The notes under the pieces are model-generated. The model did not search any database. It saw only the letters and a program-made list of their open reading frames with translations, and was not told the DNA's origin. Both the position numbers and the translations under genes were made by a program. From Burkholderiales bacterium (GTDB lineage: Bacteria; Pseudomonadota; Gammaproteobacteria; Burkholderiales; Gallionellaceae), in assembly GCA_038327315.1 (NCBI GenBank), contig JBBQKX010000002.1, forward strand, positions 423 through 64,422: a DNA stretch of 64,000 nt, given 5' to 3'. Positions 1 through 64,000 of the stretch are shown here, in pieces; positions within the stretch are counted from its first letter, which is position 1; each line of letters begins with the position of its first letter.

Positions 1-253
1 CGACAAGGCAAGAATTGCCATTCGTGACAATCTAACTCAGTTGTCTCAGATACTGACTAAACAGAAATTCCTGTTGGGTGACGAGTTCTCTATGTTAGAT
101 GTTGCAATTGCACCTTTGCTTTGGCGTTTAGACAAGTACGGCATACAAATGAGTAAAGATGCAGCCCCCATGATGAAGTACGCAGAGCGTATTTTCTCCC
201 GTCAGGGTTTCATCGATGCTTTGACTTCACCTGAAAGAGCGATGCGTAAGTGA
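1..253 (+). CDS. sspA: Stringent starvation protein A, 3' part (gene starts before window)
   Basis: Frame open from base 2 (DKARIAIRDNL...); GST-like C-terminal motif FSMLDVAIAPLLWRL; overlaps sspB. Confidence 0.92.
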   Translation, partial: DKARIAIRDNLTQLSQILTKQKFLLGDEFSMLDVAIAPLLWRLDKYGIQMSKDAAPMMKYAERIFSRQGFIDALTSPERAMRK

Positions 254-639
254 GTGAGTTGTCCACCCGCCCTTATTTGATAAGGGCGATATATGAATGG
301 TGTGTGGATAGTGCTTTGACCCCATACCTTGCAGTTAAGGTGAATGAACAGACTGAAGTACCGATTGCTTATGTGAAGGATGGCGAAATCGTCCTAAGCC
401 TCAGCGTAAGTGCGGTGCGTAATCTTGAGATGGGCAACGAGTACATCACGTGTTCGGGCCGTTTTGGCGGCTCACCCTTCAATTTGATTGTGCCTGTGGT
501 TGCAGTAATCGGCATTTTTGCCAAGGAGACTGGTCAGGGATTGATATTTCAAGCTGAAGATCAACTTCCTCCTGATGACGAGGCTGAAAGCGAAAAAAAA
601 CCAACACCTCAAAAGCCATTCCTAAAAATCGTGAAGTAA
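250..639 (+). CDS. sspB: ClpXP adaptor SspB
   Basis: RPYLIRAIYEW, VKDGEIVL, C-terminal ClpX-binding LKIVK; GTG start. Confidence 0.95.
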   Translation: MSELSTRPYLIRAIYEWCVDSALTPYLAVKVNEQTEVPIAYVKDGEIVLSLSVSAVRNLEMGNEYITCSGRFGGSPFNLIVPVVAVIGIFAKETGQGLIFQAEDQLPPDDEAESEKKPTPQKPFLKIVK

Positions 640-641
640 AT

Positions 642-672
642 AAAAAGCCGCAGTTCAAACTGCGGCTTTTTT
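642..672. terminator. Bidirectional intrinsic terminator between sspB and rpoH
   Basis: AAAAAGCCGCAGTT-CA-AACTGCGGCTTTTT between convergent genes. Confidence 0.9.
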
Positions 673-690
673 ACATTTCAAAATAGCAAA

Positions 691-1545
691 TTAATTAGTT
701 AGCGAAATTTGCATTTTACTGAGTGCTTTTTGCTCAATTTGTCTAATGCGCTCAGCAGACACATTGAATTCAGCGGCCAATTCGTGCAGCGTTGATGCAT
801 GACTCTCATTCAGCCAACGTGCCTCGACGATACGTCTGCTACGATCATCTAGACTTGAAAGTGCATTCGCTAAACCAGTCGATTGAATTTGTTCTGCTTG
901 ATTGGCTTCTAAAATCATCGATGGTTCATGCTCAGCATTGTCTGCCAGATATTGTATAGGTGAGTATGCCTCATCTGTATCCGTGCCACTGGGTTCTAAA
1001 GCTAGCTCATGTCCTGCAAAGCGCGACTCCATATCAAGCACATCGTGTTCTGAGACATTCAGCTGCTGAGCGATCTCGGTTACTTGTTGAGGTTTAAGTG
1101 GGCCGAGACCTTGCTTCAAACTGCGTAAATTAAAGAATAATTTACGTTGTGATTTAGTCGTAGCAATTTTGACCATGCGCCAATTTTTAACCACGAACTC
1201 GTGTATCTCAGCACGTATCCAGTGCAAAGCGAATGAAACTAAACGTACACCACGCTGCGGATCAAAGCGTTTAACCGCTTTCATCAAGCCAATATTGCCT
1301 TCCTGAATTAGGTCGGCCTGAGCTAGGCCATATCCTGCATAGCCACGGGCTACGCTGACGACGACACGGAGGTGAGAGACAATCAGCTGACGGGCAGCAT
1401 CAAGGTCGTTGTGTACATTCAAGCGGGTAGCCAATGAGAACTCCTCCTCTGCAGTAAGGATAGGGAAGCGGTTGACTGTTTGTACATAGCTTTCCAAGCT
1501 GCCTAGAGCAGATGGCATCTGAAAATTCATCATGCTGTTATTCAT
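691..1545 (-). CDS. rpoH: RNA polymerase sigma-32
   Basis: DLIQEGNIGLMKAVKRFDP plus RpoH box QRKLFFNLR; downstream of ftsYEX. Confidence 0.97.
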   Translation of the reverse strand: MNNSMMNFQMPSALGSLESYVQTVNRFPILTAEEEFSLATRLNVHNDLDAARQLIVSHLRVVVSVARGYAGYGLAQADLIQEGNIGLMKAVKRFDPQRGVRLVSFALHWIRAEIHEFVVKNWRMVKIATTKSQRKLFFNLRSLKQGLGPLKPQQVTEIAQQLNVSEHDVLDMESRFAGHELALEPSGTDTDEAYSPIQYLADNAEHEPSMILEANQAEQIQSTGLANALSSLDDRSRRIVEARWLNESHASTLHELAAEFNVSAERIRQIEQKALSKMQISLTN

Positions 1546-1569
1546 TGTGGATATCTCCTAGTGGGTATT

Positions 1570-1596
1570 TTAGCACTCTGTGGCTTAGAGTGCCAA
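1570..1596. promoter_or_regulatory. CIRCE element (HrcA operator) upstream of rpoH
   Basis: TTAGCACTC-N9-GAGTGCCAA, one mismatch to the CIRCE consensus. Confidence 0.9.
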
Positions 1597-1611
1597 ATCT
1601 GGCTATGGTTC
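1585..1611 (-). promoter_or_regulatory. Putative sigmaE-type promoter of rpoH
   Basis: Minus strand GAACCA-N16-TCTAA, similar to the RpoE/AlgU consensus GAACTT-N16-TCnAA. Confidence 0.5.
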
Positions 1612-1637
1612 TGCCACATTGAGAAATAATTACGAAA

Positions 1638-2546
1638 TTAATGAGGCTCAATCTGATTTAGGTGCCTAGCCACGGATAACCAAGCGCCCAGCCAACCTAA
1701 ATAGAGAGAGAAAAGGAGCAAGGATAGACCGTCAGCCAGGCCAAGTGGGTTTAAGGCGAATTGGCTCGCATAAAGTTGAGAGAGATTTGCTAGTGGGTGA
1801 TTAAGCAGCAATAGACTGATGGAAACGATGCCATAAGCGGTACATCCACCCAGCAAGCCTTGGAGGGCTCCGAAATAAAGGAAGGGGCGGCGTATAAAGC
1901 CATCGGAAGCACCTATTAGCTTGGATACCTCTATCTCATCACGTTGAGTGAGTATTTGTAAACGTATGGTGTTGAAGGTGATGGCAATCAATGCAAGGCT
2001 AAGTAAACTAGCCAGTATTAAAACGGCAAGATTCGCAAATTTCAGTAGCGCTTCAAGTTTGTACGCCCAAGCTGAGTCGAGTTGTGCCAGTTCCACCTTG
2101 GGGAGTTTTGCAATTTCTGTACGCAGATTGTCAAGAACCTGTGCAGTGCCAGATTTTGGGCGAACGATATATGCGTCAGGCAAGGGATTCTTCTCAAGTC
2201 CGCCGATTACATCAGCCAGACCAGTACTCTGCTTGAGTTGCTGGAGAGCTTGATCCTTGGGTACGAATTCTAGGTGTTCAATAGCAGAGTTTTGCGCTAA
2301 AGATTTGCGTAACGTCTCTATGTCATCTGCACGGCTGTCCATGCTCATAAAGACGCTAATCTGTGGCGTGCCTGAAAGCTGTAGTACCAGACCCTGTGCA
2401 TTCTGTAGCAATACATACATGCCTGCGGGTAGGCTGAGCGCGATACCGATCACCAGCGTATTGAGCAAGCCTGCTAGAGGCGGGTTGAAGATACGTGTAA
2501 AGGCGACACGCATCACTCTAAGATGTTGGGTGAGTAAGCGCTTCAT
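1638..2546 (-). CDS. ftsX: Cell division permease FtsX
   Basis: NTIRLQI..RDEIEVSKLIGA..FIRRPFLY; operon with ftsE. Confidence 0.96.
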   Translation of the reverse strand: MKRLLTQHLRVMRVAFTRIFNPPLAGLLNTLVIGIALSLPAGMYVLLQNAQGLVLQLSGTPQISVFMSMDSRADDIETLRKSLAQNSAIEHLEFVPKDQALQQLKQSTGLADVIGGLEKNPLPDAYIVRPKSGTAQVLDNLRTEIAKLPKVELAQLDSAWAYKLEALLKFANLAVLILASLLSLALIAITFNTIRLQILTQRDEIEVSKLIGASDGFIRRPFLYFGALQGLLGGCTAYGIVSISLLLLNHPLANLSQLYASQFALNPLGLADGLSLLLFSLYLGWLGAWLSVARHLNQIEPH

Positions 2547-3223
2547 AAAGGAGTCTGTGTCGCCAAGTTTGATTGCAATACGCCTTGCTTGAGGTTAAGT
2601 ACTCGCACTTTGTCATGTGATTGCAGCACGCCCGCATCATGTGTGGAGATCAACAGCGTTACACCGACTTGATGGAAAGATTTGAAGATAGCCATGATGT
2701 CGGAGGCGTAGTCTGCGTCAAGATTTCCAGTAGGCTCATCTGCTAGCAATATGGTGGGGCGGTTGACAATGGCTCGTGCGATGCACAGTCTTTGCTGCTC
2801 GCCGCCGGAAAGTGCGATAGGGTTGGCTTTTTCGCGTTTGAGTAGGCCTACCTTGTCCAAAGCTGCGCGTACACGTTGCGCGCTCTCTTTGTGATCGAAA
2901 CCGCCAATCTGTAATGGCAGCATAACGTTGTCAAACACGTTGCGGTCGAATAGCAGTTTATGGTCCTGGAAAATGATGCCCAGATTTCGTCTCAAGTAAG
3001 GAAGTGCAGATGACTTGAGCACACCTACATTTTGGTTGTTGACTAGCACGCTACCGGAATTAGGACGCTCTATGCCGGCAACCAACTTCAGTAAAGTACT
3101 TTTACCTGCGCCGGAATGACCCGTCAGGAAGGCCATCTCGCCCTGCGCGATCTCGAAGGTAACATTACACAGCGCCTCGTAACCACCGGGGTAGCGTTTG
3201 TGCACTTGGCTGAAACTGATCAT
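2543..3223 (-). CDS. ftsE: Cell division ATP-binding protein FtsE
   Basis: [26 protein letters not shown]. Confidence 0.96.
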
Positions 3224-4191
3224 TCGTCCAGACCTAACAAGGCTGTGATGAAATCTTCCGCATCAAAGGGGCGTAAATCGTCCAAGCCTTCACCCACGCC
3301 TATGAAGCGAACGGGAATAGGGTGTGCCTTGGCGATCGCGGCGATCACGCCACCCTTGGCAGTACCGTCAAGTTTGGTGAGGATCAGGCCAGTTACACCA
3401 AGAGCTGTATCGAAGGCTTTGACCTGACTGAGTGCGTTCTGACCAGTATTTGCATCTAGTACTAGCAATACTTCATGCGGCGCTTCTGGCAGAACCTTGG
3501 TGATCACACGTTTTACTTTTTTAATCTCTTCCATCAAGTGAGCTTGGGTCGTGAGACGTCCAGCAGTGTCGGCCAACACGACGTCAATCTTGCGTGCTTG
3601 TGCAGCCTGCACGGCGTCGTAGATTACAGCCGCAGCATCACCGCTTTGCTGTGAAATGACCGTCACGTTGTTGCGATCACCCCACATGATGAGTTGTTCA
3701 CGTGCAGCAGCACGGAAAGTGTCGCCGGCTGCTAGTAATACGGACAGTCCTTGGCCCTGCAGATACTTGGCAAGTTTGCCTATGGATGTAGTCTTGCCTG
3801 CACCATTAACCCCTACCATCATGATGACGAAGGGCTTGTGTGTGTGTGCTTGCAATGGCTGCGCTAAGGGTTGAAGCATTTTGAGCATGCAATTAGCAAG
3901 CGCTTGCTTCAGTTCCTTAGCTTCAGTCAGGTGCTGTTCTTTAACGATGCGACGCAAATCAGCAAGTAGTGTGCGTGTCGCATCCATGCCGACATCGGCC
4001 GTAATCAGCAATGTCTCGAGCTCTTCGTAGAGCTCATCATCAATCTTGCCGCCGCGGCTGAACAGCTCACCAAATTGACTGCCTGTGCGAGACAAACCTG
4101 CCTTTAGACGCACGACCCAACTTGACTGAGTGCTTGCCTCGTCAGTAGGTGTACTCACGGCAGAAGATTTTTTCTTGAGGAAACTAAACAT
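3220..4191 (-). CDS. ftsY: SRP receptor FtsY
   Basis: GVNGAGKTT, DTFRAAA, DTAGR, TKLDGTAKGG; start moved to MFSFLKK (ATG 4191). Confidence 0.96.
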   Translation of the reverse strand: MFSFLKKKSSAVSTPTDEASTQSSWVVRLKAGLSRTGSQFGELFSRGGKIDDELYEELETLLITADVGMDATRTLLADLRRIVKEQHLTEAKELKQALANCMLKMLQPLAQPLQAHTHKPFVIMMVGVNGAGKTTSIGKLAKYLQGQGLSVLLAAGDTFRAAAREQLIMWGDRNNVTVISQQSGDAAAVIYDAVQAAQARKIDVVLADTAGRLTTQAHLMEEIKKVKRVITKVLPEAPHEVLLVLDANTGQNALSQVKAFDTALGVTGLILTKLDGTAKGGVIAAIAKAHPIPVRFIGVGEGLDDLRPFDAEDFITALLGLDE

Positions 4192-4271
4192 CGATTCGGG
4201 TGGTCTGAGATAGAAAATGTCGGATAATGCGAGACGCATTTTATTCTGTTGAACCAATTAGGGCTATAGCT

Positions 4272-5630
4272 ATGAAAATTCTTTTGTTGGGAATGACTTT
4301 GCTATTGAGTGTTACACCCACAGTACACGCAAAGATTTATGAACACACGCTTTCTAACGGTCTCAAGGTCGTGGTGGATGAGGACCATCGTGCACCCGTC
4401 GTAGTGCAGCAGATCTGGTACAAAGCAGGCAGCATGGATGAGGTCAGCGGCAAGACAGGTATAGCACATGTGCTTGAACACATGATGTTCAAAGGCACGC
4501 ATGCCGTACCTGCTGGAGAATTTTCTAAACGTATCGCAGCGGCAGGCGGTCGTGAGAATGCGTTTACTAGTAATGACTACACCGCTTATTTCCAGCAATT
4601 GCACAAATCCAAGTTGGCGTTGGCGATGCGCTTGGAAGCAGATCGTATGCACAATCTGAATCTGTCCGCGAGCGAGTTCGCCAAAGAGATTAAGGTTGTA
4701 ATGGAAGAGCGTCGTTGGCGCACAGATGATCAGGCCAGTGGCATGTTGCAAGAGCGCATGAATGCGGCCATCTATCTGGAGCATCCTTATCACCACCCAG
4801 TCATCGGTTGGATGGACGATCTGGAGGCGATGACAGTCGCGGATGCCAAGGATTGGTATCAACGCTGGTATGCACCGAATAACGCGACCTTAGTAATTGC
4901 AGGTGACGTCAAGGCCTCCGAGGTGTTTGGCATGGCGCAACATTTCTACGGCAAGATTGCCAAACACAACCTGCCTATGCGCAGGAAATTGACAGAGCCA
5001 CCTCAGGTCGGTATCAAACGTATCGTGGTCAAAGCGCCAGCCGAGTTGCCGCAATTGATTATGAGTTATCGTGCGCCGACTATTAGCGACCCTAGCAAAG
5101 ACACAGAGCCATATGCACTAGAGGTCCTCGCCGGCATCTTGAATGGTAACGACTCTGCACGTCTGAATAAACATTTGGTTCGTGAGCAGCAGATTGCCAG
5201 TGATGTTGGTGCGGGCTATGACTCCGTCGCGCGTGGCCCCAGCGTGTTCACGTTGGAAGCTACGCCGTCTACAGGAAAGACTGTGCAGGAAGTGGAAGCT
5301 GCGTTGCGTAACGAGATTGCTCTATTGGTCAAAGACGGCGTTAGTGCAGAAGAGCTGCAACGTGTGAAGGTGCAGGTAATGGCGGGAGAGGTCTATAAAA
5401 AAGACTCAACTTTTTATCGCGCAATGCAGATTGGGCAGATGGAAAGTATAGGCGTGGGTTATCAGGCGATACCGGTGATGTTGGACAAGATACAAGCAGT
5501 GACAGCCGAGCAGGTGCAGCAGGCTGCTCAGACTGTATTGCAGGACGACGGTCTGACTGTGGCGGTACTGGATCCACAACCATTGAGCGATAAACCTAAA
5601 CGTGCGGAAGGGAATTTCCATGCTCACTAA
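4272..5630 (+). CDS. M16B metallopeptidase, catalytic subunit
   Basis: Inverted zincin HVLEH motif, signal peptide; start moved to MKILLLG. Confidence 0.9.
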   Translation: MKILLLGMTLLLSVTPTVHAKIYEHTLSNGLKVVVDEDHRAPVVVQQIWYKAGSMDEVSGKTGIAHVLEHMMFKGTHAVPAGEFSKRIAAAGGRENAFTSNDYTAYFQQLHKSKLALAMRLEADRMHNLNLSASEFAKEIKVVMEERRWRTDDQASGMLQERMNAAIYLEHPYHHPVIGWMDDLEAMTVADAKDWYQRWYAPNNATLVIAGDVKASEVFGMAQHFYGKIAKHNLPMRRKLTEPPQVGIKRIVVKAPAELPQLIMSYRAPTISDPSKDTEPYALEVLAGILNGNDSARLNKHLVREQQIASDVGAGYDSVARGPSVFTLEATPSTGKTVQEVEAALRNEIALLVKDGVSAEELQRVKVQVMAGEVYKKDSTFYRAMQIGQMESIGVGYQAIPVMLDKIQAVTAEQVQQAAQTVLQDDGLTVAVLDPQPLSDKPKRAEGNFHAH

Positions 5631-6945
5631 ATTCATCAAGCCGATATTGTCAATCGCGCTATGCATATGTAGCGTCAACGCAATGGCGACACCCAACATC
5701 CAGCATTGGCAGAGTGCTAGTGGTGCGAAAGTATTATTTGTAGAAGATCATGACATCCCCATGTTGGATGTGGCCGTAAGCCTACCTGCTGGTAGTAGCT
5801 ACGATAGCGAGCCAAAATCTGGATTGGCAGCAATCACACATCACCTGTTAGATTTGGGTTCAGAAGGTATGAACGAAGATGACACAGCACGCGGATTGGC
5901 CGATCTGGGTGCGCAACTGGGTGGCGGTTTCGATCAGGATAGAGCGAGCATATCCTTGCGCACCTTGAGCAATATTGCAGTGCGTGACAAGGCCTTAGCC
6001 ATCATGGCGCGTGTGCTACAACATCCTCTGTATGCTCCAGAGATATTAGCGCGTGAGCAGACACGCGTCATCGCGGGCCTCAAAGAAGCAGAGACCAAAC
6101 CCGAGAGCATCGCAGACAAGGCTTTCCAGAAAGCGGTATATGGAGATCATCCTTATGCATTGCAGGTCTCTGGTTCCGTAGATAGCGTGCGTGCACTCAC
6201 CGTGCAGGACTTGCAGGACTTTTATCGTAACCATTACAACGCGAATCATGCCGTCGTCGCCATCATGGGCGATGTGTCGCGTGAACAAGCCAGCGCCATT
6301 GCGGAACAACTGACCAGCGAACTACCTAAGACCGAAGTCGAGCTGAGGCTGCCGCAGGTCGTTAAGCAGATATCCGCGAGTGAGCAACGTATTGCACATC
6401 CTGCGAGTCAGAGCCATATCTTGATTGGCGCGCCGGGGATGTCGCGTAGTGATCCTGACTATTTTCCATTGTATGTCGGTAACTACATATTGGGCGGTGG
6501 TGGTTTCGTTTCACGTTTAATGAATGAGGTGCGTGAAAAGCGAGGTCTGGCATATAGCGTGTATAGCTATTTCATGCCACTCAAGCAAACAGGTGCATTC
6601 CAATTAGGATTGCAGACCAAAAAAGAGCAGGCAGATGAAGCGCTGGCTTTGGTACGCAAGACGCTAGCTAAATTCATCGCCAAAGGACCTACCGAGCAGG
6701 AGTTGATTGCTGCTAAGCAGAACATCGTCGGCGGCTTCCCGCTACGCATCGATAGCAATCGCAAGATATTGGAATACCTGAGCATCATCGGCTTCTACGA
6801 CATGCCACTGACCTATCTGGATGACTTCACCCGTCGTGTAGACCAAGTTACTGTGGCCCAGATACGTGATGCCTTCAAGCGTCATATCGATCCTCAGCAT
6901 ATGGCGACTGTGATTGTGGGTGCGCCTGAGGGAGATAAGAAATAA
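5620..6945 (+). CDS. M16B peptidase, non-catalytic partner subunit
   Basis: Lacks HxxEH, has VREKRGLAY (R/Y pair) and a glycine-rich loop; signal peptide. Confidence 0.88.
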   Translation: MLTKFIKPILSIALCICSVNAMATPNIQHWQSASGAKVLFVEDHDIPMLDVAVSLPAGSSYDSEPKSGLAAITHHLLDLGSEGMNEDDTARGLADLGAQLGGGFDQDRASISLRTLSNIAVRDKALAIMARVLQHPLYAPEILAREQTRVIAGLKEAETKPESIADKAFQKAVYGDHPYALQVSGSVDSVRALTVQDLQDFYRNHYNANHAVVAIMGDVSREQASAIAEQLTSELPKTEVELRLPQVVKQISASEQRIAHPASQSHILIGAPGMSRSDPDYFPLYVGNYILGGGGFVSRLMNEVREKRGLAYSVYSYFMPLKQTGAFQLGLQTKKEQADEALALVRKTLAKFIAKGPTEQELIAAKQNIVGGFPLRIDSNRKILEYLSIIGFYDMPLTYLDDFTRRVDQVTVAQIRDAFKRHIDPQHMATVIVGAPEGDKK

Positions 6946-7481
6946 ACAAGATCAGGATCAATGGCGGCGAGCTGCGTAGCCGTGTTATCACTTTTCCTGA
7001 TGCAGAAGGTCTGCGTCCCACCCCCGAGCGCGTGCGTCAAACCTTGTTTAATTGGTTGGGGCAGACTCTATATGGGCGTACTTGTTTGGATCTATTCGCG
7101 GGTAGTGGTGCCTTGGGTTTCGAGGCTCTGTCGCGAGGGGCTGAGAAGGTAGTGATGGTAGAGAAGAACCCCAAGGTTTTTCGTGCGTTGGAGGCGAATA
7201 TTAATAAATTAGAGTTATCTAATATTTCCTCCTATTGCCAAGATGGGCTAGAATTCGCCACGCGTGACAAGCAACGTTATGACGTGATCTTTCTTGATCC
7301 GCCATTCCAAGCCGATTTACTACCCAGATTGTTCGAGATACTGCCCGCTAAACTTAGCGAGTCGGGTTTGATTTATGTCGAATCTGGTGCAGTCATCAAT
7401 GCACCAGTGGGCTGGGAGGTCGTGAAGTCGGGTAAGGCAGGACAAGTGCATTACCAACTATTGAGAGTCCAACATGATTAA
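6942..7481 (+). CDS. rsmD: 16S rRNA m2G966 methyltransferase RsmD, apparent ATA start
   Basis: In-frame [22 protein letters not shown] upstream of the tracked ORF; [14 protein letters not shown]; in-frame TAA at 6936 bounds the frame. Confidence 0.9.
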
Positions 7482-7962
7482 GGTCGTATATCCAGGTACA
7501 TTCGACCCCATCACCAAAGGACACGAAGATGTCGTCAGAAGGGCGGCAGGATTGTTCGGTGAAGTGGTGGTGGCAGTCGCGGCGAGCAGGGCGAATACTC
7601 TGTTCGATCTGCAAGAGCGTGTGGATATGGCACGTCAGGTGTTTGCAAATCAACCCAAGGTTCGTGTTGAGGGCTTTGACGGTTTGTTGATGAGTTTTGT
7701 GCAGCAGCAAGGTTCGCGTGTCGTATTGCGCGGTTTGCGTGCGGTGTCGGACTTCGAATATGAGTTCCAGTTGGCTGGCATGAATCGCAATCTTTATCCT
7801 GAAATGGAGACGCTGTTCTTAACGCCAGCAGAGAAGTACACCTTCATTTCAGCGACTATGGTGCGCGAGGTGGCGAGATTCGGTGGCGATGTGAGTAAGT
7901 TCGTCTCACCCATCGTGGTAGAAAGATTGCAACAAAAGTTTACAAGTAATAACGCTAAATAA
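7474..7962 (+). CDS. coaD: Phosphopantetheine adenylyltransferase
   Basis: [24 protein letters not shown]. Confidence 0.97.
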
Positions 7963-7976
7963 ACGGTCCGATATAG

Positions 7977-8258
<282 letters not shown>

Positions 8259-8273
8259 GCTACTTTTTTGAGC

Positions 8274-8309
8274 AAATGCCACGTGCACGCACGTGGCATT
8301 TTTCTTTTT
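8274..8309. terminator. Intrinsic terminator after the ferredoxin gene
   Basis: AAATGCCACGTGC-AC-GCACGTGGCATTT followed by a T-rich tail. Confidence 0.8.
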
Positions 8310-8313
8310 GCGA

Positions 8314-8667
8314 TTACTCCATCACTAGCAGCGCCAAGGCAATACAGGCAGGAATGGCTTGTATCCAGAGTATCTTCCTGTCTGCCGTTAGTGCACCATA
8401 AATGCCTGCGATGATGATGCAGATGAGAAAGAAGATATCGATGGCTCGTCCCGCAGCCCCCAGATAGAGACCCCACACCAGTCCGGCAGCGAGAAAGCCG
8501 TTATACAGGCCTTGGTTCGCCGCCAGCGTTTTCGAAGCAGTAGCGAATTCGTGTGTGGTTCTGAAGGTGCGCAAGCCTAAGGGCTTATCCCAGAAATACA
8601 TCTCCAGCAGCATGAAGTAGGCGTGCAACAGTGCGACGAGTGCGATGGTGATATAGGCTAGCATCAT
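8314..8667 (-). CDS. DUF1304 family membrane protein
   Basis: LEMYFW...LAANQGLYNGFLAAGL...QAIPA signature. Confidence 0.85.
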   Translation of the reverse strand: MMLAYITIALVALLHAYFMLLEMYFWDKPLGLRTFRTTHEFATASKTLAANQGLYNGFLAAGLVWGLYLGAAGRAIDIFFLICIIIAGIYGALTADRKILWIQAIPACIALALLVME

Positions 8668-8725
8668 GCGTCTCCCAGAGTGGGGTGCAGCTCAGCTTAG
8701 CTGCCTGCGTGCAACTTAGAAAGCG

Positions 8726-9025
8726 CTACTTCTTGGCGTGATAGGCGGCGATCACGGTGGGTAGCTTGTTGGGACCGTGAACACGGATCTGCTTGTTGAC
8801 GTTCTTCTCGCCGAACACAACAGTGATTGCACTCACCGCTACGCCGAACTCTCCCGCCAGATAGCGCATCATGTGAGCAGTTGCACCGCCACGACGCGGT
8901 ACGGCTGCGGCATAGACTTCAAGTTGATGACCAATCACCTGACCTATCGCATCGCCTTTAGAATTGGGTCTACCCAAGATATTCAGCACCAGCGTGTCAC
9001 CTTCCCAGTGACAGAACGAGGCCAC
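8726..9025 (-). CDS. DUF167 (YggU-like) protein
   Basis: LVLNILGRPNSKGDAI...LAGEFGV...VVFGEKNVNKQIRV; likely GTG start at 9025. Confidence 0.72.
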   Translation of the reverse strand: MASFCHWEGDTLVLNILGRPNSKGDAIGQVIGHQLEVYAAAVPRRGGATAHMMRYLAGEFGVAVSAITVVFGEKNVNKQIRVHGPNKLPTVIAAYHAKK

Positions 9026-9050
9026 AGCTTTCCCACCTAAGACTGGCAAT

Positions 9051-9878
9051 TCAGTGCTTCTTCCAAACGCCTTGTATCGGTTTTGCCTGGCGACTCGCGC
9101 CCATCGAAGGAGCATGATAGAAGTCCAGCAGAGTGCGCAGCACGTTGTAGTGGTCGACGCGTTGATCGTTCGTGCCATGCTTGACCATGGGGCCTAGCAG
9201 CAGTGTGACCACATGATTGCCCTCGCGACCGTTGTCCTCGTCCCAGGTCAAAATCAATAAACTATTGTGCTTGTATGCCCACTCGACATAAGGCGCGACA
9301 TGGGTTTGCAACCAAGCGTCAGCAGACTCGAAACTGCCATCATGCATATCGTTGTTTTGGTTGGGGATGAGGAAGGCTACCGTAGGCAACTTGCTAAAAT
9401 CTTGAGGCATATCCTCTAGACGGAGATTCATCTCTGCTGGCAAGCGTGTACCTTGCCAGTTGGAGAGTGGATTGTGCTTGCGCTGATAGGCGCCTGAGGT
9501 ACAGCTCAGATCTCCAACAGCAGGCAGCGACTCTGAGTAACTGGCAAAGCTCAGCCCTTTGCTCAATAACGCAGTGGCTAGGTTGTCGCTATCGAAGCTA
9601 TAACCACAGGCATTGCTGGAAACCTCTTGGGTAGAACCCGAGAACAGCGCCAGATAATTGGGTTGGCTGGGGTGGGTCACACCGTATGACTGGGTGAGCA
9701 GCATGCCGCGACGCGCCAGACCGTTGATGTAGGAATTAGCGTGCTGCATGTTGAGTATCTGGCTATAGCCACTGTTTTCCTCTATCACCACTAACACATG
9801 GTCAGGGCGTGGAAGATGTTCTGCATAGGCAACAGGCGCTAAGGCCAGTGTGATCAAAAATGTAAGAAATGTGCGCAT
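9051..9878 (-). CDS. Secreted acid phosphatase / phosphoesterase family protein
   Basis: HVLVVIEEN, THPSQPNYLAL, RKHNP, DMHDG, ILTWDE; signal peptide from MRTFLTFL (ATG 9878). Confidence 0.85.
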   Translation of the reverse strand: MRTFLTFLITLALAPVAYAEHLPRPDHVLVVIEENSGYSQILNMQHANSYINGLARRGMLLTQSYGVTHPSQPNYLALFSGSTQEVSSNACGYSFDSDNLATALLSKGLSFASYSESLPAVGDLSCTSGAYQRKHNPLSNWQGTRLPAEMNLRLEDMPQDFSKLPTVAFLIPNQNNDMHDGSFESADAWLQTHVAPYVEWAYKHNSLLILTWDEDNGREGNHVVTLLLGPMVKHGTNDQRVDHYNVLRTLLDFYHAPSMGASRQAKPIQGVWKKH

Positions 9879-9909
9879 AGTCGGAAATGTGTTGGTTTTA
9901 AATATTTGA

Positions 9910-9965
9910 GCATCCTGCATCCTGCATCCTGCATCCTGCATCCTGCATCCTGCATCCTGCATCCT
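9910..9965. repeat. Perfect heptamer tandem repeat (GCATCCT)x8
   Basis: Eight exact copies, abutting the mutM stop codon. Confidence 0.98.
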
Positions 9966-10770
9966 ATTTTTGACAGATGCTGCAGTAGAAGCTGGAGCGT
10001 TGCCCCTGAGTAATCTGTTTGATAGGTGTGCCACAACGCCTGCAAGGCTCCTTTGCTCGGCCATATACCCAGTAGCTCTGCTGGAAATAGCCGGGCTGTC
10101 CGTTGGAGTTTACAAAGTCACGCAAGGTACTGCCACCTTTCTCTATCGACTCAGCCAGGGTTGTGCGTATCTCGGCGACCAAGTGTACGCAGCGCGGCAA
10201 GCTGAGTTTGCCAGCTGGCAATTGTGGTTTGATACCGCTGCGAAACAGTGACTCATTGGCGTAGATGTTGCCCACCCCCACCACCACATGGTTATCCATC
10301 AGACACTGTTTGATGCTGACCTTGCGACCACGTGTTACGCGGTGCAGATAACGTGCATCGAAATCCGCTTCGAGTGGTTCAGGTCCAAGGCTTGCGAGTA
10401 GTGTGTGTGTACTGATGTCACCTTCGTGCCACAACACTGCTCCGAAACGACGTGGGTCATGCAAACGCATCAGCTTGCCGTTGTCTAACAAAAGATCGAA
10501 GTGGTCATGCAGTTTGATAGGGGCATCCAGAGGCAAGATGCGCAGACTGCCAGACATGCCCAGATGTAGGATCAGCGTGCCAGTACCACAGTCCATCAGC
10601 AGATATTTTGCGCGTCGCGTAAGACGCTTGATTGTCAGGCCCTGTAGTGCAAGCTCGGGGATGGGCCAGCGCAGATTGCGATTGCGTACCACCGTACCCG
10701 TGATTATTGCGTCGGTGACGTGTGGCGCTAAGCCCCGGCGCGTTGTCTCTACCTCAGGTAATTCAGGCAC
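9964..10770 (-). CDS. mutM: Formamidopyrimidine-DNA glycosylase
   Basis: N-terminal PELPEVE (GTG 10770), HLGMSG, GNIYANE, C-terminal CRRC..CSIC zinc finger. Confidence 0.97.
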
Positions 10771-12097
10771 GGCGGCGTTTCCACCACAGCAATACACCCC
10801 ATGCGGATAGTAATAACGGTAGTACCACGACAAAGCCGAGTCCGATGATGGCGAGTTGGTTCTTGCTCAGACTGATGCTGCTGTCTTTGCTGCTACGAGG
10901 CTGCAGGGTGATGAGGTGCTCCTCGCCAGCCAGCCAGTTCACCATGTTCAATCCTAGGTCGACGTTGCCGCCGTTACCCGCAAAGCTATTCGACAGAAAG
11001 GCTGCATCGCCGACCACGACAATGCGTTGCTCCCTATCAGCGATGTTGCGTTGCAAGGCGCTGGCGATGATGACAGGGCCAGGGATGTCATGCGCTTTAT
11101 CAAACTTGCCCTTGCCGCTACGGCTCACCCAGCCGCGATTGGCAGCTTCGACTAAAACATGACGTTGCCATTCCTTGTCTTCGTTCCATGTCAGCGGACG
11201 CGCTTTTGGGAAGGCGGTGATGAGATCAAAATTGCGTGTGATGGGGTGTGGTGTATAGGATGCACCTATGGCCCAATCCGTTGGCGCACGCATTTGTTCG
11301 GCGGCGGGATCGATGACGGTGCCGGGAGGTAGGATCAAGCCCAATTTTTCAGCTAGCGGTTCTAGGCCGCGTAAGGCTTCTGCATCCAGGAGCCATAAAA
11401 GATTGCCACCCTTGTCGACATAACGTAGCAGTTTGTCTACTTCACCCGGCATCATTTCGGTCTGCGGCTGGGTGATGACCAGCATGCTGGTATTGGCAGG
11501 GACTTCTTGGGTCAGCGCGAGGTTGAGGCTACCGATTTTGTAACCATTCTGCTTCAGCTTGGCACCAAACGGTATGCCCAGATCAAAGTTGGCTATACCG
11601 TCTAATTTACGTTCGCCATGGCCGCTCAAATACATCACCAGTTGCGACTGAGTGTGTGCCATGCGTAACAAGGTGCTGGACACCACTTGTTCATTGATCT
11701 GGGTGATATGTTCGGTACGGCCGGCATATTCGACAATCAGTTCGCCATTGAGTTGAATATTGGCTGCACGCGCGAGTTCAGGTTCCTTCTGAGGGTCGAC
11801 GAACACGACGTCCATATCTTTCTTGTAGCGCTGATACAGGGAGAGGAACTCGCGAATGATCTTGCGCACGTTGCCCTGACGGGCGTCATCTTCGGTCGCA
11901 TAGACCGTGATTTTAAGGGGGCCGTTGAGTTGTTCGATGACCTCTATGCTGGCCTCGGCCAGACTATTACTGGCGGCGTAGGTCATGTCCTTCTGCAAGG
12001 GGTGATGGCTAGCCAGATAGTACAAGCCGGTTGCGCTGACGATAATCAGCAGAGTGACCAGAAGATTATTCAGCGTTCTGTTGTTAGGAATCTTCAT
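10763..12097 (-). CDS. GldG-like ABC transporter auxiliary component
   Basis: N- and C-terminal TM helices, [26 protein letters not shown]. Confidence 0.8.
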
Positions 12098-12100
12098 GGT

Positions 12101-12844
12101 TTATCCGTAGATGCGGTTGTTGTTTAGTCGCTTCATGGTCAGCAACAGGAACACAGTACTGAATAGGATGAAGTAGGCAGCATCTCCACTGTCCATCAAG
12201 CCATAGTTGAAATTTTGAAAGTGGAACAAGGGCGAGAGTTGATGCCAGGGAGCCTCTGCGCTACTACTGCTGATATCGATCAGCCACAAGCCGAGCAGTG
12301 CAGCCAAGGCGCCTATGGCGGCAATGATGGGCTGTGTGGTAAGCGACGAGATATAAAGGCCCAAGGATGCATAGCAACAGGTGAGCATGAATAACCCGAT
12401 TACATTCGACCATAACAGGCCGTGGTCCAGTGGTGTGCCCATCTGCAAGGTGTAGAGCATCAGCGGTGCTGTCACGATCAATATGGCAAGGAACATCATC
12501 AGCCCTAGGAATTTGCCCAGCACAATCTGCGCGCTTGATAAGGGAGAGGACAGTAGTAGTGCCAAGGTCTGGTTGCGGCGCTCTTCTGCAATCAAACGCA
12601 TGGTAAACATTGGGATCAGCATCATCAGGAGTAGTGCGATGACGTTGAATAAGGGTGCGGCAATGCTGGCGGTTACGCCGGGTGCGTTGGCGATTTGGGC
12701 GAGCTGGGGTTGTATCTCCAGAAAAGCATCCAGCCGCGCGAGGAAGAACCAAGCGAAGATGAATTGGATCGCGGCCAGCACGAACCAAGTCGAGGGCATG
12801 GACAGCAGGGAACGAAATTCACGCAGAGCGATGACACGTATCAT
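12101..12844 (-). CDS. ABC-2 permease (GldF-like)
   Basis: TMRLIAEERRNQTLALLLSSP..IVLGKF, multiple TMs. Confidence 0.88.
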   Translation of the reverse strand: MIRVIALREFRSLLSMPSTWFVLAAIQFIFAWFFLARLDAFLEIQPQLAQIANAPGVTASIAAPLFNVIALLLMMLIPMFTMRLIAEERRNQTLALLLSSPLSSAQIVLGKFLGLMMFLAILIVTAPLMLYTLQMGTPLDHGLLWSNVIGLFMLTCCYASLGLYISSLTTQPIIAAIGALAALLGLWLIDISSSSAEAPWHQLSPLFHFQNFNYGLMDSGDAAYFILFSTVFLLLTMKRLNNNRIYG

Positions 12845-13794
12845 GGTTGTACTCCCGCATTTTGTTCATCGGTAATCTGCACGAACACATCTTCTAGTCT
12901 AGCTTGCAGTGGTGTGAGCTGCTCGAGTTGCCAATCGTGTTGCGCCGCCAGTGTGAGTAACTCGGCGCTGGGGTTATGTTCTACGCTGTGCAGGATGCGG
13001 AATTGATGAGCGTTCACTTGCTCTACTCGACTTACACCGCTGATGCCCTGTATCACACTCAATGCTGGCGGGTTGCGGAAACTGATGGTGAACCCTGATA
13101 TTTGGCCATAGCGCTGCATGCGTGCGCTGGTGTCACCATAGATGAGCTTGCCTTGTTGCATGATTTCGACGCGGTCGCAGATGCTTTCCACTTCACCGAG
13201 CAAATGGGTGGAGAGGATGACGCTATGCTGATTGCCTAACTCGCGTATCAAGGTACGTATCTCGCGTATCTGGCTCGGGTCCAAGCCCACCGTGGGCTCA
13301 TCGAGGATGATCACTGATGGTTGATGGATGATGGCTTGGGCGATGCCCACGCGTTGCTGGTAACCCTTGGATAATGTGCCTATAAGTTGATTGCGTTTCT
13401 CATTCAGTCCGCAGCGCTGCATAGCGAGTGCCAATGCTTCGGGTGCATCCTTGGCAGACATGCCGCGTAAGCGTGCGGCGAAGATGAGGTAGTCATTTAC
13501 ACGTAGTTCGCGATATAACGGCGGGGTCTCGGGTAAATAGCCCAGATGTGCCTTGGCCAGCGTGGGTTGCTTCACCAAGTCTATGCCGCAGATCTCTATT
13601 GTTCCGCTGTCCGGTGTGATGCAGCCTGTCAGCATCTGCATGGTGGTGCTTTTGCCCGCGCCGTTATGACCCAGCAGGCCCAACACCTCGCCGCGTTTCA
13701 ACTGCAGTGAGACGTCGTGTATGACTGTTTGATTGCCGAAACTGCGCTTGAGTTTGCGCGCCGTGAGAGTGATATCGGGTGTGGCGTTAGGCAA
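12841..13794 (-). CDS. ABC transporter ATP-binding protein (GldA-like)
   Basis: GHNGAGKST, LSKGYQQR, ILDEPTVGLD. Confidence 0.9.
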   Translation of the reverse strand: MPNATPDITLTARKLKRSFGNQTVIHDVSLQLKRGEVLGLLGHNGAGKSTTMQMLTGCITPDSGTIEICGIDLVKQPTLAKAHLGYLPETPPLYRELRVNDYLIFAARLRGMSAKDAPEALALAMQRCGLNEKRNQLIGTLSKGYQQRVGIAQAIIHQPSVIILDEPTVGLDPSQIREIRTLIRELGNQHSVILSTHLLGEVESICDRVEIMQQGKLIYGDTSARMQRYGQISGFTISFRNPPALSVIQGISGVSRVEQVNAHQFRILHSVEHNPSAELLTLAAQHDWQLEQLTPLQARLEDVFVQITDEQNAGVQP

Positions 13795-13875
13795 AGTGAG
13801 TGACTCGTGGTTGTGAAGAGGGCTAAATATAACCTAATATGAGCACCCGCATCAAAATCAAACTCCCTAAGGTTT

Positions 13876-15651
13876 ATGAGCCCCAGCAAATATTTCAAAG
13901 TCACTTTGATCGTTACCAGCCTGCTGTTGACTGCATGCGCCCACGTACCACAACGTGCAGCTGCCGACAGCGCTCCTGTGGTCGCCGAGAATGAGGCGCA
14001 ACAAATCGACGAGAGCACTCCGGTCGTCGAGAAAGAAGATGAGTCTAAGGCCAACTTACCCAAGCAGGAGTTGACCAGTGCTTGGTTGTATGAGTACTTG
14101 CTTACCGAGGTTGCTAATCAACGCGGATACACCGCGCTAGCGGTGAACGGTAGCTTGGAATTAGCCGAGGAGACGCGTGATCCACGCTTGGCTAGACGCG
14201 CGGCGCAGATTGCCTTCGAGTCTGGCGATATGGAAAAATCCGCCCGTGCTTTCAGGCTTTGGCAAGAGCTGGAACCCGAAGCGCCTATGCCTACGCGTAT
14301 CTTGGCATCTATCCTGATGCGCGGTGGCAAGTTGCAAGAGGCTCAGGTGGAATTTGCCAAAATTCTCAAACAAGACGAAGCCAATGCGGGCCAAACATTT
14401 TTACAGATACAGCAGATGTTGCTCAGTTATCCCGATAAGACCGCTGCACTGAAGATGATGCGAGATCTGAGTGCACCCTACCCTAAAGTGCCTGAAGCAC
14501 ATCTGTCGGTCGCGATGTTGGCGCATGCGGCCGGTGATATGAGCTTGGCCTTGGGTGAAGCTAAACAGGCACGCGAACTTCGACCAGACTGGAATGTTGC
14601 TGTGGCACTGGAGGCTGATCTGTTGCAGAAGACTGCACCACAACAAGGTTTGCAAGTTTTGAAAGACTATCTAGCCAAACATGCGGATGCGCACGATATA
14701 CGTTTGCAATATGCACGCGCACTGGTTGAGCAGCAGCAATTTCCGGAAGCACGTGCACAGTTTCAGCATGTCGCTGATAACACCCCAGACAATCCTGATC
14801 TAGCCTTCGCTATCGCACTGCTGTCCTTGCAGATGAAGGATTTTCAAGGTGCAGAGACACAGCTCAAGCTAGCATTGAGCAAGGGTAAGAAAGATACCGA
14901 CAGAGTGCATTATTACCTTGGTCAATTGAGTGAGGCTAAGAAGCAGAATGATGAGGCGCTCACTCACTATCGTGAAGTCAAAGCGGGTGAGCATCTGTTT
15001 GGTGCGCAGATGCGTATTGCCGTGCTGCTAAGCAAGCAGGGTAAGTTAGATGAGGCGCGTCAGGTCTTGCATGAATACCAGCCTATCAATACCGAACAAA
15101 GTGTCCAAGTGGTCTTGATAGAGGCGCAATTGCTGCGCGATGCGAAGCAATATTCACAAGCATATGACTTGTTACAACAGACTTTGCAGAAGTCGCCCAA
15201 TCACACCGTTCTGTTGTACGAGGCTGCAATGATGGCGGATAAGATTGGTAAACACGACATCGCCGAACAGGATTTGCGCAAGCTGATAAAGATTAACCCT
15301 CAGGATGGAAATGCATACAACGCCTTGGGTTATAGCATGCTGGAGCGCAATGTGCGCATACCAGAAGCAATGGAATTAGTTGAGAAAGCATTGCAACTTT
15401 CACCCGATGATCCTTCCATTATGGATAGTGTGGGCTGGGGCTATTACCGCAGCGGCAAGCTGGACCTAAGTGTGGAGATGTTGCGCAAAGCCTATGCTGG
15501 CAACCCAGACCCCGAAATCGCAGCCCATCTGGGCGAAGTGCTGTGGGTGCGTGGCGATAAGGAAGAAGCTAAGCGCGTCTGGAATGACAGTCTTAAAGCA
15601 CATCCCGACAGTGAGTTGCTACAGTCTGTCATCAAGCGATATATCCCCTGA
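13876..15651 (+). CDS. Tetratricopeptide-repeat lipoprotein
   Basis: Lipobox LTAC, multiple TPRs (AYNALGY, DSVGWGYY, HLGEVLW); upstream of lolB. Confidence 0.88.
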   Translation: MSPSKYFKVTLIVTSLLLTACAHVPQRAAADSAPVVAENEAQQIDESTPVVEKEDESKANLPKQELTSAWLYEYLLTEVANQRGYTALAVNGSLELAEETRDPRLARRAAQIAFESGDMEKSARAFRLWQELEPEAPMPTRILASILMRGGKLQEAQVEFAKILKQDEANAGQTFLQIQQMLLSYPDKTAALKMMRDLSAPYPKVPEAHLSVAMLAHAAGDMSLALGEAKQARELRPDWNVAVALEADLLQKTAPQQGLQVLKDYLAKHADAHDIRLQYARALVEQQQFPEARAQFQHVADNTPDNPDLAFAIALLSLQMKDFQGAETQLKLALSKGKKDTDRVHYYLGQLSEAKKQNDEALTHYREVKAGEHLFGAQMRIAVLLSKQGKLDEARQVLHEYQPINTEQSVQVVLIEAQLLRDAKQYSQAYDLLQQTLQKSPNHTVLLYEAAMMADKIGKHDIAEQDLRKLIKINPQDGNAYNALGYSMLERNVRIPEAMELVEKALQLSPDDPSIMDSVGWGYYRSGKLDLSVEMLRKAYAGNPDPEIAAHLGEVLWVRGDKEEAKRVWNDSLKAHPDSELLQSVIKRYIP

Positions 15652-15653
15652 AC

Positions 15654-16211
15654 ATGCGTATTTGGCCTTACCTGTTGCTGCTGGTGTTGAGTGCGTGCGC
15701 CTCCGTACCTAATGTGCATCCTGTTAAAGTCACCGACCGCGAGACCTCGGCCTTCAACATCAACGGGCGTCTGGCGGTGAAACATCTTTCACAAAGACAT
15801 AATGGCGGCTTGCGCTGGCAGCATATGGGTATGCATGACGAGTTGCTGTTGCAGGGCCCGCTGGGCATCACCGGTGCGCGCATCGTCAGCGATGAGCATG
15901 CCGCGAGTCTGGAGCAAAATGGCAAGCGCTACGAGGCTGCTGATGTCGAATCGCTGATGCAGCAGGTGTTGGGCTGGGGCTTACCTTTGCAAGTGTTGCA
16001 TCACTGGTTGTTGGGCGTAGCAGATGCAAGTCTCCCGGTAGAGATAGAGCGTGATGAGTTGGGACGTATCACGGTGATGCATCAAGCAGGTTGGGAAGTG
16101 CGCTACACGCGCTATGTGGATGACAGCGCCCAAAGCCTACCCGCGCGCATCATGCTCAGTCGTACAGATATCCAAGTGCAATTATTGATAGACGAATGGG
16201 AGTGGCCATGA
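15654..16211 (+). CDS. lolB: Outer-membrane lipoprotein insertase LolB
   Basis: Lipobox LSAC, GPLG, LGWGLP..L.HW, position before ispE. Confidence 0.9.
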   Translation: MRIWPYLLLLVLSACASVPNVHPVKVTDRETSAFNINGRLAVKHLSQRHNGGLRWQHMGMHDELLLQGPLGITGARIVSDEHAASLEQNGKRYEAADVESLMQQVLGWGLPLQVLHHWLLGVADASLPVEIERDELGRITVMHQAGWEVRYTRYVDDSAQSLPARIMLSRTDIQVQLLIDEWEWP

Positions 16212-17086
16212 AGCCCACACGTCTGAGTTGTCCTGCGCCTGCCAAGTTGAATCTGTTCCTACATATCACTGGTCGTCGTGCGGACGGATACCATCTCTTG
16301 CAGACCTTGTTTCGCTTCATAGATCTGCATGACACGCTGCACTTCGATATGCGTACTGATGCTGTAGTGCATCGCGTTAATGCCATCGAAGGTGTGGAAG
16401 CTGAGCAAGATCTGTGTGTGCGTGCAGCGCGGCTGTTGCAGCAGGAGACGGGTTGTCAGCTGGGTGTGGACATCAATTTAGAGAAGCGCATCCCTATGGG
16501 TGGCGGCTTGGGCGGCGGCAGCTCGGATGCTGCAACCACTTTATTGGCTCTGAATAAGTTATGGGATTTGGGTATAGGGCGAGAGCGACTGATGCAACTC
16601 GGGCTGAGCCTAGGTGCCGATGTGCCTGTGTTCGTGTTCGGCCAGAGTGCATTTGCTGAGGGAGTGGGGGAGGAATTACAGGCATTTCCTATGCCAGCGA
16701 CTTGGTATGTCGTGCTATTCCCCCCCGTGCATGTACCGACTGCAAAAATTTTTACGCATAGTGAATTGACACGGGATTCGGTTTCCATCACAATGCGCGC
16801 CCTCTCGATATGGCAGACGAAACACGGCTCTGAAACGTCGGGATTGCAACTGCGAAATGATCTGCAAGCTGTGGTGTGTAAGTTATACCCCGAGGTTGCG
16901 CGTCACATTGATCTGCTGGGCCTATATGGCGCTGCGATGATGACAGGATCTGGAGCATGTGTGTTTGCCGAGTTTGCGACTCGGGAGGATGCACAAAGCG
17001 CATTGAGCGCATTACAGCAAGCGCACCAAATGTGTGGTGTAGTTACACAAGGTTTAATGAAACATCCGTTGCATGATTGGGTGTGA
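16208..17086 (+). CDS. ispE: 4-diphosphocytidyl-2-C-methyl-D-erythritol kinase
   Basis: PAPAKLNLFLHI, IPMGGGLGGGSSDAA, MTGSGACVF. Confidence 0.97.
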   Translation: MKPTRLSCPAPAKLNLFLHITGRRADGYHLLQTLFRFIDLHDTLHFDMRTDAVVHRVNAIEGVEAEQDLCVRAARLLQQETGCQLGVDINLEKRIPMGGGLGGGSSDAATTLLALNKLWDLGIGRERLMQLGLSLGADVPVFVFGQSAFAEGVGEELQAFPMPATWYVVLFPPVHVPTAKIFTHSELTRDSVSITMRALSIWQTKHGSETSGLQLRNDLQAVVCKLYPEVARHIDLLGLYGAAMMTGSGACVFAEFATREDAQSALSALQQAHQMCGVVTQGLMKHPLHDWV

Positions 17087-17096
17087 AGTAGTTTAT

Positions 17097-17171
17097 TGGG
17101 GAGTCGCCAAGTGGTAAGGCACCGGATTTTGATTCCGGCATTCGTAGGTTCGATCCCTACCTCCTCAGCCA
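17097..17171 (+). tRNA. tRNA-Gln (TTG)
   Basis: Cloverleaf TGGGGAG...CTCCTCA-G-CCA; anticodon arm CCGGA-TTTTGAT-TCCGG; usual ispE-tRNA-prs context. Confidence 0.96.
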
Positions 17172-17287
17172 AATGCAGTAACGCTGCAACTCGTTCACTA
17201 CAGTGGACACTGGTCTTGCGATAGCAAGCGAGTTACAGTTCAATTCTTGGGCGTGTGCCCTAAATGTTTTGATAAAAGGGAGCACAC

Positions 17288-18238
17288 GTGTCCAACGACA
17301 GCTTGATGGTATTCACCGGTAATGCCAATCCTAAGCTCGCTGAAGCAGTCACGCAGCATCTACATATCCCTCTGGGTCGTGCCAATGTAGGCCGCTTCTC
17401 AGATGGCGAAGTGATGGTTGAGCTGTTGGAGAACGTGCGCGGCAAAGACGTGTTCGTGCTGCAATCGACCTGTGCCCCGACCAATGATAGTTTGATGGAA
17501 GTGATGGTCATGGTGGATGCGCTCAAGCGCGCTTCCGCAGGCCGTATAACTGCTGCGATGCCGTATTTTGGCTATGCACGCCAGGATAGACGCCCTCGTT
17601 CAGCACGTGTTGCCATTACAGCTAAAGTGGTCGCAGACATGTTGACTGGCGCGGGTGTGAATCGTTTGTTGACTATGGATCTGCACTCAGATCAGATCCA
17701 AGGTTTCTTCGATATTCCAGTAGATAATATTTACGCCAGTCCAATTTTGTTGTCGGATGTGTGGAAAAATGACTACCCCAACCTGATCGTGGTTTCACCT
17801 GACGTAGGTGGTGTAGTGCGTGCACGTGCGCTGGCGAAGCAGTTGGATGCGGACTTGGCAATCATAGACAAGCGTCGCCCTAAGCCTAATGTTGCCAAGG
17901 TGATGAACATCATCGGTGACGTAGTAGGTCGTACCTGCATCATCATGGATGATATGGTTGATACTGCAAATACACTGTGCGAAGCAGCGAATGCGCTTAA
18001 AGAGCGCGGTGCTACACGTGTATTGGCTTACTGTACGCATCCAGTGTTGTCTGGTCCTGCGATCGAGCGCATCGAAAAGTCTGCGATGGACGAGTTGGTT
18101 GTCACAGATACCATCCCGTTAAGCGAAGCAGGACGCAACTGCAAAAAGATCCGTCAGTTGAGTACAGCAGAACTGTTGGCCGAGACCATACGCCGTATCA
18201 ATAGCGAAGAGTCGGTTAGCTCCCTGTTCGCTGAGTAA
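17288..18238 (+). CDS. prs: Ribose-phosphate pyrophosphokinase
   Basis: [27 protein letters not shown]. Confidence 0.97.
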
Positions 18239-18316
18239 AAGTTTTCGCGGTGATCGTTTTGGTCGCCGCATTTTTGTATTGTCTGGTCGCGGACGATACT
18301 GTTTTTGGAGAAGTAA

Positions 18317-18949
18317 ATGACTATCGAAATCAATGCAACAATTCGTAATACGCAAGGTACGGGTGCGAGCCGCCGTCTGCGTCACACCGGCCGCGTGCCA
18401 GGTGTGGTGTATGGCTTAGGTGATGCAGTCACACTTGACATCGATCACAACGAGATTTATCACAAGCTGCGCTCAGAAGAATTTCATGCATCCGTGCTGG
18501 ATCTGAACTTGGCTGGTAAGAAAGAACCGGTGATGTTGCGCGCATTCGTGATGCACCCTTTCCGTCAACAAGTGATGCACCTAGATTTCCAACGTGTGGA
18601 TATGAAGAAGAAGATGCACATCAAGGTGCCATTGCACTTCCTGAACCAAGACACAGCGCCTGGCGTTAAAGCCGGCGGTAAGATCAGCCACGTGCTGAAC
18701 GAACTGGAAGTCGCTTGTTTACCTAAGGATCTTCCTACATTCATCGAGATCGATCTGGGTGGTTTGGCTTTGGGCCACACAGTTCACGTAGCTGACGTTA
18801 AGTTGCCAGCGGGTGTAGAGATTGCTGGTCACCATCATGCTGCTGATGCGGTTGCTGTGGTTCAAGTGCCACGCGGTGTAGTTGAAGCAGTTGCAGCTGA
18901 TGCAGAAGCAGCACCTGCTGCTGCAGCAGCACCCGCTGCCAAGAAGTAA
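18317..18949 (+). CDS. rplY: 50S ribosomal protein L25 / Ctc
   Basis: GTGASRRLR...VPGVVYG, HLDFQRV. Confidence 0.96.
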   Translation: MTIEINATIRNTQGTGASRRLRHTGRVPGVVYGLGDAVTLDIDHNEIYHKLRSEEFHASVLDLNLAGKKEPVMLRAFVMHPFRQQVMHLDFQRVDMKKKMHIKVPLHFLNQDTAPGVKAGGKISHVLNELEVACLPKDLPTFIEIDLGGLALGHTVHVADVKLPAGVEIAGHHHAADAVAVVQVPRGVVEAVAADAEAAPAAAAAPAAKK

Positions 18950-18961
18950 TCAGTAAAAAAT

Positions 18962-18998
18962 AAGAGCCCGCCAGTGCGTATCAGCATGGCGGGCTTTT
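18962..18998 (+). terminator. Intrinsic terminator after rplY
   Basis: AGCCCGCCA...TGGCGGGCT followed by TTT. Confidence 0.8.
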
Positions 18999-19011
18999 GC
19001 ATTTATAGGCT

Positions 19012-19587
19012 ATGAGCTCGATACGTTTAATAGTGGGTCTGGGCAATCCCGGACGCGAATATGAAGACACACGCCACAACGTCGGTTTCTGGTGGGTGAA
19101 TGAATTGGCGCGTCAGCATAAGTTGAACTTCAATAGTGAAGCGAAGTTCCACGGCCTGACCGCACGTGGCAATCTACATGGGCATGAATTGTGGTTACTC
19201 AAGCCGCAGACCTTCATGAATGTGAGTGGTCGCGCGGTTGGGGCACTGGCGCAGTTTTATAAAATCTTGCCCGCCGAAATTTTAGTGGTGCATGACGAAC
19301 TCGATTTGTCGCCAGGAGTGGCGAAGCTCAAAATGGGCGGTGGACACGGTGGTCACAATGGTTTGAAGGACATCATCGCGCATCTGGGCACCAAAGACTT
19401 CTGGCGCTTGCGAGTAGGTATAGGCCATCCGGGTGAACGCACTGAAGTAAGCAACTATGTGCTGAACGATCCGCGCCGCGAAGAGCGTGAGTTAATCGAT
19501 GCGGCGATGGATAAGTCGCAGCACGTCGCGCACCTTATCATTGAAGGCAAAATGGAAGCTGCGATGTTGAAGCTGCATAGCAATTAG
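19012..19587 (+). CDS. pth: Peptidyl-tRNA hydrolase
   Basis: [29 protein letters not shown]. Confidence 0.97.
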
Positions 19588-19666
19588 GATGCAGGAAAAT
19601 GCTGATGCACAGCTTCTAATTGGCTGCTAAATCACACTTCCTGAATCCAAATTTAAGGAGAAACAC

Positions 19667-20758
19667 ATGAGTTTGAAATGCGGTATCGTCGGTCTGCCTA
19701 ACGTAGGCAAATCCACATTGTTCAATGCGCTAACCAAGGCAGGCATCGCTGCGGAGAACTATCCCTTTTGTACCATAGAGCCGAACACAGGCATCGTGGA
19801 AGTGCCTGATCCGCGCATGGACGCGTTGGCCAAGATCGTTAAGCCACAACGCATGCAGCCGGCTATCGTCGAGTTCGTCGATATAGCAGGTTTGGTGGCA
19901 GGCGCTTCCAAAGGTGAAGGTCTGGGTAATCAGTTTCTTGCCAACATCCGTGAGACCGATGCTATCGTCAACGTGGTGCGCTGCTTCGATGATGAGAACG
20001 TGATCCACGTAGCGGGCAAGGTGGATCCCCTGTCCGATATCGAAGTTATCCTGACTGAATTGGCATTGGCCGATATGGCGGTGGTTGAGCGTACTTTGCA
20101 TCGCGATACTAAAAAGGCGCGCTCGGGTGACAAGGATGCTCAGAAGCTGGTCGTTATCTTAGAAAAGCTATTACCCCATCTGAATGAGGGCAAACCTGCA
20201 CGCACGATGAACTTCAGCGAAGAAGAGAAGCTCGCGCTCAAGCCCTTGTGTATGCTCACCATCAAGCCTGCGATGTATGTAGGTAATGTCTTGGAAGATG
20301 GCTTCGAGAACAATCCACATCTGGATCGCTTGCGTGAACACGCGGCCAAAGAAGGCGCGCCTGTTGTTGCCCTCTGCGCCAAGATCGAAGCTGAATTGGC
20401 CGATCTGGACGATGCCGACAAGATGGATTTCCTTTCCGAGATGGGCTTAGAAGAACCCGGCCTGAATCGCCTCATCCGTACAGGTTATGAATTGCTAGGT
20501 CTGCAAACTTATTTCACGGCAGGCGTAAAAGAAGTGCGTGCTTGGACTATCCATAAGGGTGATACCGCTCCCCAAGCAGCTGGTGTCATTCACACCGACT
20601 TCGAACGCGGCTTCATCCGTGCGCAAACCATTGCCTACGAAGATTTCATCGCCTGTGGTGGCGAAGCGGGTGCAAAGGAAAAAGGCAAACTGCGTGTAGA
20701 GGGTAAAGAGTATGTAGTGCAAGACGGCGATGTACTTAACTTCTTGTTCAACGTCTAA
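19667..20758 (+). CDS. ychF: Redox-regulated ATPase YchF
   Basis: [29 protein letters not shown]-terminal TGS domain. Confidence 0.98.
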
Positions 20759-20839
20759 GCAACCGCATTAGCAATCGCTTGCTATGTTTTTAAGTGAGCA
20801 ACAAAAAAGGAATGTGAGTACACATTCCTTTTTTGTTGG
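20377..20839 (+). repeat. Direct repeat copy 1 (ychF 3' end plus terminator)
   Basis: Aligns with 25605-26066 at an offset of 5228 bp. Confidence 0.97.
20799..20838. terminator. Bidirectional terminator after ychF
   Basis: CAACAAAAAAGGAATGTG-AGTA-CACATTCCTTTTTTGTTG, perfect 18-bp stem. Confidence 0.9.
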
Positions 20840-20948
20840 TTGCCTGATTAAGCTGCTACGAGTGTTGAAATTTCAGTTACGTGGACATTGCGGCCTGAGG
20901 CAGAAACTCGCCCGAAGCGAAAATTCAGGAAACATGCGCAACTTACGC

Positions 20949-20986
20949 TTTTCGGCCTTATGTAAAGCTTTACATAAGGCCGAAAA
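20949..20986. repeat. Perfect 38-bp palindrome without loop
   Basis: TTTTCGGCCTTATGTAAAG/CTTTACATAAGGCCGAAAA. Confidence 0.95.
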
Positions 20987-21086
20987 AAAGACTTCCAACA
21001 CCGTGACCGGTTCACCATGCAGCACCAACTGCATCTGCGCGGACAGCAGCGGGGATGCTGCCGATGAAAGTCAGTTAGGCCACATA

Positions 21087-23747
21087 TCAATTGGCATACA
21101 GCACCCCGCGTCGTATCAACCACTTTTCGGCCTCGACAGCGAAGAAAACCAGGCTCGACATGACCAGACAAATAGTCAGTTCGCTCAAACTGAGTGGTTC
21201 GGTATGGAAAAGCGTATTGAGTGACGGCACGTAAATGGTGGCAAGCTGCAGCACAAAGGTAATGGATACCGCCCCCAGTAAATAAGGGTTGGAGAACAGC
21301 CCTTGCCTGAAAAGCGAAACTCGCTCCGAGCGAATCGCCATCACATGAAACATTTGCGACAGTGTCAATACTGTAAACACCATGGTCTGCCAATGCGATG
21401 TGCCTGTATGGATAGCCCATGCCTGGGTGATCAAACACACAGCACCAATGCTCAGCCCCACCCACAACATATGCTGCCACATGCCATGCGCAAAGATGCT
21501 CTCAGCGGGCGCGCGTGGCGATCTTTTCATAATGCCGCTCTCTGCCGGTTCAGCCGCCAATGCCAGCCCGGGCAAACCGTCGGTCACCAGGTTTATCCAC
21601 AGAATGTGGATGGGCAGCAGAGGGATCGGCATACCGAAAAATGGGGCTAGAAAGATGGTCCAGATTTCGCCGGAGTTTCCGGTCATGGCGTATTTGATGA
21701 ACTTGCGGATGTTGTCAAAGATGCGCCGGCCTTCGCGCACCGCGTGCACGATGGTGGTGAAGTTGTCATCCAGCAGCACCAGGCTGGAAGCCTCGCGCGC
21801 CACATCGGTGCCGCCCTTGCCCATGGCGATGCCAATGTCGGCACGCTTCAATGCGGGCGCATCATTCACGCCGTCTCCGGTCATCGCTACAAACTCGCCA
21901 TGTGACTGCAAGGCTTCAACGATACGAATTTTTTGCGCGGGATCAACACGGGCATAAATTTGCACGTGCTTTACCTGCTGCTTTAATTCATCGTCGCTCA
22001 GACGTGCCATTTCTGCGCCCGTCATCACGGTGCCGTTGCCGATACCAAGACGTGCAGCAATCGCGCGGGCAGTGGCGGGGTGATCGCCGGTAATCATCAC
22101 CGGTGTGATGCCGGCAGACTTGCACAAGGTGACAGCCTCTTTGGCTTCATGGCGCGGCGGGTCCATCAACCCCACGAGACCGACGAACACCAACCTGGTT
22201 TCCACTGCATCAATCTCATTGGGCAGCGCTGTCCAATGACGCTGCGCTACCGCCAACACTCGCAAGCCCTCGGCCGCCATGCGTTCTGCATTGGCAAGAA
22301 TTTCAGCGAGCCGAAGTGGCTGTTCCCCATTTGCACCAAGCTCTGCCAAACACAGTGGAAGTATGCTTTCCGGTGCACCCTTGGTGTAAGCCATGTTGCC
22401 GCTGCTATGGCGGTGAAAGGTGGTCATGCGCTTGCGTTCTGAATCGAACGGCAACTCCAGCATGCGCGGCGCATCTTTCTCCAGCAATGCCTTGTCGTAG
22501 CCCACCACCAGTGCTGCGGCATACAGCGCGGTTTCTGTTGGGTCGCCTGTGAGCTTGCCATGACGATTGCTGCTTGCATCATTGGACAATGCCATCGCCG
22601 CAAACAAACTACGCCAAGGCTCTTGCTCTGCCACAGCACGCCACTCTCTTGATGCCGCAGAGTCGGCATATAGCTCTTCCACATGCATTTTGTTCTGCGT
22701 CAGCGTACCGGTCTTGTCTGTACAGATATACGTCACCGACCCCAGCGTCTCCACTGCGGGTAGGCGGCGAATCAGCGCATGTTGCTTCACCATCTTGTGC
22801 GCGCCCAACGCCAGTGAAATGGTGACCACAGCAGGCAGGGCTTCTGGAATAGCTGCCACCGCCAGACTGATCGCGGTAAGGAGCATCAGCAACGGCGCCT
22901 CACCGCGCAACAGACCGATCAGAAAAATCATGACGCAAATGACTAATACGGCGATGCCCAGGTGTCTGCCGAAAATTGCCAGGCGTTTTTGCAGTGGCGT
23001 CTTGCCATCCTCGCCGGTTTCCAGCAGGGTCGCGATCTTGCCCAGCTCGGTTGCCATGCCGGTTGCAACCACCAATCCTCTGGCACGTCCGTAGGTCGCA
23101 ATGGTGCCCTTGTAAGCCATGTTGTGGCGATCAGCCAGCGGCAACTCGGAATGGGGCAAGACATGCGCGTGCTTCTCAACAGTGGCTGACTCACCCGTCA
23201 GCAGGGTTTCATCCACTTTCAGCTGCACCGCTTCAACCAGACGCAAATCTGCAGGTACCACATTACCTGCCTCCAGCAACACGATGTCGCCCGGCACAAT
23301 ATCTGCCGCAGGAATATTCAAATGCTCGCCATCACGCAGCACCAGCGCGCTGGCTGCAGCGATCTGCTTCAGTGCTGCCATGGCACGCTCAGCACGATAT
23401 TCCTGCACAAAACCGATGACGGCGTTAAGCAGCACGATAACCACGATAGCCAGTGTGTCCTGCACATCACCAATCACGCCTGAAATAATGGCTGCCGCAA
23501 TCAGGATCAGAATCATGAAGTCGGCAAACTGATCGAGCAGCATCAGCCAGTGCGAACGCGGCGGCTTTTCTGTCAACTCGTTTTCACCAAAGTTCGCAGC
23601 ACGCAGTGCACACTCCTCCGATGACAAACCATAATCAGGGTCTGTCTTGAGTTGAGCCGCTATATCGGATACATCTAGCAGATGCCACAAGGGTGATGAA
23701 TCCGCCCCCTCTGTTGTGCGGCGGCTTTGTACTGATTTTTTATCCAT
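21087..23747 (-). CDS. P-type cation-transporting ATPase (type IIA, Ca2+-like)
   Basis: TGES, IPEALP, DKTGTLT, KGAPE, TGDGVNDAPAL, INLVTDG. Confidence 0.95.
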   Translation of the reverse strand: MDKKSVQSRRTTEGADSSPLWHLLDVSDIAAQLKTDPDYGLSSEECALRAANFGENELTEKPPRSHWLMLLDQFADFMILILIAAAIISGVIGDVQDTLAIVVIVLLNAVIGFVQEYRAERAMAALKQIAAASALVLRDGEHLNIPAADIVPGDIVLLEAGNVVPADLRLVEAVQLKVDETLLTGESATVEKHAHVLPHSELPLADRHNMAYKGTIATYGRARGLVVATGMATELGKIATLLETGEDGKTPLQKRLAIFGRHLGIAVLVICVMIFLIGLLRGEAPLLMLLTAISLAVAAIPEALPAVVTISLALGAHKMVKQHALIRRLPAVETLGSVTYICTDKTGTLTQNKMHVEELYADSAASREWRAVAEQEPWRSLFAAMALSNDASSNRHGKLTGDPTETALYAAALVVGYDKALLEKDAPRMLELPFDSERKRMTTFHRHSSGNMAYTKGAPESILPLCLAELGANGEQPLRLAEILANAERMAAEGLRVLAVAQRHWTALPNEIDAVETRLVFVGLVGLMDPPRHEAKEAVTLCKSAGITPVMITGDHPATARAIAARLGIGNGTVMTGAEMARLSDDELKQQVKHVQIYARVDPAQKIRIVEALQSHGEFVAMTGDGVNDAPALKRADIGIAMGKGGTDVAREASSLVLLDDNFTTIVHAVREGRRIFDNIRKFIKYAMTGNSGEIWTIFLAPFFGMPIPLLPIHILWINLVTDGLPGLALAAEPAESGIMKRSPRAPAESIFAHGMWQHMLWVGLSIGAVCLITQAWAIHTGTSHWQTMVFTVLTLSQMFHVMAIRSERVSLFRQGLFSNPYLLGAVSITFVLQLATIYVPSLNTLFHTEPLSLSELTICLVMSSLVFFAVEAEKWLIRRGVLYAN

Positions 23748-24753
23748 GCAGATAGAGTACGTAGGAATTTAATAGATAAAGCGTAAACAGGCTCAGGCTG
23801 ATCCAGCCTACCCCTCTGAATAAACGAGTATTGGCCCTGTACACCAAACCAATAATGAAGACACCGCTCATTACCACGGCAGACAGTGTGGAAATGGCAT
23901 GTATCGGCGAAACATGCGCGAGCAGCGGCCCTTTGAGGAAGATCAGATCATCGAAGGCTAGGATGGCAATATTAAACAAGTTGCTGCCCAGCAGGTTGGC
24001 GATGGCCATATCGAGTGCACCTATGCGCAATGCTGAAATGGTGACGGCAAGTTCCGGCAGAGAAGTGGCTGCCGCGACCAGCAGCGTGCCTACAAAAGTG
24101 TTATTCCAGCCCATCACTTCTGCCAGTTGAACGCCAAAGAAAGGCAGGAATGCACCGGCGATGATCACCGCGACTGCGGCGGCGGCATAACGTTTTATGG
24201 CGTGCTGCAGCGTAATCTCCGGATAGCGATTCGCAACCTGTTCGGTGAATTCACGCCTTTGCGTGCGCTCGTGCGCAAATACGGTGCGCATGGCAACCAG
24301 ATAAAGTACAAAGATGATTGGGGTGTATGCGCCCACGTGACCAACGCTGAACATGGCCGTTTTCCCCACCAGCAATATATTCAGCCCAGCAAAACCGATC
24401 AGCACCACGCTGAACCCGGCCGAAAGAATATGGCTTTGGCTGGCACGCCGATAAACCGATTCGCCACGATGCAGAAAATCCAGCACGATAAGAATCGTGA
24501 GATTAAACACGCAACTTCCCAGCACATCACCCACAGCAATATTGGGCACGTGAGCCAGCGTGATGGAACTGATACCGGTAATCAGCTCGGGCAGGGAAGT
24601 GACCGTGGCCAGCAGGACAAGGCCAACCCAGCTGCCCGAAAATCCTGTCTTGTCGGCAATCACATCACCGTAACGCGACAGAAACCAGCCCGCCACGCCA
24701 ATGCAGCCTGCACAGAAAGTAAACTCAATCCAAACAAGAATCGCAGCTGACAT
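23740..24753 (-). CDS. Sodium:calcium antiporter (CaCA family)
   Basis: Two alpha repeats: TSLPEL...GDVLGS and TSLPEL...NLLGSN. Confidence 0.9.
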   Translation of the reverse strand: MSAAILVWIEFTFCAGCIGVAGWFLSRYGDVIADKTGFSGSWVGLVLLATVTSLPELITGISSITLAHVPNIAVGDVLGSCVFNLTILIVLDFLHRGESVYRRASQSHILSAGFSVVLIGFAGLNILLVGKTAMFSVGHVGAYTPIIFVLYLVAMRTVFAHERTQRREFTEQVANRYPEITLQHAIKRYAAAAVAVIIAGAFLPFFGVQLAEVMGWNNTFVGTLLVAAATSLPELAVTISALRIGALDMAIANLLGSNLFNIAILAFDDLIFLKGPLLAHVSPIHAISTLSAVVMSGVFIIGLVYRANTRLFRGVGWISLSLFTLYLLNSYVLYLHG

Positions 24754-25088
24754 AAGTTATTTCACCATTACGACAAGTTCGACCGCAGCTATCATGTGCA
24801 TCCTCCGATGCCTCACTCATTTTACACGCAACCCCACGGGACAAAAAAATTCCCTGAGCCGTATTAATAATCAAATTATGTGCCACTCAGTGTTCCAGAA
24901 TTTCTGGGCTAAACCCAACATCGAACCCGGGCAAAGGTAAGTTATGGAGATTTCCATAAATGAAGATAAAGTTTACTCTTTGCCATATTGCGTGCCTTTG
25001 GTTTCTTTGCTGAATTGTTCCTGCTCAAAACTCAATAAGCAATTTGATTATTCCGCACAGACAGCACTTGTGTAGTCTTTGTCCTGAT

Positions 25089-25331
25089 TCAAACACTCAT
25101 GCCGTCGCGAAAGTCCACTAGCCCCTCACGCCAGTAACGCAGAAAGGCTGACAGGCTGGTGATACCGTTTAGCAGCAGGCTCAAGGGGATGGCTACCGTC
25201 TTCAATGGCAACTCCAGCCATTTGAAAATCGGTACATACAACATGCCGCCACCGAGCCCGAGCATGGAGAAAACCAGAGAAACGACGAACACTAATGCGG
25301 TGGCGGTGAAATTCAGGTTGATTGCTTCCAT
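25089..25331 (-). pseudogene. Truncated TauE/SafE (TSUP) sulfite-exporter family gene
   Basis: SMLGLGGGMLYVP...AFLRYWREGLVD is a TSUP N-terminus but stops at 80 aa (family is ~250 aa). Confidence 0.75.
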
Positions 25332-25604
25332 GACCAGCGCCCTTATGCCCTGTCGCCCGGAAGTAAAACGGCTGCAGATAGAACGGTGTTGGTACGCTGC
25401 AAAGAAGCAGGCAGCCGATGGCGTTGCCGAGTTCCGCGTAAAGCGTGGAAAAAAGTTTCAGGCATGGTGCGCTCCTTGTCTGGATTGAACAGCTATGCAA
25501 GATATCAGGGACGATCGATTATGCGCCTGCGCTGGATCCTCCACCGCTTTCAGAAAATTTCTACACTACATCAGCATGTGCCAGTCGGCAGGCCACGCCA
25601 TCCT

Positions 25605-26066
25605 CGCCAAGATCGAAGCTGAATTGTCCGATTTGGACGATGCCGACAAGATGGATTTCCTTTCCGAGATGGACTTAGAAGAACCCGGTCTGAATCGCCT
25701 CATCCGTACTGGTTATGAATTGCTAGGTCTGCAAACTTATTTCACGGCAGGCGTAAAAGAAGTGCGTGCTTGGACTATCCATAAGGGTGATACCGCTCCC
25801 CAAGCCGCTGGTGTCATTCACACCGACTTCGAACGCGGCTTCATCCGTGCTCAGACTATTGCCTACGAAGATTTCATCGCTTGTGGTGGCGAAGCGGGTG
25901 CAAAGGAAAAAGGCAAACTGCGTGTAGAGGGTAAAGAGTATGTAGTGCAAGACGGCGATGTTCTAAACTTCTTGTTCAACGTCTAAGCAACCGTACTAAC
26001 AATCGCTCGCTACGTTTTTAAGTGAGCAACAAAAAAAGAATGTGTACGCACATTCTTTTTTATTGG
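25605..26066 (+). pseudogene. ychF: Direct repeat copy 2: 5'-truncated ychF (last ~126 codons, stop at 25986) plus terminator
   Basis: Near-identical to 20377-20839; lacks the G-domain N-terminus. Confidence 0.95.
26027..26065. terminator. Second copy of the ychF terminator, shared with the convergent hemerythrin gene
   Basis: AAAAAAGAATGTG-TACG-CACATTCTTTTTT. Confidence 0.85.
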
Positions 26067-26503
26067 GTGTTGGTTCTAGGTATGCGTGAATTATGGTAAT
26101 AATCTGCGTACTTCTTATCCTCTTTCAGGATGTGTTTAAGCAATGCTTCCTTAATGTCTAATCCAGCCTCTATCCATTGCTTATCAGCGTTTTGTCCATA
26201 GGAGGTAGAGTCTTTCAGAGTTTGCAAAATCAGATTTTTCAGCTCAACATGCTTGAGTGCATGATCATCAATGTGGGGGTAGCGCATTTCATGCAATAAA
26301 TTCTCTTCGTTAGCAAAGTGCTCTTCTCTGTCTTCTACGATGTTTTGTAATCTCATTCTTATTTCCGAGATGTCCTTTCTATCTACAATGGCCCTATTGA
26401 ACTCTTCGACCATAAGAAGAAATCGTTTTTCATCTTCATCAATCTCTGGGATACCAACGCTCATCGCATCGTTCCACTCGATTTTCCAGATTGGGGTATT
26501 CAT
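26060..26503 (-). CDS. Bacteriohemerythrin-like protein
   Basis: W...MSVGIPEID, HFANEE, HALKH, HILKED; first His ligand replaced by Glu. Confidence 0.88.
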   Translation of the reverse strand: MNTPIWKIEWNDAMSVGIPEIDEDEKRFLLMVEEFNRAIVDRKDISEIRMRLQNIVEDREEHFANEENLLHEMRYPHIDDHALKHVELKNLILQTLKDSTSYGQNADKQWIEAGLDIKEALLKHILKEDKKYADYYHNSRIPRTNTQ

Positions 26504-26548
26504 CGCAACTTCCCTCCGCCGCTAGACAGGCTGAATATTATTGTTCTG

Positions 26549-26589
26549 CTTAAAACTTAAAACTTAAAACTTAAAATTTAAAATTTAAA
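26549..26589. repeat. Heptamer tandem repeat (CTTAAAA)x4 plus degenerate TTTAAAA units
   Basis: Read directly; overlaps the stop codon of the HD-GYP gene. Confidence 0.92.
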
Positions 26590-28809
26590 TCGCCCTTCGC
26601 CGAATAGCTTCAGGCAGACATCAACCACGACTTCGTCATAATGTGTGCCTCTTCCATTTTTTATCTCATCCAAGGCAGCTACTTCACCTAGCCCTGGACG
26701 ATATGGGCGGTGGGAAGACATAGCCTCAACGACGTCTGCCACTGCCAATATCCTACTTCTGAACAGTATCTCGCCACCCTTCAGTCCCAGAGGATAACCT
26801 GAGCCGTCCATCCGCTCATGATGCTGGTGCACCATATCGGCAATCGGCCAAGGGAATCGTATGTTCTTGAGGATTTCATAACCCGCTGCTGCATGTTGTT
26901 TAACCAGTTCAAACTCCATATTACTCAGTCTGCTGGGCTTCACCAGTATCTCCGCAGGAATTTTGATTTTGCCGATGTCGTGCACAATTGATGCAAGATA
27001 GACCGAGTGAATTTCTTCGGCATTCATTCCCAACTCTGTGGCGATGGCTTTCGCCAGCGCTGCCACACGCTTCTCGTGTCCGGAGGTGTATGGGTCGCGC
27101 ATCTCAATAGTCATTGCAATGGCGTTCAAAGCATCCTCCAGGCCCTCCCTCAAAATATCTTCATGATGTTTTTCCATGAGTGCAAGGCGGTTTCTGTCTC
27201 CTTTGGTGCGCAGCATTTCGATGCCGAATGAAACATCAGCGGCAGTTTCTTTCAGGAACTCAATTTGATTATCTCCAAATTCGTTCTTACGGTATGCGCA
27301 AAGTATCAACGCTCCAAAAGGTTTAGCTTCAAAATGGAGTGGCAGAATGACGACAGACTGGTAGCCGAATTTGATGGCCTTAGCCGCCAGATGGTGATGA
27401 ACCGATTCCTGATGGGTGTCGTTAATGACTAATGGCTGGTCTGCTCGTATTGCGGTAATGACGGGTTGTAACCCGTTTCCCGCTTCGTTCCAGTCAATTT
27501 GGTTCGAACTATCCTCCGACTTTGAATAGGTGGCTGCTGTGTGCAGATAATGATCATTTGTGGCTTCGGAGAATCCGATCCATGCAGCAAGATAGTCACC
27601 CGCTTCCACGATATCGTGGCATATCCGCTCTAGCAATTCCTGCTCCGTTTTGGCAAATAACAGGGATTTGTTGCCGGCCGATAGCACGTGCAAAGCGCGG
27701 TTGGCTCGATAAAGCTCATCGTTGACAGCCAATACCTCCGCTGCCTTGAGCTGAAGTGAATTGGCCATCGTGTCGAAGGATTTCGCCAAATGTCCAAGCT
27801 CATCACAATCAGACATATTAACCCTGACAGCCAAATCTCCATTAGTTAGCTTTTTGGCGGCCAAATCAATTGCTAACATACGAGACAGAAATACCTTATT
27901 GCTCCAGCGATAAATCAGAAACAGAATCAGAATGAACGACACAACACTGATTAGGAGCATGACAACTAGATTGAGGTATGCGGGCCCCAGTATCGCATCG
28001 CTTGGCACTTCGATGATTACGCGCATGATGCCTGCGCCCGTCGAAAAGGAATGGCTTACGATCCAACTATTCGCTCCTGAGTTACCTAAACCCTCAAAAG
28101 CAGAGTCTGTTTTAGTAAGGATGTTTTTATAGAAGGGCGAGTTAGCAATGCTTTTATTTACCCAGTCGGCGACATTCTGCGAACTACCAAGTACGACACC
28201 CTTGGCATTTACCAGCAACAGGTGACCCGCTGCTGGTAAATGTATTTCTTCTTCCTTTATCCAGGAGAAATCCATTGCCACCAGAACCACCTTGAGCACA
28301 TGACCATCTTTGTCATGCATCGCACGCGCTTTGATTACGGTATATTGCCCTGGGGTTTTGCTATCGGCCTCAGACACGACATCTTGATCTACCAGCTTCA
28401 TCGCCTGTTTGAAGTATTCCTGATCGGCCACATTCTTTGCGGTCAGCCAGGGAATTGAGTTGCAGCTGATATTGCCATTTGGTTCGGCAATGGCAAAGTG
28501 ACCTAACTCTGAATCTATGCTCAGCTCGCCGACATATCCTTGGCGGCATACCTTGGCTGTTAATCCCTTGCGAATATCGCTCGTAGCTTTGTATGCAATC
28601 ATTCGTGCTAGTGCGAAATGACGGCTCTGTTCGCTTTCAATCCATCTGGATGCCCATTGCAATTCGACAATCTGATTATTCTTGATTTTCTCGAAATCAC
28701 GGGACGACTCAATTGCTTCAAACCCGATGAAAAAAGCGAACATCACGACTAGAAGCAATATAAATTTTGCTCTGAGAGTGGTTGGGAACCATGCATTTAT
28801 TTTTACCAT
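26578..28809 (-). CDS. Membrane sensor c-di-GMP phosphodiesterase (Cache-like, HAMP, GAF, HD-GYP)
   Basis: Two TMs, HAMP (DELGHLAKSFDTM), GAF-like segment, VHDIGK, HHERMDGSGYP, RPYR. Confidence 0.9.
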   Translation of the reverse strand: MVKINAWFPTTLRAKFILLLVVMFAFFIGFEAIESSRDFEKIKNNQIVELQWASRWIESEQSRHFALARMIAYKATSDIRKGLTAKVCRQGYVGELSIDSELGHFAIAEPNGNISCNSIPWLTAKNVADQEYFKQAMKLVDQDVVSEADSKTPGQYTVIKARAMHDKDGHVLKVVLVAMDFSWIKEEEIHLPAAGHLLLVNAKGVVLGSSQNVADWVNKSIANSPFYKNILTKTDSAFEGLGNSGANSWIVSHSFSTGAGIMRVIIEVPSDAILGPAYLNLVVMLLISVVSFILILFLIYRWSNKVFLSRMLAIDLAAKKLTNGDLAVRVNMSDCDELGHLAKSFDTMANSLQLKAAEVLAVNDELYRANRALHVLSAGNKSLLFAKTEQELLERICHDIVEAGDYLAAWIGFSEATNDHYLHTAATYSKSEDSSNQIDWNEAGNGLQPVITAIRADQPLVINDTHQESVHHHLAAKAIKFGYQSVVILPLHFEAKPFGALILCAYRKNEFGDNQIEFLKETAADVSFGIEMLRTKGDRNRLALMEKHHEDILREGLEDALNAIAMTIEMRDPYTSGHEKRVAALAKAIATELGMNAEEIHSVYLASIVHDIGKIKIPAEILVKPSRLSNMEFELVKQHAAAGYEILKNIRFPWPIADMVHQHHERMDGSGYPLGLKGGEILFRSRILAVADVVEAMSSHRPYRPGLGEVAALDEIKNGRGTHYDEVVVDVCLKLFGEGRFKF

Positions 28810-28880
28810 ATGCTCGAAACTTATTCGACGGTTGGCTACACACTCTACGCTGAACTACTTGAAATATCTACGGAAGTAGA

Positions 28881-28894
28881 TTGATATGAATCTA
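28881..28894. promoter_or_regulatory. Possible FNR-like box upstream of the HD-GYP gene
   Basis: TTGAT-ATGA-ATCTA, 9/10 match to TTGAT-N4-ATCAA. Confidence 0.35.
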
Positions 28895-29081
28895 GTTTCC
28901 AGTAGTCACATTCCTGCATTTAGATAGATGGAAGGGCTAGAGGCTAGGCCGCTATTGAAGGTAGAGCAGTCAATCGAGAATATGCATGAAATCTGGCAAT
29001 GACCGGTATGTGGCGCTTTCGTAAGCTGATGGTCAGTCTCAAGCTAAAGATGGCTTGTACGTTAGTGGATGTCGGTCCAGT

Positions 29082-30107
29082 TTATGTTTGAGTACCTTCG
29101 TACCATCCCTGACTGCGCTTTACCAGATACACAACGGACAACATCACCGGCACTTCTATCAGTACGCCGACTACGGTTGCCAATGCCGCGCCCGACTCGA
29201 AACCGAACAGGCTGATGGCGGCAGCTACGGCGAGTTCGAAGAAGTTCGATGCGCCTATCAACGCGGACGGGCCGGCTACGCAATGTGCCTCGCCAACGCG
29301 GCGGTTGAGCCAGTAAGCGAGACCCGAGGTGAAGTACACCTGTATGGTGATGGGCACTGCTAACATCAGGATCACCAAGGGTTGGTCGATGATGGCTTTG
29401 CCTTGGAATGCGAACAGCAACACGAGTGTCAGCAGCAAGGCTGAGATGGAGATGGGGCCGAGCTGGATGAGCATGCGTGACAATGCTGCTGCACCACGAG
29501 CTAGTAAAAACTTACGCCAAAGTTGTGCAATCAAAACAGGTGCGACGATGTATAGCACTACCGATACTAGGAGCGTTTCCCAAGGTACGACGATGGATGA
29601 CAAGCCCAACAGCAGTGCCACTAGCGGGGCGAAAGCAAACACCATAATGGTATCGTTGAGTGCGACTTGGCTCAGTGTGAACAGCGGTTCGCCATTTACC
29701 AAACGGCTCCAGACGAACACCATAGCGGTGCAGGGTGCGGCTGCCAGCAAAACCAAGCCAGCGATGTAGCTATCCAGTTGTTCGGCGGGCAGATAGGGGG
29801 CGAACAGATGGCGGATAAATAGCCACCCAAGTAAGGCCATCGAGAAAGGCTTCACTGCCCAGTTGATGAAAAGCGTGACGCCTATGCCGCGCCAATGTTT
29901 GCGCACCTCATGCAGGGTGCTGAAATCTATGCGCAACAACATGGGGATGATCATCACCCAGATCAACAGGCCGACAGGGAGGTTGACCTTGGCGATTTCC
30001 ATTCCACCCAAGGCTTGAAAAGGGGCGGCAAAGAATTGCCCAGCCAGTACGCCTACGATGATGCACAGGAACACCCATAAGGTGAGATAGCGTTCGAAAA
30101 TGCTCAT
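29082..30107 (-). CDS. acr3: Arsenite efflux transporter Acr3
   Basis: FERYLTLWV, AAPCTAMVFVWS, GASNFFELAVA, GVLIEVPVML. Confidence 0.96.
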   Translation of the reverse strand: MSIFERYLTLWVFLCIIVGVLAGQFFAAPFQALGGMEIAKVNLPVGLLIWVMIIPMLLRIDFSTLHEVRKHWRGIGVTLFINWAVKPFSMALLGWLFIRHLFAPYLPAEQLDSYIAGLVLLAAAPCTAMVFVWSRLVNGEPLFTLSQVALNDTIMVFAFAPLVALLLGLSSIVVPWETLLVSVVLYIVAPVLIAQLWRKFLLARGAAALSRMLIQLGPISISALLLTLVLLFAFQGKAIIDQPLVILMLAVPITIQVYFTSGLAYWLNRRVGEAHCVAGPSALIGASNFFELAVAAAISLFGFESGAALATVVGVLIEVPVMLSVVYLVKRSQGWYEGTQT

Positions 30108-30110
30108 GAC

Positions 30111-30608
30111 TCAGTCCTGTATACGACCGATTTCAGCGAGCTTCTCTTTTAGGGCGAGTTTGTCCAACTTCTCTATAGGTAGGCTCAGGAATAACTGGAT
30201 GCGGCGTGCGAGTTGTTCGGCCGCTTTGTTGAAAGCTGCACGACGTGCTTCATCTCCTTCAATGTGCGCGGGATCAGGGATGCCCCAATGTGCTGTGGCA
30301 GGTTTGCCCAACCAGAGCGGGCAAGTTTCGCCTGCTGCGTTGTCGCAAACTGTGAAGATGAAATCGAATTCAGGTGCATCAGATGCCGCGAACTCATCCC
30401 AACTCTTGCTGCGATAACCTTCACTGCTATAGCCGTTGTGCGCCAACCATTCGATAGCACCCGGATTGACTCGCCCAGCTGGCTTGCTGCCCGCGCTATA
30501 AGCTTTGATCTTGCCTTTGCCCAGGGTGTTGAATAGCACCTCCCCCAGTATGCTGCGCGCTGAGTTGCCGGTGCACAGGATCAGTACCTTGTATTGTTTA
30601 TCACTCAT
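30111..30608 (-). CDS. arsC: Arsenate reductase (LMW-PTP / thioredoxin type)
   Basis: CTGNSARS, TVCDNAAGETCP, HWGIPDP; start moved to MSDKQY after GGAGGAG. Confidence 0.93.
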   Translation of the reverse strand: MSDKQYKVLILCTGNSARSILGEVLFNTLGKGKIKAYSAGSKPAGRVNPGAIEWLAHNGYSSEGYRSKSWDEFAASDAPEFDFIFTVCDNAAGETCPLWLGKPATAHWGIPDPAHIEGDEARRAAFNKAAEQLARRIQLFLSLPIEKLDKLALKEKLAEIGRIQD

Positions 30609-30622
30609 CATTACTCCTCCTC

Positions 30623-30940
30623 TTAACAATTCTTTAATGGTGCGCATTGCGTGGCATCACCTGCGCAGCAGTGCTCGGTCAGATAGGCGATCAGCTTGTC
30701 CATCTCGGCATAGTTCGCGCTGTAGATGACATACCGTCCTTCGGTACGCGACTTGACCAGTTTGGCATGGGATAGCGTCTTTAAATGGAAAGACATCGTC
30801 GCCGGCGGTACACCTAATTGGTCGCCCAACACGCCTGCTGCCAGACCCTCTTTTCCCGCTTGTACCAAGATGCGAAATATCGCCAGACGCGACTCCTGCG
30901 CGAGCGCGGCAAGTGCTACTACTGCAACATTTATTTTCAT
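30623..30940 (-). CDS. arsR: ArsR repressor with C-terminal CC-x6-C As(III) site
   Basis: ALAQESRLAIFRILV, SFHLKTL, HCCAGDATQC. Confidence 0.93.
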   Translation of the reverse strand: MKINVAVVALAALAQESRLAIFRILVQAGKEGLAAGVLGDQLGVPPATMSFHLKTLSHAKLVKSRTEGRYVIYSANYAEMDKLIAYLTEHCCAGDATQCAPLKNC

Positions 30941-30963
30941 AATTTACCTCAGCTTACGATTCT

Positions 30964-30987
30964 ATATTTCCAGTATTACGGAAATAT
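30964..30987. promoter_or_regulatory. Putative ArsR operator
   Basis: Inverted repeat ATATTTCC-N8-GGAAATAT just upstream of arsR. Confidence 0.7.
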
Positions 30988-31033
30988 TAAATACTGTGAA
31001 GAGGGGGGCGTGAGAGGCTTAGTGAGGAGGTCG

Positions 31034-31645
31034 CTATGTATCCAGCCAGCTTTGTAGGAATTGCCATTGTTCTAACTCACGCTCCGCCAAAGAGGGCGGG
31101 AGGTCGAATAGTGATTTTCCTTCAAAGGCGGCATTCACGTAGACCTGAGTCTCGCGCAGGTAGGCGAGTATGGGAAGATCGAAGGTGGTCAGGAAGTGTT
31201 CAAGCGCTTGTGCTGCCTTGGTTCTGGGGCTCATGCGCATGCCTATGATGCCGACCTGACAATGATGTTTTCGCACTGATTTTTCTTCGGCAAGTAAGCT
31301 AAGGAATTCGCGGCTCGCATCTAAATCGAATAATGAAGGCGCAATCGGAACAACGATTTTGTTGGCGAGTTTGAGTGCGTGGGCGAGGTTCTTACCGTGC
31401 AGTCCAGCAGGTGAGTCGATGACTAACCAGTCGTAGTAATCATCAGCGGTTTTTTTGTCGCCCAGCTTGTCGATTTGCGGCATTTCGAAATCACGCAGCC
31501 CCAGCCATAAGGCGGAAGATTGTTGGCGGTCCAAATCCAACATCGCGACTCGTTCGCCACGCTTGGCGAGGAAGCCGGCGATGTTCACTGATAAGGTTGA
31601 CTTGCCACTGCCGCCTTTGGGATTCGCTATCAAGATGGTTTTCAT
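31034..31645 (-). CDS. Orphan short ParA-family ATPase
   Basis: Deviant Walker A KGGSGKST, DLDRQ, IDSPAG. Confidence 0.88.
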   Translation of the reverse strand: MKTILIANPKGGSGKSTLSVNIAGFLAKRGERVAMLDLDRQQSSALWLGLRDFEMPQIDKLGDKKTADDYYDWLVIDSPAGLHGKNLAHALKLANKIVVPIAPSLFDLDASREFLSLLAEEKSVRKHHCQVGIIGMRMSPRTKAAQALEHFLTTFDLPILAYLRETQVYVNAAFEGKSLFDLPPSLAERELEQWQFLQSWLDT

Positions 31646-31673
31646 GTCGCTACTCCCTGAATGCTGAATATGT

Positions 31674-32540
31674 TTACAACGCTGAGAAGGTGTTGCACTG
31701 ATTGATGTCGCCAGTCTCTATGCCAGTTGTAAACCACTTACTGCGCTGTGCCGCACTACCGTGGGTGAAACTTTCCGGCACGATAGTGCCTTGCGTCGCC
31801 ATCTGGATGCTGTCATCGCCCACCGCTGCTGCTGCGGTCAGCGCTTCATCAATGTCACCGGCCTCTATGATGTTGCGCATCTTGTTGGCATGGTTAGCCC
31901 ATACGCCTGCATAACAATCTGCTTGCAGCTCCAACCTAACCGAGAGCTGGTTGTATTGCGCTTCACTGAGTTTGCTGCGCATCGCATCGACTTTGGCACT
32001 GGTGCCTAGCAGGTTCTGCACGTGATGGCCGACCTCATGCGCAATCACATAGGCTTGGGCGAAATCGCCGGGAGCCTTGAAGCGCTCACGCAGCAGGCGG
32101 TAAAAATCCAGATCGATGTAGACCTTCTGATCGGCAGGGCAGTAAAACGGCCCCATCGCCGCTTGCCCTGCACCACAGGCAGTCTGAGTCTGTCCTGTGA
32201 ATAACACTAACTTGGGGTTGCGATACTGTGCGCCAGCTTTCTGGAAGATGTCGTGCCACACGTCTTCGGTGTCGGCCAGAACGATGGAGACGAAACGCGC
32301 ATCAGCATCATTGGCTGCTGGCTGATGCGCAGGTACAGATTGCGTTTGCGGTGCGCTGCCGCCACTGAGCAGATTCAGCACTGTCATCGGGTTTAATCCC
32401 AACGCCCATGAAGCGACAAAGGCGATGACGATAGTGCCCACGCCTAAACTACGTCCGCCGCCTATAGAAAATCCGCCGCCACCGCCAGCACCGCGTCTGT
32501 CTTCTACGTTATCGCTTTCTCTTTGATTATCGGTACGCAT
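31674..32540 (-). CDS. YpfJ-like neutral zinc metallopeptidase
   Basis: SDNVEDRR, GPFYCPAD, HEVGHH, ELQADC, ESFTHG. Confidence 0.92.
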   Translation of the reverse strand: MRTDNQRESDNVEDRRGAGGGGGFSIGGGRSLGVGTIVIAFVASWALGLNPMTVLNLLSGGSAPQTQSVPAHQPAANDADARFVSIVLADTEDVWHDIFQKAGAQYRNPKLVLFTGQTQTACGAGQAAMGPFYCPADQKVYIDLDFYRLLRERFKAPGDFAQAYVIAHEVGHHVQNLLGTSAKVDAMRSKLSEAQYNQLSVRLELQADCYAGVWANHANKMRNIIEAGDIDEALTAAAAVGDDSIQMATQGTIVPESFTHGSAAQRSKWFTTGIETGDINQCNTFSAL

Positions 32541-32580
32541 AGCTGGTCTCCGTGGTTATTTTGTTTGGCGTGGGGCGTGA

Positions 32581-34092
32581 TTAGCGTTTGAAGATAGAAC
32601 CCAATACGCCACGGATGATCTCGCGTCCTACAGCAGAACCTATGGACCGCGCCGCACTCTTGAACATTGCTTCGCCCACACCCTGACGATTGCTGGCGCG
32701 TGTCGTGGTGCCTGAGGAACTGCCACCGAAGATACCCCCCAACATGCCACCTAAGCCGCCACCCTGTGCAGCAGGCGCGGCTTGAGTGGGTTTAGCGGTC
32801 TCGGCTTGTTTTTCCTCGGTACGACCTTTGAGTAACTCGTAGGCGGACTCTCTGTCGACTTGCTTTTCGTAATGTCCTGCGAGTAAGGAGCTTGCTAGTA
32901 CGGCTTTGCGTTCTTCCGGATTGATAGGGCCGATCTGGGCTTGGGGTGGCACGATAAAAGCGCGTTCGACGATGGAGGGTTGACCCTTCTCATTGAGGCA
33001 AGACACCAAGGCTTCGCCCACGCCCAACTCTGTGATGACGGTTTCTTCATTCAGCGCCGGATTGTCGCGCATGGTCTCAGCCGCTGCTTTGACGGCCTTT
33101 TGGTCGCGTGGCGAGAAGGCGCGCAGAGCATGTTGCACACGGTTGCCCAATTGACCTAATACTTTGTCGGGTACGTCGGCTGGGTTCTGGGTGATGAAGT
33201 AAACGCCGACGGCCTTGGAGCGTATCAAGCGCACCACTTGCTCTATCTTTTCTAGCAACACGGCGGGCGCGTCATTGAACAATAGATGTGCCTCGTCGAA
33301 GAAAAACACCAGCTTGGGTTTATCCAGATCGCCTGCTTCGGGAAGGTTTTCGTAGAGCTCGGACAGCAGCCATAACAGCATGGTCGAATAGACCTTGGGC
33401 GAAGTCATTAGCTTATCGGCGGCGAGGATGTTGATCATGCCGTAACCGTTGTTATCGGTCTGCATCAAGTCCTCGATGTTCAGCATCGGTTCGCCAAACA
33501 GTTTGTCGCCGCCTTGCATCTCGATCTGCAACAGGCCGCGTTGTATCGCGCCTATGCTGGCGGTTGAGATGTTGCCGTATTCGGTGGTGAAGTCGGAGGC
33601 GTTCTCGCCCACGCTTTGCACCATGGCGCGCAGGTCTTTCAGGTCTAGCAACAACAAGCCGTTGTCATCAGCGATCTTGAACACCAGCGCCAGTACGCCA
33701 GCCTGTACCTCGTTCAGGTTCAGCATGCGACCTATCATCAGCGGCCCCATGTCGGAGATCGTGGCGCGCAAAGGGTGGCCCATCTCGCCGAACACATCCC
33801 AGAAGGTCACCGGATAGGCGCGGGGTGTGTGGTCAGTCAACTTGAGCAGTTCAACACGAGCAGCGACCTTGGCGTTTCCGCCTCCTGCCTTAGCTAAGCC
33901 GGATAGATCGCCTTTGATGTCGGACATGAACACCGGCACACCCATACGGCTGAACGATTCAGCCATGGTTTGCAGGGTTACAGTCTTGCCTGTGCCGGTA
34001 GCGCCTGTGATCAGACCATGACGATTAGCCATGTGGGGGAGCAGGAATATCTCTAGTTCAGCGTTCTTGGCAAGCAGGATAGGGGCGGTCAT
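32581..34092 (-). CDS. DUF853 / YjgR HerA-like ATPase
   Basis: [34 protein letters not shown]; start moved to MTAPILLA. Confidence 0.92.
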
Positions 34093-34159
34093 GGTTATCG
34101 CGTGTTGGGTTAAGAAGGCAGAAATGATACCATCGCGCCACGTTTTTTCGGAGGTCGGT

Positions 34160-34885
34160 ATGGCAGGGCACAGCAAGTGGGCGAACATTCAGCATCGCAA
34201 AGGTAAACAAGACGCGAAACGCGGCAAGATATTCACGCGACTCATCAAGGAAATCACCGTGGCGGCACGTATGGGTGGCAGCGATGCGACCGGTAATCCG
34301 CGCCTGCGTCTGGCGATGGATAAGGCGTATGCAAACAACATGCCCAAGGACAACGTCGAGCGCGCCATCAAGCGCGGCGCGGGCGAGTTGGATGGTGTGG
34401 ATTATCTGGAACTGCGCTACGAAGGCTATGGCATCAATGGTGCGGCGGTGATGGTCGATTGCATGACCGACAACAAGACGCGCACCGTAGGCGATGTGCG
34501 CCATGCCTTCACCAAATTTGGCGGCAATCTAGGTACCGATGGCTCAGTCGTTTTCATGTTCCATCACTGCGGTCAAATGATTTTTGCCCCTGGTACGGAT
34601 GAGAACGGTCTGATGGAAGTCGCCTTGAATGCAGGCGCTGAAGATATTGTGACTGACGAAGACGGCAGTATCGAGGTCATCACCAGTTTTCACGATTTCT
34701 TGACGGTGAAGCAGGCGCTAGAAGCGGCAGGCTACAAACCCGAATTCGCCGAAGTTCTGATGAAACCAGCCAGTGAGGTACTGTTCACTGGCGACGATGC
34801 AACGAAAATGCAAAAACTGCTCGATGCACTGGAGGACTTGGATGACGTGCAAGAGGTGTATACCACGGCAGTGTTTGAAGAATGA
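34160..34885 (+). CDS. yebC: YebC/PmpR family protein
   Basis: [30 protein letters not shown]. Confidence 0.96.
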
Positions 34886-35010
34886 TTCCACTTCGCTTGC
34901 TTCACGATAACTGTGTTGGCTGCGCTGTGCGACTCAGAGCCGTGCTGAACAGCACTGTCTCGTCGTTGCTCGCTTGCCGCCTAGTTCTCGTTTCGCAAGC
35001 AAACTGGAAT
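34885..35010. repeat. 126-bp nested imperfect inverted-repeat element (REP/MITE-like)
   Basis: ATTCCA..GCTTGC..ACGATAACT pairs with AGTTCTCGT..GCAAGC..TGGAAT; inner GTGCTG-AA-CAGCAC hairpin. Confidence 0.7.
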
Positions 35011-35071
35011 TGCTTATGAAGCATCTGAAGTGTGAGGAGAGAGGGAAGAAGGGTAAAACCTTGGCGCGCCG

Positions 35072-35641
35072 ATGACTGCCCCTTCCCTCTTTTCCCTTTC
35101 CCCTTCTTCAATAAGAATTTTAGGTATCGACCCTGGCCTGCGTATCACTGGTTTTGGGATCATCGATAAGGACGGACAGAATCTGCATTACGTGGGAAGC
35201 GGTTGCATCAAGACGCCGCCGGGTGATTTGCCTGAACGCTTGAAAGTCATATTGAACTCGCTGGGTGAAGTCATCGCGCAATATCAGCCGCAATATGCAG
35301 CAGTGGAAAAAGTGTTCGTCAACGTGAATCCGCAATCGACGTTATTGCTCGGCCAGGCGCGTGGTGCGGCAATTTGCGCGGCGGTGCTGGCGAATCTCCC
35401 AGTGGGCGAATACACCGCTTTGCAAGTGAAGCAAGCCGTGGTCGGTAACGGTCACGCAGACAAGGAACAAGTGCAGGCGATGGTGCAACGATTGCTCAAA
35501 TTGTCAGGTACACCCAGCCCGGATGCGGCAGACGCGTTGGCCTGCGCTATCTGTCATGCGCATGGCGGTCTGGGTTTGGGTGCGTTGGCGACTAAGGGGT
35601 TGACTAAGGGTTTTCGTGTGCGCGGTGGGCGACTGGTATGA
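35072..35641 (+). CDS. ruvC: Holliday junction resolvase
   Basis: [28 protein letters not shown]. Confidence 0.96.
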
Positions 35642-36576
35642 GTACACCGATGGAGCCGGTTGCAGCGTTACGAGGAAATCCAGTCGCGCTTTATTTTGCC
35701 GCGACTAGGCCAGCTTTTCTCACTGCGAGCCTGATGGCCTGCATCATCGGTCTGGCCGTCGCTCACCATAGCGGTGTCACGATGGATGCAGTTTTGGTGT
35801 TGGTGACGCTGATCTTTGCGATGCTGGCCCATGCGGCGGCAAACGTATTAAACGATTACTACGATGCCTTGAGTGGCACGGACGCGCAAAATACTGAACG
35901 TATCTTCCCATTCACTGGCGGCAGTCGTTTCATACAGAATGGTGTGCTGACGCTGGCGCAAACACGTAACTTTGGTTTGATGTTGATGTTGATGGTGGCA
36001 GTCGCGGGACTGTGGTTGATGGCGCATGCTACGACGCAACTGTTGTATGTCGGTTTGGCTGGCTTGTTCATCGGATGGGCGTATTCTGCACCGCCATTCA
36101 AGCTGGATAGTCGCGGTATGGGGGAGTTGTGCATCACCTCGGGTTTCCTCGCCATCGTTGTTGGTACGGATATGGTGTTGCGCAAAGGCGGCTCGCTCGC
36201 ACCTTATATTGCGGGCTTGCCTTATGCTTTGTTGGCGACCAACTTGCTGTACATCAATCAGTTTCCTGACCGAACTGCAGATATGGCTGCTGGGAAGATG
36301 CACTGGGTAGCGCGACTAGCGGTTGAGCAAGCGCGCTGGGGTTATGTGTTGCTGGCTGGCTTGGCGTATGGTTGGCTGTTGTTCTCAGTGTGGGCTGGCT
36401 ATTTGACGATGTGGGCTATGCTGGGGCTGCTGTCTATGCCACTCAGCATTAACGCTGCGCGAGAATTGTTCCGTCATGCCCATCAGCCTCAGGGTTTGGC
36501 GAAGGGCATCAAAATGACGATAGCTGCGATGTTGGTGCATGGTGCATTGCTGAGTACAGGTTTGTTAATAGGGTAA
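35638..36576 (+). CDS. UbiA-superfamily prenyltransferase, MenA-like
   Basis: [27 protein letters not shown]...GK; multiple TMs. Confidence 0.8.
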
Positions 36577-36580
36577 TAAA

Positions 36581-37162
36581 ATGATTGGTCGTTTAACAGG
36601 CATCTTGTTGGAAAAGAACCCGCCGCAGATTGTGCTGGATGTGCACGGCGTGGGCTATGAAGTCGATGTGCCTATGAGCACCTTCTATAATCTGCCTGCG
36701 TTGAATGAGAAGGTCGTTCTACATACCCAGTTCGTGGTGCGCGAGGATGCACAACTGCTGTACGGTTTTCTGACTCATGAAGAACGTATCGCTTTCCGTC
36801 AGTTACTGAAGATCAGCGGTGTAGGCCCTAAGCTTGCCTTGTCGGTATTGTCTGGATTGAGTCTGGCTGATCTAGCTGCTGCAGTAGTGAACAAGGATGC
36901 AGGGCGACTGACCAAGATACCAGGCGTAGGCAAGAAGACTGCCGAACGTCTACTGCTGGAGTTGCAAGGTAAGTTCGTAGCGACAGGCGTGGTGAGCGCA
37001 CAGGGTGTAGTTGCTGCATCGGCGAGCAGCGATATCGTCAATGCCTTGCAGGCCTTGGGTTACAACGAGAAAGAAGCAGATTGGGCGGCCAAACAACTCC
37101 CCAAAGAAACCAATGTGTCGGACGGTATCCGTCAGGCTTTAAAGCTACTGTCTAAATCATGA
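36581..37162 (+). CDS. ruvA: Holliday junction branch migration protein RuvA
   Basis: [37 protein letters not shown]. Confidence 0.97.
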
Positions 37163-38214
37163 TACATAGCGACAACCTCACCTCTGAACCGCGCCTGACC
37201 ACGCCTGCCGTCGTCTCCAAACAGGAAGAGGCGATGGAGCGCGCACTACGCCCCAAGCAGCTCGAAGAATACGTAGGGCAAGAGAAGATACGCGGCCAAT
37301 TGGAGATATTCATCCAAGCAGCACAGCAGCGCAAAGAGCCGCTGGATCATGTGTTGTTATTTGGCCCGCCGGGTTTGGGTAAGACTACGCTGGCACAGAT
37401 CATCGCACGCGAGATGGGGGTTAATATCCGTCATACCTCGGGGCCAGTGCTGGAGCGTGCCGGTGATCTGGCGGCCTTGCTGACCAATCTCGAACCGCAT
37501 GATGTATTGTTCATCGACGAGATCCATCGCTTGTCGCCCGTAGTTGAGGAGATTTTATATCCGGCGCTGGAGGACTATCAGATTGATATCATGATAGGCG
37601 AGGGTCCAGCCGCGCGTTCGGTGAAACTGGATCTGCCACCCTTTACCTTAATTGGTGCGACTACACGTGCAGGCATGTTGACCAATCCCTTGCGCGATCG
37701 CTTCGGCATCGTGGCACGCTTGGAATTTTATACCCCACAGGAGTTACAGCGCATCGTGATGCGTTCATCCGGCCTGCTGGAGATGTCGCTGTCCGATGAT
37801 GGTGCGATGGAGATTGCCAAGCGTTCGCGCGGTACACCACGTATCGCCAACCGTCTGCTGCGCCGTGTGCGCGATTACGCAGATGTTAAAGCGGGTGGCA
37901 ATGCCAGCCGCGCTGTCGCTGATGCCGCACTGACCATGCTAGATGTGGATTCAAAGGGCTTGGATACGATGGACAGAAGATTGCTGCTGACTGTTATCGA
38001 AAAGTTCTTGGGTGGGCCGGTAGGGGTGGATAATCTCGCCGCCGCCATCGGCGAAGAGCGCGACACCATAGAAGATGTGTTGGAGCCTTATCTGATTCAG
38101 CAGGGCTATCTGCAACGCACACCGCGCGGCCGCATGGCGACCGCACATGCCTATCAACATTTTGGTTTACAGGTGTCGAACAAACCTGTGATCGGAGACT
38201 TGCTCGATGAGTAA
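37159..38214 (+). CDS. ruvB: Holliday junction helicase RuvB
   Basis: [30 protein letters not shown]. Confidence 0.98.
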
Positions 38215-38617
38215 ACACAAGACGTTTTCTTTGCCGACGCGGGTGTATTTTCATGATACCGATGCGGGTGGTGTGGTGTATCACGGTAGTTATGTGAACT
38301 TTATGGAGCGTGCGCGGACTGAGTGGTTGCGCGATGTATGCGGCTTCAGTAATGGTGCGCTGATGAAAGAATTTGGCGCGGTGTTCGTGGTGCGTGCAAT
38401 GAAGATTGAATATCTAAAGCCCGCATTGCTGGACGATATGTTGGAAGTGACCGCCACGGTGAAAGAAATCGGTCGCAGCCGTGTCACCTTGATACAGACA
38501 GTGACGCGAGGCGATGAACTGCTGACTGAGGGTGAGGTGCATCTGGTATGTGTGTCTATGAGTAACTTCAAGCCAGTAAGTGTGCCTGAAGTGTTACGCA
38601 ATAAATGGAAAGACTGA
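38207..38617 (+). CDS. ybgC: Tol-pal-associated acyl-CoA thioesterase
   Basis: [15 protein letters not shown]...ERARTEWLR. Confidence 0.93.
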
Positions 38618-38631
38618 GCGGGGAGTAATAG

Positions 38632-39309
38632 ATGGAAGTGGTACAAGATTTGTCGTTCGTGCATCTGATCCGCGATGCTAGCGTGCTGGTGCAGCTGGTG
38701 ATGTTGCTGTTGTTGGCGGTATCTATGATGTCTTGGTGGTACATCTTCATGAAGATGTTCACCATCCGTCGAGAATCACGCTTGACACAGGAATTCGAAG
38801 AAGCGTTCTGGCGTAATTCTAATCTCAACGATATGTATAGAGATTCTATGGCGCCCGGTCGTGAAGACGTGGGTGCGTTGGAGCGTATCTTTTCGGCGGG
38901 TTTTGTTGAGTATGTAAAGCTCAAGAAGCAACACACTGTTGACCCGAGTGCGGTGATGGACGGCACGCGCCGCGCCATGCGTGCGACCTATCAGCGTGAG
39001 ATGGATAGATTGGAATCACATCTGGCTTTTCTTGCCTCAGTCGGCTCGGTGAGCCCCTATGTGGGTCTGTTCGGAACGGTATGGGGCATTATGAATGCCT
39101 TCCGTGGTCTGGCGAATGTGGGACAAGCCACGCTGGCGCACGTAGCACCTGGTATCGCTGAAGCGTTGGTGGCGACGGCTATGGGTCTGTTCGCGGCGAT
39201 TCCTGCGGTGGTGGCTTACAACCGCTATGCACATGATATCGACAGATTGTCCACACGCTTCGAGAGCTTTACTGAAGAGTTCTCCAACGTCTTGCAACGT
39301 CAACCCTAG
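38632..39309 (+). CDS. tolQ: TolQ
   Basis: SPYVGLFGTVWGIM, APGIAEALVATAMGLFAAIPA. Confidence 0.96.
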   Translation: MEVVQDLSFVHLIRDASVLVQLVMLLLLAVSMMSWWYIFMKMFTIRRESRLTQEFEEAFWRNSNLNDMYRDSMAPGREDVGALERIFSAGFVEYVKLKKQHTVDPSAVMDGTRRAMRATYQREMDRLESHLAFLASVGSVSPYVGLFGTVWGIMNAFRGLANVGQATLAHVAPGIAEALVATAMGLFAAIPAVVAYNRYAHDIDRLSTRFESFTEEFSNVLQRQP

Positions 39310-39319
39310 GTAGACTGAG

Positions 39320-39745
39320 ATGCGCAGCAAGCTACGTGTTAAGAACCGCTTGATGAACGAGATCAACGTCGTGCCGTATATCGACGTGATGCTGGTGTTG
39401 CTAGTGATTTTTATGGTGACGGCGCCGATGATGAATCCAGGGCAGGTCGATCTACCTTCTTTGGGGAAATCTAGCACGCCTGCACTCGCCCCGATGGAAG
39501 TCATCATCCATAAAGACAACTCGCTGGCACTGCGTGATCATTCGAAGAGTGAGCGTGAGATACGCGTCACACGTGATGAGTTGGTCGAGATGCTTAAGGC
39601 GCGAACTGGCAAGAGTGTCGAGCAGGCAGTGGTGATCTCTGCAGACAAGTCGGTACGCTATGAGGAAGTCATCAATGTGATGGATGTGCTGCAACAACAG
39701 CATATTCAGAAGATCGGTCTACTGACTCAAGCGAAGGGCAAATGA
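39320..39745 (+). CDS. tolR: TolR
   Basis: EINVVPYIDVMLVLLVIFMVTAP. Confidence 0.95.
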   Translation: MRSKLRVKNRLMNEINVVPYIDVMLVLLVIFMVTAPMMNPGQVDLPSLGKSSTPALAPMEVIIHKDNSLALRDHSKSEREIRVTRDELVEMLKARTGKSVEQAVVISADKSVRYEEVINVMDVLQQQHIQKIGLLTQAKGK

Positions 39746-40482
39746 ACGCTGTTTACCACGATACGCATAAGCTTTCTGCGGGTATCTTGGCACTCGTGGT
39801 ACACGGCGTATTCTTTACCTTGCTGTACTTTGGCTTCACTTGGCAGTCACAAAGACCTGCGAGTATGAATGTGGAGTTGTGGCAGAGTCTGCCAGATCAG
39901 GTTGTTGCGCAACCGTTACGCCAACCTGAGTTGCTACCCCCACCAGTCAAACCCCCAGAGGTGAAACCTGTAGAACCACCGCCCGTCTTGAAACCCGAGA
40001 TTACGATACCAATCAAGAAGCCTGAGCCTAAGCCAGAAAAGCCTGTTGAAAAGAAAGTGATTGAGAGCAAACCTCTGGTGGATAAGGTCAAACCAGATCC
40101 CAAGAAAATAGTGGGGAAGACTCAGCCCAAACCTGCTGAGCCCAGTATCGCCGAACAACAGGCGGCACGTGAAATAGCTGAGCAAGCTGCATTGCTAGGT
40201 AGAACTTTGGATGAGTACACCGCTAAGATTATCACTAAGATACGTAACAATATTGCTGGGGTACGAGATGTGCCGAGTAATGCAAGTGTTGAGTTCGATG
40301 TTACTTTATTACCCGGAGGGTATGTGCTGAGTGCGCGTCGAACCCAGTCCTCTGGCAATCTGGTATATGAAACAGCCGTAGAGCGAGCGATATTGAAATC
40401 GCAACCCTTACCTTTGCCACCTGACCCGAATATGTTCAATCGTTTTCGCGAATTGAAACTGAAGTTCAAACCCGTTGAATAA
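39742..40482 (+). CDS. tolA: TolA
   Basis: N-terminal TM with His, Pro/Lys-rich linker, C-terminal SSGN..AVERAI; between tolR and tolB. Confidence 0.85.
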   Translation: MNAVYHDTHKLSAGILALVVHGVFFTLLYFGFTWQSQRPASMNVELWQSLPDQVVAQPLRQPELLPPPVKPPEVKPVEPPPVLKPEITIPIKKPEPKPEKPVEKKVIESKPLVDKVKPDPKKIVGKTQPKPAEPSIAEQQAAREIAEQAALLGRTLDEYTAKIITKIRNNIAGVRDVPSNASVEFDVTLLPGGYVLSARRTQSSGNLVYETAVERAILKSQPLPLPPDPNMFNRFRELKLKFKPVE

Positions 40483-40494
40483 GGATTTAGCCTA

Positions 40495-41760
40495 ATGTTG
40501 AGAGTCTTAAAAAATGTAGCTGCATTGGCGCTGTTATTTACAGCCTTGAGTGCCAGAGCCGAGCTGACCATAGAGATCATTGGTGCCGGTGAACACCAGA
40601 TTCCAGTGGCTATCGTGCCCTTAGGTGGGGATGAGATATTGTCCGCAGCGATTAATGCGATAGTTGTGGGTGACCTGCAACGCAGCGGGCTTTTCCGCAT
40701 GGTAGATACGGTAGGCAAGACACCGCATGAGCCAGGTGATGTGAGCTTCCCAGATTGGGTGGCTTTGGGCGCGGATGCACTGGCGATTGGTAGTGTGGAA
40801 CATGCTGATGGCAAGATCAGTGTTAGGTTCAGGCTCTACGATGTGCTCAAGAAATCGCCGCTAGTCGGCGAAGTGGTGTCGGCTAAGGAAAGTCAGTTAC
40901 GTGCCATCGGTCATCGTATTTCCGATCTTATTTATGAGAAATTGACGGGTGATAAGGGTGTGTTTAGTACGCGCATCGTCTATGTGAACCGCAACGGTGC
41001 TAGGTTTAAATTGATCATTGCCGACAGCGATGGCTATAACGAGCAAACGGTGTTAGACCAGAATGAACCCATCATGTCGCCTGCATGGTCTGCTGATGGT
41101 AAACAGGTCGCTTATGTGAGTTTCGAGACTGGTCACGCGGCAGTGTTCGTCCAATCAGTGTTTAGCAATCAGCGCAAGTTAATCGCGGATTTTCGAGGCA
41201 GCAACAGCGCACCTGCATGGTCGCCGGACGGTAAGCAGTTGGCCGTCGTGCTCACTCGCGATGGCAGTTCGCAGATATATTTGATTAGGCCAGATGGCAG
41301 TGATATACGCCGTATCACCTTCAGTGGTGCGATTGATACTGAGCCCAATTTTTCGCCTGATGGACAATATCTGCTGTTTACTTCCGATCGCGGTGGTAGT
41401 GCGCAGATTTATCGTCTGCCCTTGGCTGGTGGCTTAGAGCAGCGTCAGACGTTTGGAGAGGGGAGCAATTATTCGCCTCGCTACAACCCTGACGGTAAGA
41501 GCTTCGTCTTCACTCACAGGGCTAACGGACAGTTTTATATTTCGACACAAGATTTCCAAACAGGACAGATGCAGATATTGAGTGACGGCGGCTGGGAGAA
41601 AAAACCTAGTTACGCACCTAATGGAAAGCTTATCCTATTTGCTAGTGAATCGCATGGTCGTGGTATATTGGCAAGTGTTTCAAGCGATGGGCGTGTTAAG
41701 CAGCGTATGTACACACAAAGCGGCGATGCACGTGAACCGGTGTGGGGTCCACATCTTTAA
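40495..41760 (+). CDS. tolB: TolB beta-propeller protein
   Basis: PD40 repeats SPAWS.DG, FTSDRGG. Confidence 0.95.
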   Translation: MLRVLKNVAALALLFTALSARAELTIEIIGAGEHQIPVAIVPLGGDEILSAAINAIVVGDLQRSGLFRMVDTVGKTPHEPGDVSFPDWVALGADALAIGSVEHADGKISVRFRLYDVLKKSPLVGEVVSAKESQLRAIGHRISDLIYEKLTGDKGVFSTRIVYVNRNGARFKLIIADSDGYNEQTVLDQNEPIMSPAWSADGKQVAYVSFETGHAAVFVQSVFSNQRKLIADFRGSNSAPAWSPDGKQLAVVLTRDGSSQIYLIRPDGSDIRRITFSGAIDTEPNFSPDGQYLLFTSDRGGSAQIYRLPLAGGLEQRQTFGEGSNYSPRYNPDGKSFVFTHRANGQFYISTQDFQTGQMQILSDGGWEKKPSYAPNGKLILFASESHGRGILASVSSDGRVKQRMYTQSGDAREPVWGPHL

Positions 41761-41784
41761 ATTAAACTTAATAAAGGAAATAAC

Positions 41785-42297
41785 ATGAAGAAACTTGTTA
41801 TCAGTGTCATCTTGGTAAATTTGCTGGCAGCATGCGCCAGCCAAAAAGCGCCAGAAGCTGCTCCAGCACCTGCACCAACTCCAGTGGTTCAAGCTGCTCC
41901 AGCACCTGCCAAAGTACCAGTCGCGGCAGTCGCTGTTGATGCTTTGAACGATCCAGCCAGCATCCTTGCTAAGCGCAGTGTGTACTACGGATTTGACGTA
42001 GACACAGTTGCTGATGCAGATAAAGGCATGTTGCAAGCACACGCGAAATATCTGAGCGAGCATTCAAATCGCAAAGTTGAACTGGTTGGTAGCGCGGACG
42101 AACGCGGTAGCACTGAGTACAACTTGGCTTTGGGTCAGCGTCGTGCTGATGGCGTGAAGAAGCTGTTGGAGCTGGGCGGTGCTAGCGCATCCCAGTTGCG
42201 TTCAGTGAGTGTAGGCGAAGAGAAGCCAAAAGCAGCTGGTCATGACGAAGCTGCATGGTCTCAGAACCGCCGTACTGATCTGAACTACGCTAAGTAA
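41785..42297 (+). CDS. pal: Peptidoglycan-associated lipoprotein
   Basis: Lipobox LAAC, DERGSTEYNLALGQRRA, NRR. Confidence 0.96.
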   Translation: MKKLVISVILVNLLAACASQKAPEAAPAPAPTPVVQAAPAPAKVPVAAVAVDALNDPASILAKRSVYYGFDVDTVADADKGMLQAHAKYLSEHSNRKVELVGSADERGSTEYNLALGQRRADGVKKLLELGGASASQLRSVSVGEEKPKAAGHDEAAWSQNRRTDLNYAK

Positions 42298-42302
42298 TCA
42301 TC

Positions 42303-43046
42303 ATGCTGAAGCTACGCGCCTTAATCCTGTTGGCTTGTTGTGTCGCAGTCCCCGCGCATGCGGGGCTGTTCTCGGATGACGAGGCACATAAGCAGATACA
42401 GGAACTTCAGGCGCGTGTGCTTAAGCTTGAAGCACTAGAAGACACCATCAAGCAGCAAACCAAATCGTTTTTGGATTTGCAAGGTCAGCTTGACCAATTA
42501 AAGACTGATATGCGCACCTTGCGCGGTCAGAATGAGGAACTCGCGCACGGCTTGCAAGATGCCGAAAAGCGCGAAAAGGATTTTTATGTGGATCTGGACA
42601 CGCGTGTGCGTCGTTTCGAATCCGCTGCTCCTGGCGCGACCGATGTCGCAGCCAGTAGCGATCCTTCCGACCCCGTACCAGAAAATCGCGCCTATGAGGC
42701 AGCGTATGGTTATGTGAAAGCCGGCAACAATGCATCTGCATTAAAAGCGCTGCAGGATTTCTTGCAGAAATTCCCCGCGTCTGTACAAGTACCGAATGTG
42801 CTGTATTGGTTGGGTGAGACTCAATATGCATTGAAAGACAGCAAGTCTGCTGCAGCGACGTATGAAAAATTGTTGAGTGGTTATGCTTACGCGCCAAAAG
42901 CTGCTGACGCGATGTTGAGCCTAGCCATTTGTCAGGCTGACCTCAAACTAAAAGCAACATCACAAAAAACACTCAAGCAGCTCATCGCTAAATATCCTAA
43001 TACCCCTGCAGCCGACAAAGCACGCAAGCTGCAAGCAGCGAAGTAG
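42303..43046 (+). CDS. cpoB: Cell division coordinator CpoB (YbgF)
   Basis: Coiled coil (LRGQNEEL) plus TPR (YWLGE); follows pal. Confidence 0.92.
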   Translation: MLKLRALILLACCVAVPAHAGLFSDDEAHKQIQELQARVLKLEALEDTIKQQTKSFLDLQGQLDQLKTDMRTLRGQNEELAHGLQDAEKREKDFYVDLDTRVRRFESAAPGATDVAASSDPSDPVPENRAYEAAYGYVKAGNNASALKALQDFLQKFPASVQVPNVLYWLGETQYALKDSKSAAATYEKLLSGYAYAPKAADAMLSLAICQADLKLKATSQKTLKQLIAKYPNTPAADKARKLQAAK

Positions 43047-43054
43047 TCCCCCTT

Positions 43055-43714
43055 ATGTCTGATTCACTATCCAACGCGCAACTGCGCATCACTGAGATTT
43101 TCTATTCCTTGCAGGGCGAGACTAATCGTGTCGGCCTGCCCACTGTATTCATACGCCTGACTGGCTGTCCTCTGCGTTGTACATATTGTGATACCGCTTA
43201 TGCCTTCACTGGCGGCGAGCAGATGTCTATAGAAAGCATCATGGCTCAAGTCGCAAGCTTTGCACCGCAATACATCACGGTTACTGGCGGTGAGCCGCTA
43301 GCACAGAAGAATTGTATCGTGCTGTTACAGGCTTTATGTGATGCGGGTTATCAGGTGTCGCTGGAGACGGGTGGCGCGATGGATATCAGTGAAGTCGATG
43401 CAAGAGTGATGCGGGTGGTCGACATCAAGACGCCGGGCTCAGGCGAGTTGGCGAAGAATCGTTGGGAGAATCTTGCTTTACTCACTTCAAATGATGAGAT
43501 CAAATTTGTGTTGTGTGACGAAGCGGATTATCTGTGGGCCAAGTCTCTTATTATCGAACAGCAACTCGCAGATAAATGTCCCATTTTATTTTCGCCGGTG
43601 CATGGCACGATGAATCCTACACAATTAGCTGAATGGATATTGCGTGACCGCTTGCCGGTGCGTTTGCAAGTGCAGTTGCACAAGATTCTGTGGAACAACG
43701 CGGCGGGGCACTAA
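43055..43714 (+). CDS. queE: 7-carboxy-7-deazaguanine synthase
   Basis: [28 protein letters not shown]. Confidence 0.95.
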
Positions 43715-43716
43715 GT

Positions 43717-44391
43717 ATGAAGAACGCAGTCATTTTACTGTCGGGTGGTCTGGATTCGGCAACCGTTTTGGCGATGGCGCGCAAGCAGGGTTATGAATGC
43801 TATGCATTGAGCGTTGATTATGGTCAGCGCCATCATGCAGAGCTCGCGGCTGCGCAACGTGTCGCTAAGACGCAGGGCGCGCATGAATTGCGCGTGGTGC
43901 GTATCGATCTGACAGGTTTTGGTGGTTCTTCGTTGACCGATAACAATATTGCCGTGCCCGAGACACCTAGCAATGGTATTCCCTCCACTTATGTACCTGC
44001 ACGTAACACCATCATGTTGTCCATGGCGCTGGCTTGGGCTGAAGTGTTGGATGCGCAGCACATTTTCGTCGGCGTGAATGCCGTGGATTACTCGGGTTAT
44101 CCCGATTGCCGTCCTGCCTATATTGAAGCATTCGAACGCATGGCCAATCTCGCCACCAAGGCAGCCGTGGAAGGTCACCCGCTGACCATACATGCTCCCT
44201 TGCTACATATGAGTAAGGCAGAGATCATCGCGCAGGGCACTGCCTTGGGTGTAAATTACGCGCAGACCGTGTCGTGTTATCAAGCTGATGAGCAAGGTCA
44301 TGCGTGTGGTGTGTGCGATTCATGCCGTTTGCGTAGTGCGGGATTTGCAGCTGCGGGCGTGGTCGACCCGACAATCTATCGTGATTCGTAA
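43717..44391 (+). CDS. queC: 7-cyano-7-deazaguanine synthase
   Basis: SGGLDS, YVPARN, GYPDCR, CGVCDSC. Confidence 0.96.
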
Positions 44392-44420
44392 AAAAACTGT
44401 GCAACTATGCTGATTTTGCG

Positions 44421-44448
44421 TTGACAGAAATAGCTAGATACGTATAAT
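44421..44448 (+). promoter_or_regulatory. Consensus sigma70 stable-RNA promoter
   Basis: TTGACA-N16-TATAAT followed by GC-rich discriminator TCGCGC. Confidence 0.92.
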
Positions 44449-44464
44449 TCGCGCTCCTTCGCAG

Positions 44465-44540
44465 GGGTCGGTAGCTCAGCCGGTAGAGCAGCGGACTTTT
44501 AATCCGTTGGTCGCGAGTTCGAATCTCGCCCGACCCACCA
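44465..44540 (+). tRNA. tRNA-Lys (TTT)
   Basis: GGGTCGG...CCGACCC-A-CCA; anticodon loop CTTTTAA. Confidence 0.97.
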
Positions 44541-44551
44541 TATGCAGGAAC

Positions 44552-44627
44552 GCCGCCTTAGCTCAGTTGGTAGAGCAACCGCCTTGTAAGCGGTAGGTCA
44601 TCAGTTCGAATCCGATAGGCGGCACCA
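44552..44627 (+). tRNA. tRNA-Thr (TGT)
   Basis: GCCGCCT...AGGCGGC-A-CCA; anticodon loop CTTGTAA. Confidence 0.97.
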
Positions 44628-44631
44628 ATCT

Positions 44632-44664
44632 AAAATAAGCCTCGCAGTGATGCGGGGCTTATTT
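44632..44664 (+). terminator. Terminator after the tRNA pair
   Basis: AAATAAGCCTCGCA-GTGA-TGCGGGGCTTATTT. Confidence 0.85.
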
Positions 44665-44697
44665 CATTCTTGGCTATCGTAGCAAAAATCGTATTCC

Positions 44698-44731
44698 AAA
44701 TAAAAAATCCGCCGCAGCGGATTTTTTATTT
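44698..44731. terminator. Bidirectional terminator (end of pat)
   Basis: AAATAAAAAATCCGC-CGCA-GCGGATTTTTTATTT. Confidence 0.85.
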
Positions 44732-44781
44732 TCTACATTTGCAAAATATCGGTCTCAATTGTAAGAAGACCGATAGACTTC

Positions 44782-47469
44782 TTACAATGTTTTGCTCACT
44801 TTGGTGATGCTGGGTTCGTCGGGGCTAACTTTGGCAGTAAAGCCTATGCGACTCATCAATTTGAGCATGTTGTGATTGTTGCTCAGCACTTCACCCTCGA
44901 TGCTACGCAAGCCTTTCAAGCGTGCAGCTTCCATCATTGACAACATCAGCTTTTGACCGAGTCCTTTACCCTGCATTGCATCAGCGATGGCCAGTGCAAA
45001 CTCACAACTGTCACCGTCTGGATTGATGGCATAACGTGCCACACCTAATTCGACTTCCTGATCCTTTTCTATCGTCACTGCAATGAGCGCCATCTCACGG
45101 CTGTAGTCTATCTGTGTGAGTTTTGCGAGTGTCGCTTCGGTGAGCTCATGCACACTGTTCATGAAGCGGAAGTATTTTGATTCGTCCGATAAATCATGTA
45201 CGAAGCGCTTCACTAAGTCTGCATCTTCGGGACGCACAGGACGTATCGTGATGTCAGTGCCATCGGCGAGTTGCCAGTCACTGATGAGGTGTGTCGGATA
45301 GGGGTGAATGGCCATGTGGGCGTAGCGGTCGGTACTCGGCTGGCGATATTCAACCACCACGCGTGCATCGGCGGCTAGTGCACCATTCTCGTCGAGTATG
45401 AGCGGGTTGATGTCCATTTCGGTGAGCAGCGGCAATTCACACACCATTTCGGATACACGTAGCAACACGTCTTCCAATGCCACCATGTTGGCGGGTGCCA
45501 TGTTGCGGAACTTGCCCAGCATCTTGGCGATACGTGTGTCTTGTATCAATTCCTTGACTAGGAATTGGTTCAGTGGTGGTAAGGCAACCGCACGGTCACC
45601 CATGATCTCAACTGTAGTGCCACCTGCGCCGAAGGTGATGACTGGGCCGAATACAGGGTCGGTCGTCACACCTATCATCAGCTCCCTACCATTGGGTTTG
45701 ATAATCATAGGTTCGATGGAGATGCCATCCAGCTTGGCCTCGGGACGGTGGCGCTGAACATTGTCCAAGATCTGTTGGTAGGCTGCGCGCACTTCGTGGG
45801 CGTTGCGCAGATTGAGCATCACACCGCCTGCATCGCTTTTGTGGCTGATGTCGTGGGAGTTGATTTTCATAGCGACCGGATAACCCAGTTGCTGGCCAAT
45901 CAACAGCGCTTCAGTCGGCGAGTGAGCTACCAAGGTCTTGGCAACTGGGATGTGGAAGGCGGACAACAAGGCCTTAGACTCCATCTCGGTGAGGACTTTG
46001 CGACGTTCCTGCATTGCTCCTTCTATGATCAGTCGTGCGCTTTCTACATCCGGTTCTATGTGGTGTGAGAACGGTCCCGGCATCTGCATCAACAACTTCT
46101 GGTTGCGATAGTAGGCGGACAAATGTGAGAACACTTCGACCGCAGGTTCTGGTGTACGGAAGTGTGGTCGATGTGCTTTGCTGAAAGCCTCGCGGGAGCT
46201 GGCGACTTGCGTCTCACCCATCCAGCATGTCAACAGTGGCTTGCTATGGGTGTTGGCTAATTCGATAAGTGCCTGTGCGGATTCCAGCGGTTTGGTCATC
46301 GCCTGTGGCGTGAGGATGGCCAATACGCCATCGACGTTCTCATCTTCCAAGCAGGCTTTCACTGCATGGTGATAACGGTCTGCTTGCGCATCACCAATGA
46401 TGTCGACCGGATTGCTATGAGGCCAGTTAGGGGGCAGATGCTGGTTAAGATATTCGATGGTGCCATCTGATAGGGTCGCCATGGTGAGTCCGAGATCGGA
46501 TGCTCTATCGGTCGCCATCACACCGGGGCCGCCGCCATTGGTGACGATGGCGAGTCTGTTACCCACAGGACGGAATCCGCAAGACAGCGCCTTGGCGGCG
46601 GTAAACAACTGGGTGATGGTCTGCACACGTACTGCGCCCACACGACTAACGGCAGCGTCGAAAACATCGTCAGCGCCGACCAAAGATGCGGTATGCGACA
46701 TCGCGGCCTTTGAGCCGGCAGGATGACGGCCAACTTTGACCAAGATGACAGGTTTAATGCGTGCAGCGGCGCGCAGGGCGCTCATGAAGCTGCGTGCATT
46801 GCGTATGCCTTCGATGTACATCAGTATGCTTTGGGTGTTTGGGTCAGAGACTAGGTAGTCAAGTATCTCTCCGAAGTCCACGTCAGTGGATGAGCCCATG
46901 GACACGACACTAGAGAAGCCCACGTCATTGCTCTGTGCCCAGTCTAAGATTGCAGTGCATAAGGCACCCGATTGTGAGATGAACGCGATGTTGCCGACAT
47001 TGGCGCCCCCTTTATTGAAGGTTGCGTTCAAGCCTATCGATGGACGCATGATGCCCAGACAGTTAGGGCCTATCAGGCGAATGTTGTAGCGATGTGCGGC
47101 TTCCAGTAGTTGTCGTTCTAGGGCAACGCCAGCTGGGCCTGCTTCACCGAATCCCGCAGTGATGATGACGGCGGCTTTGACGCCATGTATACCGCAGGCT
47201 TCTATGATGCCAGGCACGGTTTGCGGAGGCGTGGCGATGACCACCAACTCGACTGGCGCGGCTATGTCAGCGATGCTGGCATAAGCGCGCTTGCCTTGCA
47301 CTTCGGCATTCTTGGCATTGATAGGATAGAGCGCACCTTTGTAGCCACTCTCCAGCATATTCTGGAATACGATCTGGCCGACTGCGTCGGGTCTGTCACT
47401 GGCGCCGAACACGGCCACAGAAGTAGGTGAAAAGAGTGTATTGAGGTAATGCTTGCCCATGATGTTCAC
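44782..47469 (-). CDS. pat: Pat/PatZ-type protein lysine acetyltransferase (NDP-forming acyl-CoA synthetase domain plus GNAT)
   Basis: IGPNCLG, SQSGAL, SHTAS, ATP-grasp HKSDAGGV, C-terminal GNAT (QGKGLG). Confidence 0.9.
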   Translation of the reverse strand: MNIMGKHYLNTLFSPTSVAVFGASDRPDAVGQIVFQNMLESGYKGALYPINAKNAEVQGKRAYASIADIAAPVELVVIATPPQTVPGIIEACGIHGVKAAVIITAGFGEAGPAGVALERQLLEAAHRYNIRLIGPNCLGIMRPSIGLNATFNKGGANVGNIAFISQSGALCTAILDWAQSNDVGFSSVVSMGSSTDVDFGEILDYLVSDPNTQSILMYIEGIRNARSFMSALRAAARIKPVILVKVGRHPAGSKAAMSHTASLVGADDVFDAAVSRVGAVRVQTITQLFTAAKALSCGFRPVGNRLAIVTNGGGPGVMATDRASDLGLTMATLSDGTIEYLNQHLPPNWPHSNPVDIIGDAQADRYHHAVKACLEDENVDGVLAILTPQAMTKPLESAQALIELANTHSKPLLTCWMGETQVASSREAFSKAHRPHFRTPEPAVEVFSHLSAYYRNQKLLMQMPGPFSHHIEPDVESARLIIEGAMQERRKVLTEMESKALLSAFHIPVAKTLVAHSPTEALLIGQQLGYPVAMKINSHDISHKSDAGGVMLNLRNAHEVRAAYQQILDNVQRHRPEAKLDGISIEPMIIKPNGRELMIGVTTDPVFGPVITFGAGGTTVEIMGDRAVALPPLNQFLVKELIQDTRIAKMLGKFRNMAPANMVALEDVLLRVSEMVCELPLLTEMDINPLILDENGALAADARVVVEYRQPSTDRYAHMAIHPYPTHLISDWQLADGTDITIRPVRPEDADLVKRFVHDLSDESKYFRFMNSVHELTEATLAKLTQIDYSREMALIAVTIEKDQEVELGVARYAINPDGDSCEFALAIADAMQGKGLGQKLMLSMMEAARLKGLRSIEGEVLSNNHNMLKLMSRIGFTAKVSPDEPSITKVSKTL

Positions 47470-47521
47470 TGATTGTTAGAGTAACGCTGATATTAACAGT
47501 TTAGAGATGATAAAACCTTAC

Positions 47522-48445
47522 ATGCAGTCAGCTTATATTTCACATCCGCTGTGCCTCAAGCATGATATGGGGGCGCATCATCCAGAGACGCCGGCACGTA
47601 TCGGTGCCATAGAAGACCAGTTGATCGCATCTGGTTTACTAAGTTATCTGCGCCATTACGATGCACCTGAAGCGACACGCGAACAGTTGCAGCGTGTACA
47701 TGATGTGCAATATGTAGAACAGGTCTTTGCGGCCGCCCCCAAGCAAGGCATGGTGGAATTGGATGGTGACACTTCGATGAATCCTTACACTCTGCCTGCT
47801 GCATTGCGCGCGGCAGGGGCGGCTATACTGGCAGTGGATAAGGTGATGGCGGGCGAGGTCGAAAACGCCTTCTGTAATATCCGTCCGCCTGGACATCATG
47901 CGGAGCGCGGGCGGGCGATGGGTTTCTGTATCTTCAATAACATCGCGATTGCGGCGACCCATGCTTTATCGCATCACGGTCTGCAACGCATCGCCATCAT
48001 AGATTTCGATGTGCATCACGGGAATGGTACAGAACATATGTTCCATGAAGAGCCACGTGTGTTGATGTGCTCTACTTTTCAGCATCCCTTCTATCCCTAT
48101 TGCGGAGCGGATAGCGGTAATCAACATATGCTCAATGTGCCGCTTGCGGCGGGGGCAGGTAGCGCGGAGTTTCGTGCCGCGGTAACGGATGTCTGGTTGC
48201 CCGCTCTGCAGGCTTTTCAGCCGCAGTTGCTACTGATTTCGGCGGGCTTTGATGCGCATAGAGATGACGATATGTCCTCTTTGCAATTCATAGATAGCGA
48301 TTACGCTTGGGTGACTGAGCAGCTCAAGGCAGTTGCAGAACAGTGTTGCGCGGGGCGCATCGTCTCGGTGTTGGAGGGTGGCTATGAGTTGCACTCTTTA
48401 GGGCGCAGCGCTATGCAGCACGTTAAAGTCTTAAGTGGGCTTTGA
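47522..48445 (+). CDS. Zn-dependent histone-deacetylase-family protein
   Basis: HPE, RPPGHHA, GFC, DFDVHHGNGT, SAGFD, LEGGY. Confidence 0.94.
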   Translation: MQSAYISHPLCLKHDMGAHHPETPARIGAIEDQLIASGLLSYLRHYDAPEATREQLQRVHDVQYVEQVFAAAPKQGMVELDGDTSMNPYTLPAALRAAGAAILAVDKVMAGEVENAFCNIRPPGHHAERGRAMGFCIFNNIAIAATHALSHHGLQRIAIIDFDVHHGNGTEHMFHEEPRVLMCSTFQHPFYPYCGADSGNQHMLNVPLAAGAGSAEFRAAVTDVWLPALQAFQPQLLLISAGFDAHRDDDMSSLQFIDSDYAWVTEQLKAVAEQCCAGRIVSVLEGGYELHSLGRSAMQHVKVLSGL

Positions 48446-48579
48446 ATATAGTGCGCTGATCGGGTAAAACAAACGTAGCAGCTGTCGTAATAATTTAGGC
48501 GCGGTCTAGGCTATTCTTAGGTAAGATTCAGCATGCGCGCCTATCCGTGGCGCGCTTTTCAATCCGGCGATCATTCAAT

Positions 48580-49746
48580 ATGAAAATTCACGAATATCAA
48601 GGCAAAGAGATCCTACGACAGTTTGGTGTTCCTACCCCTCGCGGTATCGCATGTTTCGCTGCAGATGAAGCTGTGTCAGCAGCGAAGCAACTGGGTGGCG
48701 CAGTATGGGTGGTGAAAGCGCAGATTCATGCGGGTGGTCGCGGCAAGGGCGGTGGTGTGAAAGTTGCCAAATCGCTGGACGAAGTGCGTAGTGCGGCGCA
48801 ACAGATATTGGGCATGCATCTGGTCACGCATCAGACAGGTAAGGGCGGCCAAGTGGTACGTCGCCTGTTGATTGAAGAGGGTGCGCAAATCGCTAAAGAA
48901 TTCTATCTCGGTATGGTGGTCGACCGCGGTACACAGCGTGTGGTACTGCTGGCCTCTAGCGAAGGTGGTATGGAGATCGAAGAAGTCGCCGCACACCAAC
49001 CCGAAAAGATACACAAGATATTCATCGATCCCGCAGCAGGCCTAATTCCTGCAGAAGCCGCTGCAGTAGCCAAAAAGATAGGGATGCCAGATGCTGCTGT
49101 CGCCGAGACAGTTGTGGTGTTGCAAGGTCTGTATCGCGCCTTCGTTGAAAAGGATGCGATGCTGGCCGAGATCAATCCGTTGGTGTTGACCGCTGCGAAT
49201 CGTGTCATCGCACTGGATGCAAAATTTAATTTCGATAGCAACGCACTGTATCGTCATCCAGAAGTCGTGGCTTATCGCGATTTGGACGAAGAAGATGCGG
49301 CTGAGATCGAAGCTTCCAAGTTTGATTTGTCCTACATCTCTTTGGATGGCGACATAGGTTGTCTGGTGAATGGAGCAGGTCTGGCGATGGCGACCATGGA
49401 TATCATCAAGTTGTATGGTGGTAGCCCTGCCAATTTCTTGGATGTCGGCGGTGGTGCAACTACCGAGAAGGTTACTGAGGCGTTTAAATTGATGCTCAAG
49501 AACCCCAATCTCAAAGCCATCCTGGTGAATATCTTCGGCGGCATCATGAGGTGTGATGTGATTGCCGAGGGCGTGGTTGCCGCTGCAAAAGAAGTGCATT
49601 TGACGGTTCCTTTGGTTGTGCGCTTGGAAGGCACGAACGTGGACCTAGGCAAGAAGATATTGGCTGATTCTGGTCTCCCCATCATCTCCGGGGCTGACAT
49701 GGCAGATGCCGCACAGAAGGTCGTTGCCGCAGCGAGGAATAAATAA
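48580..49746 (+). CDS. sucC: Succinyl-CoA synthetase beta subunit
   Basis: [35 protein letters not shown]. Confidence 0.98.
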
Positions 49747-50627
49747 TGTCTATACTCATCGATAAGAACACCCGCGTGATGACCCAAGGGATGACTGGTA
49801 AGGTCGGTCAATTCCACACCACCAATTGCATCGCCTATGCCAATGGCAAGAATTGCTTCGTGGCTGGTGTTACGCCTAATAAGGGCGGGCAGAACTTTGA
49901 AGGCGTGCCTATCTACAACAGCGTACTGGAAGCGAAGCAGCAGACTGGCGCGACCGTGTCTGTTATCTATGTGCCGCCTCCTTATGCTGCTGCCGCTATC
50001 GATGAAGCAGTGGAAGCTGATCTGGATCTGGTGATCTGTATCACCGAAGGCATTCCCGTCCACGACATGCTCAAGACCCGCTACAAGATGAAGGGTAAGC
50101 GTACCTTGCTCATAGGACCTAATTGTCCTGGTCTGATCACGCCTGATGAAATCAAGATCGGCATCATGCCTGGTCATATCCATCGTAAAGGTCGTATTGG
50201 TGTTGTATCGCGTTCTGGGACGCTGACCTATGAGGCGGTCGGTCAGCTAAGCGCGCTGGGCTTGGGGCAGTCTTCCTGTGTTGGTATTGGTGGTGACCCT
50301 ATCAATGGTATGAAGCATATTGATGTGCTCAAATTGTTCAATGACGATGCTGACACTGATGCGGTGATCATGGTTGGTGAGATTGGCGGTAGTGACGAGG
50401 AAGAGTGCGCTCGCTGGATTAAGGATAACATGAAGAAGCCAGTAGTCGGTTTTATCGCCGGCGTCACTGCGCCACCTGGAAAGCGCATGGGTCATGCGGG
50501 CGCAATCATCTCGGGCGGACAGGGCGGTGCTGACACCAAACTGGAAGTGATGGAAGAATGCGGTATTCATATCACTCGCAATCCTGCCGAGATGGGGCGT
50601 TTGATGCAGAAGATCCTTAAAGGCTAG
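49746..50627 (+). CDS. sucD: Succinyl-CoA synthetase alpha subunit
   Basis: [23 protein letters not shown]. Confidence 0.98.
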
Positions 50628-50685
50628 AACTGGGCTCCCACGACTGCGTTCTAGATGACGCGTCATTTATCTTAAGGTCGTTCAG

Positions 50686-51411
50686 ATGTTAGAGATGTTG
50701 CTTAGCCCCCCATTCTGGGTGGATGTGTTCAAGATCATCATGATTGATATCTTGCTTAGCGGTGATAATGCCGTAGTCATTGCTTTGGCTTGTCGTAATC
50801 TTCCTTTGGAGCAACGCAAGAAGGGCATCCTGTTGGGTGTGCTAGGTGCCATACTTTTACGTGTGGTGCTGACCTTCTTCGCGGTCAGCCTGCTTTCCCT
50901 GCCTTATTTAAAGCTGGTCGGTGCAATCTTGCTAATCTGGATAGGTGTGAAGTTATTGTTGCCTGAAGACGAGCACGGTGAAGACAAAATAAAGGCAGAC
51001 ACGCGTTTGTTTGGTGCCGTAAAGACCATCATCATTGCCGACTTCGTAATGAGTTTAGATAACGTGCTCGGTGTGGCTGCTGCTGCTAAGGGCAATGCTT
51101 CATTGCTGGTGTTCGGTCTGTTAATCAGCATTCCTTTGATCGCTTGGAGCAGCCAGTTAGTACTCAAATTGATAGATCGTTTCCCTATGGTGATTTATGT
51201 GGGTGGAGCATTGTTAGGTTATGTCGCGGGTGAAATGTTGGTTAGTGAAGCATTGTTTTCTACTTTGATCGAGTCTTATCATCAGCTTCATCTGGCTGTT
51301 CCTGTTGCATGTGCGCTGTTGGTATTGACACTGGGCAGATGGTTGGCGGTTCGCAAAGCTGGTGCGGGTAGAGTAGTCGATCTGCTCGATGCCAAAGTGG
51401 ACGGGAAGTAA
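50686..51411 (+). CDS. TerC/YjbE family membrane protein
   Basis: DILLSGDNAVVIALA, ADFVMSLDNVL. Confidence 0.92.
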   Translation: MLEMLLSPPFWVDVFKIIMIDILLSGDNAVVIALACRNLPLEQRKKGILLGVLGAILLRVVLTFFAVSLLSLPYLKLVGAILLIWIGVKLLLPEDEHGEDKIKADTRLFGAVKTIIIADFVMSLDNVLGVAAAAKGNASLLVFGLLISIPLIAWSSQLVLKLIDRFPMVIYVGGALLGYVAGEMLVSEALFSTLIESYHQLHLAVPVACALLVLTLGRWLAVRKAGAGRVVDLLDAKVDGK

Positions 51412-51423
51412 ACGGAGAGTGCG

Positions 51424-51849
51424 ATGAAGATATTGATACCAGTGGACGGCTCTGACAGCGCGAACCATGTAATTAAATATGTGTTGAATAGTAGCGTATG
51501 GCTACAGCAGCCACCGCAGATATATTTACTCAACGTGCAATGGAAAGTGGCGACAGGCAACGTAAAGTTGTTCATCAACAAGGATACGATCAACGATTAT
51601 TACCGCGAGCAGGGTTTGGCGGAGTTGGCAGGCGCCAAAGCGCTTTTAGATGCGGCTGGTGCAGCCTATGAGTATCACATTAGCATTGGTACGCCAGCGG
51701 AAGCCATCGTGAAATACGCACGGGAACATGAGATAGATCAGATTGCCATGAGTAAGCAGGGGCAGGGCGGCTTGCAATCTTGGTTGCTAGGTTCGGTGGT
51801 TAGTAAGGTATTGCACATAGCCGAGTGTCCTGTTTTGGTGCTTAAGTGA
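51424..51849 (+). CDS. Universal stress protein
   Basis: KILIPVDGS...LLGSVVSKVL...PVLVLK. Confidence 0.92.
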   Translation: MKILIPVDGSDSANHVIKYVLNSSVWLQQPPQIYLLNVQWKVATGNVKLFINKDTINDYYREQGLAELAGAKALLDAAGAAYEYHISIGTPAEAIVKYAREHEIDQIAMSKQGQGGLQSWLLGSVVSKVLHIAECPVLVLK

Positions 51850-51963
51850 TCAATTTCTTACGCCGAATTACCTAGATAGTTATCGTTGAATCAATGGCTT
51901 TGTGGTGTGTTTTTATGAAATACATTAGTATGGCTTACACTAAGCACGATCATTAGGCGGGGA

Positions 51964-54486
51964 GTGGAGATGAAAAACTGGTCGTTCTTGAAGCAAGATT
52001 GGTTTGTCGGGATATTGGTTTCGCTCGCATTGCTGCTCGCGATGAATACCGACCTGATGCAAAGTTTAGAGCGCAAAGCTTATGACTTGGGGGTGAAAGC
52101 CACTAATCGCATTCCTAGTGACAAGATCGCAGTGATCGCCATCGATGATCAGAGTATCGCGAATCTAGGGCGTTGGCCATGGCCGCGTGAGATCCACGCC
52201 AAGATGATAGATGTGTTGAGTGCAGGACATGCCAAAGTCATCGCTTATACGGTGTTCTTCTTCGAGCCGCAGGTAGATGCAGGCTTGAGCTATATATATA
52301 AGATCGCTGATCTGGTGGCCAACTCTTCCGTACAGCAAAGTCCAGATGCGCCCGCATTAAATGAATTATTACTGGATGCTGTAAAAAATCTAAATAACGA
52401 TCAGAAGCTCAGTGACAGCATGGCTAGAGCGAACGACGTGTTGCTGGGCACCTATTTTGATCTGGGTGAGCCTCAAGGTAAGCCTGATCAAGCTCTACCC
52501 GAATATGTGGCGCGCCAAGATTTGCCTAATGTACAAATGGGTACAGCTGCCCCTGCTTTGCCTTTACCTGCTCGTAGTGTGTTAGCTCCTATCCCGTTGT
52601 TGGGAGAGCATGCGGTATCTATGGGGCACTTGAATAGCATTCCCGATGTAGATGGTGCGGTACGTACCGAGCCGCTGGTAATCAGCTATTACGATCAGTA
52701 CTTCCCATCACTATCCCTGATGATTGCTGCCAAGAGCTTGAATTTAGAGAACAAAGATATTGCGGTGAATTTGGGTGAAAGTGTCTTACTTGGTAAACAG
52801 AAGGTTGCAACCGATGCGGCGATGCAGATGCATAGCTTTTTTTATAAAGATAACGACGGTCGACCTGCTTTCCCCGTGGATTCCTTCTACGATGTCTACA
52901 GCGGCAAGATACCTGCCGACAAATATCGCGATAAGATTGTCCTGATAGGTGCTTCAGCAGCTGGGGTGGGTTCCATGCAGGTGACCCCGATCTCGCCTGC
53001 GATGGCACCTGTTTTGATCTTGGCGCACTCGGTCTCAAGCATCTTGCAGGGCGATTATTTCGTCACACCACCGTGGGCCTCGCTGGCCGAGTTGGTGGTA
53101 TATGGGGTGATTGCGTTGTATTTGATACTCTTACTGCCTAGGTTGGGTGCTGGCATTGGTGCCTTGGTGACTGCCACCTTGTTCGCGGCACTACTGGCCT
53201 CGCATTTTTTCCTGATGACCAAGCAGGCGATGTGGCTACAACTGATGTTACCCGCGACCTTGTTGCTGGTGGGGCATTTGTTATTAACGACTAAACGCTA
53301 TTTGCTTACTGAAAAAGGCAAGCAAAAATCCGATGCCGAGTCTGCAGAAAGTAATCGTATGTTGGGATTGGCATTCCAGGGGCAGGGCCAGCTGGATATG
53401 GCATTCGATAAATTCCGCAAAGTGCCTTTGGATGCCAGTTTGATGGAGGTGCTCTATAACCTAGGCCTAGATTACGAACGTAAGCGTCAATTCAATAAAG
53501 CAGAGTCGGTATTTAAATACATGGCTGAGTTCAATTCTAAGTTCCGCGATTTGTCACAACGTTTGAATCAAGCCCACGAGATGGCTGAGACCGTCATTCT
53601 GGGCGGCGGATCTACGCGCGGCAATGCTAGTACCTTGGTGTTGGGTAGGTCGGGTGTGTCCAAGCCCATGTTAGGTCGCTATGAGATAGAGAGGGAGTTG
53701 GGCAAGGGTGCGATGGGGGTGGTTTATTACGGTAAAGACCCGAAGATTGGACGTGTGGTAGCAATAAAGACTGTCGCATTGTCGCAAGAATTTGAGGCCG
53801 ATGAATTGGCTGATGTCAAAGAGCGATTCTTCCGTGAGGCTGAAACTGCTGGACGACTCAATCATCCAAATATCGTCGCAATCTACGACGCCGGTGATGA
53901 GCATGATTTGGCATACATCGCGATGGAATTCCTCAAGGGAAAGGATCTGGTGCCTTATACCAAGCCTGATAATTTGCTCCCTCTAAAGACTGTGATGAGC
54001 ATCATCATTAGAGTTGCTGATGCACTGGATTATGCGCACAAGCAAAACGTGGTACACCGCGACATCAAACCCGCGAACATTATGTATGACCCAGACAGTG
54101 ATACGCCCAAAGTGACGGACTTCGGTATTGCACGTATTACAGATTCAAGCAAAACTAAAACTGGGATGGTGTTGGGTACGCCGTCGTTCATGTCGCCAGA
54201 GCAGCTCGCAGGTAAAAAGATACAAGGGAGTTCGGATCTGTTCTCATTGGGCGTGAGCTTGTATCAATTGGCTTGTGGTAAGCTCCCGTTCGAAGGTGAC
54301 TCCATGGCGCAACTGATGTTCCATATCGCCAATGATCCACCAACAAATATATTGAGTGTAAATCCAAATTTACCGATTTGCTTGGCAACCATAATTGAGA
54401 AGATGTTGGAAAAGAAGATAGAAGATCGTTTTGCGAGCGGTGCTGAGGTGGCGGAAGCTTTGAGATCATGTGCAGCAAGCATATAG
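51964..54486 (+). CDS. CHASE2-domain membrane Hanks-type Ser/Thr kinase with TPR-like linker
   Basis: CHASE2 (IDDQSI..LGRWPWPR, DVDGAVR, KIVLIG), 3 TMs, GKGAMG, VAIK, HRDIKPAN, DFG, GTPSFMSPE. Confidence 0.94.
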   Translation: MEMKNWSFLKQDWFVGILVSLALLLAMNTDLMQSLERKAYDLGVKATNRIPSDKIAVIAIDDQSIANLGRWPWPREIHAKMIDVLSAGHAKVIAYTVFFFEPQVDAGLSYIYKIADLVANSSVQQSPDAPALNELLLDAVKNLNNDQKLSDSMARANDVLLGTYFDLGEPQGKPDQALPEYVARQDLPNVQMGTAAPALPLPARSVLAPIPLLGEHAVSMGHLNSIPDVDGAVRTEPLVISYYDQYFPSLSLMIAAKSLNLENKDIAVNLGESVLLGKQKVATDAAMQMHSFFYKDNDGRPAFPVDSFYDVYSGKIPADKYRDKIVLIGASAAGVGSMQVTPISPAMAPVLILAHSVSSILQGDYFVTPPWASLAELVVYGVIALYLILLLPRLGAGIGALVTATLFAALLASHFFLMTKQAMWLQLMLPATLLLVGHLLLTTKRYLLTEKGKQKSDAESAESNRMLGLAFQGQGQLDMAFDKFRKVPLDASLMEVLYNLGLDYERKRQFNKAESVFKYMAEFNSKFRDLSQRLNQAHEMAETVILGGGSTRGNASTLVLGRSGVSKPMLGRYEIERELGKGAMGVVYYGKDPKIGRVVAIKTVALSQEFEADELADVKERFFREAETAGRLNHPNIVAIYDAGDEHDLAYIAMEFLKGKDLVPYTKPDNLLPLKTVMSIIIRVADALDYAHKQNVVHRDIKPANIMYDPDSDTPKVTDFGIARITDSSKTKTGMVLGTPSFMSPEQLAGKKIQGSSDLFSLGVSLYQLACGKLPFEGDSMAQLMFHIANDPPTNILSVNPNLPICLATIIEKMLEKKIEDRFASGAEVAEALRSCAASI

Positions 54487-54496
54487 GATAAAAACG

Positions 54497-55324
54497 ATGA
54501 AGATTGCAGAGGCGTTGCAGATCGTTAGTTTGACCCATCCAGGGATGGTGCGTACACATAACGAAGATAGCGTGAGCGTAGAAGCCGCGTGTGGACTGGC
54601 CGTTCTGGCGGATGGTATGGGTGGCTATAATGCTGGCGAAGTGGCGAGCGGTATTGCGGTCTCGGTTACGGCAAGTGAGATCGCACAGCGTTTGCAACAT
54701 GCTAACCCCACAGATATTGATACGGAAAGCTATGAAGAGTTAGCGGTAACTTTGTTGAGGAATAATATTTGCAAAGCGAATACTTCTATCTACCAAGCTT
54801 CGCAGAGTCAGCCCCAGTATGCAGGAATGGGTACGACCATAGTCGCGGGCCTATTCTATGACAACCGTGTTGCAGTAGCGCATGTGGGCGATTCGCGCAT
54901 GTATCGGCTGCGCGGAGAAACGCTGAGCACTATGACTAGGGATCACTCTTTATTGCAGGAGCAGATCGACAGTGGACTGATCAGTCTTGAAGATGCGCGG
55001 TACTCCAAGAATAAAAATCTTGTGACGCGTGCAGTAGGTATAGATGAAAAAGTTTTACCCGATGTACATGTCTATGATGTTCAACTTGGGGATATTTATC
55101 TGCTGTGCTCGGATGGGCTAAACGATATGGTGGAGGATGCTGATATCGAATCCGCACTGTTCGCGATGCAGGGGAATCTACCCTTAGCTGCAGAGCAGTT
55201 GATACAGATGGCGAATGACAATGGCGGACGTGATAACGTTTCCGTCATGCTGGTAAAGATACTTGAGGATTATGCTGTGCCACGCAGCTTGTCATCAAGG
55301 ATTATGAATTGGTTTAAAAAATAA
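54497..55324 (+). CDS. PP2C/Stp1-type Ser/Thr phosphatase
   Basis: R.HNED, LADGMGG, MGTT, HVGDSR, LCSDGL, GGRDN. Confidence 0.95.
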   Translation: MKIAEALQIVSLTHPGMVRTHNEDSVSVEAACGLAVLADGMGGYNAGEVASGIAVSVTASEIAQRLQHANPTDIDTESYEELAVTLLRNNICKANTSIYQASQSQPQYAGMGTTIVAGLFYDNRVAVAHVGDSRMYRLRGETLSTMTRDHSLLQEQIDSGLISLEDARYSKNKNLVTRAVGIDEKVLPDVHVYDVQLGDIYLLCSDGLNDMVEDADIESALFAMQGNLPLAAEQLIQMANDNGGRDNVSVMLVKILEDYAVPRSLSSRIMNWFKK

Positions 55325-55343
55325 CTGTGTAAGAGGTAATGCT

Positions 55344-56093
55344 ATGGCCGCAAAAGTGATATTGAGCATGGATGGGATACAAATAAAAGAAATCCCGTTA
55401 AGCAAAGAGCGTATGACCATCGGGCGTAAGTCCAGCAACGATATCGTGATCGATAACCTGGCGGTGAGTGGTGAGCATGCTGCCATCATCACCATATTGA
55501 ATGACTCGTTCCTTGAAGATTTGAATAGCACCAACGGTCTGGTAGTAAACGGCGTAGCGACCAAGAAGCATTTCTTGCAGAACAATGATTTAATCGAGAT
55601 CGGTAAACACTCGTTGAAATATGTGAATGATCAAGTGAGCAAGACTAGTGCTGCCGAGTTCGAGAAGACGATGGTGATGCGAGGCCCTGTCAAGATCGTA
55701 GCGGCAGCACCTGTGGAGATTGCTGAACCTACAGCTGGATTCACTCAGACTCAAATTCTAGCGAATAAGACACCGGCAGCGGTGGCAGCGGATAAGACCG
55801 ATAAGATAGATGGCCCTCTACCGACCAGTCAGATTGCTGTTGTGCAGATACTGTCTGGGCCTAACGCTGGTAAAGAGCTTGAATTGGTGAAGAATCTGAC
55901 CACCTTGGGTAAGCCTGGTGTGCAGGTTGCAGTATTGGCCAAACGCCCCCATGGTTATTTCATCACGCATGTAGAGGGTACTAGCTTCCCTGCTGTAAAT
56001 GGCAAGGACTTGAATGAGCAGCCGCATCAACTTAATGATCATGATTTGATAGATTTGGCGGGTGTGAAGATGGAGTTCTACTTCAAGAGTTAG
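55344..56093 (+). CDS. FHA-domain protein (canonical N-terminal FHA, degenerate C-terminal FHA-like domain)
   Basis: IGR...VSGEHA...DLNSTNG; second domain TTLGK...VNG...LNDHDLI. Confidence 0.9.
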   Translation: MAAKVILSMDGIQIKEIPLSKERMTIGRKSSNDIVIDNLAVSGEHAAIITILNDSFLEDLNSTNGLVVNGVATKKHFLQNNDLIEIGKHSLKYVNDQVSKTSAAEFEKTMVMRGPVKIVAAAPVEIAEPTAGFTQTQILANKTPAAVAADKTDKIDGPLPTSQIAVVQILSGPNAGKELELVKNLTTLGKPGVQVAVLAKRPHGYFITHVEGTSFPAVNGKDLNEQPHQLNDHDLIDLAGVKMEFYFKS

Positions 56094-56159
56094 GATAGAT
56101 GATTTGAACTCCTTATACCGACCTCTCATCTGGTTTCGGACGTTCTCTAAGGGGTCCGC

Positions 56160-58382
56160 TTGAAAAAAAATGCAATACTCATTGCGCTTGGTTTAATGCT
56201 GGTATTGCTTTTCGTAGGCAATGCAGCCAATTTTTATCGTTTGAGTTTTGTTGACCGACTTTCAGCCATCGTATACGACTATCGTTTGCGCATCAGTATG
56301 CCGCGAACGGTTGATGATCGTATTGTCATCCTCGACATAGACGAAAAAAGCCTCAAGGAGGAAGGGCGTTGGCCTTGGAGTCGCAATCACTTAGCAACGC
56401 TGATGGATCAATTGTTCGATCGATACCAGGTTGATGTGGTGGGCTTTGACGTGGTGTTTGCCGAACGTGACAATAGTTCGGGTCTAGATGTGCTGCAAAA
56501 ACTTGGGCAAGATCAACTCAAGTCGGATAAAGCGTTCCAATCAGCTCTGGAGCAGATCGCACCGCAACTTGAGTATGACCAACTTTTCGCTGAAAAAATC
56601 AAAGGCCGCAAGGTCGTCTTAGGTTATTACCTAACAAATCAGAAGAGCCAAAGTGAATCAGGCATGTTGCCACCGCCCGCATTTCCCGCTGGTGCATTCA
56701 AGGGCAGCCTAGTGGCTTTCACCACTTGGAATGGCTATGGTGCAAACCTGCCAGAACTACAGTCGGCGGCCTACAGTGGTGGCCACTTCAATCCATTGGT
56801 CGATAGTGATGGTGTGGTGAGGCGCGTGCCAATGTTGGTCGAATGCAAAGGTGGTTACTACCCATCGTTGTCCTTGGCGATGGTACAGGCAGTGTTGGGT
56901 CAGCCTAAAATAGTTATGGGTATGGCTGAGGGTAAAAATAGCGGATACGCTGGTTTGGAGTGGTTGGAGTTGTTTGCAGGTGATCGAACTTACAAGATAC
57001 CTGTTGATCAGGATGTTGCGAGTTTCATTCCCTACCGTGGTCGTCAAGGAAGTTTCCGTTATATATCTATCTCAGATGTGTTGCACGGGCGCGTCGATGC
57101 GGAAATGCTCAGGGGTAAGATTATCTTGGTAGGTACAACCGCTCCTGGATTATTGGATATGCGTTCCACACCAGTCTCCGAGGTATATCCGGGGGTGGAA
57201 GTACACGCCAATATGATTGCAGGCATTCTGGACCAAAATTTGAAGCAGCAACCTGCATACATGTTAGGGGCAGAGGTGTTGTGGTTGCTGCTAATCGGCA
57301 TTACATTGAGCGTGGTTCTACCTTTGCTTACCCCGATGCGCGCCATACTGGCATCGGTATTTGTGTTCGCATTGAGCCAAGCGTTGACATTAGGTATCTG
57401 GCAATACGCTGACTTGGTCATGCCAATTGCAAATAGTTTGGTGATGGTCGCGCTGTTATTCGCCTTGAATATGTCTTACGGCTATTTTGTCGAATCGCGC
57501 ACCAAGCGACAGATCACGAATCTGTTCGGTCAGTATGTACCCAGCGAATTGGTCGACGAAATGAGCAAGCATCCTGATAGTGTCTCCATGGTGGGCGAGA
57601 GCCGTGAGATGACAGTGTTGTTTTCGGATGTGCGCGGATTCACGACGATCTCTGAAGGCCTAGATCCGAAAGAGCTCTCTCTGCTGATGAATGAATTCCT
57701 CACGCCTTTGTCGCGCGTCGTTTACAAACACAGAGGAACGATAGATAAGTATATGGGTGATTGCATCATGGCATTCTGGGGAGCTCCGCTGCCGGATGTG
57801 AATCATGCAAAGAATGCGATTATTGCAGGTATAGAGATGCAGTTAACACTAAAGAAACTGCAAGTACACTTCAAGGAGCGCGGTTGGCCTCCGATCAAGA
57901 TTGGGGTGGGCATCAACACAGGTAGGGTCAGTGTAGGAAATATGGGTTCAGAAGTACGTGTTGCGTATACGGTGATGGGAGATGAGGTCAATCTGGCATC
58001 GCGTCTGGAAGGCATAACCAAACAATACGGCGTCGGCATTGTCGTGGGTGAGAATACGCGCAATACGGTGAGCGATTTTGTGTATCGCGAACTTGACCAT
58101 GTGCGGGTAAAAGGTAAAGATAAGCCCATTGCAATTTATGAGCCTTTGGGTTTGCAATCTGAGGTTGATAAGTCGACTCTAGAAGAGTTAAAACTGTTCC
58201 ACGAGATGCGTAGACTCTATCTCAAACAGAATTGGGAGCAAGCAGAACTTCAACTGATGAATTTGCAGCGCATTTCACCTGAAACTGAACTTTATGGAAT
58301 CTATATGGAACGCATAGCTCACTTTAGGAAGAGCCCTCCACCAAGCGATTGGGATGGCGTCTACGTGTTTCAGACCAAATAA
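56160..58382 (+). CDS. CHASE2-domain class III adenylate cyclase
   Basis: CHASE2 plus 3 TMs; FSDVRGFT, DKYMGD, YTVMGDEVNLASRLE (Lys/Thr adenine specifiers). Confidence 0.94.
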   Translation: MKKNAILIALGLMLVLLFVGNAANFYRLSFVDRLSAIVYDYRLRISMPRTVDDRIVILDIDEKSLKEEGRWPWSRNHLATLMDQLFDRYQVDVVGFDVVFAERDNSSGLDVLQKLGQDQLKSDKAFQSALEQIAPQLEYDQLFAEKIKGRKVVLGYYLTNQKSQSESGMLPPPAFPAGAFKGSLVAFTTWNGYGANLPELQSAAYSGGHFNPLVDSDGVVRRVPMLVECKGGYYPSLSLAMVQAVLGQPKIVMGMAEGKNSGYAGLEWLELFAGDRTYKIPVDQDVASFIPYRGRQGSFRYISISDVLHGRVDAEMLRGKIILVGTTAPGLLDMRSTPVSEVYPGVEVHANMIAGILDQNLKQQPAYMLGAEVLWLLLIGITLSVVLPLLTPMRAILASVFVFALSQALTLGIWQYADLVMPIANSLVMVALLFALNMSYGYFVESRTKRQITNLFGQYVPSELVDEMSKHPDSVSMVGESREMTVLFSDVRGFTTISEGLDPKELSLLMNEFLTPLSRVVYKHRGTIDKYMGDCIMAFWGAPLPDVNHAKNAIIAGIEMQLTLKKLQVHFKERGWPPIKIGVGINTGRVSVGNMGSEVRVAYTVMGDEVNLASRLEGITKQYGVGIVVGENTRNTVSDFVYRELDHVRVKGKDKPIAIYEPLGLQSEVDKSTLEELKLFHEMRRLYLKQNWEQAELQLMNLQRISPETELYGIYMERIAHFRKSPPPSDWDGVYVFQTK

Positions 58383-58397
58383 CCGGGAATATTGATA

Positions 58398-59162
58398 ATG
58401 AAACTCAGAGTTTTGGGATGCAGTGGAGGAATAGGTGGCAATCTGCACACCACTTCGTTCTTGCTCGATCATGATGTACTGATTGATGCAGGTACCGGAT
58501 TGAACGAGCTCAGCTTGACTGAACTGAGTGTGATAGACCATATTTTCGTGACTCATTCTCACCTTGATCACATCGCCTGTATCCCTTTGCTGTTAGATAG
58601 CGTTGGTTTTATGCGTGAGCGTCCTATCACGATATATGCGACTGCCGAAACGCTAGATATTCTTAAGCAACATATTTTCAATTGGAAAATTTGGCCGGAT
58701 TTTAGCGAGATTCCCAATATGCAAAACCCCATCATGCGCTATCAGACGATAGAGCTGGGCGAGGAAATTGTATTGCAGGGCCGTAAAATCACCGCGATAC
58801 CTGCGAACCATGTTGTCCCTGCTGTTGGCTATCATTTGGATAGCGGTGTCGCAAGTCTGCTGTTCAGTGGAGACACAACAACCAACGATGCACTGTGGGA
58901 CATCGCCAACAAGATTAAGAATCTGCGACACATCATTATTGAGACTGCATTCTCGAACAGTGAAATAGGGATGGCAATTCTGTCTAAGCATCTGTGCCCG
59001 AGCTTACTGGCTGAGGAGTTGGAGAAGTTCCAAGGTGATGCACAGATTTACATCACACATCTTAAACCAGGTGAAGTTGAGTTGATTATGCGTGAGATCG
59101 ATCAGACCGCACATAGATTGCGCCCAAAAATGTTGCTAAATAATCAGACATTTACTTTCTAG
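58398..59162 (+). CDS. Metallo-beta-lactamase-fold (class II-like) 3',5'-cyclic nucleotide phosphodiesterase
   Basis: VLGCSGG, THSHLDH, FNWKIWPDF, SGDT, HL.P, THLKP. Confidence 0.85.
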   Translation: MKLRVLGCSGGIGGNLHTTSFLLDHDVLIDAGTGLNELSLTELSVIDHIFVTHSHLDHIACIPLLLDSVGFMRERPITIYATAETLDILKQHIFNWKIWPDFSEIPNMQNPIMRYQTIELGEEIVLQGRKITAIPANHVVPAVGYHLDSGVASLLFSGDTTTNDALWDIANKIKNLRHIIIETAFSNSEIGMAILSKHLCPSLLAEELEKFQGDAQIYITHLKPGEVELIMREIDQTAHRLRPKMLLNNQTFTF

Positions 59163-59172
59163 AGATACGAAG

Positions 59173-60240
59173 ATGAGCTATGCGCTGGACATCAGAGTAT
59201 TAGCAAATTTGGAACCCATCGCTGCATTTAGTGCCGCCCGTCTGCGCGAGTTGTTGGATTATTGTCATACAGAGAATATCGCCAAGGGAACGGATCCATT
59301 CAAGCGCCACGGACTGAGTGGTCAGTCTGTGTACCTAGTGCGGGGTGAGATTGAACTGATTTATCAGGATGGCAATCGTGTAGTTGTCAGCGCGCAATCC
59401 GAATGGGCTAAACATCCTTTGGGTAAGCGTCAACCGAATATTGTTAGTGCAATGGCACGGGAAGATAGCCAGTTGCTGCGTATTGAGGATGAGTTGCTGG
59501 ATCGAATGGTGACATGGGATCAACTTTCTGGCCATGATATATCGAGTCCAGAAAAACAGGCGGTGAGTGAAAGCAAGAAACATTTACTGAATTCTGGGAT
59601 GTTTAGCGCCGAAAGTTTGCGCAATGGACCTTTGGCTCACTTGCCTACAGCTAACATTGGGCAATTACTCAATCGTATCGAGACGATTGCGGTATGGGCA
59701 GACGAAGTCATCATCCGGGAGGGTGAAGAGGGAGACTATTACTATCTGATCGACACAGGACGCGCGCAAGTTACAAGACTGGTTGGCGGTGTGAATATTG
59801 TGTTGGCTGATCTTAAAGCAGGTGATGTGTTTGGTGAAGAGGCGTTAGTCTCAGATGCAAAACGCAATGCGACGATCACGATGATGACAAATGGCGTGTT
59901 GCTGCGCCTAGGTCGTCAGGACTTTTTAAATCTACTACAGGAGCCTTTGCTGCATAAGGTGAATTTTACCGATGCAAAAACAAACGTCGAGCATGGCGCT
60001 GTCTGGTTAGATGTCAGGCACCCACCTGAATACCGTTATGACAGATTGCCTGGCGCAATCAATGTGCCTTTGAGTGATATACGCAGCGCAATCGGTGTTT
60101 TGGATAAAGATAAGAAGTACATAGCCTATTGCCAGAGCGGTCGTCGTAGTGCAGCAGCAGCATTTATTTTGGCGCAGGCAGGATACGATGTTGAAGTATT
60201 GGATGGTGGATTGTGGTCTGAGTCTGCAGTAACGCAATAA
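59173..60240 (+). CDS. Tandem cNMP-binding domains fused to rhodanese
   Basis: IIREGEEGDYYY, FGEEAL...RNAT phosphate-binding cassette; LDVR..EY..LPGAINVP, YCQSGRRS. Confidence 0.88.
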   Translation: MSYALDIRVLANLEPIAAFSAARLRELLDYCHTENIAKGTDPFKRHGLSGQSVYLVRGEIELIYQDGNRVVVSAQSEWAKHPLGKRQPNIVSAMAREDSQLLRIEDELLDRMVTWDQLSGHDISSPEKQAVSESKKHLLNSGMFSAESLRNGPLAHLPTANIGQLLNRIETIAVWADEVIIREGEEGDYYYLIDTGRAQVTRLVGGVNIVLADLKAGDVFGEEALVSDAKRNATITMMTNGVLLRLGRQDFLNLLQEPLLHKVNFTDAKTNVEHGAVWLDVRHPPEYRYDRLPGAINVPLSDIRSAIGVLDKDKKYIAYCQSGRRSAAAAFILAQAGYDVEVLDGGLWSESAVTQ

Positions 60241-60261
60241 CAAATTAGTAAGGGACGGGTA

Positions 60262-62637
60262 ATGAGTATTGATGAAAATACAGGTGGGGTGAGCGGCCAG
60301 TTGTTGTTCACTAAAAGCTTGAACGATGTGATTAACAAGGTTCATGCCGCGAACAATATCGATGAAATCATGCTCGATGTGAGCAAGGATATCTGTACAT
60401 CGTTTAATGCAGACAGACTCACGATCTACGTAGTTGGTGAAGACGGCGCCTCGCTTATTTCTAAAGTCAAAACTGGACTGAATTCCTTCAAAGACCTGAA
60501 GCTACCTATTGCCGAGCAGAGTGTCGCTGGCTATGTGGGTGTACACAAGAAAACACTCAATATCAAAGATGTTTACGACGAAGATGAACTGGCAAGTCAC
60601 AGCAATCATTTGCGTTTTTTGCAGGAAGTCGATAAGCGTACCGGCTATCGTACCAAGCAGATGCTCATAGTGCCTATCCTTGATCAGGATAATGGCTTGG
60701 TGGGTGTGATTCAGGTCATCAATAATAAAGCGGGACTTCCTTTCTCTTCCATGGTGGAAGAAGGTTTGCAAGAGTTAGCACAGAGCATGGCGGTGGCCCT
60801 GCGTCAAAGACAAAAGACCAATACAGTCAAAACTAAATATGACTTCCTAGTTAGCGATGCGGTGCTGTCGGCGGCCGAATTTGAGTTGGCGACCCGTACG
60901 GCTAGGCGCAAAGGGATAGATGTAGAAGAAGTCTTGATAGATGAGTTTCAGGTTGGCGTCCCTATCTTGGGCAAGGCGCTATCCAGCTTCTTCGGTGTCG
61001 ATTACGAACCCTTCAAAGCAGATCGGATTAAGCCATCAGACCTGTTGCGCAACCTCAAGCGCGAATATGTGGAAAGCAGCCACTGGTTACCTATAGAGGA
61101 AAATCAAGATGGCTTGATTATCCTCACAACGGACCCAGAGCGGATACAGGCATCGCGTATCGTTAATAACATTTTCTCGCGTCATAAACTGGTATACAAA
61201 GTTTGTTCGCAAAGAGAGTTTCGACAAACACTCGATGCATTCTATGGCGGTCGCTCCAGTGCTGATGGAACAGGTAACTTCCTAGCAGATGAGTCCTCCA
61301 TGGACGATTTGCTCTCCAGTCTGGGCGGAGATGAGGAAGAGATTGGTGCGGTCCAAGATGATGTAAGTGCTGCTGCCGATAACGAGTTGGTTAAACTCGT
61401 CAATAAGATCATCGTCGATGCTTATCGTATGGGCGCATCTGATATCCATATTGAGCCATTGCCAGGCAAAGGTAAGACGCAGATACGTGTTCGCAAAGAT
61501 GGTACTTTGATGAATTTGATCGAGGTTCCTGCCACATACCGCAATGCCTTGGTGACTCGTCTCAAGATAATGTGTGATTTAGATATCTCTGAGAAGCGCA
61601 AACCACAGGATGGCAAAATCAAGTTCCGAAAATTCGGGCCTTTGGATATAGAGTTGCGTGTAGCAACCATCCCCTCTCAGGGGGGGGTAGAAGATGTGGT
61701 GATGCGTATACTGGCATCAGGTGAGCCATTGCCGTTGGAAAAGATGGGTTTTTCGGCGCGCAACAACGAACTCATCAAATCAACAGTCAGCAAGCCGTAT
61801 GGTTTGTTCTTCGTTTGCGGTCCTACTGGTTCAGGTAAAACGACAACACTGCATTCCATTTTGAAATACATCAATACGCCTGAGACCAAGATTTGGACCG
61901 CTGAGGATCCTGTCGAAATCACCCAAAAGGGCTTGCGTCAGGTTCAGATTAATAAGAAGGCAGGTTTGGATTTTCCTACCATCATGCGCGCTTTCTTACG
62001 TGCTGATCCGGATGTGATTATGGTCGGTGAGATGCGCGACAAAGAAACCGTCTCCATCGGTATCGAAGCATCACTAACAGGTCACTTGGTTTTTGCTACC
62101 TTGCATACCAACAGTGCGCCAGAGTCCATACTCCGTTTGCTGGATATGGGTATGGATCCGTTTAACTTTGCCGATGCGCTCTTGGGCATCCTTGCTCAGC
62201 GTTTGGCTAAGCGCTTATGTGCAGATTGTAAAAAACCACATGTTGCTAGCCCAGATGAAATCAAAGCGATACTGAATGAATTTAGTCTTGAATTGGCAAA
62301 CACAGAGTCGTGGAAGAAGGATCCCGCTGCATCTATGAAAGCGATATATGCAGATTGGATCAAATCCTTTGGTGACGAAAAGGGACAGATTATGATTTAT
62401 GAGCCAGTCGGTTGTGATAAATGCTCAGGGACAGGCTATAGGGGGCGTGTTGGTTTGCATGAGTTGTTATTAGGTTCGGATATTATCAAGAAAGCCATAC
62501 AGGAACATGCCCGTGTTGCAGAGCTGTTGGCCTTAGCCTTGGAAGACGGAATGCACACGCTGAAGCAGGATGGGATAGAGAAGGTCCTACAAGGGATCAC
62601 CGATATGCACCAAGTACGTGCCGTTTGTATTAAATAA
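60262..62637 (+). CDS. GAF-domain PilB/GspE-family secretion ATPase
   Basis: N-terminal GAF; ASDIHIEP, GPTGSGKTTT, EDPVE, VGEMRD, TGHLVFATLHTN, CADC/CDKC. Confidence 0.93.
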   Translation: MSIDENTGGVSGQLLFTKSLNDVINKVHAANNIDEIMLDVSKDICTSFNADRLTIYVVGEDGASLISKVKTGLNSFKDLKLPIAEQSVAGYVGVHKKTLNIKDVYDEDELASHSNHLRFLQEVDKRTGYRTKQMLIVPILDQDNGLVGVIQVINNKAGLPFSSMVEEGLQELAQSMAVALRQRQKTNTVKTKYDFLVSDAVLSAAEFELATRTARRKGIDVEEVLIDEFQVGVPILGKALSSFFGVDYEPFKADRIKPSDLLRNLKREYVESSHWLPIEENQDGLIILTTDPERIQASRIVNNIFSRHKLVYKVCSQREFRQTLDAFYGGRSSADGTGNFLADESSMDDLLSSLGGDEEEIGAVQDDVSAAADNELVKLVNKIIVDAYRMGASDIHIEPLPGKGKTQIRVRKDGTLMNLIEVPATYRNALVTRLKIMCDLDISEKRKPQDGKIKFRKFGPLDIELRVATIPSQGGVEDVVMRILASGEPLPLEKMGFSARNNELIKSTVSKPYGLFFVCGPTGSGKTTTLHSILKYINTPETKIWTAEDPVEITQKGLRQVQINKKAGLDFPTIMRAFLRADPDVIMVGEMRDKETVSIGIEASLTGHLVFATLHTNSAPESILRLLDMGMDPFNFADALLGILAQRLAKRLCADCKKPHVASPDEIKAILNEFSLELANTESWKKDPAASMKAIYADWIKSFGDEKGQIMIYEPVGCDKCSGTGYRGRVGLHELLLGSDIIKKAIQEHARVAELLALALEDGMHTLKQDGIEKVLQGITDMHQVRAVCIK

Positions 62638-62641
62638 CGAT

Positions 62642-64000
62642 ATGACATCCGCACCGAATCTTAGGGATCGTTTAAAAGAACTCAACGAAATCGGTATTGC
62701 GTTGTCTCAGCCTTTGGATATCAATAGCCTGCTGGAGACAATACTGGAGGCAGCCAAGCGCATCACGAACGCAGATGCAGGTACATTGTATTTGCATGAA
62801 TACGAAAAGAAGGTGTTGCGCTTTGAAATATTGCGCAATGACAGTTTGAAGATTGCCATGGGCGGTACGAGTGGTGAGCCTATCACCTACTATCCTATAC
62901 ATTTGTATGACGAGTTCGGTCACCCCAACCACGCTATGGTGGTTAGCCACTCAGCGCTCTCTGGTGAAACAGTCAATATTCCTGATGCGTATGAGGCTGA
63001 GGGATACGACTTTTCTGGCACACAAAAATTTGATCAGAAGACAGGCTATCGCTCGCAATCTTTTCTGGCAGTGCCGATGCGCAATCATGAGGGTGAAGTA
63101 ATTGGTGTGTTGCAGCTCATTAATGCACAGAGCCGAGAGGACGGGTCTATCGTTCCATTTTCCAGCGATGATCAGCAGCTGTTGGAATCGCTCGCTTCGC
63201 AAGCTGCAATCGCATTAACGAATCGACGGCTAATCGCGCAGATGGAAGAGTTGTTTGAGTCATTCATCAAACTCATCAATACAGCCTTGGATGACAAGTC
63301 TCCGTATACAGGAGGGCACTGTGAGCGAGTTCCCGTTCTGACCATGATGTTGGCAGAGGCAGTGACTAGGACCAAGCAGGGGCCGCTCAGCGACTTTGTG
63401 ATGACTGAAAGAGATAGGTATGAGCTCAGAATCGCAGGGTTGTTGCATGATTGCGGCAAAATAACGACCCCAGTACATATCGTGGATAAGGCTACAAAGT
63501 TACACACGCTATTGGATAGGATAGAACTGATCAACGATAGATTTGAGGTGTTGAAGCGGGATAGCGAGATACGGATGCTAAGAGAATTGCTGGCTGCAGG
63601 AGATGCTGGTGAAAATATGAAGTCAGATATTAGAGACAAGCATGAAGTACGTGCGCGTCAATTAGATAGCGACAGGGAGTTTTTGCGATTTTGTAACATC
63701 GGCAGCGAATTGATGTCGGAACAGGATCAGCAAAGAGTTAGAGACATCGCAGCTTACCAATATCACAACGCTGAGGGCCTAGAAGTTAATTTTTTGACTG
63801 AAAATGAACTGCAAAACTTGACCATAAGATCAGGTACGCTGACTGAGGCAGAGCGCAAAATTATCAATCACCATATCGTTGTGACAATCAAAATGTTGGA
63901 GGCTTTGCCTTGGCCAAATCACCTGAAGAACGTACCTGAGTATGCAGGTGGGCACCACGAACGCATGGATGGTAAGGGATACCCTAGAGGGCTGAAACGG
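62642..64000 (+). CDS. GAF plus HD-GYP phosphodiesterase, runs off the window end (absent from ORF track)
   Basis: Manual translation from ATG 62642: LNEIGIALS...DQKTGYRSQSFLAVPM...KSPYTGGHCERV...LHDCGK...HHERMDGKGYP. Confidence 0.92.
   Translation, partial: MTSAPNLRDRLKELNEIGIALSQPLDINSLLETILEAAKRITNADAGTLYLHEYEKKVLRFEILRNDSLKIAMGGTSGEPITYYPIHLYDEFGHPNHAMVVSHSALSGETVNIPDAYEAEGYDFSGTQKFDQKTGYRSQSFLAVPMRNHEGEVIGVLQLINAQSREDGSIVPFSSDDQQLLESLASQAAIALTNRRLIAQMEELFESFIKLINTALDDKSPYTGGHCERVPVLTMMLAEAVTRTKQGPLSDFVMTERDRYELRIAGLLHDCGKITTPVHIVDKATKLHTLLDRIELINDRFEVLKRDSEIRMLRELLAAGDAGENMKSDIRDKHEVRARQLDSDREFLRFCNIGSELMSEQDQQRVRDIAAYQYHNAEGLEVNFLTENELQNLTIRSGTLTEAERKIINHHIVVTIKMLEALPWPNHLKNVPEYAGGHHERMDGKGYPRGLKR

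Follow-up and report, generated by a model that had tools for sequence, protein, structure and literature searches.

PilB is treated as the near-universal extension motor of type IVa pili (T4aP), and c-di-GMP is, to our knowledge, the second messenger known to gate extension motors directly. A membrane Hanks kinase, a PP2C phosphatase and an FHA protein make up the threonine-phosphorylation pathway of the type VI secretion system (T6SS; PpkA/PppA/Fha1). TfpB of A. baylyi is a distinct extension ATPase that is encoded away from pilC and acts on the same T4aP machine, and it has been suggested as the sole motor in P. fluorescens A506 (accessible part of PMC8213720). MshE and other MshEN ATPases receive a second-messenger input at the N-terminus of the extension ATPase (accessible part of PMC5013675), and the part 4 table in supplementary file 1 of that paper gives, in its accessible portion, no function, neighbourhood or Betaproteobacteria. 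In P. aeruginosa, Pil-Chp/CyaB/Vfr ties cAMP to type IVa pili through a membrane adenylate cyclase, with cAMP acting transcriptionally via Vfr; the accessible text of a review of this system (PMC11656802) has 0 occurrences of 'GAF' and describes no cAMP-binding motor. Here, we describe an eight-gene locus at the end of a 64,000-nucleotide stretch (the window) of a Gallionellaceae assembly (86.5% complete), in which an extension ATPase carries an N-terminal GAF domain.

All eight ORFs lie on the + strand, separated by 10, 19, 66, 9, 10, 21 and -20 bp, and the packed, co-oriented genes and domains described in the first-pass annotation are all intact, with Pfam scores over cut-off and catalytic motifs present. 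The first gene (51964..54486, +) encodes an 840 aa membrane Hanks-type Ser/Thr kinase (Pfam CHASE2 1e-51, Pkinase 7e-54) arranged as TM, periplasmic CHASE2, three TM, TPR-like region and kinase domain (predicted TMs at 13, 370, 393 and 423), with motifs LGKGAMGVVY, VAIK, HRDIKPAN and DFG intact. It is followed by a 275 aa PP2C Ser/Thr phosphatase of the Stp1/IreP family (54497..55324, +; PP2C_2; NCBIfam Stp1, NF033484, 242.7 vs cut-off 230) with motifs RTHNED, ADGMGG, HVGDSR, LCSDG and GGRDN. The third gene (55344..56093, +; 249 aa; PF00498 1e-18) encodes a predicted phosphothreonine-binding FHA protein, in which the FHA domain (G-R, S-x-x-H and N-G motifs) leads through a variable linker to a C-terminal domain of ~85 aa that is conserved over 54 alignment rows.

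The next three genes encode a predicted cAMP arm. The membrane class III adenylate cyclase (56160..58382, +; 740 aa; Pfam CHASE2, Guanylate_cyc) has a periplasmic CHASE2 domain only about 24-26% identical to that of the kinase, and its motifs FSDVRGFT, IDKYMGD and YTVMGDEVNLASRLE, conserved over 55 rows, include both metal-binding Asp, the NxxxR motif and the substrate Lys and Thr, the residues that select ATP in this class. At that level of identity between the CHASE2 domains, a shared cue for both arms, as the first-pass annotation proposed, is at most conceivable. The 256 aa MBL-fold, class II-like cyclic-nucleotide phosphodiesterase (PDE; 58392..59162, +; PDEase_II, Lactamase_B_2, THSHLDH) scores 61 bits against Pfam PDEase_II (cut-off 23.7) over residues 48-110 only, with RNase ZS1 and yeast PDE1 as about equal best PDB matches (~1e-7); from this partial Pfam match its putative substrate is cAMP. 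A 355 aa protein with Pfam cNMP_binding and Rhodanese domains (59173..60240, +) retains a conserved FGEEAL...RNA cassette and CQSGRRS loop. The first-pass remark that no CRP-like regulator is present holds for the window and fails for the assembly, where 8 Crp/Fnr HTH and 14 cNMP-binding domain matches exceed their cut-offs; because Crp/Fnr proteins are encoded elsewhere in the genome, a transcriptional cAMP route is possible.

The seventh gene (60262..62637, +; 791 aa; GAF, MshEN and T2SSE matches) encodes a GAF domain, a degenerate MshEN/N1D region and a PilB-type extension ATPase (GAF-ATPase below). Its T2SSE score (PF00437, 382.7 bits vs 24.9) places it in the extension-ATPase superfamily, and its Walker A (GPTGSGKTT), Asp box (AEDPVE), Walker B (GEMRD), His box and 4-Cys site are conserved. 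It was rejected as canonical PilB (TIGR02538, 477 bits vs cut-off 675.65; true PilB scores 850), as GspE (TIGR02533, 441 vs cut-off 630; a separate true GspE locus is present in the genome) and as TfpB (NF053534, 389 vs cut-off 850), which forms a separate clade and has no GAF. PilB and PilF are its best PDB matches by sequence and fold, with GspE close behind. Compared with PilB structures (M. xanthus 3jc8, Geobacter 5tsg/5zfr, Thermus PilF 5oiu), it shares the N1D-N2D-CTD architecture, the catalytic motifs and the 4-Cys site; unlike PilB, it has a cAMP-type GAF at the N-terminus, carries an insertion within its 4-Cys region and forms a long-branch clade of its own, and its gene lies at the pilA locus instead of next to pilC. 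An orthologue modelled from genome G038 (90% identical; pLDDT 87) gave PilF/PilB as top fold matches (TMt 0.92), with GspE interleaved. A tree placed the GAF-ATPase as sister to PilB with moderate support (91/85), and a rebuilt tree, which left out own_MshE1, G119_L191, own_PilT, own_PilU and G119_L187, placed GAF-ATPase, PilB and TfpB in a polytomy with a long-branch warning. A complex prediction that paired the N1 domain of the G038 orthologue (residues 186-335) with the G038 PilM was uninformative in either direction (score 0.01, mark 0.32).

The best PDB match of the motor GAF is CyaB2 (1ykd, 5e-25), and the pocket residues for comparison were taken from the accessible part of PMC4411481, where CyaB2 contacts cAMP through R291, T293, I308, D356 and N359 and carries an NKFDE motif. 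Motor residues R52, T54 and D124 align with R291, T293 and D356, each in 77/77 homologues; V69, at the position of I308, is V, I or L in 77/77, and T127, also present in 77/77, replaces N359. Part of the NKFDE motif is retained: N154 and F161 do not vary, K156 is usually K or R, and the D position is variable. By sequence, the motor GAF falls in the class of cNMP-binding GAFs known from CyaB2 and PDE2/5/10, as does the GAF of the downstream HD-GYP protein; unlike these known domains, its output is a motor ATPase. Because isolated CyaB2 GAFb also binds cGMP (accessible part of PMC4411481), sequence does not fix the identity of the ligand. At the residue level, the pocket supports the prediction of direct, post-translational switching of the motor by cAMP at its GAF. 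In this predicted ligand it differs from the c-di-GMP-gated MshE: the relaxed MshEN motif (Wang 2016) occurs in 0/91 GAF-ATPase rows and is present in this genome's MshE. A c-di-GMP-binding reading of the motor's MshEN region was also rejected, with RLGxxLLxxGLVxxxxLxxxLxxQ absent and its position taken by a conserved K-Y-D-x-L.

The last gene (62618..64000 in the window and on to 64267, +; 549 aa; GAF, HD_5) encodes a predicted GAF-HD-GYP cyclic-dinucleotide phosphodiesterase, whose substrate may be c-di-GMP or cGAMP. Its motifs HD277-278, HHERMDGKGYPRGL, RxxxxADIFEA and RPY are conserved over 61 rows and contain the HD, HHExxDGxGYP, RxxxxAD and RPY elements of the HD-GYP class, with Y-T-G at the position that defines a predicted binuclear subgroup (PMC4159591). 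The architecture, with motifs intact, is shared with PmGH (4mcw; PMC4159591) and with Tlr0485, a GAF-HD-GYP protein activated by cAMP as stated in the accessible part of bioRxiv 10.1101/2021.11.05.467447; unlike these, the cluster protein carries a long insertion just past its HD motif and its GAF lacks an Arg equivalent to CyaB2 R291. The absence of a pilin, noted from the window, proved to be an edge effect: pilA, encoding a major type IVa pilin, begins 223 bp past the HD-GYP stop (contig C2:64913-65077, window-equivalent 64491) and is clipped by the contig end. Nothing else in the assembly matches the major-pilin motif, and a sigma-54 motif (TGGCAC-N5-TTGC) lies ~115 bp upstream of pilA. 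Among the 54 loci that extend far enough, 34 show a pilin motif no more than 4.5 kb downstream of the ATPase.

Neighbourhoods were compared in 80 GTDB loci around ATPase relatives, many of them clipped by contig ends or by the 10 kb flank. The PDE accompanies the motor most often (70 loci), followed by HD-GYP (64), cyclase (58), FHA (58) and PP2C (57), with the CHASE2 kinase (46) and cNMP-rhodanese (29, 28 of them in place) rarer; by manual count, all eight genes occur in order in ~20/80 loci. The gene order across loci is not chance, and the full set of eight genes is not obligatory, cNMP-rhodanese being an accessory member. The arms are separable, because Nitrosomonas loci retain the motor with the PDE alone and three genomes (G168, G210, G247) have PP2C, FHA and PDE genes without the motor, with the kinase in two of the three. 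An apparent case of FHA without the ATPase (G179) was rejected as a contig-end artefact. Named relatives with loci include Nitrosomonas, Nitrotoga and Methylotenera. Promoter (19 vs 22.8) and terminator (12 vs 12.3) scans were both at shuffle level, and a single operon is predicted from the short gaps and conserved order. As the first-pass annotation had supposed, no description of the cluster was found in a literature search whose coverage excluded most subscription papers and bioRxiv supplements; none was found of a cAMP-binding extension ATPase either, a clade that a T4P phylogenomic supplement could list.

Distribution was surveyed in 100 Gallionellaceae genomes and in 250 Burkholderiales genomes that are at least 95% complete. 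The GAF-ATPase is found in 97/100 Gallionellaceae genomes, PilM in 99/100, GspE in 71/100 and TfpB in 63/100 (a separate gene from the GAF-ATPase in many genomes), and canonical PilB in 0 of the 100-101 searched; the order-wide PilB search, which served as positive control, matched in 141/251 genomes. In the order, genomes with PilM and without PilB carry the GAF-ATPase in 66 cases (19 families) and lack it in 0, those with both PilM and PilB carry it in 50 and lack it in 84, and PilM-negative genomes carry it in 2 (G127 and G315, both fragmented) and lack it in 48, counts in which related genomes are not independent, so that a Fisher p overstates the association. The proposed co-occurrence is thus seen with type IV pili (PilM in 116/118 carriers) and not with the T2SS, as GspE does not track the ATPase. 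Because the GAF-ATPase is found in all 66 PilM-positive, PilB-negative genomes, it likely serves as their pilus-building motor. It co-occurs with the machine and covers the absent PilB, with two exceptions in the family (G014 and G094; 120 and 140 contigs), in which PilM, PilT and TfpB are present and neither PilB nor GAF-ATPase was detected. In complete genomes G011 and G114, it is the only extension-type ATPase without an adjoining platform gene. At PilB loci, pilB lies beside pilC in 25/25 (corC upstream in 14), and at Gallionellaceae pilC loci corC abuts pilC in 27/30, with no pilB match within 1.5 kb in 30/30; the pilC-pilD locus of this genome, on contig C65, likewise has no pilB (pilC-corC gap 135 bp). 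No PilM was detected in the present assembly (86.5% complete), and real loss of pilM/pilQ was rejected because the flanking mrcA and aroKB are missing too, the whole mrcA-pilMNOPQ-aroKB block being unassembled. The ATPase, called an orphan at first, is one locally; overall, pilA adjoins it, it tracks PilM and it fills the pilB gap.

From evidence that is genomic throughout, we consider it probable that the cluster is a conserved pilA-locus signalling cassette in which the GAF-ATPase acts as a T4aP extension motor replacing PilB and is, by prediction, cAMP-switched via its GAF. It is unlikely that the ATPase is such a motor with a GAF that is not a cAMP switch (binding another ligand or cGMP, or being structural), with cAMP acting mainly via Crp/Fnr and cNMP-rhodanese proteins; the Crp/Fnr and cNMP-binding matches in the assembly, the persistence of the Nitrosomonas motor without a linked cyclase and the partly kept NKFDE motif (accessible part of PMC4411481) favour this, but the invariant R52, T54, D124 and T127 and the constancy of the PDE argue against it. 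Since 23 of the 66 PilB-less genomes lack TfpB and none lacks the GAF-ATPase, we give still less credence to TfpB or another filament motor (MshE, a second MSHA-like system, GspE) extending T4aP with the GAF-ATPase only as an accessory or regulatory subunit. Of the 66, 43 do have TfpB, the A. baylyi pilB pilT mutant is still piliated via TfpB and P. fluorescens A506 has tfpB only (accessible part of PMC8213720), and G014 and G094 have TfpB with no GAF-ATPase detected; however, the other ATPases adjoin their own platform genes, extension motors are generally not interchangeable across systems (PMC11656802, section 11, in its accessible part) and the GAF-ATPase catalytic motifs are all intact.

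The first-pass annotation had left the choice between pilus extension and secretion, and the adjacent pilA, PilM co-occurrence and missing pilB uphold the pilus. A secretion module, with the ATPase standing in for the GspE of the T2SS or with the kinase-PP2C-FHA trio acting as a T6SS switch, is very improbable: GspE fold and sequence matches do follow close behind PilB/PilF, but in this genome the T2SS is already supplied with GspE (699 vs cut-off 630), GspF and GspD, and a 100% complete genome (G030) keeps GspE as its only T2SSE-family match, having lost the GAF-ATPase together with PilM and PilC. The trio resembles PpkA/PppA/Fha1, but the cluster kinase has a CHASE2 sensor and the FHA protein matches TagH/VI_FHA weakly (33 bits), far below the cut-off of 120; the T6SS marker VipB was not found in this assembly (86.5% complete) with an E. 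coli control positive, and membership in that pathway was rejected.

For the preferred cAMP-switched motor, the motifs suggest the following mechanism. A periplasmic cue at CHASE2 would set cyclase activity, the MBL-fold PDE would remove cAMP, and cAMP would bind the motor GAF through the conserved pocket residues. By analogy with CyaB and Tlr0485, the cAMP-bound motor may be switched on, activation being only slightly favoured over the opposite sign; the active motor would dock on PilC/PilM, encoded elsewhere, and polymerise PilA. The GAF-HD-GYP protein would lower c-di-GMP, damping the genome's c-di-GMP-gated MshE/MSHA pilus and favouring dynamic T4aP over fixed attachment. As the weakest step, the CHASE2 kinase, PP2C and FHA protein might add slower control by phosphorylation, acting on the pilus machine or on the cyclase. 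In PilB-keeping lineages, the GAF-ATPase would be a second, conditional motor.

More tentatively, and at somewhat less than even chances, PilB would have given way, in about a quarter of the sampled Betaproteobacteria (66/250, 19 families, including Gallionellaceae iron oxidisers), to a third class of T4aP extension motor, cAMP-switched directly via a fused GAF and sharing the pilA locus with a dedicated cyclase, PDE, phosphothreonine switch and MSHA-silencing c-di-GMP eraser. If so, this would account for genomes with pilMNOPQ, pilC and pilT but without pilB, allow post-translational control of pilus extension by cAMP to be tested directly, and give CHASE2 sensors a scorable output in piliation, twitching and surface attachment at Fe/O2 gradients. 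In many Betaproteobacteria of environmental importance, iron oxidisers among them, pili would then be assembled by a different motor, one that is gated by cAMP.

Eight plus-strand genes, from position 51964 to the end of the window and with intergenic gaps of -20 to 66 bp, encode a CHASE2 kinase, a PP2C phosphatase, an FHA protein, a CHASE2 cyclase, an MBL-fold phosphodiesterase (PDE), a cNMP-rhodanese protein, a GAF-ATPase and a GAF-HD-GYP protein. Domain searches bore out these assignments, made earlier from sequence by the first-pass annotation, and the catalytic motifs of the kinase, PP2C, FHA, cyclase, MBL hydrolase, cNMP-rhodanese, ATPase and HD-GYP are intact; the PDE identity of the MBL-fold gene is a plausible, partial assignment. 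The GAF-ATPase (60262..62637, + strand; 791 aa) has its best named relatives in Gallionella and Sideroxydans MAGs (~76-86% identity), and the source genome is Gallionellaceae-like, with an assembly completeness of 86.5%. Among 80 GTDB loci around the GAF-ATPase (the best 80 of >600 matches, many of them incomplete), the PDE is found in 70, HD-GYP in 64, the cyclase and FHA in 58 each, PP2C in 57, the CHASE2 kinase in 46 and the cNMP-rhodanese gene in place in 28. The gene order is conserved and at the same time modular: Nitrosomonas loci in this set hold the PDE and motor only. Two loci (L088 and L089) carry a rearranged cassette, with the ATPase divergent from a PDE - GAF-HD-GYP - CHASE2 cyclase block.

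The HD-GYP gene stops at window-equivalent position 64267 of the contig (C2), and 223 bp past it starts a type IVa major pilin gene, interrupted by the contig end and preceded by a sigma-54 motif (TGGCAC-N5-TTGC). This pilin gene is the sole match to the major-pilin motif in the whole assembly. In G038, the nearest of the sampled relatives, two pilin genes occupy the equivalent site, and a pilin motif lies at most 4.5 kb downstream in 34 of the 54 loci with that length of sequence, so the cassette is part of the pilA locus. Upstream of it lie sucC-sucD-terC-usp (48547-51849); among the same 80 loci (the best of >600 matches), terC precedes the cassette in 26 and usp does so in 25. The customary pilA neighbourhood in other Betaproteobacteria is sucCD-terC-pilA, and the cassette would then be an insert at that locus. 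Further upstream are an apparent cluster that we take, from translations, to be tolA-tolB-pal-cpoB-queE-queC (39742-44391) and, after it, what is presumably a pair of an acyl-CoA-synthetase/GNAT-type acetyltransferase and an HDAC-family deacetylase (44782-48445).

In PDB comparisons of both sequence and fold, the GAF-ATPase matches PilB/PilF best and GspE nearly as well, and it scores under the equivalog cut-offs of PilB, GspE and TfpB, the last an alternative extension ATPase. It forms its own clade, grouped with PilB at 91/85 support; a tree rebuilt minus five rows placed it among PilB and TfpB without resolution. The GAF-ATPase would work like PilB, yet is not a member of PilB. Beside this clade branches a platform-less, 797-aa extension ATPase with another N-terminal domain (L187; G119:C1:471065-475294), and the distant relatives, at 30-45% identity, include proteins of 780-1000 aa (P0160, P0162, P0170 and others) that carry extra N-terminal sequence ahead of GAF-N1. 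One distant relative, named as a T2SS/T4P ATPase, is from a Nitrospinaceae MAG, so that the family reaches past Betaproteobacteria.

The assembly encodes five extension-type ATPases. GspE is accompanied by GspF and GspD, two MshE-like proteins are accompanied by MshG, and a further ATPase lies in a second MSHA-like cluster; each of these four adjoins a platform gene. The platform genes also number four, and the fourth, in a pilC-pilD pair on another contig (C65), has no ATPase; a corC-like gene lies only 135 bp upstream of pilC. Across the Burkholderiales sample, pilB adjoins pilC in 25/25 canonical pilB loci (corC upstream in 14), and among 30 Gallionellaceae pilC loci, none has pilB within 1.5 kb and 27 have corC directly upstream, which indicates a clean, family-wide deletion of pilB. 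G011 and G114 are complete genomes, and in both of them every extension-type ATPase except the GAF-ATPase has a platform gene beside it. The MshE-like genes form a tandem pair ahead of mshG (L099; G000:C5:43825-47410); the first copy has a very long branch, a low score (377 bits on TIGR02538) and no relaxed MshEN motif, and is possibly degenerate or regulatory. The second MSHA/T2SS-like system (L100; G000:C6:11628-23774) has its own ATPase, with orthologues in G011, G056, G119 and G126, a platform, an ExeA-like ATPase and an MshL-type secretin over cut-off.

Among 100 Gallionellaceae genomes (at least 90% complete), PilM, a marker of the type IVa pilus (T4aP) base, was found in 99, the GAF-ATPase in 97, GspE in 71, TfpB in 63 and canonical PilB in none. 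Joint loss of the GAF-ATPase, PilM, PilC and PilT is seen in one genome (G030), which retains GspE; the exceptions, G014 and G094 (assemblies of 120 and 140 contigs), have PilM, PilT and TfpB, with neither PilB nor the GAF-ATPase detected. Among 250 Burkholderiales genomes (at least 95% complete), PilM occurs with both PilB and the GAF-ATPase in 50, with PilB only in 84, with the GAF-ATPase only in 66 and with neither in 0; PilB occurs alone in 7, the GAF-ATPase alone in 2, and 41 have none of the three. The PilB negatives are valid because the PilB model matched in 141 of these genomes. The GAF-ATPase is thus present in 66/66 PilM-positive, PilB-less genomes, from 19 families, versus 50/134 that retain PilB, counted genome by genome although related genomes are not independent. 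The tie to type IV pilus or secretion genes predicted by the first-pass annotation is found here on the pilus side. TfpB is a known alternative motor, for which PMC8213720 supplies the precedent of off-locus encoding and, besides, one PilB-less species. It occurs in only 43 of these 66 genomes, leaving 23 with neither PilB nor TfpB. This complementary distribution is the pattern expected of PilB displacement, and there is strong genomic evidence for the GAF-ATPase as the main motor in many Betaproteobacteria.

The relaxed c-di-GMP motif (Wang et al., 2016; PMC5013675) is matched by MshE of the same genome and by 0/91 aligned rows in the N1 region of the GAF-ATPase, which has lost it. The closest solved relative of the motor GAF (residues ~1-190) is cAMP-binding CyaB2 (5e-25), whose cAMP-contacting residues R291, T293, I308, D356 and N359 (PMC4411481) align with R52, T54, V69, D124 and T127. 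Because an isolated CyaB2 GAF also binds cGMP (PMC4411481), cAMP is a predicted ligand only. The pocket is conserved, with R52, T54, D124 and T127 each invariant in 77/77 close homologues. What we take to be ATP-type specificity residues in the adjacent cyclase are a point in favour of cAMP. The GAF of the HD-GYP protein belongs to the class of the motor GAF but lacks the arginine, and its control by cAMP is predicted from the precedent of Tlr0485, a GAF-HD-GYP protein (as stated in bioRxiv 10.1101/2021.11.05.467447). Eight Crp/Fnr proteins are encoded elsewhere in the assembly, so cAMP may also act through transcription.

Homologues of the FHA protein occur in 104/118 genomes with the GAF-ATPase, 26/84 PilM-positive genomes without it (many being paralogues at about 40% identity) and 1/50 PilM-negative genomes, and the protein thus tracks type IVa pili. 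Three PilB-positive genomes keep PP2C, FHA and PDE genes without the motor (two also the kinase), and two of these loci still adjoin pilin genes; the phospho arm is pilus-linked but separable from the motor. The assembly (86.5% complete) yielded no T6SS marker. At its C-terminus the FHA protein has a highly conserved stretch of ~85 aa (55800-56093; LTTLGKPGVQVA...HVEG...ELAGVKMEF) that has no Pfam match and is possibly a degenerate second FHA-like fold.

We propose that the CHASE2 cyclase and PDE would set the cAMP level, that cAMP on the GAF domain would switch the motor, with activation slightly favoured over inhibition by analogy, and that the motor would act in trans on PilC/PilM. HD-GYP would lower c-di-GMP and damp the MshE-driven MSHA pilus, while the kinase, PP2C and FHA may tune the pilus machine. 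The GAF-ATPase is very probably a T4aP motor; given that, cAMP binding and control are likely, and the two together are a proposal that we moderately favour. The cluster, for which the first-pass annotation knew of no experimental description, had none in a literature search either, most subscription papers lying outside its coverage. The architecture appears in a single unreferenced line of Supplementary Table 4 of PMC5013675 (Glov_1971); the accessible text of a 2024 review of PilB control (PMC11656802) lacks the term GAF and treats cAMP as transcriptional; section 18 of the ES-1/ES-2 genome paper (PMC3770913) lists pilMNOPQ, MSHA and pilT/U and mentions neither pilB nor the GAF-ATPase gene; and the accessible text of a Gallionellaceae pangenome paper (PMC10734462) does not mention pili. 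The cassette is real, conserved and apparently uncharacterized in the literature, and its GAF-ATPase, if its proposed role is true, would widen the set of second-messenger-gated T4aP extension motors.
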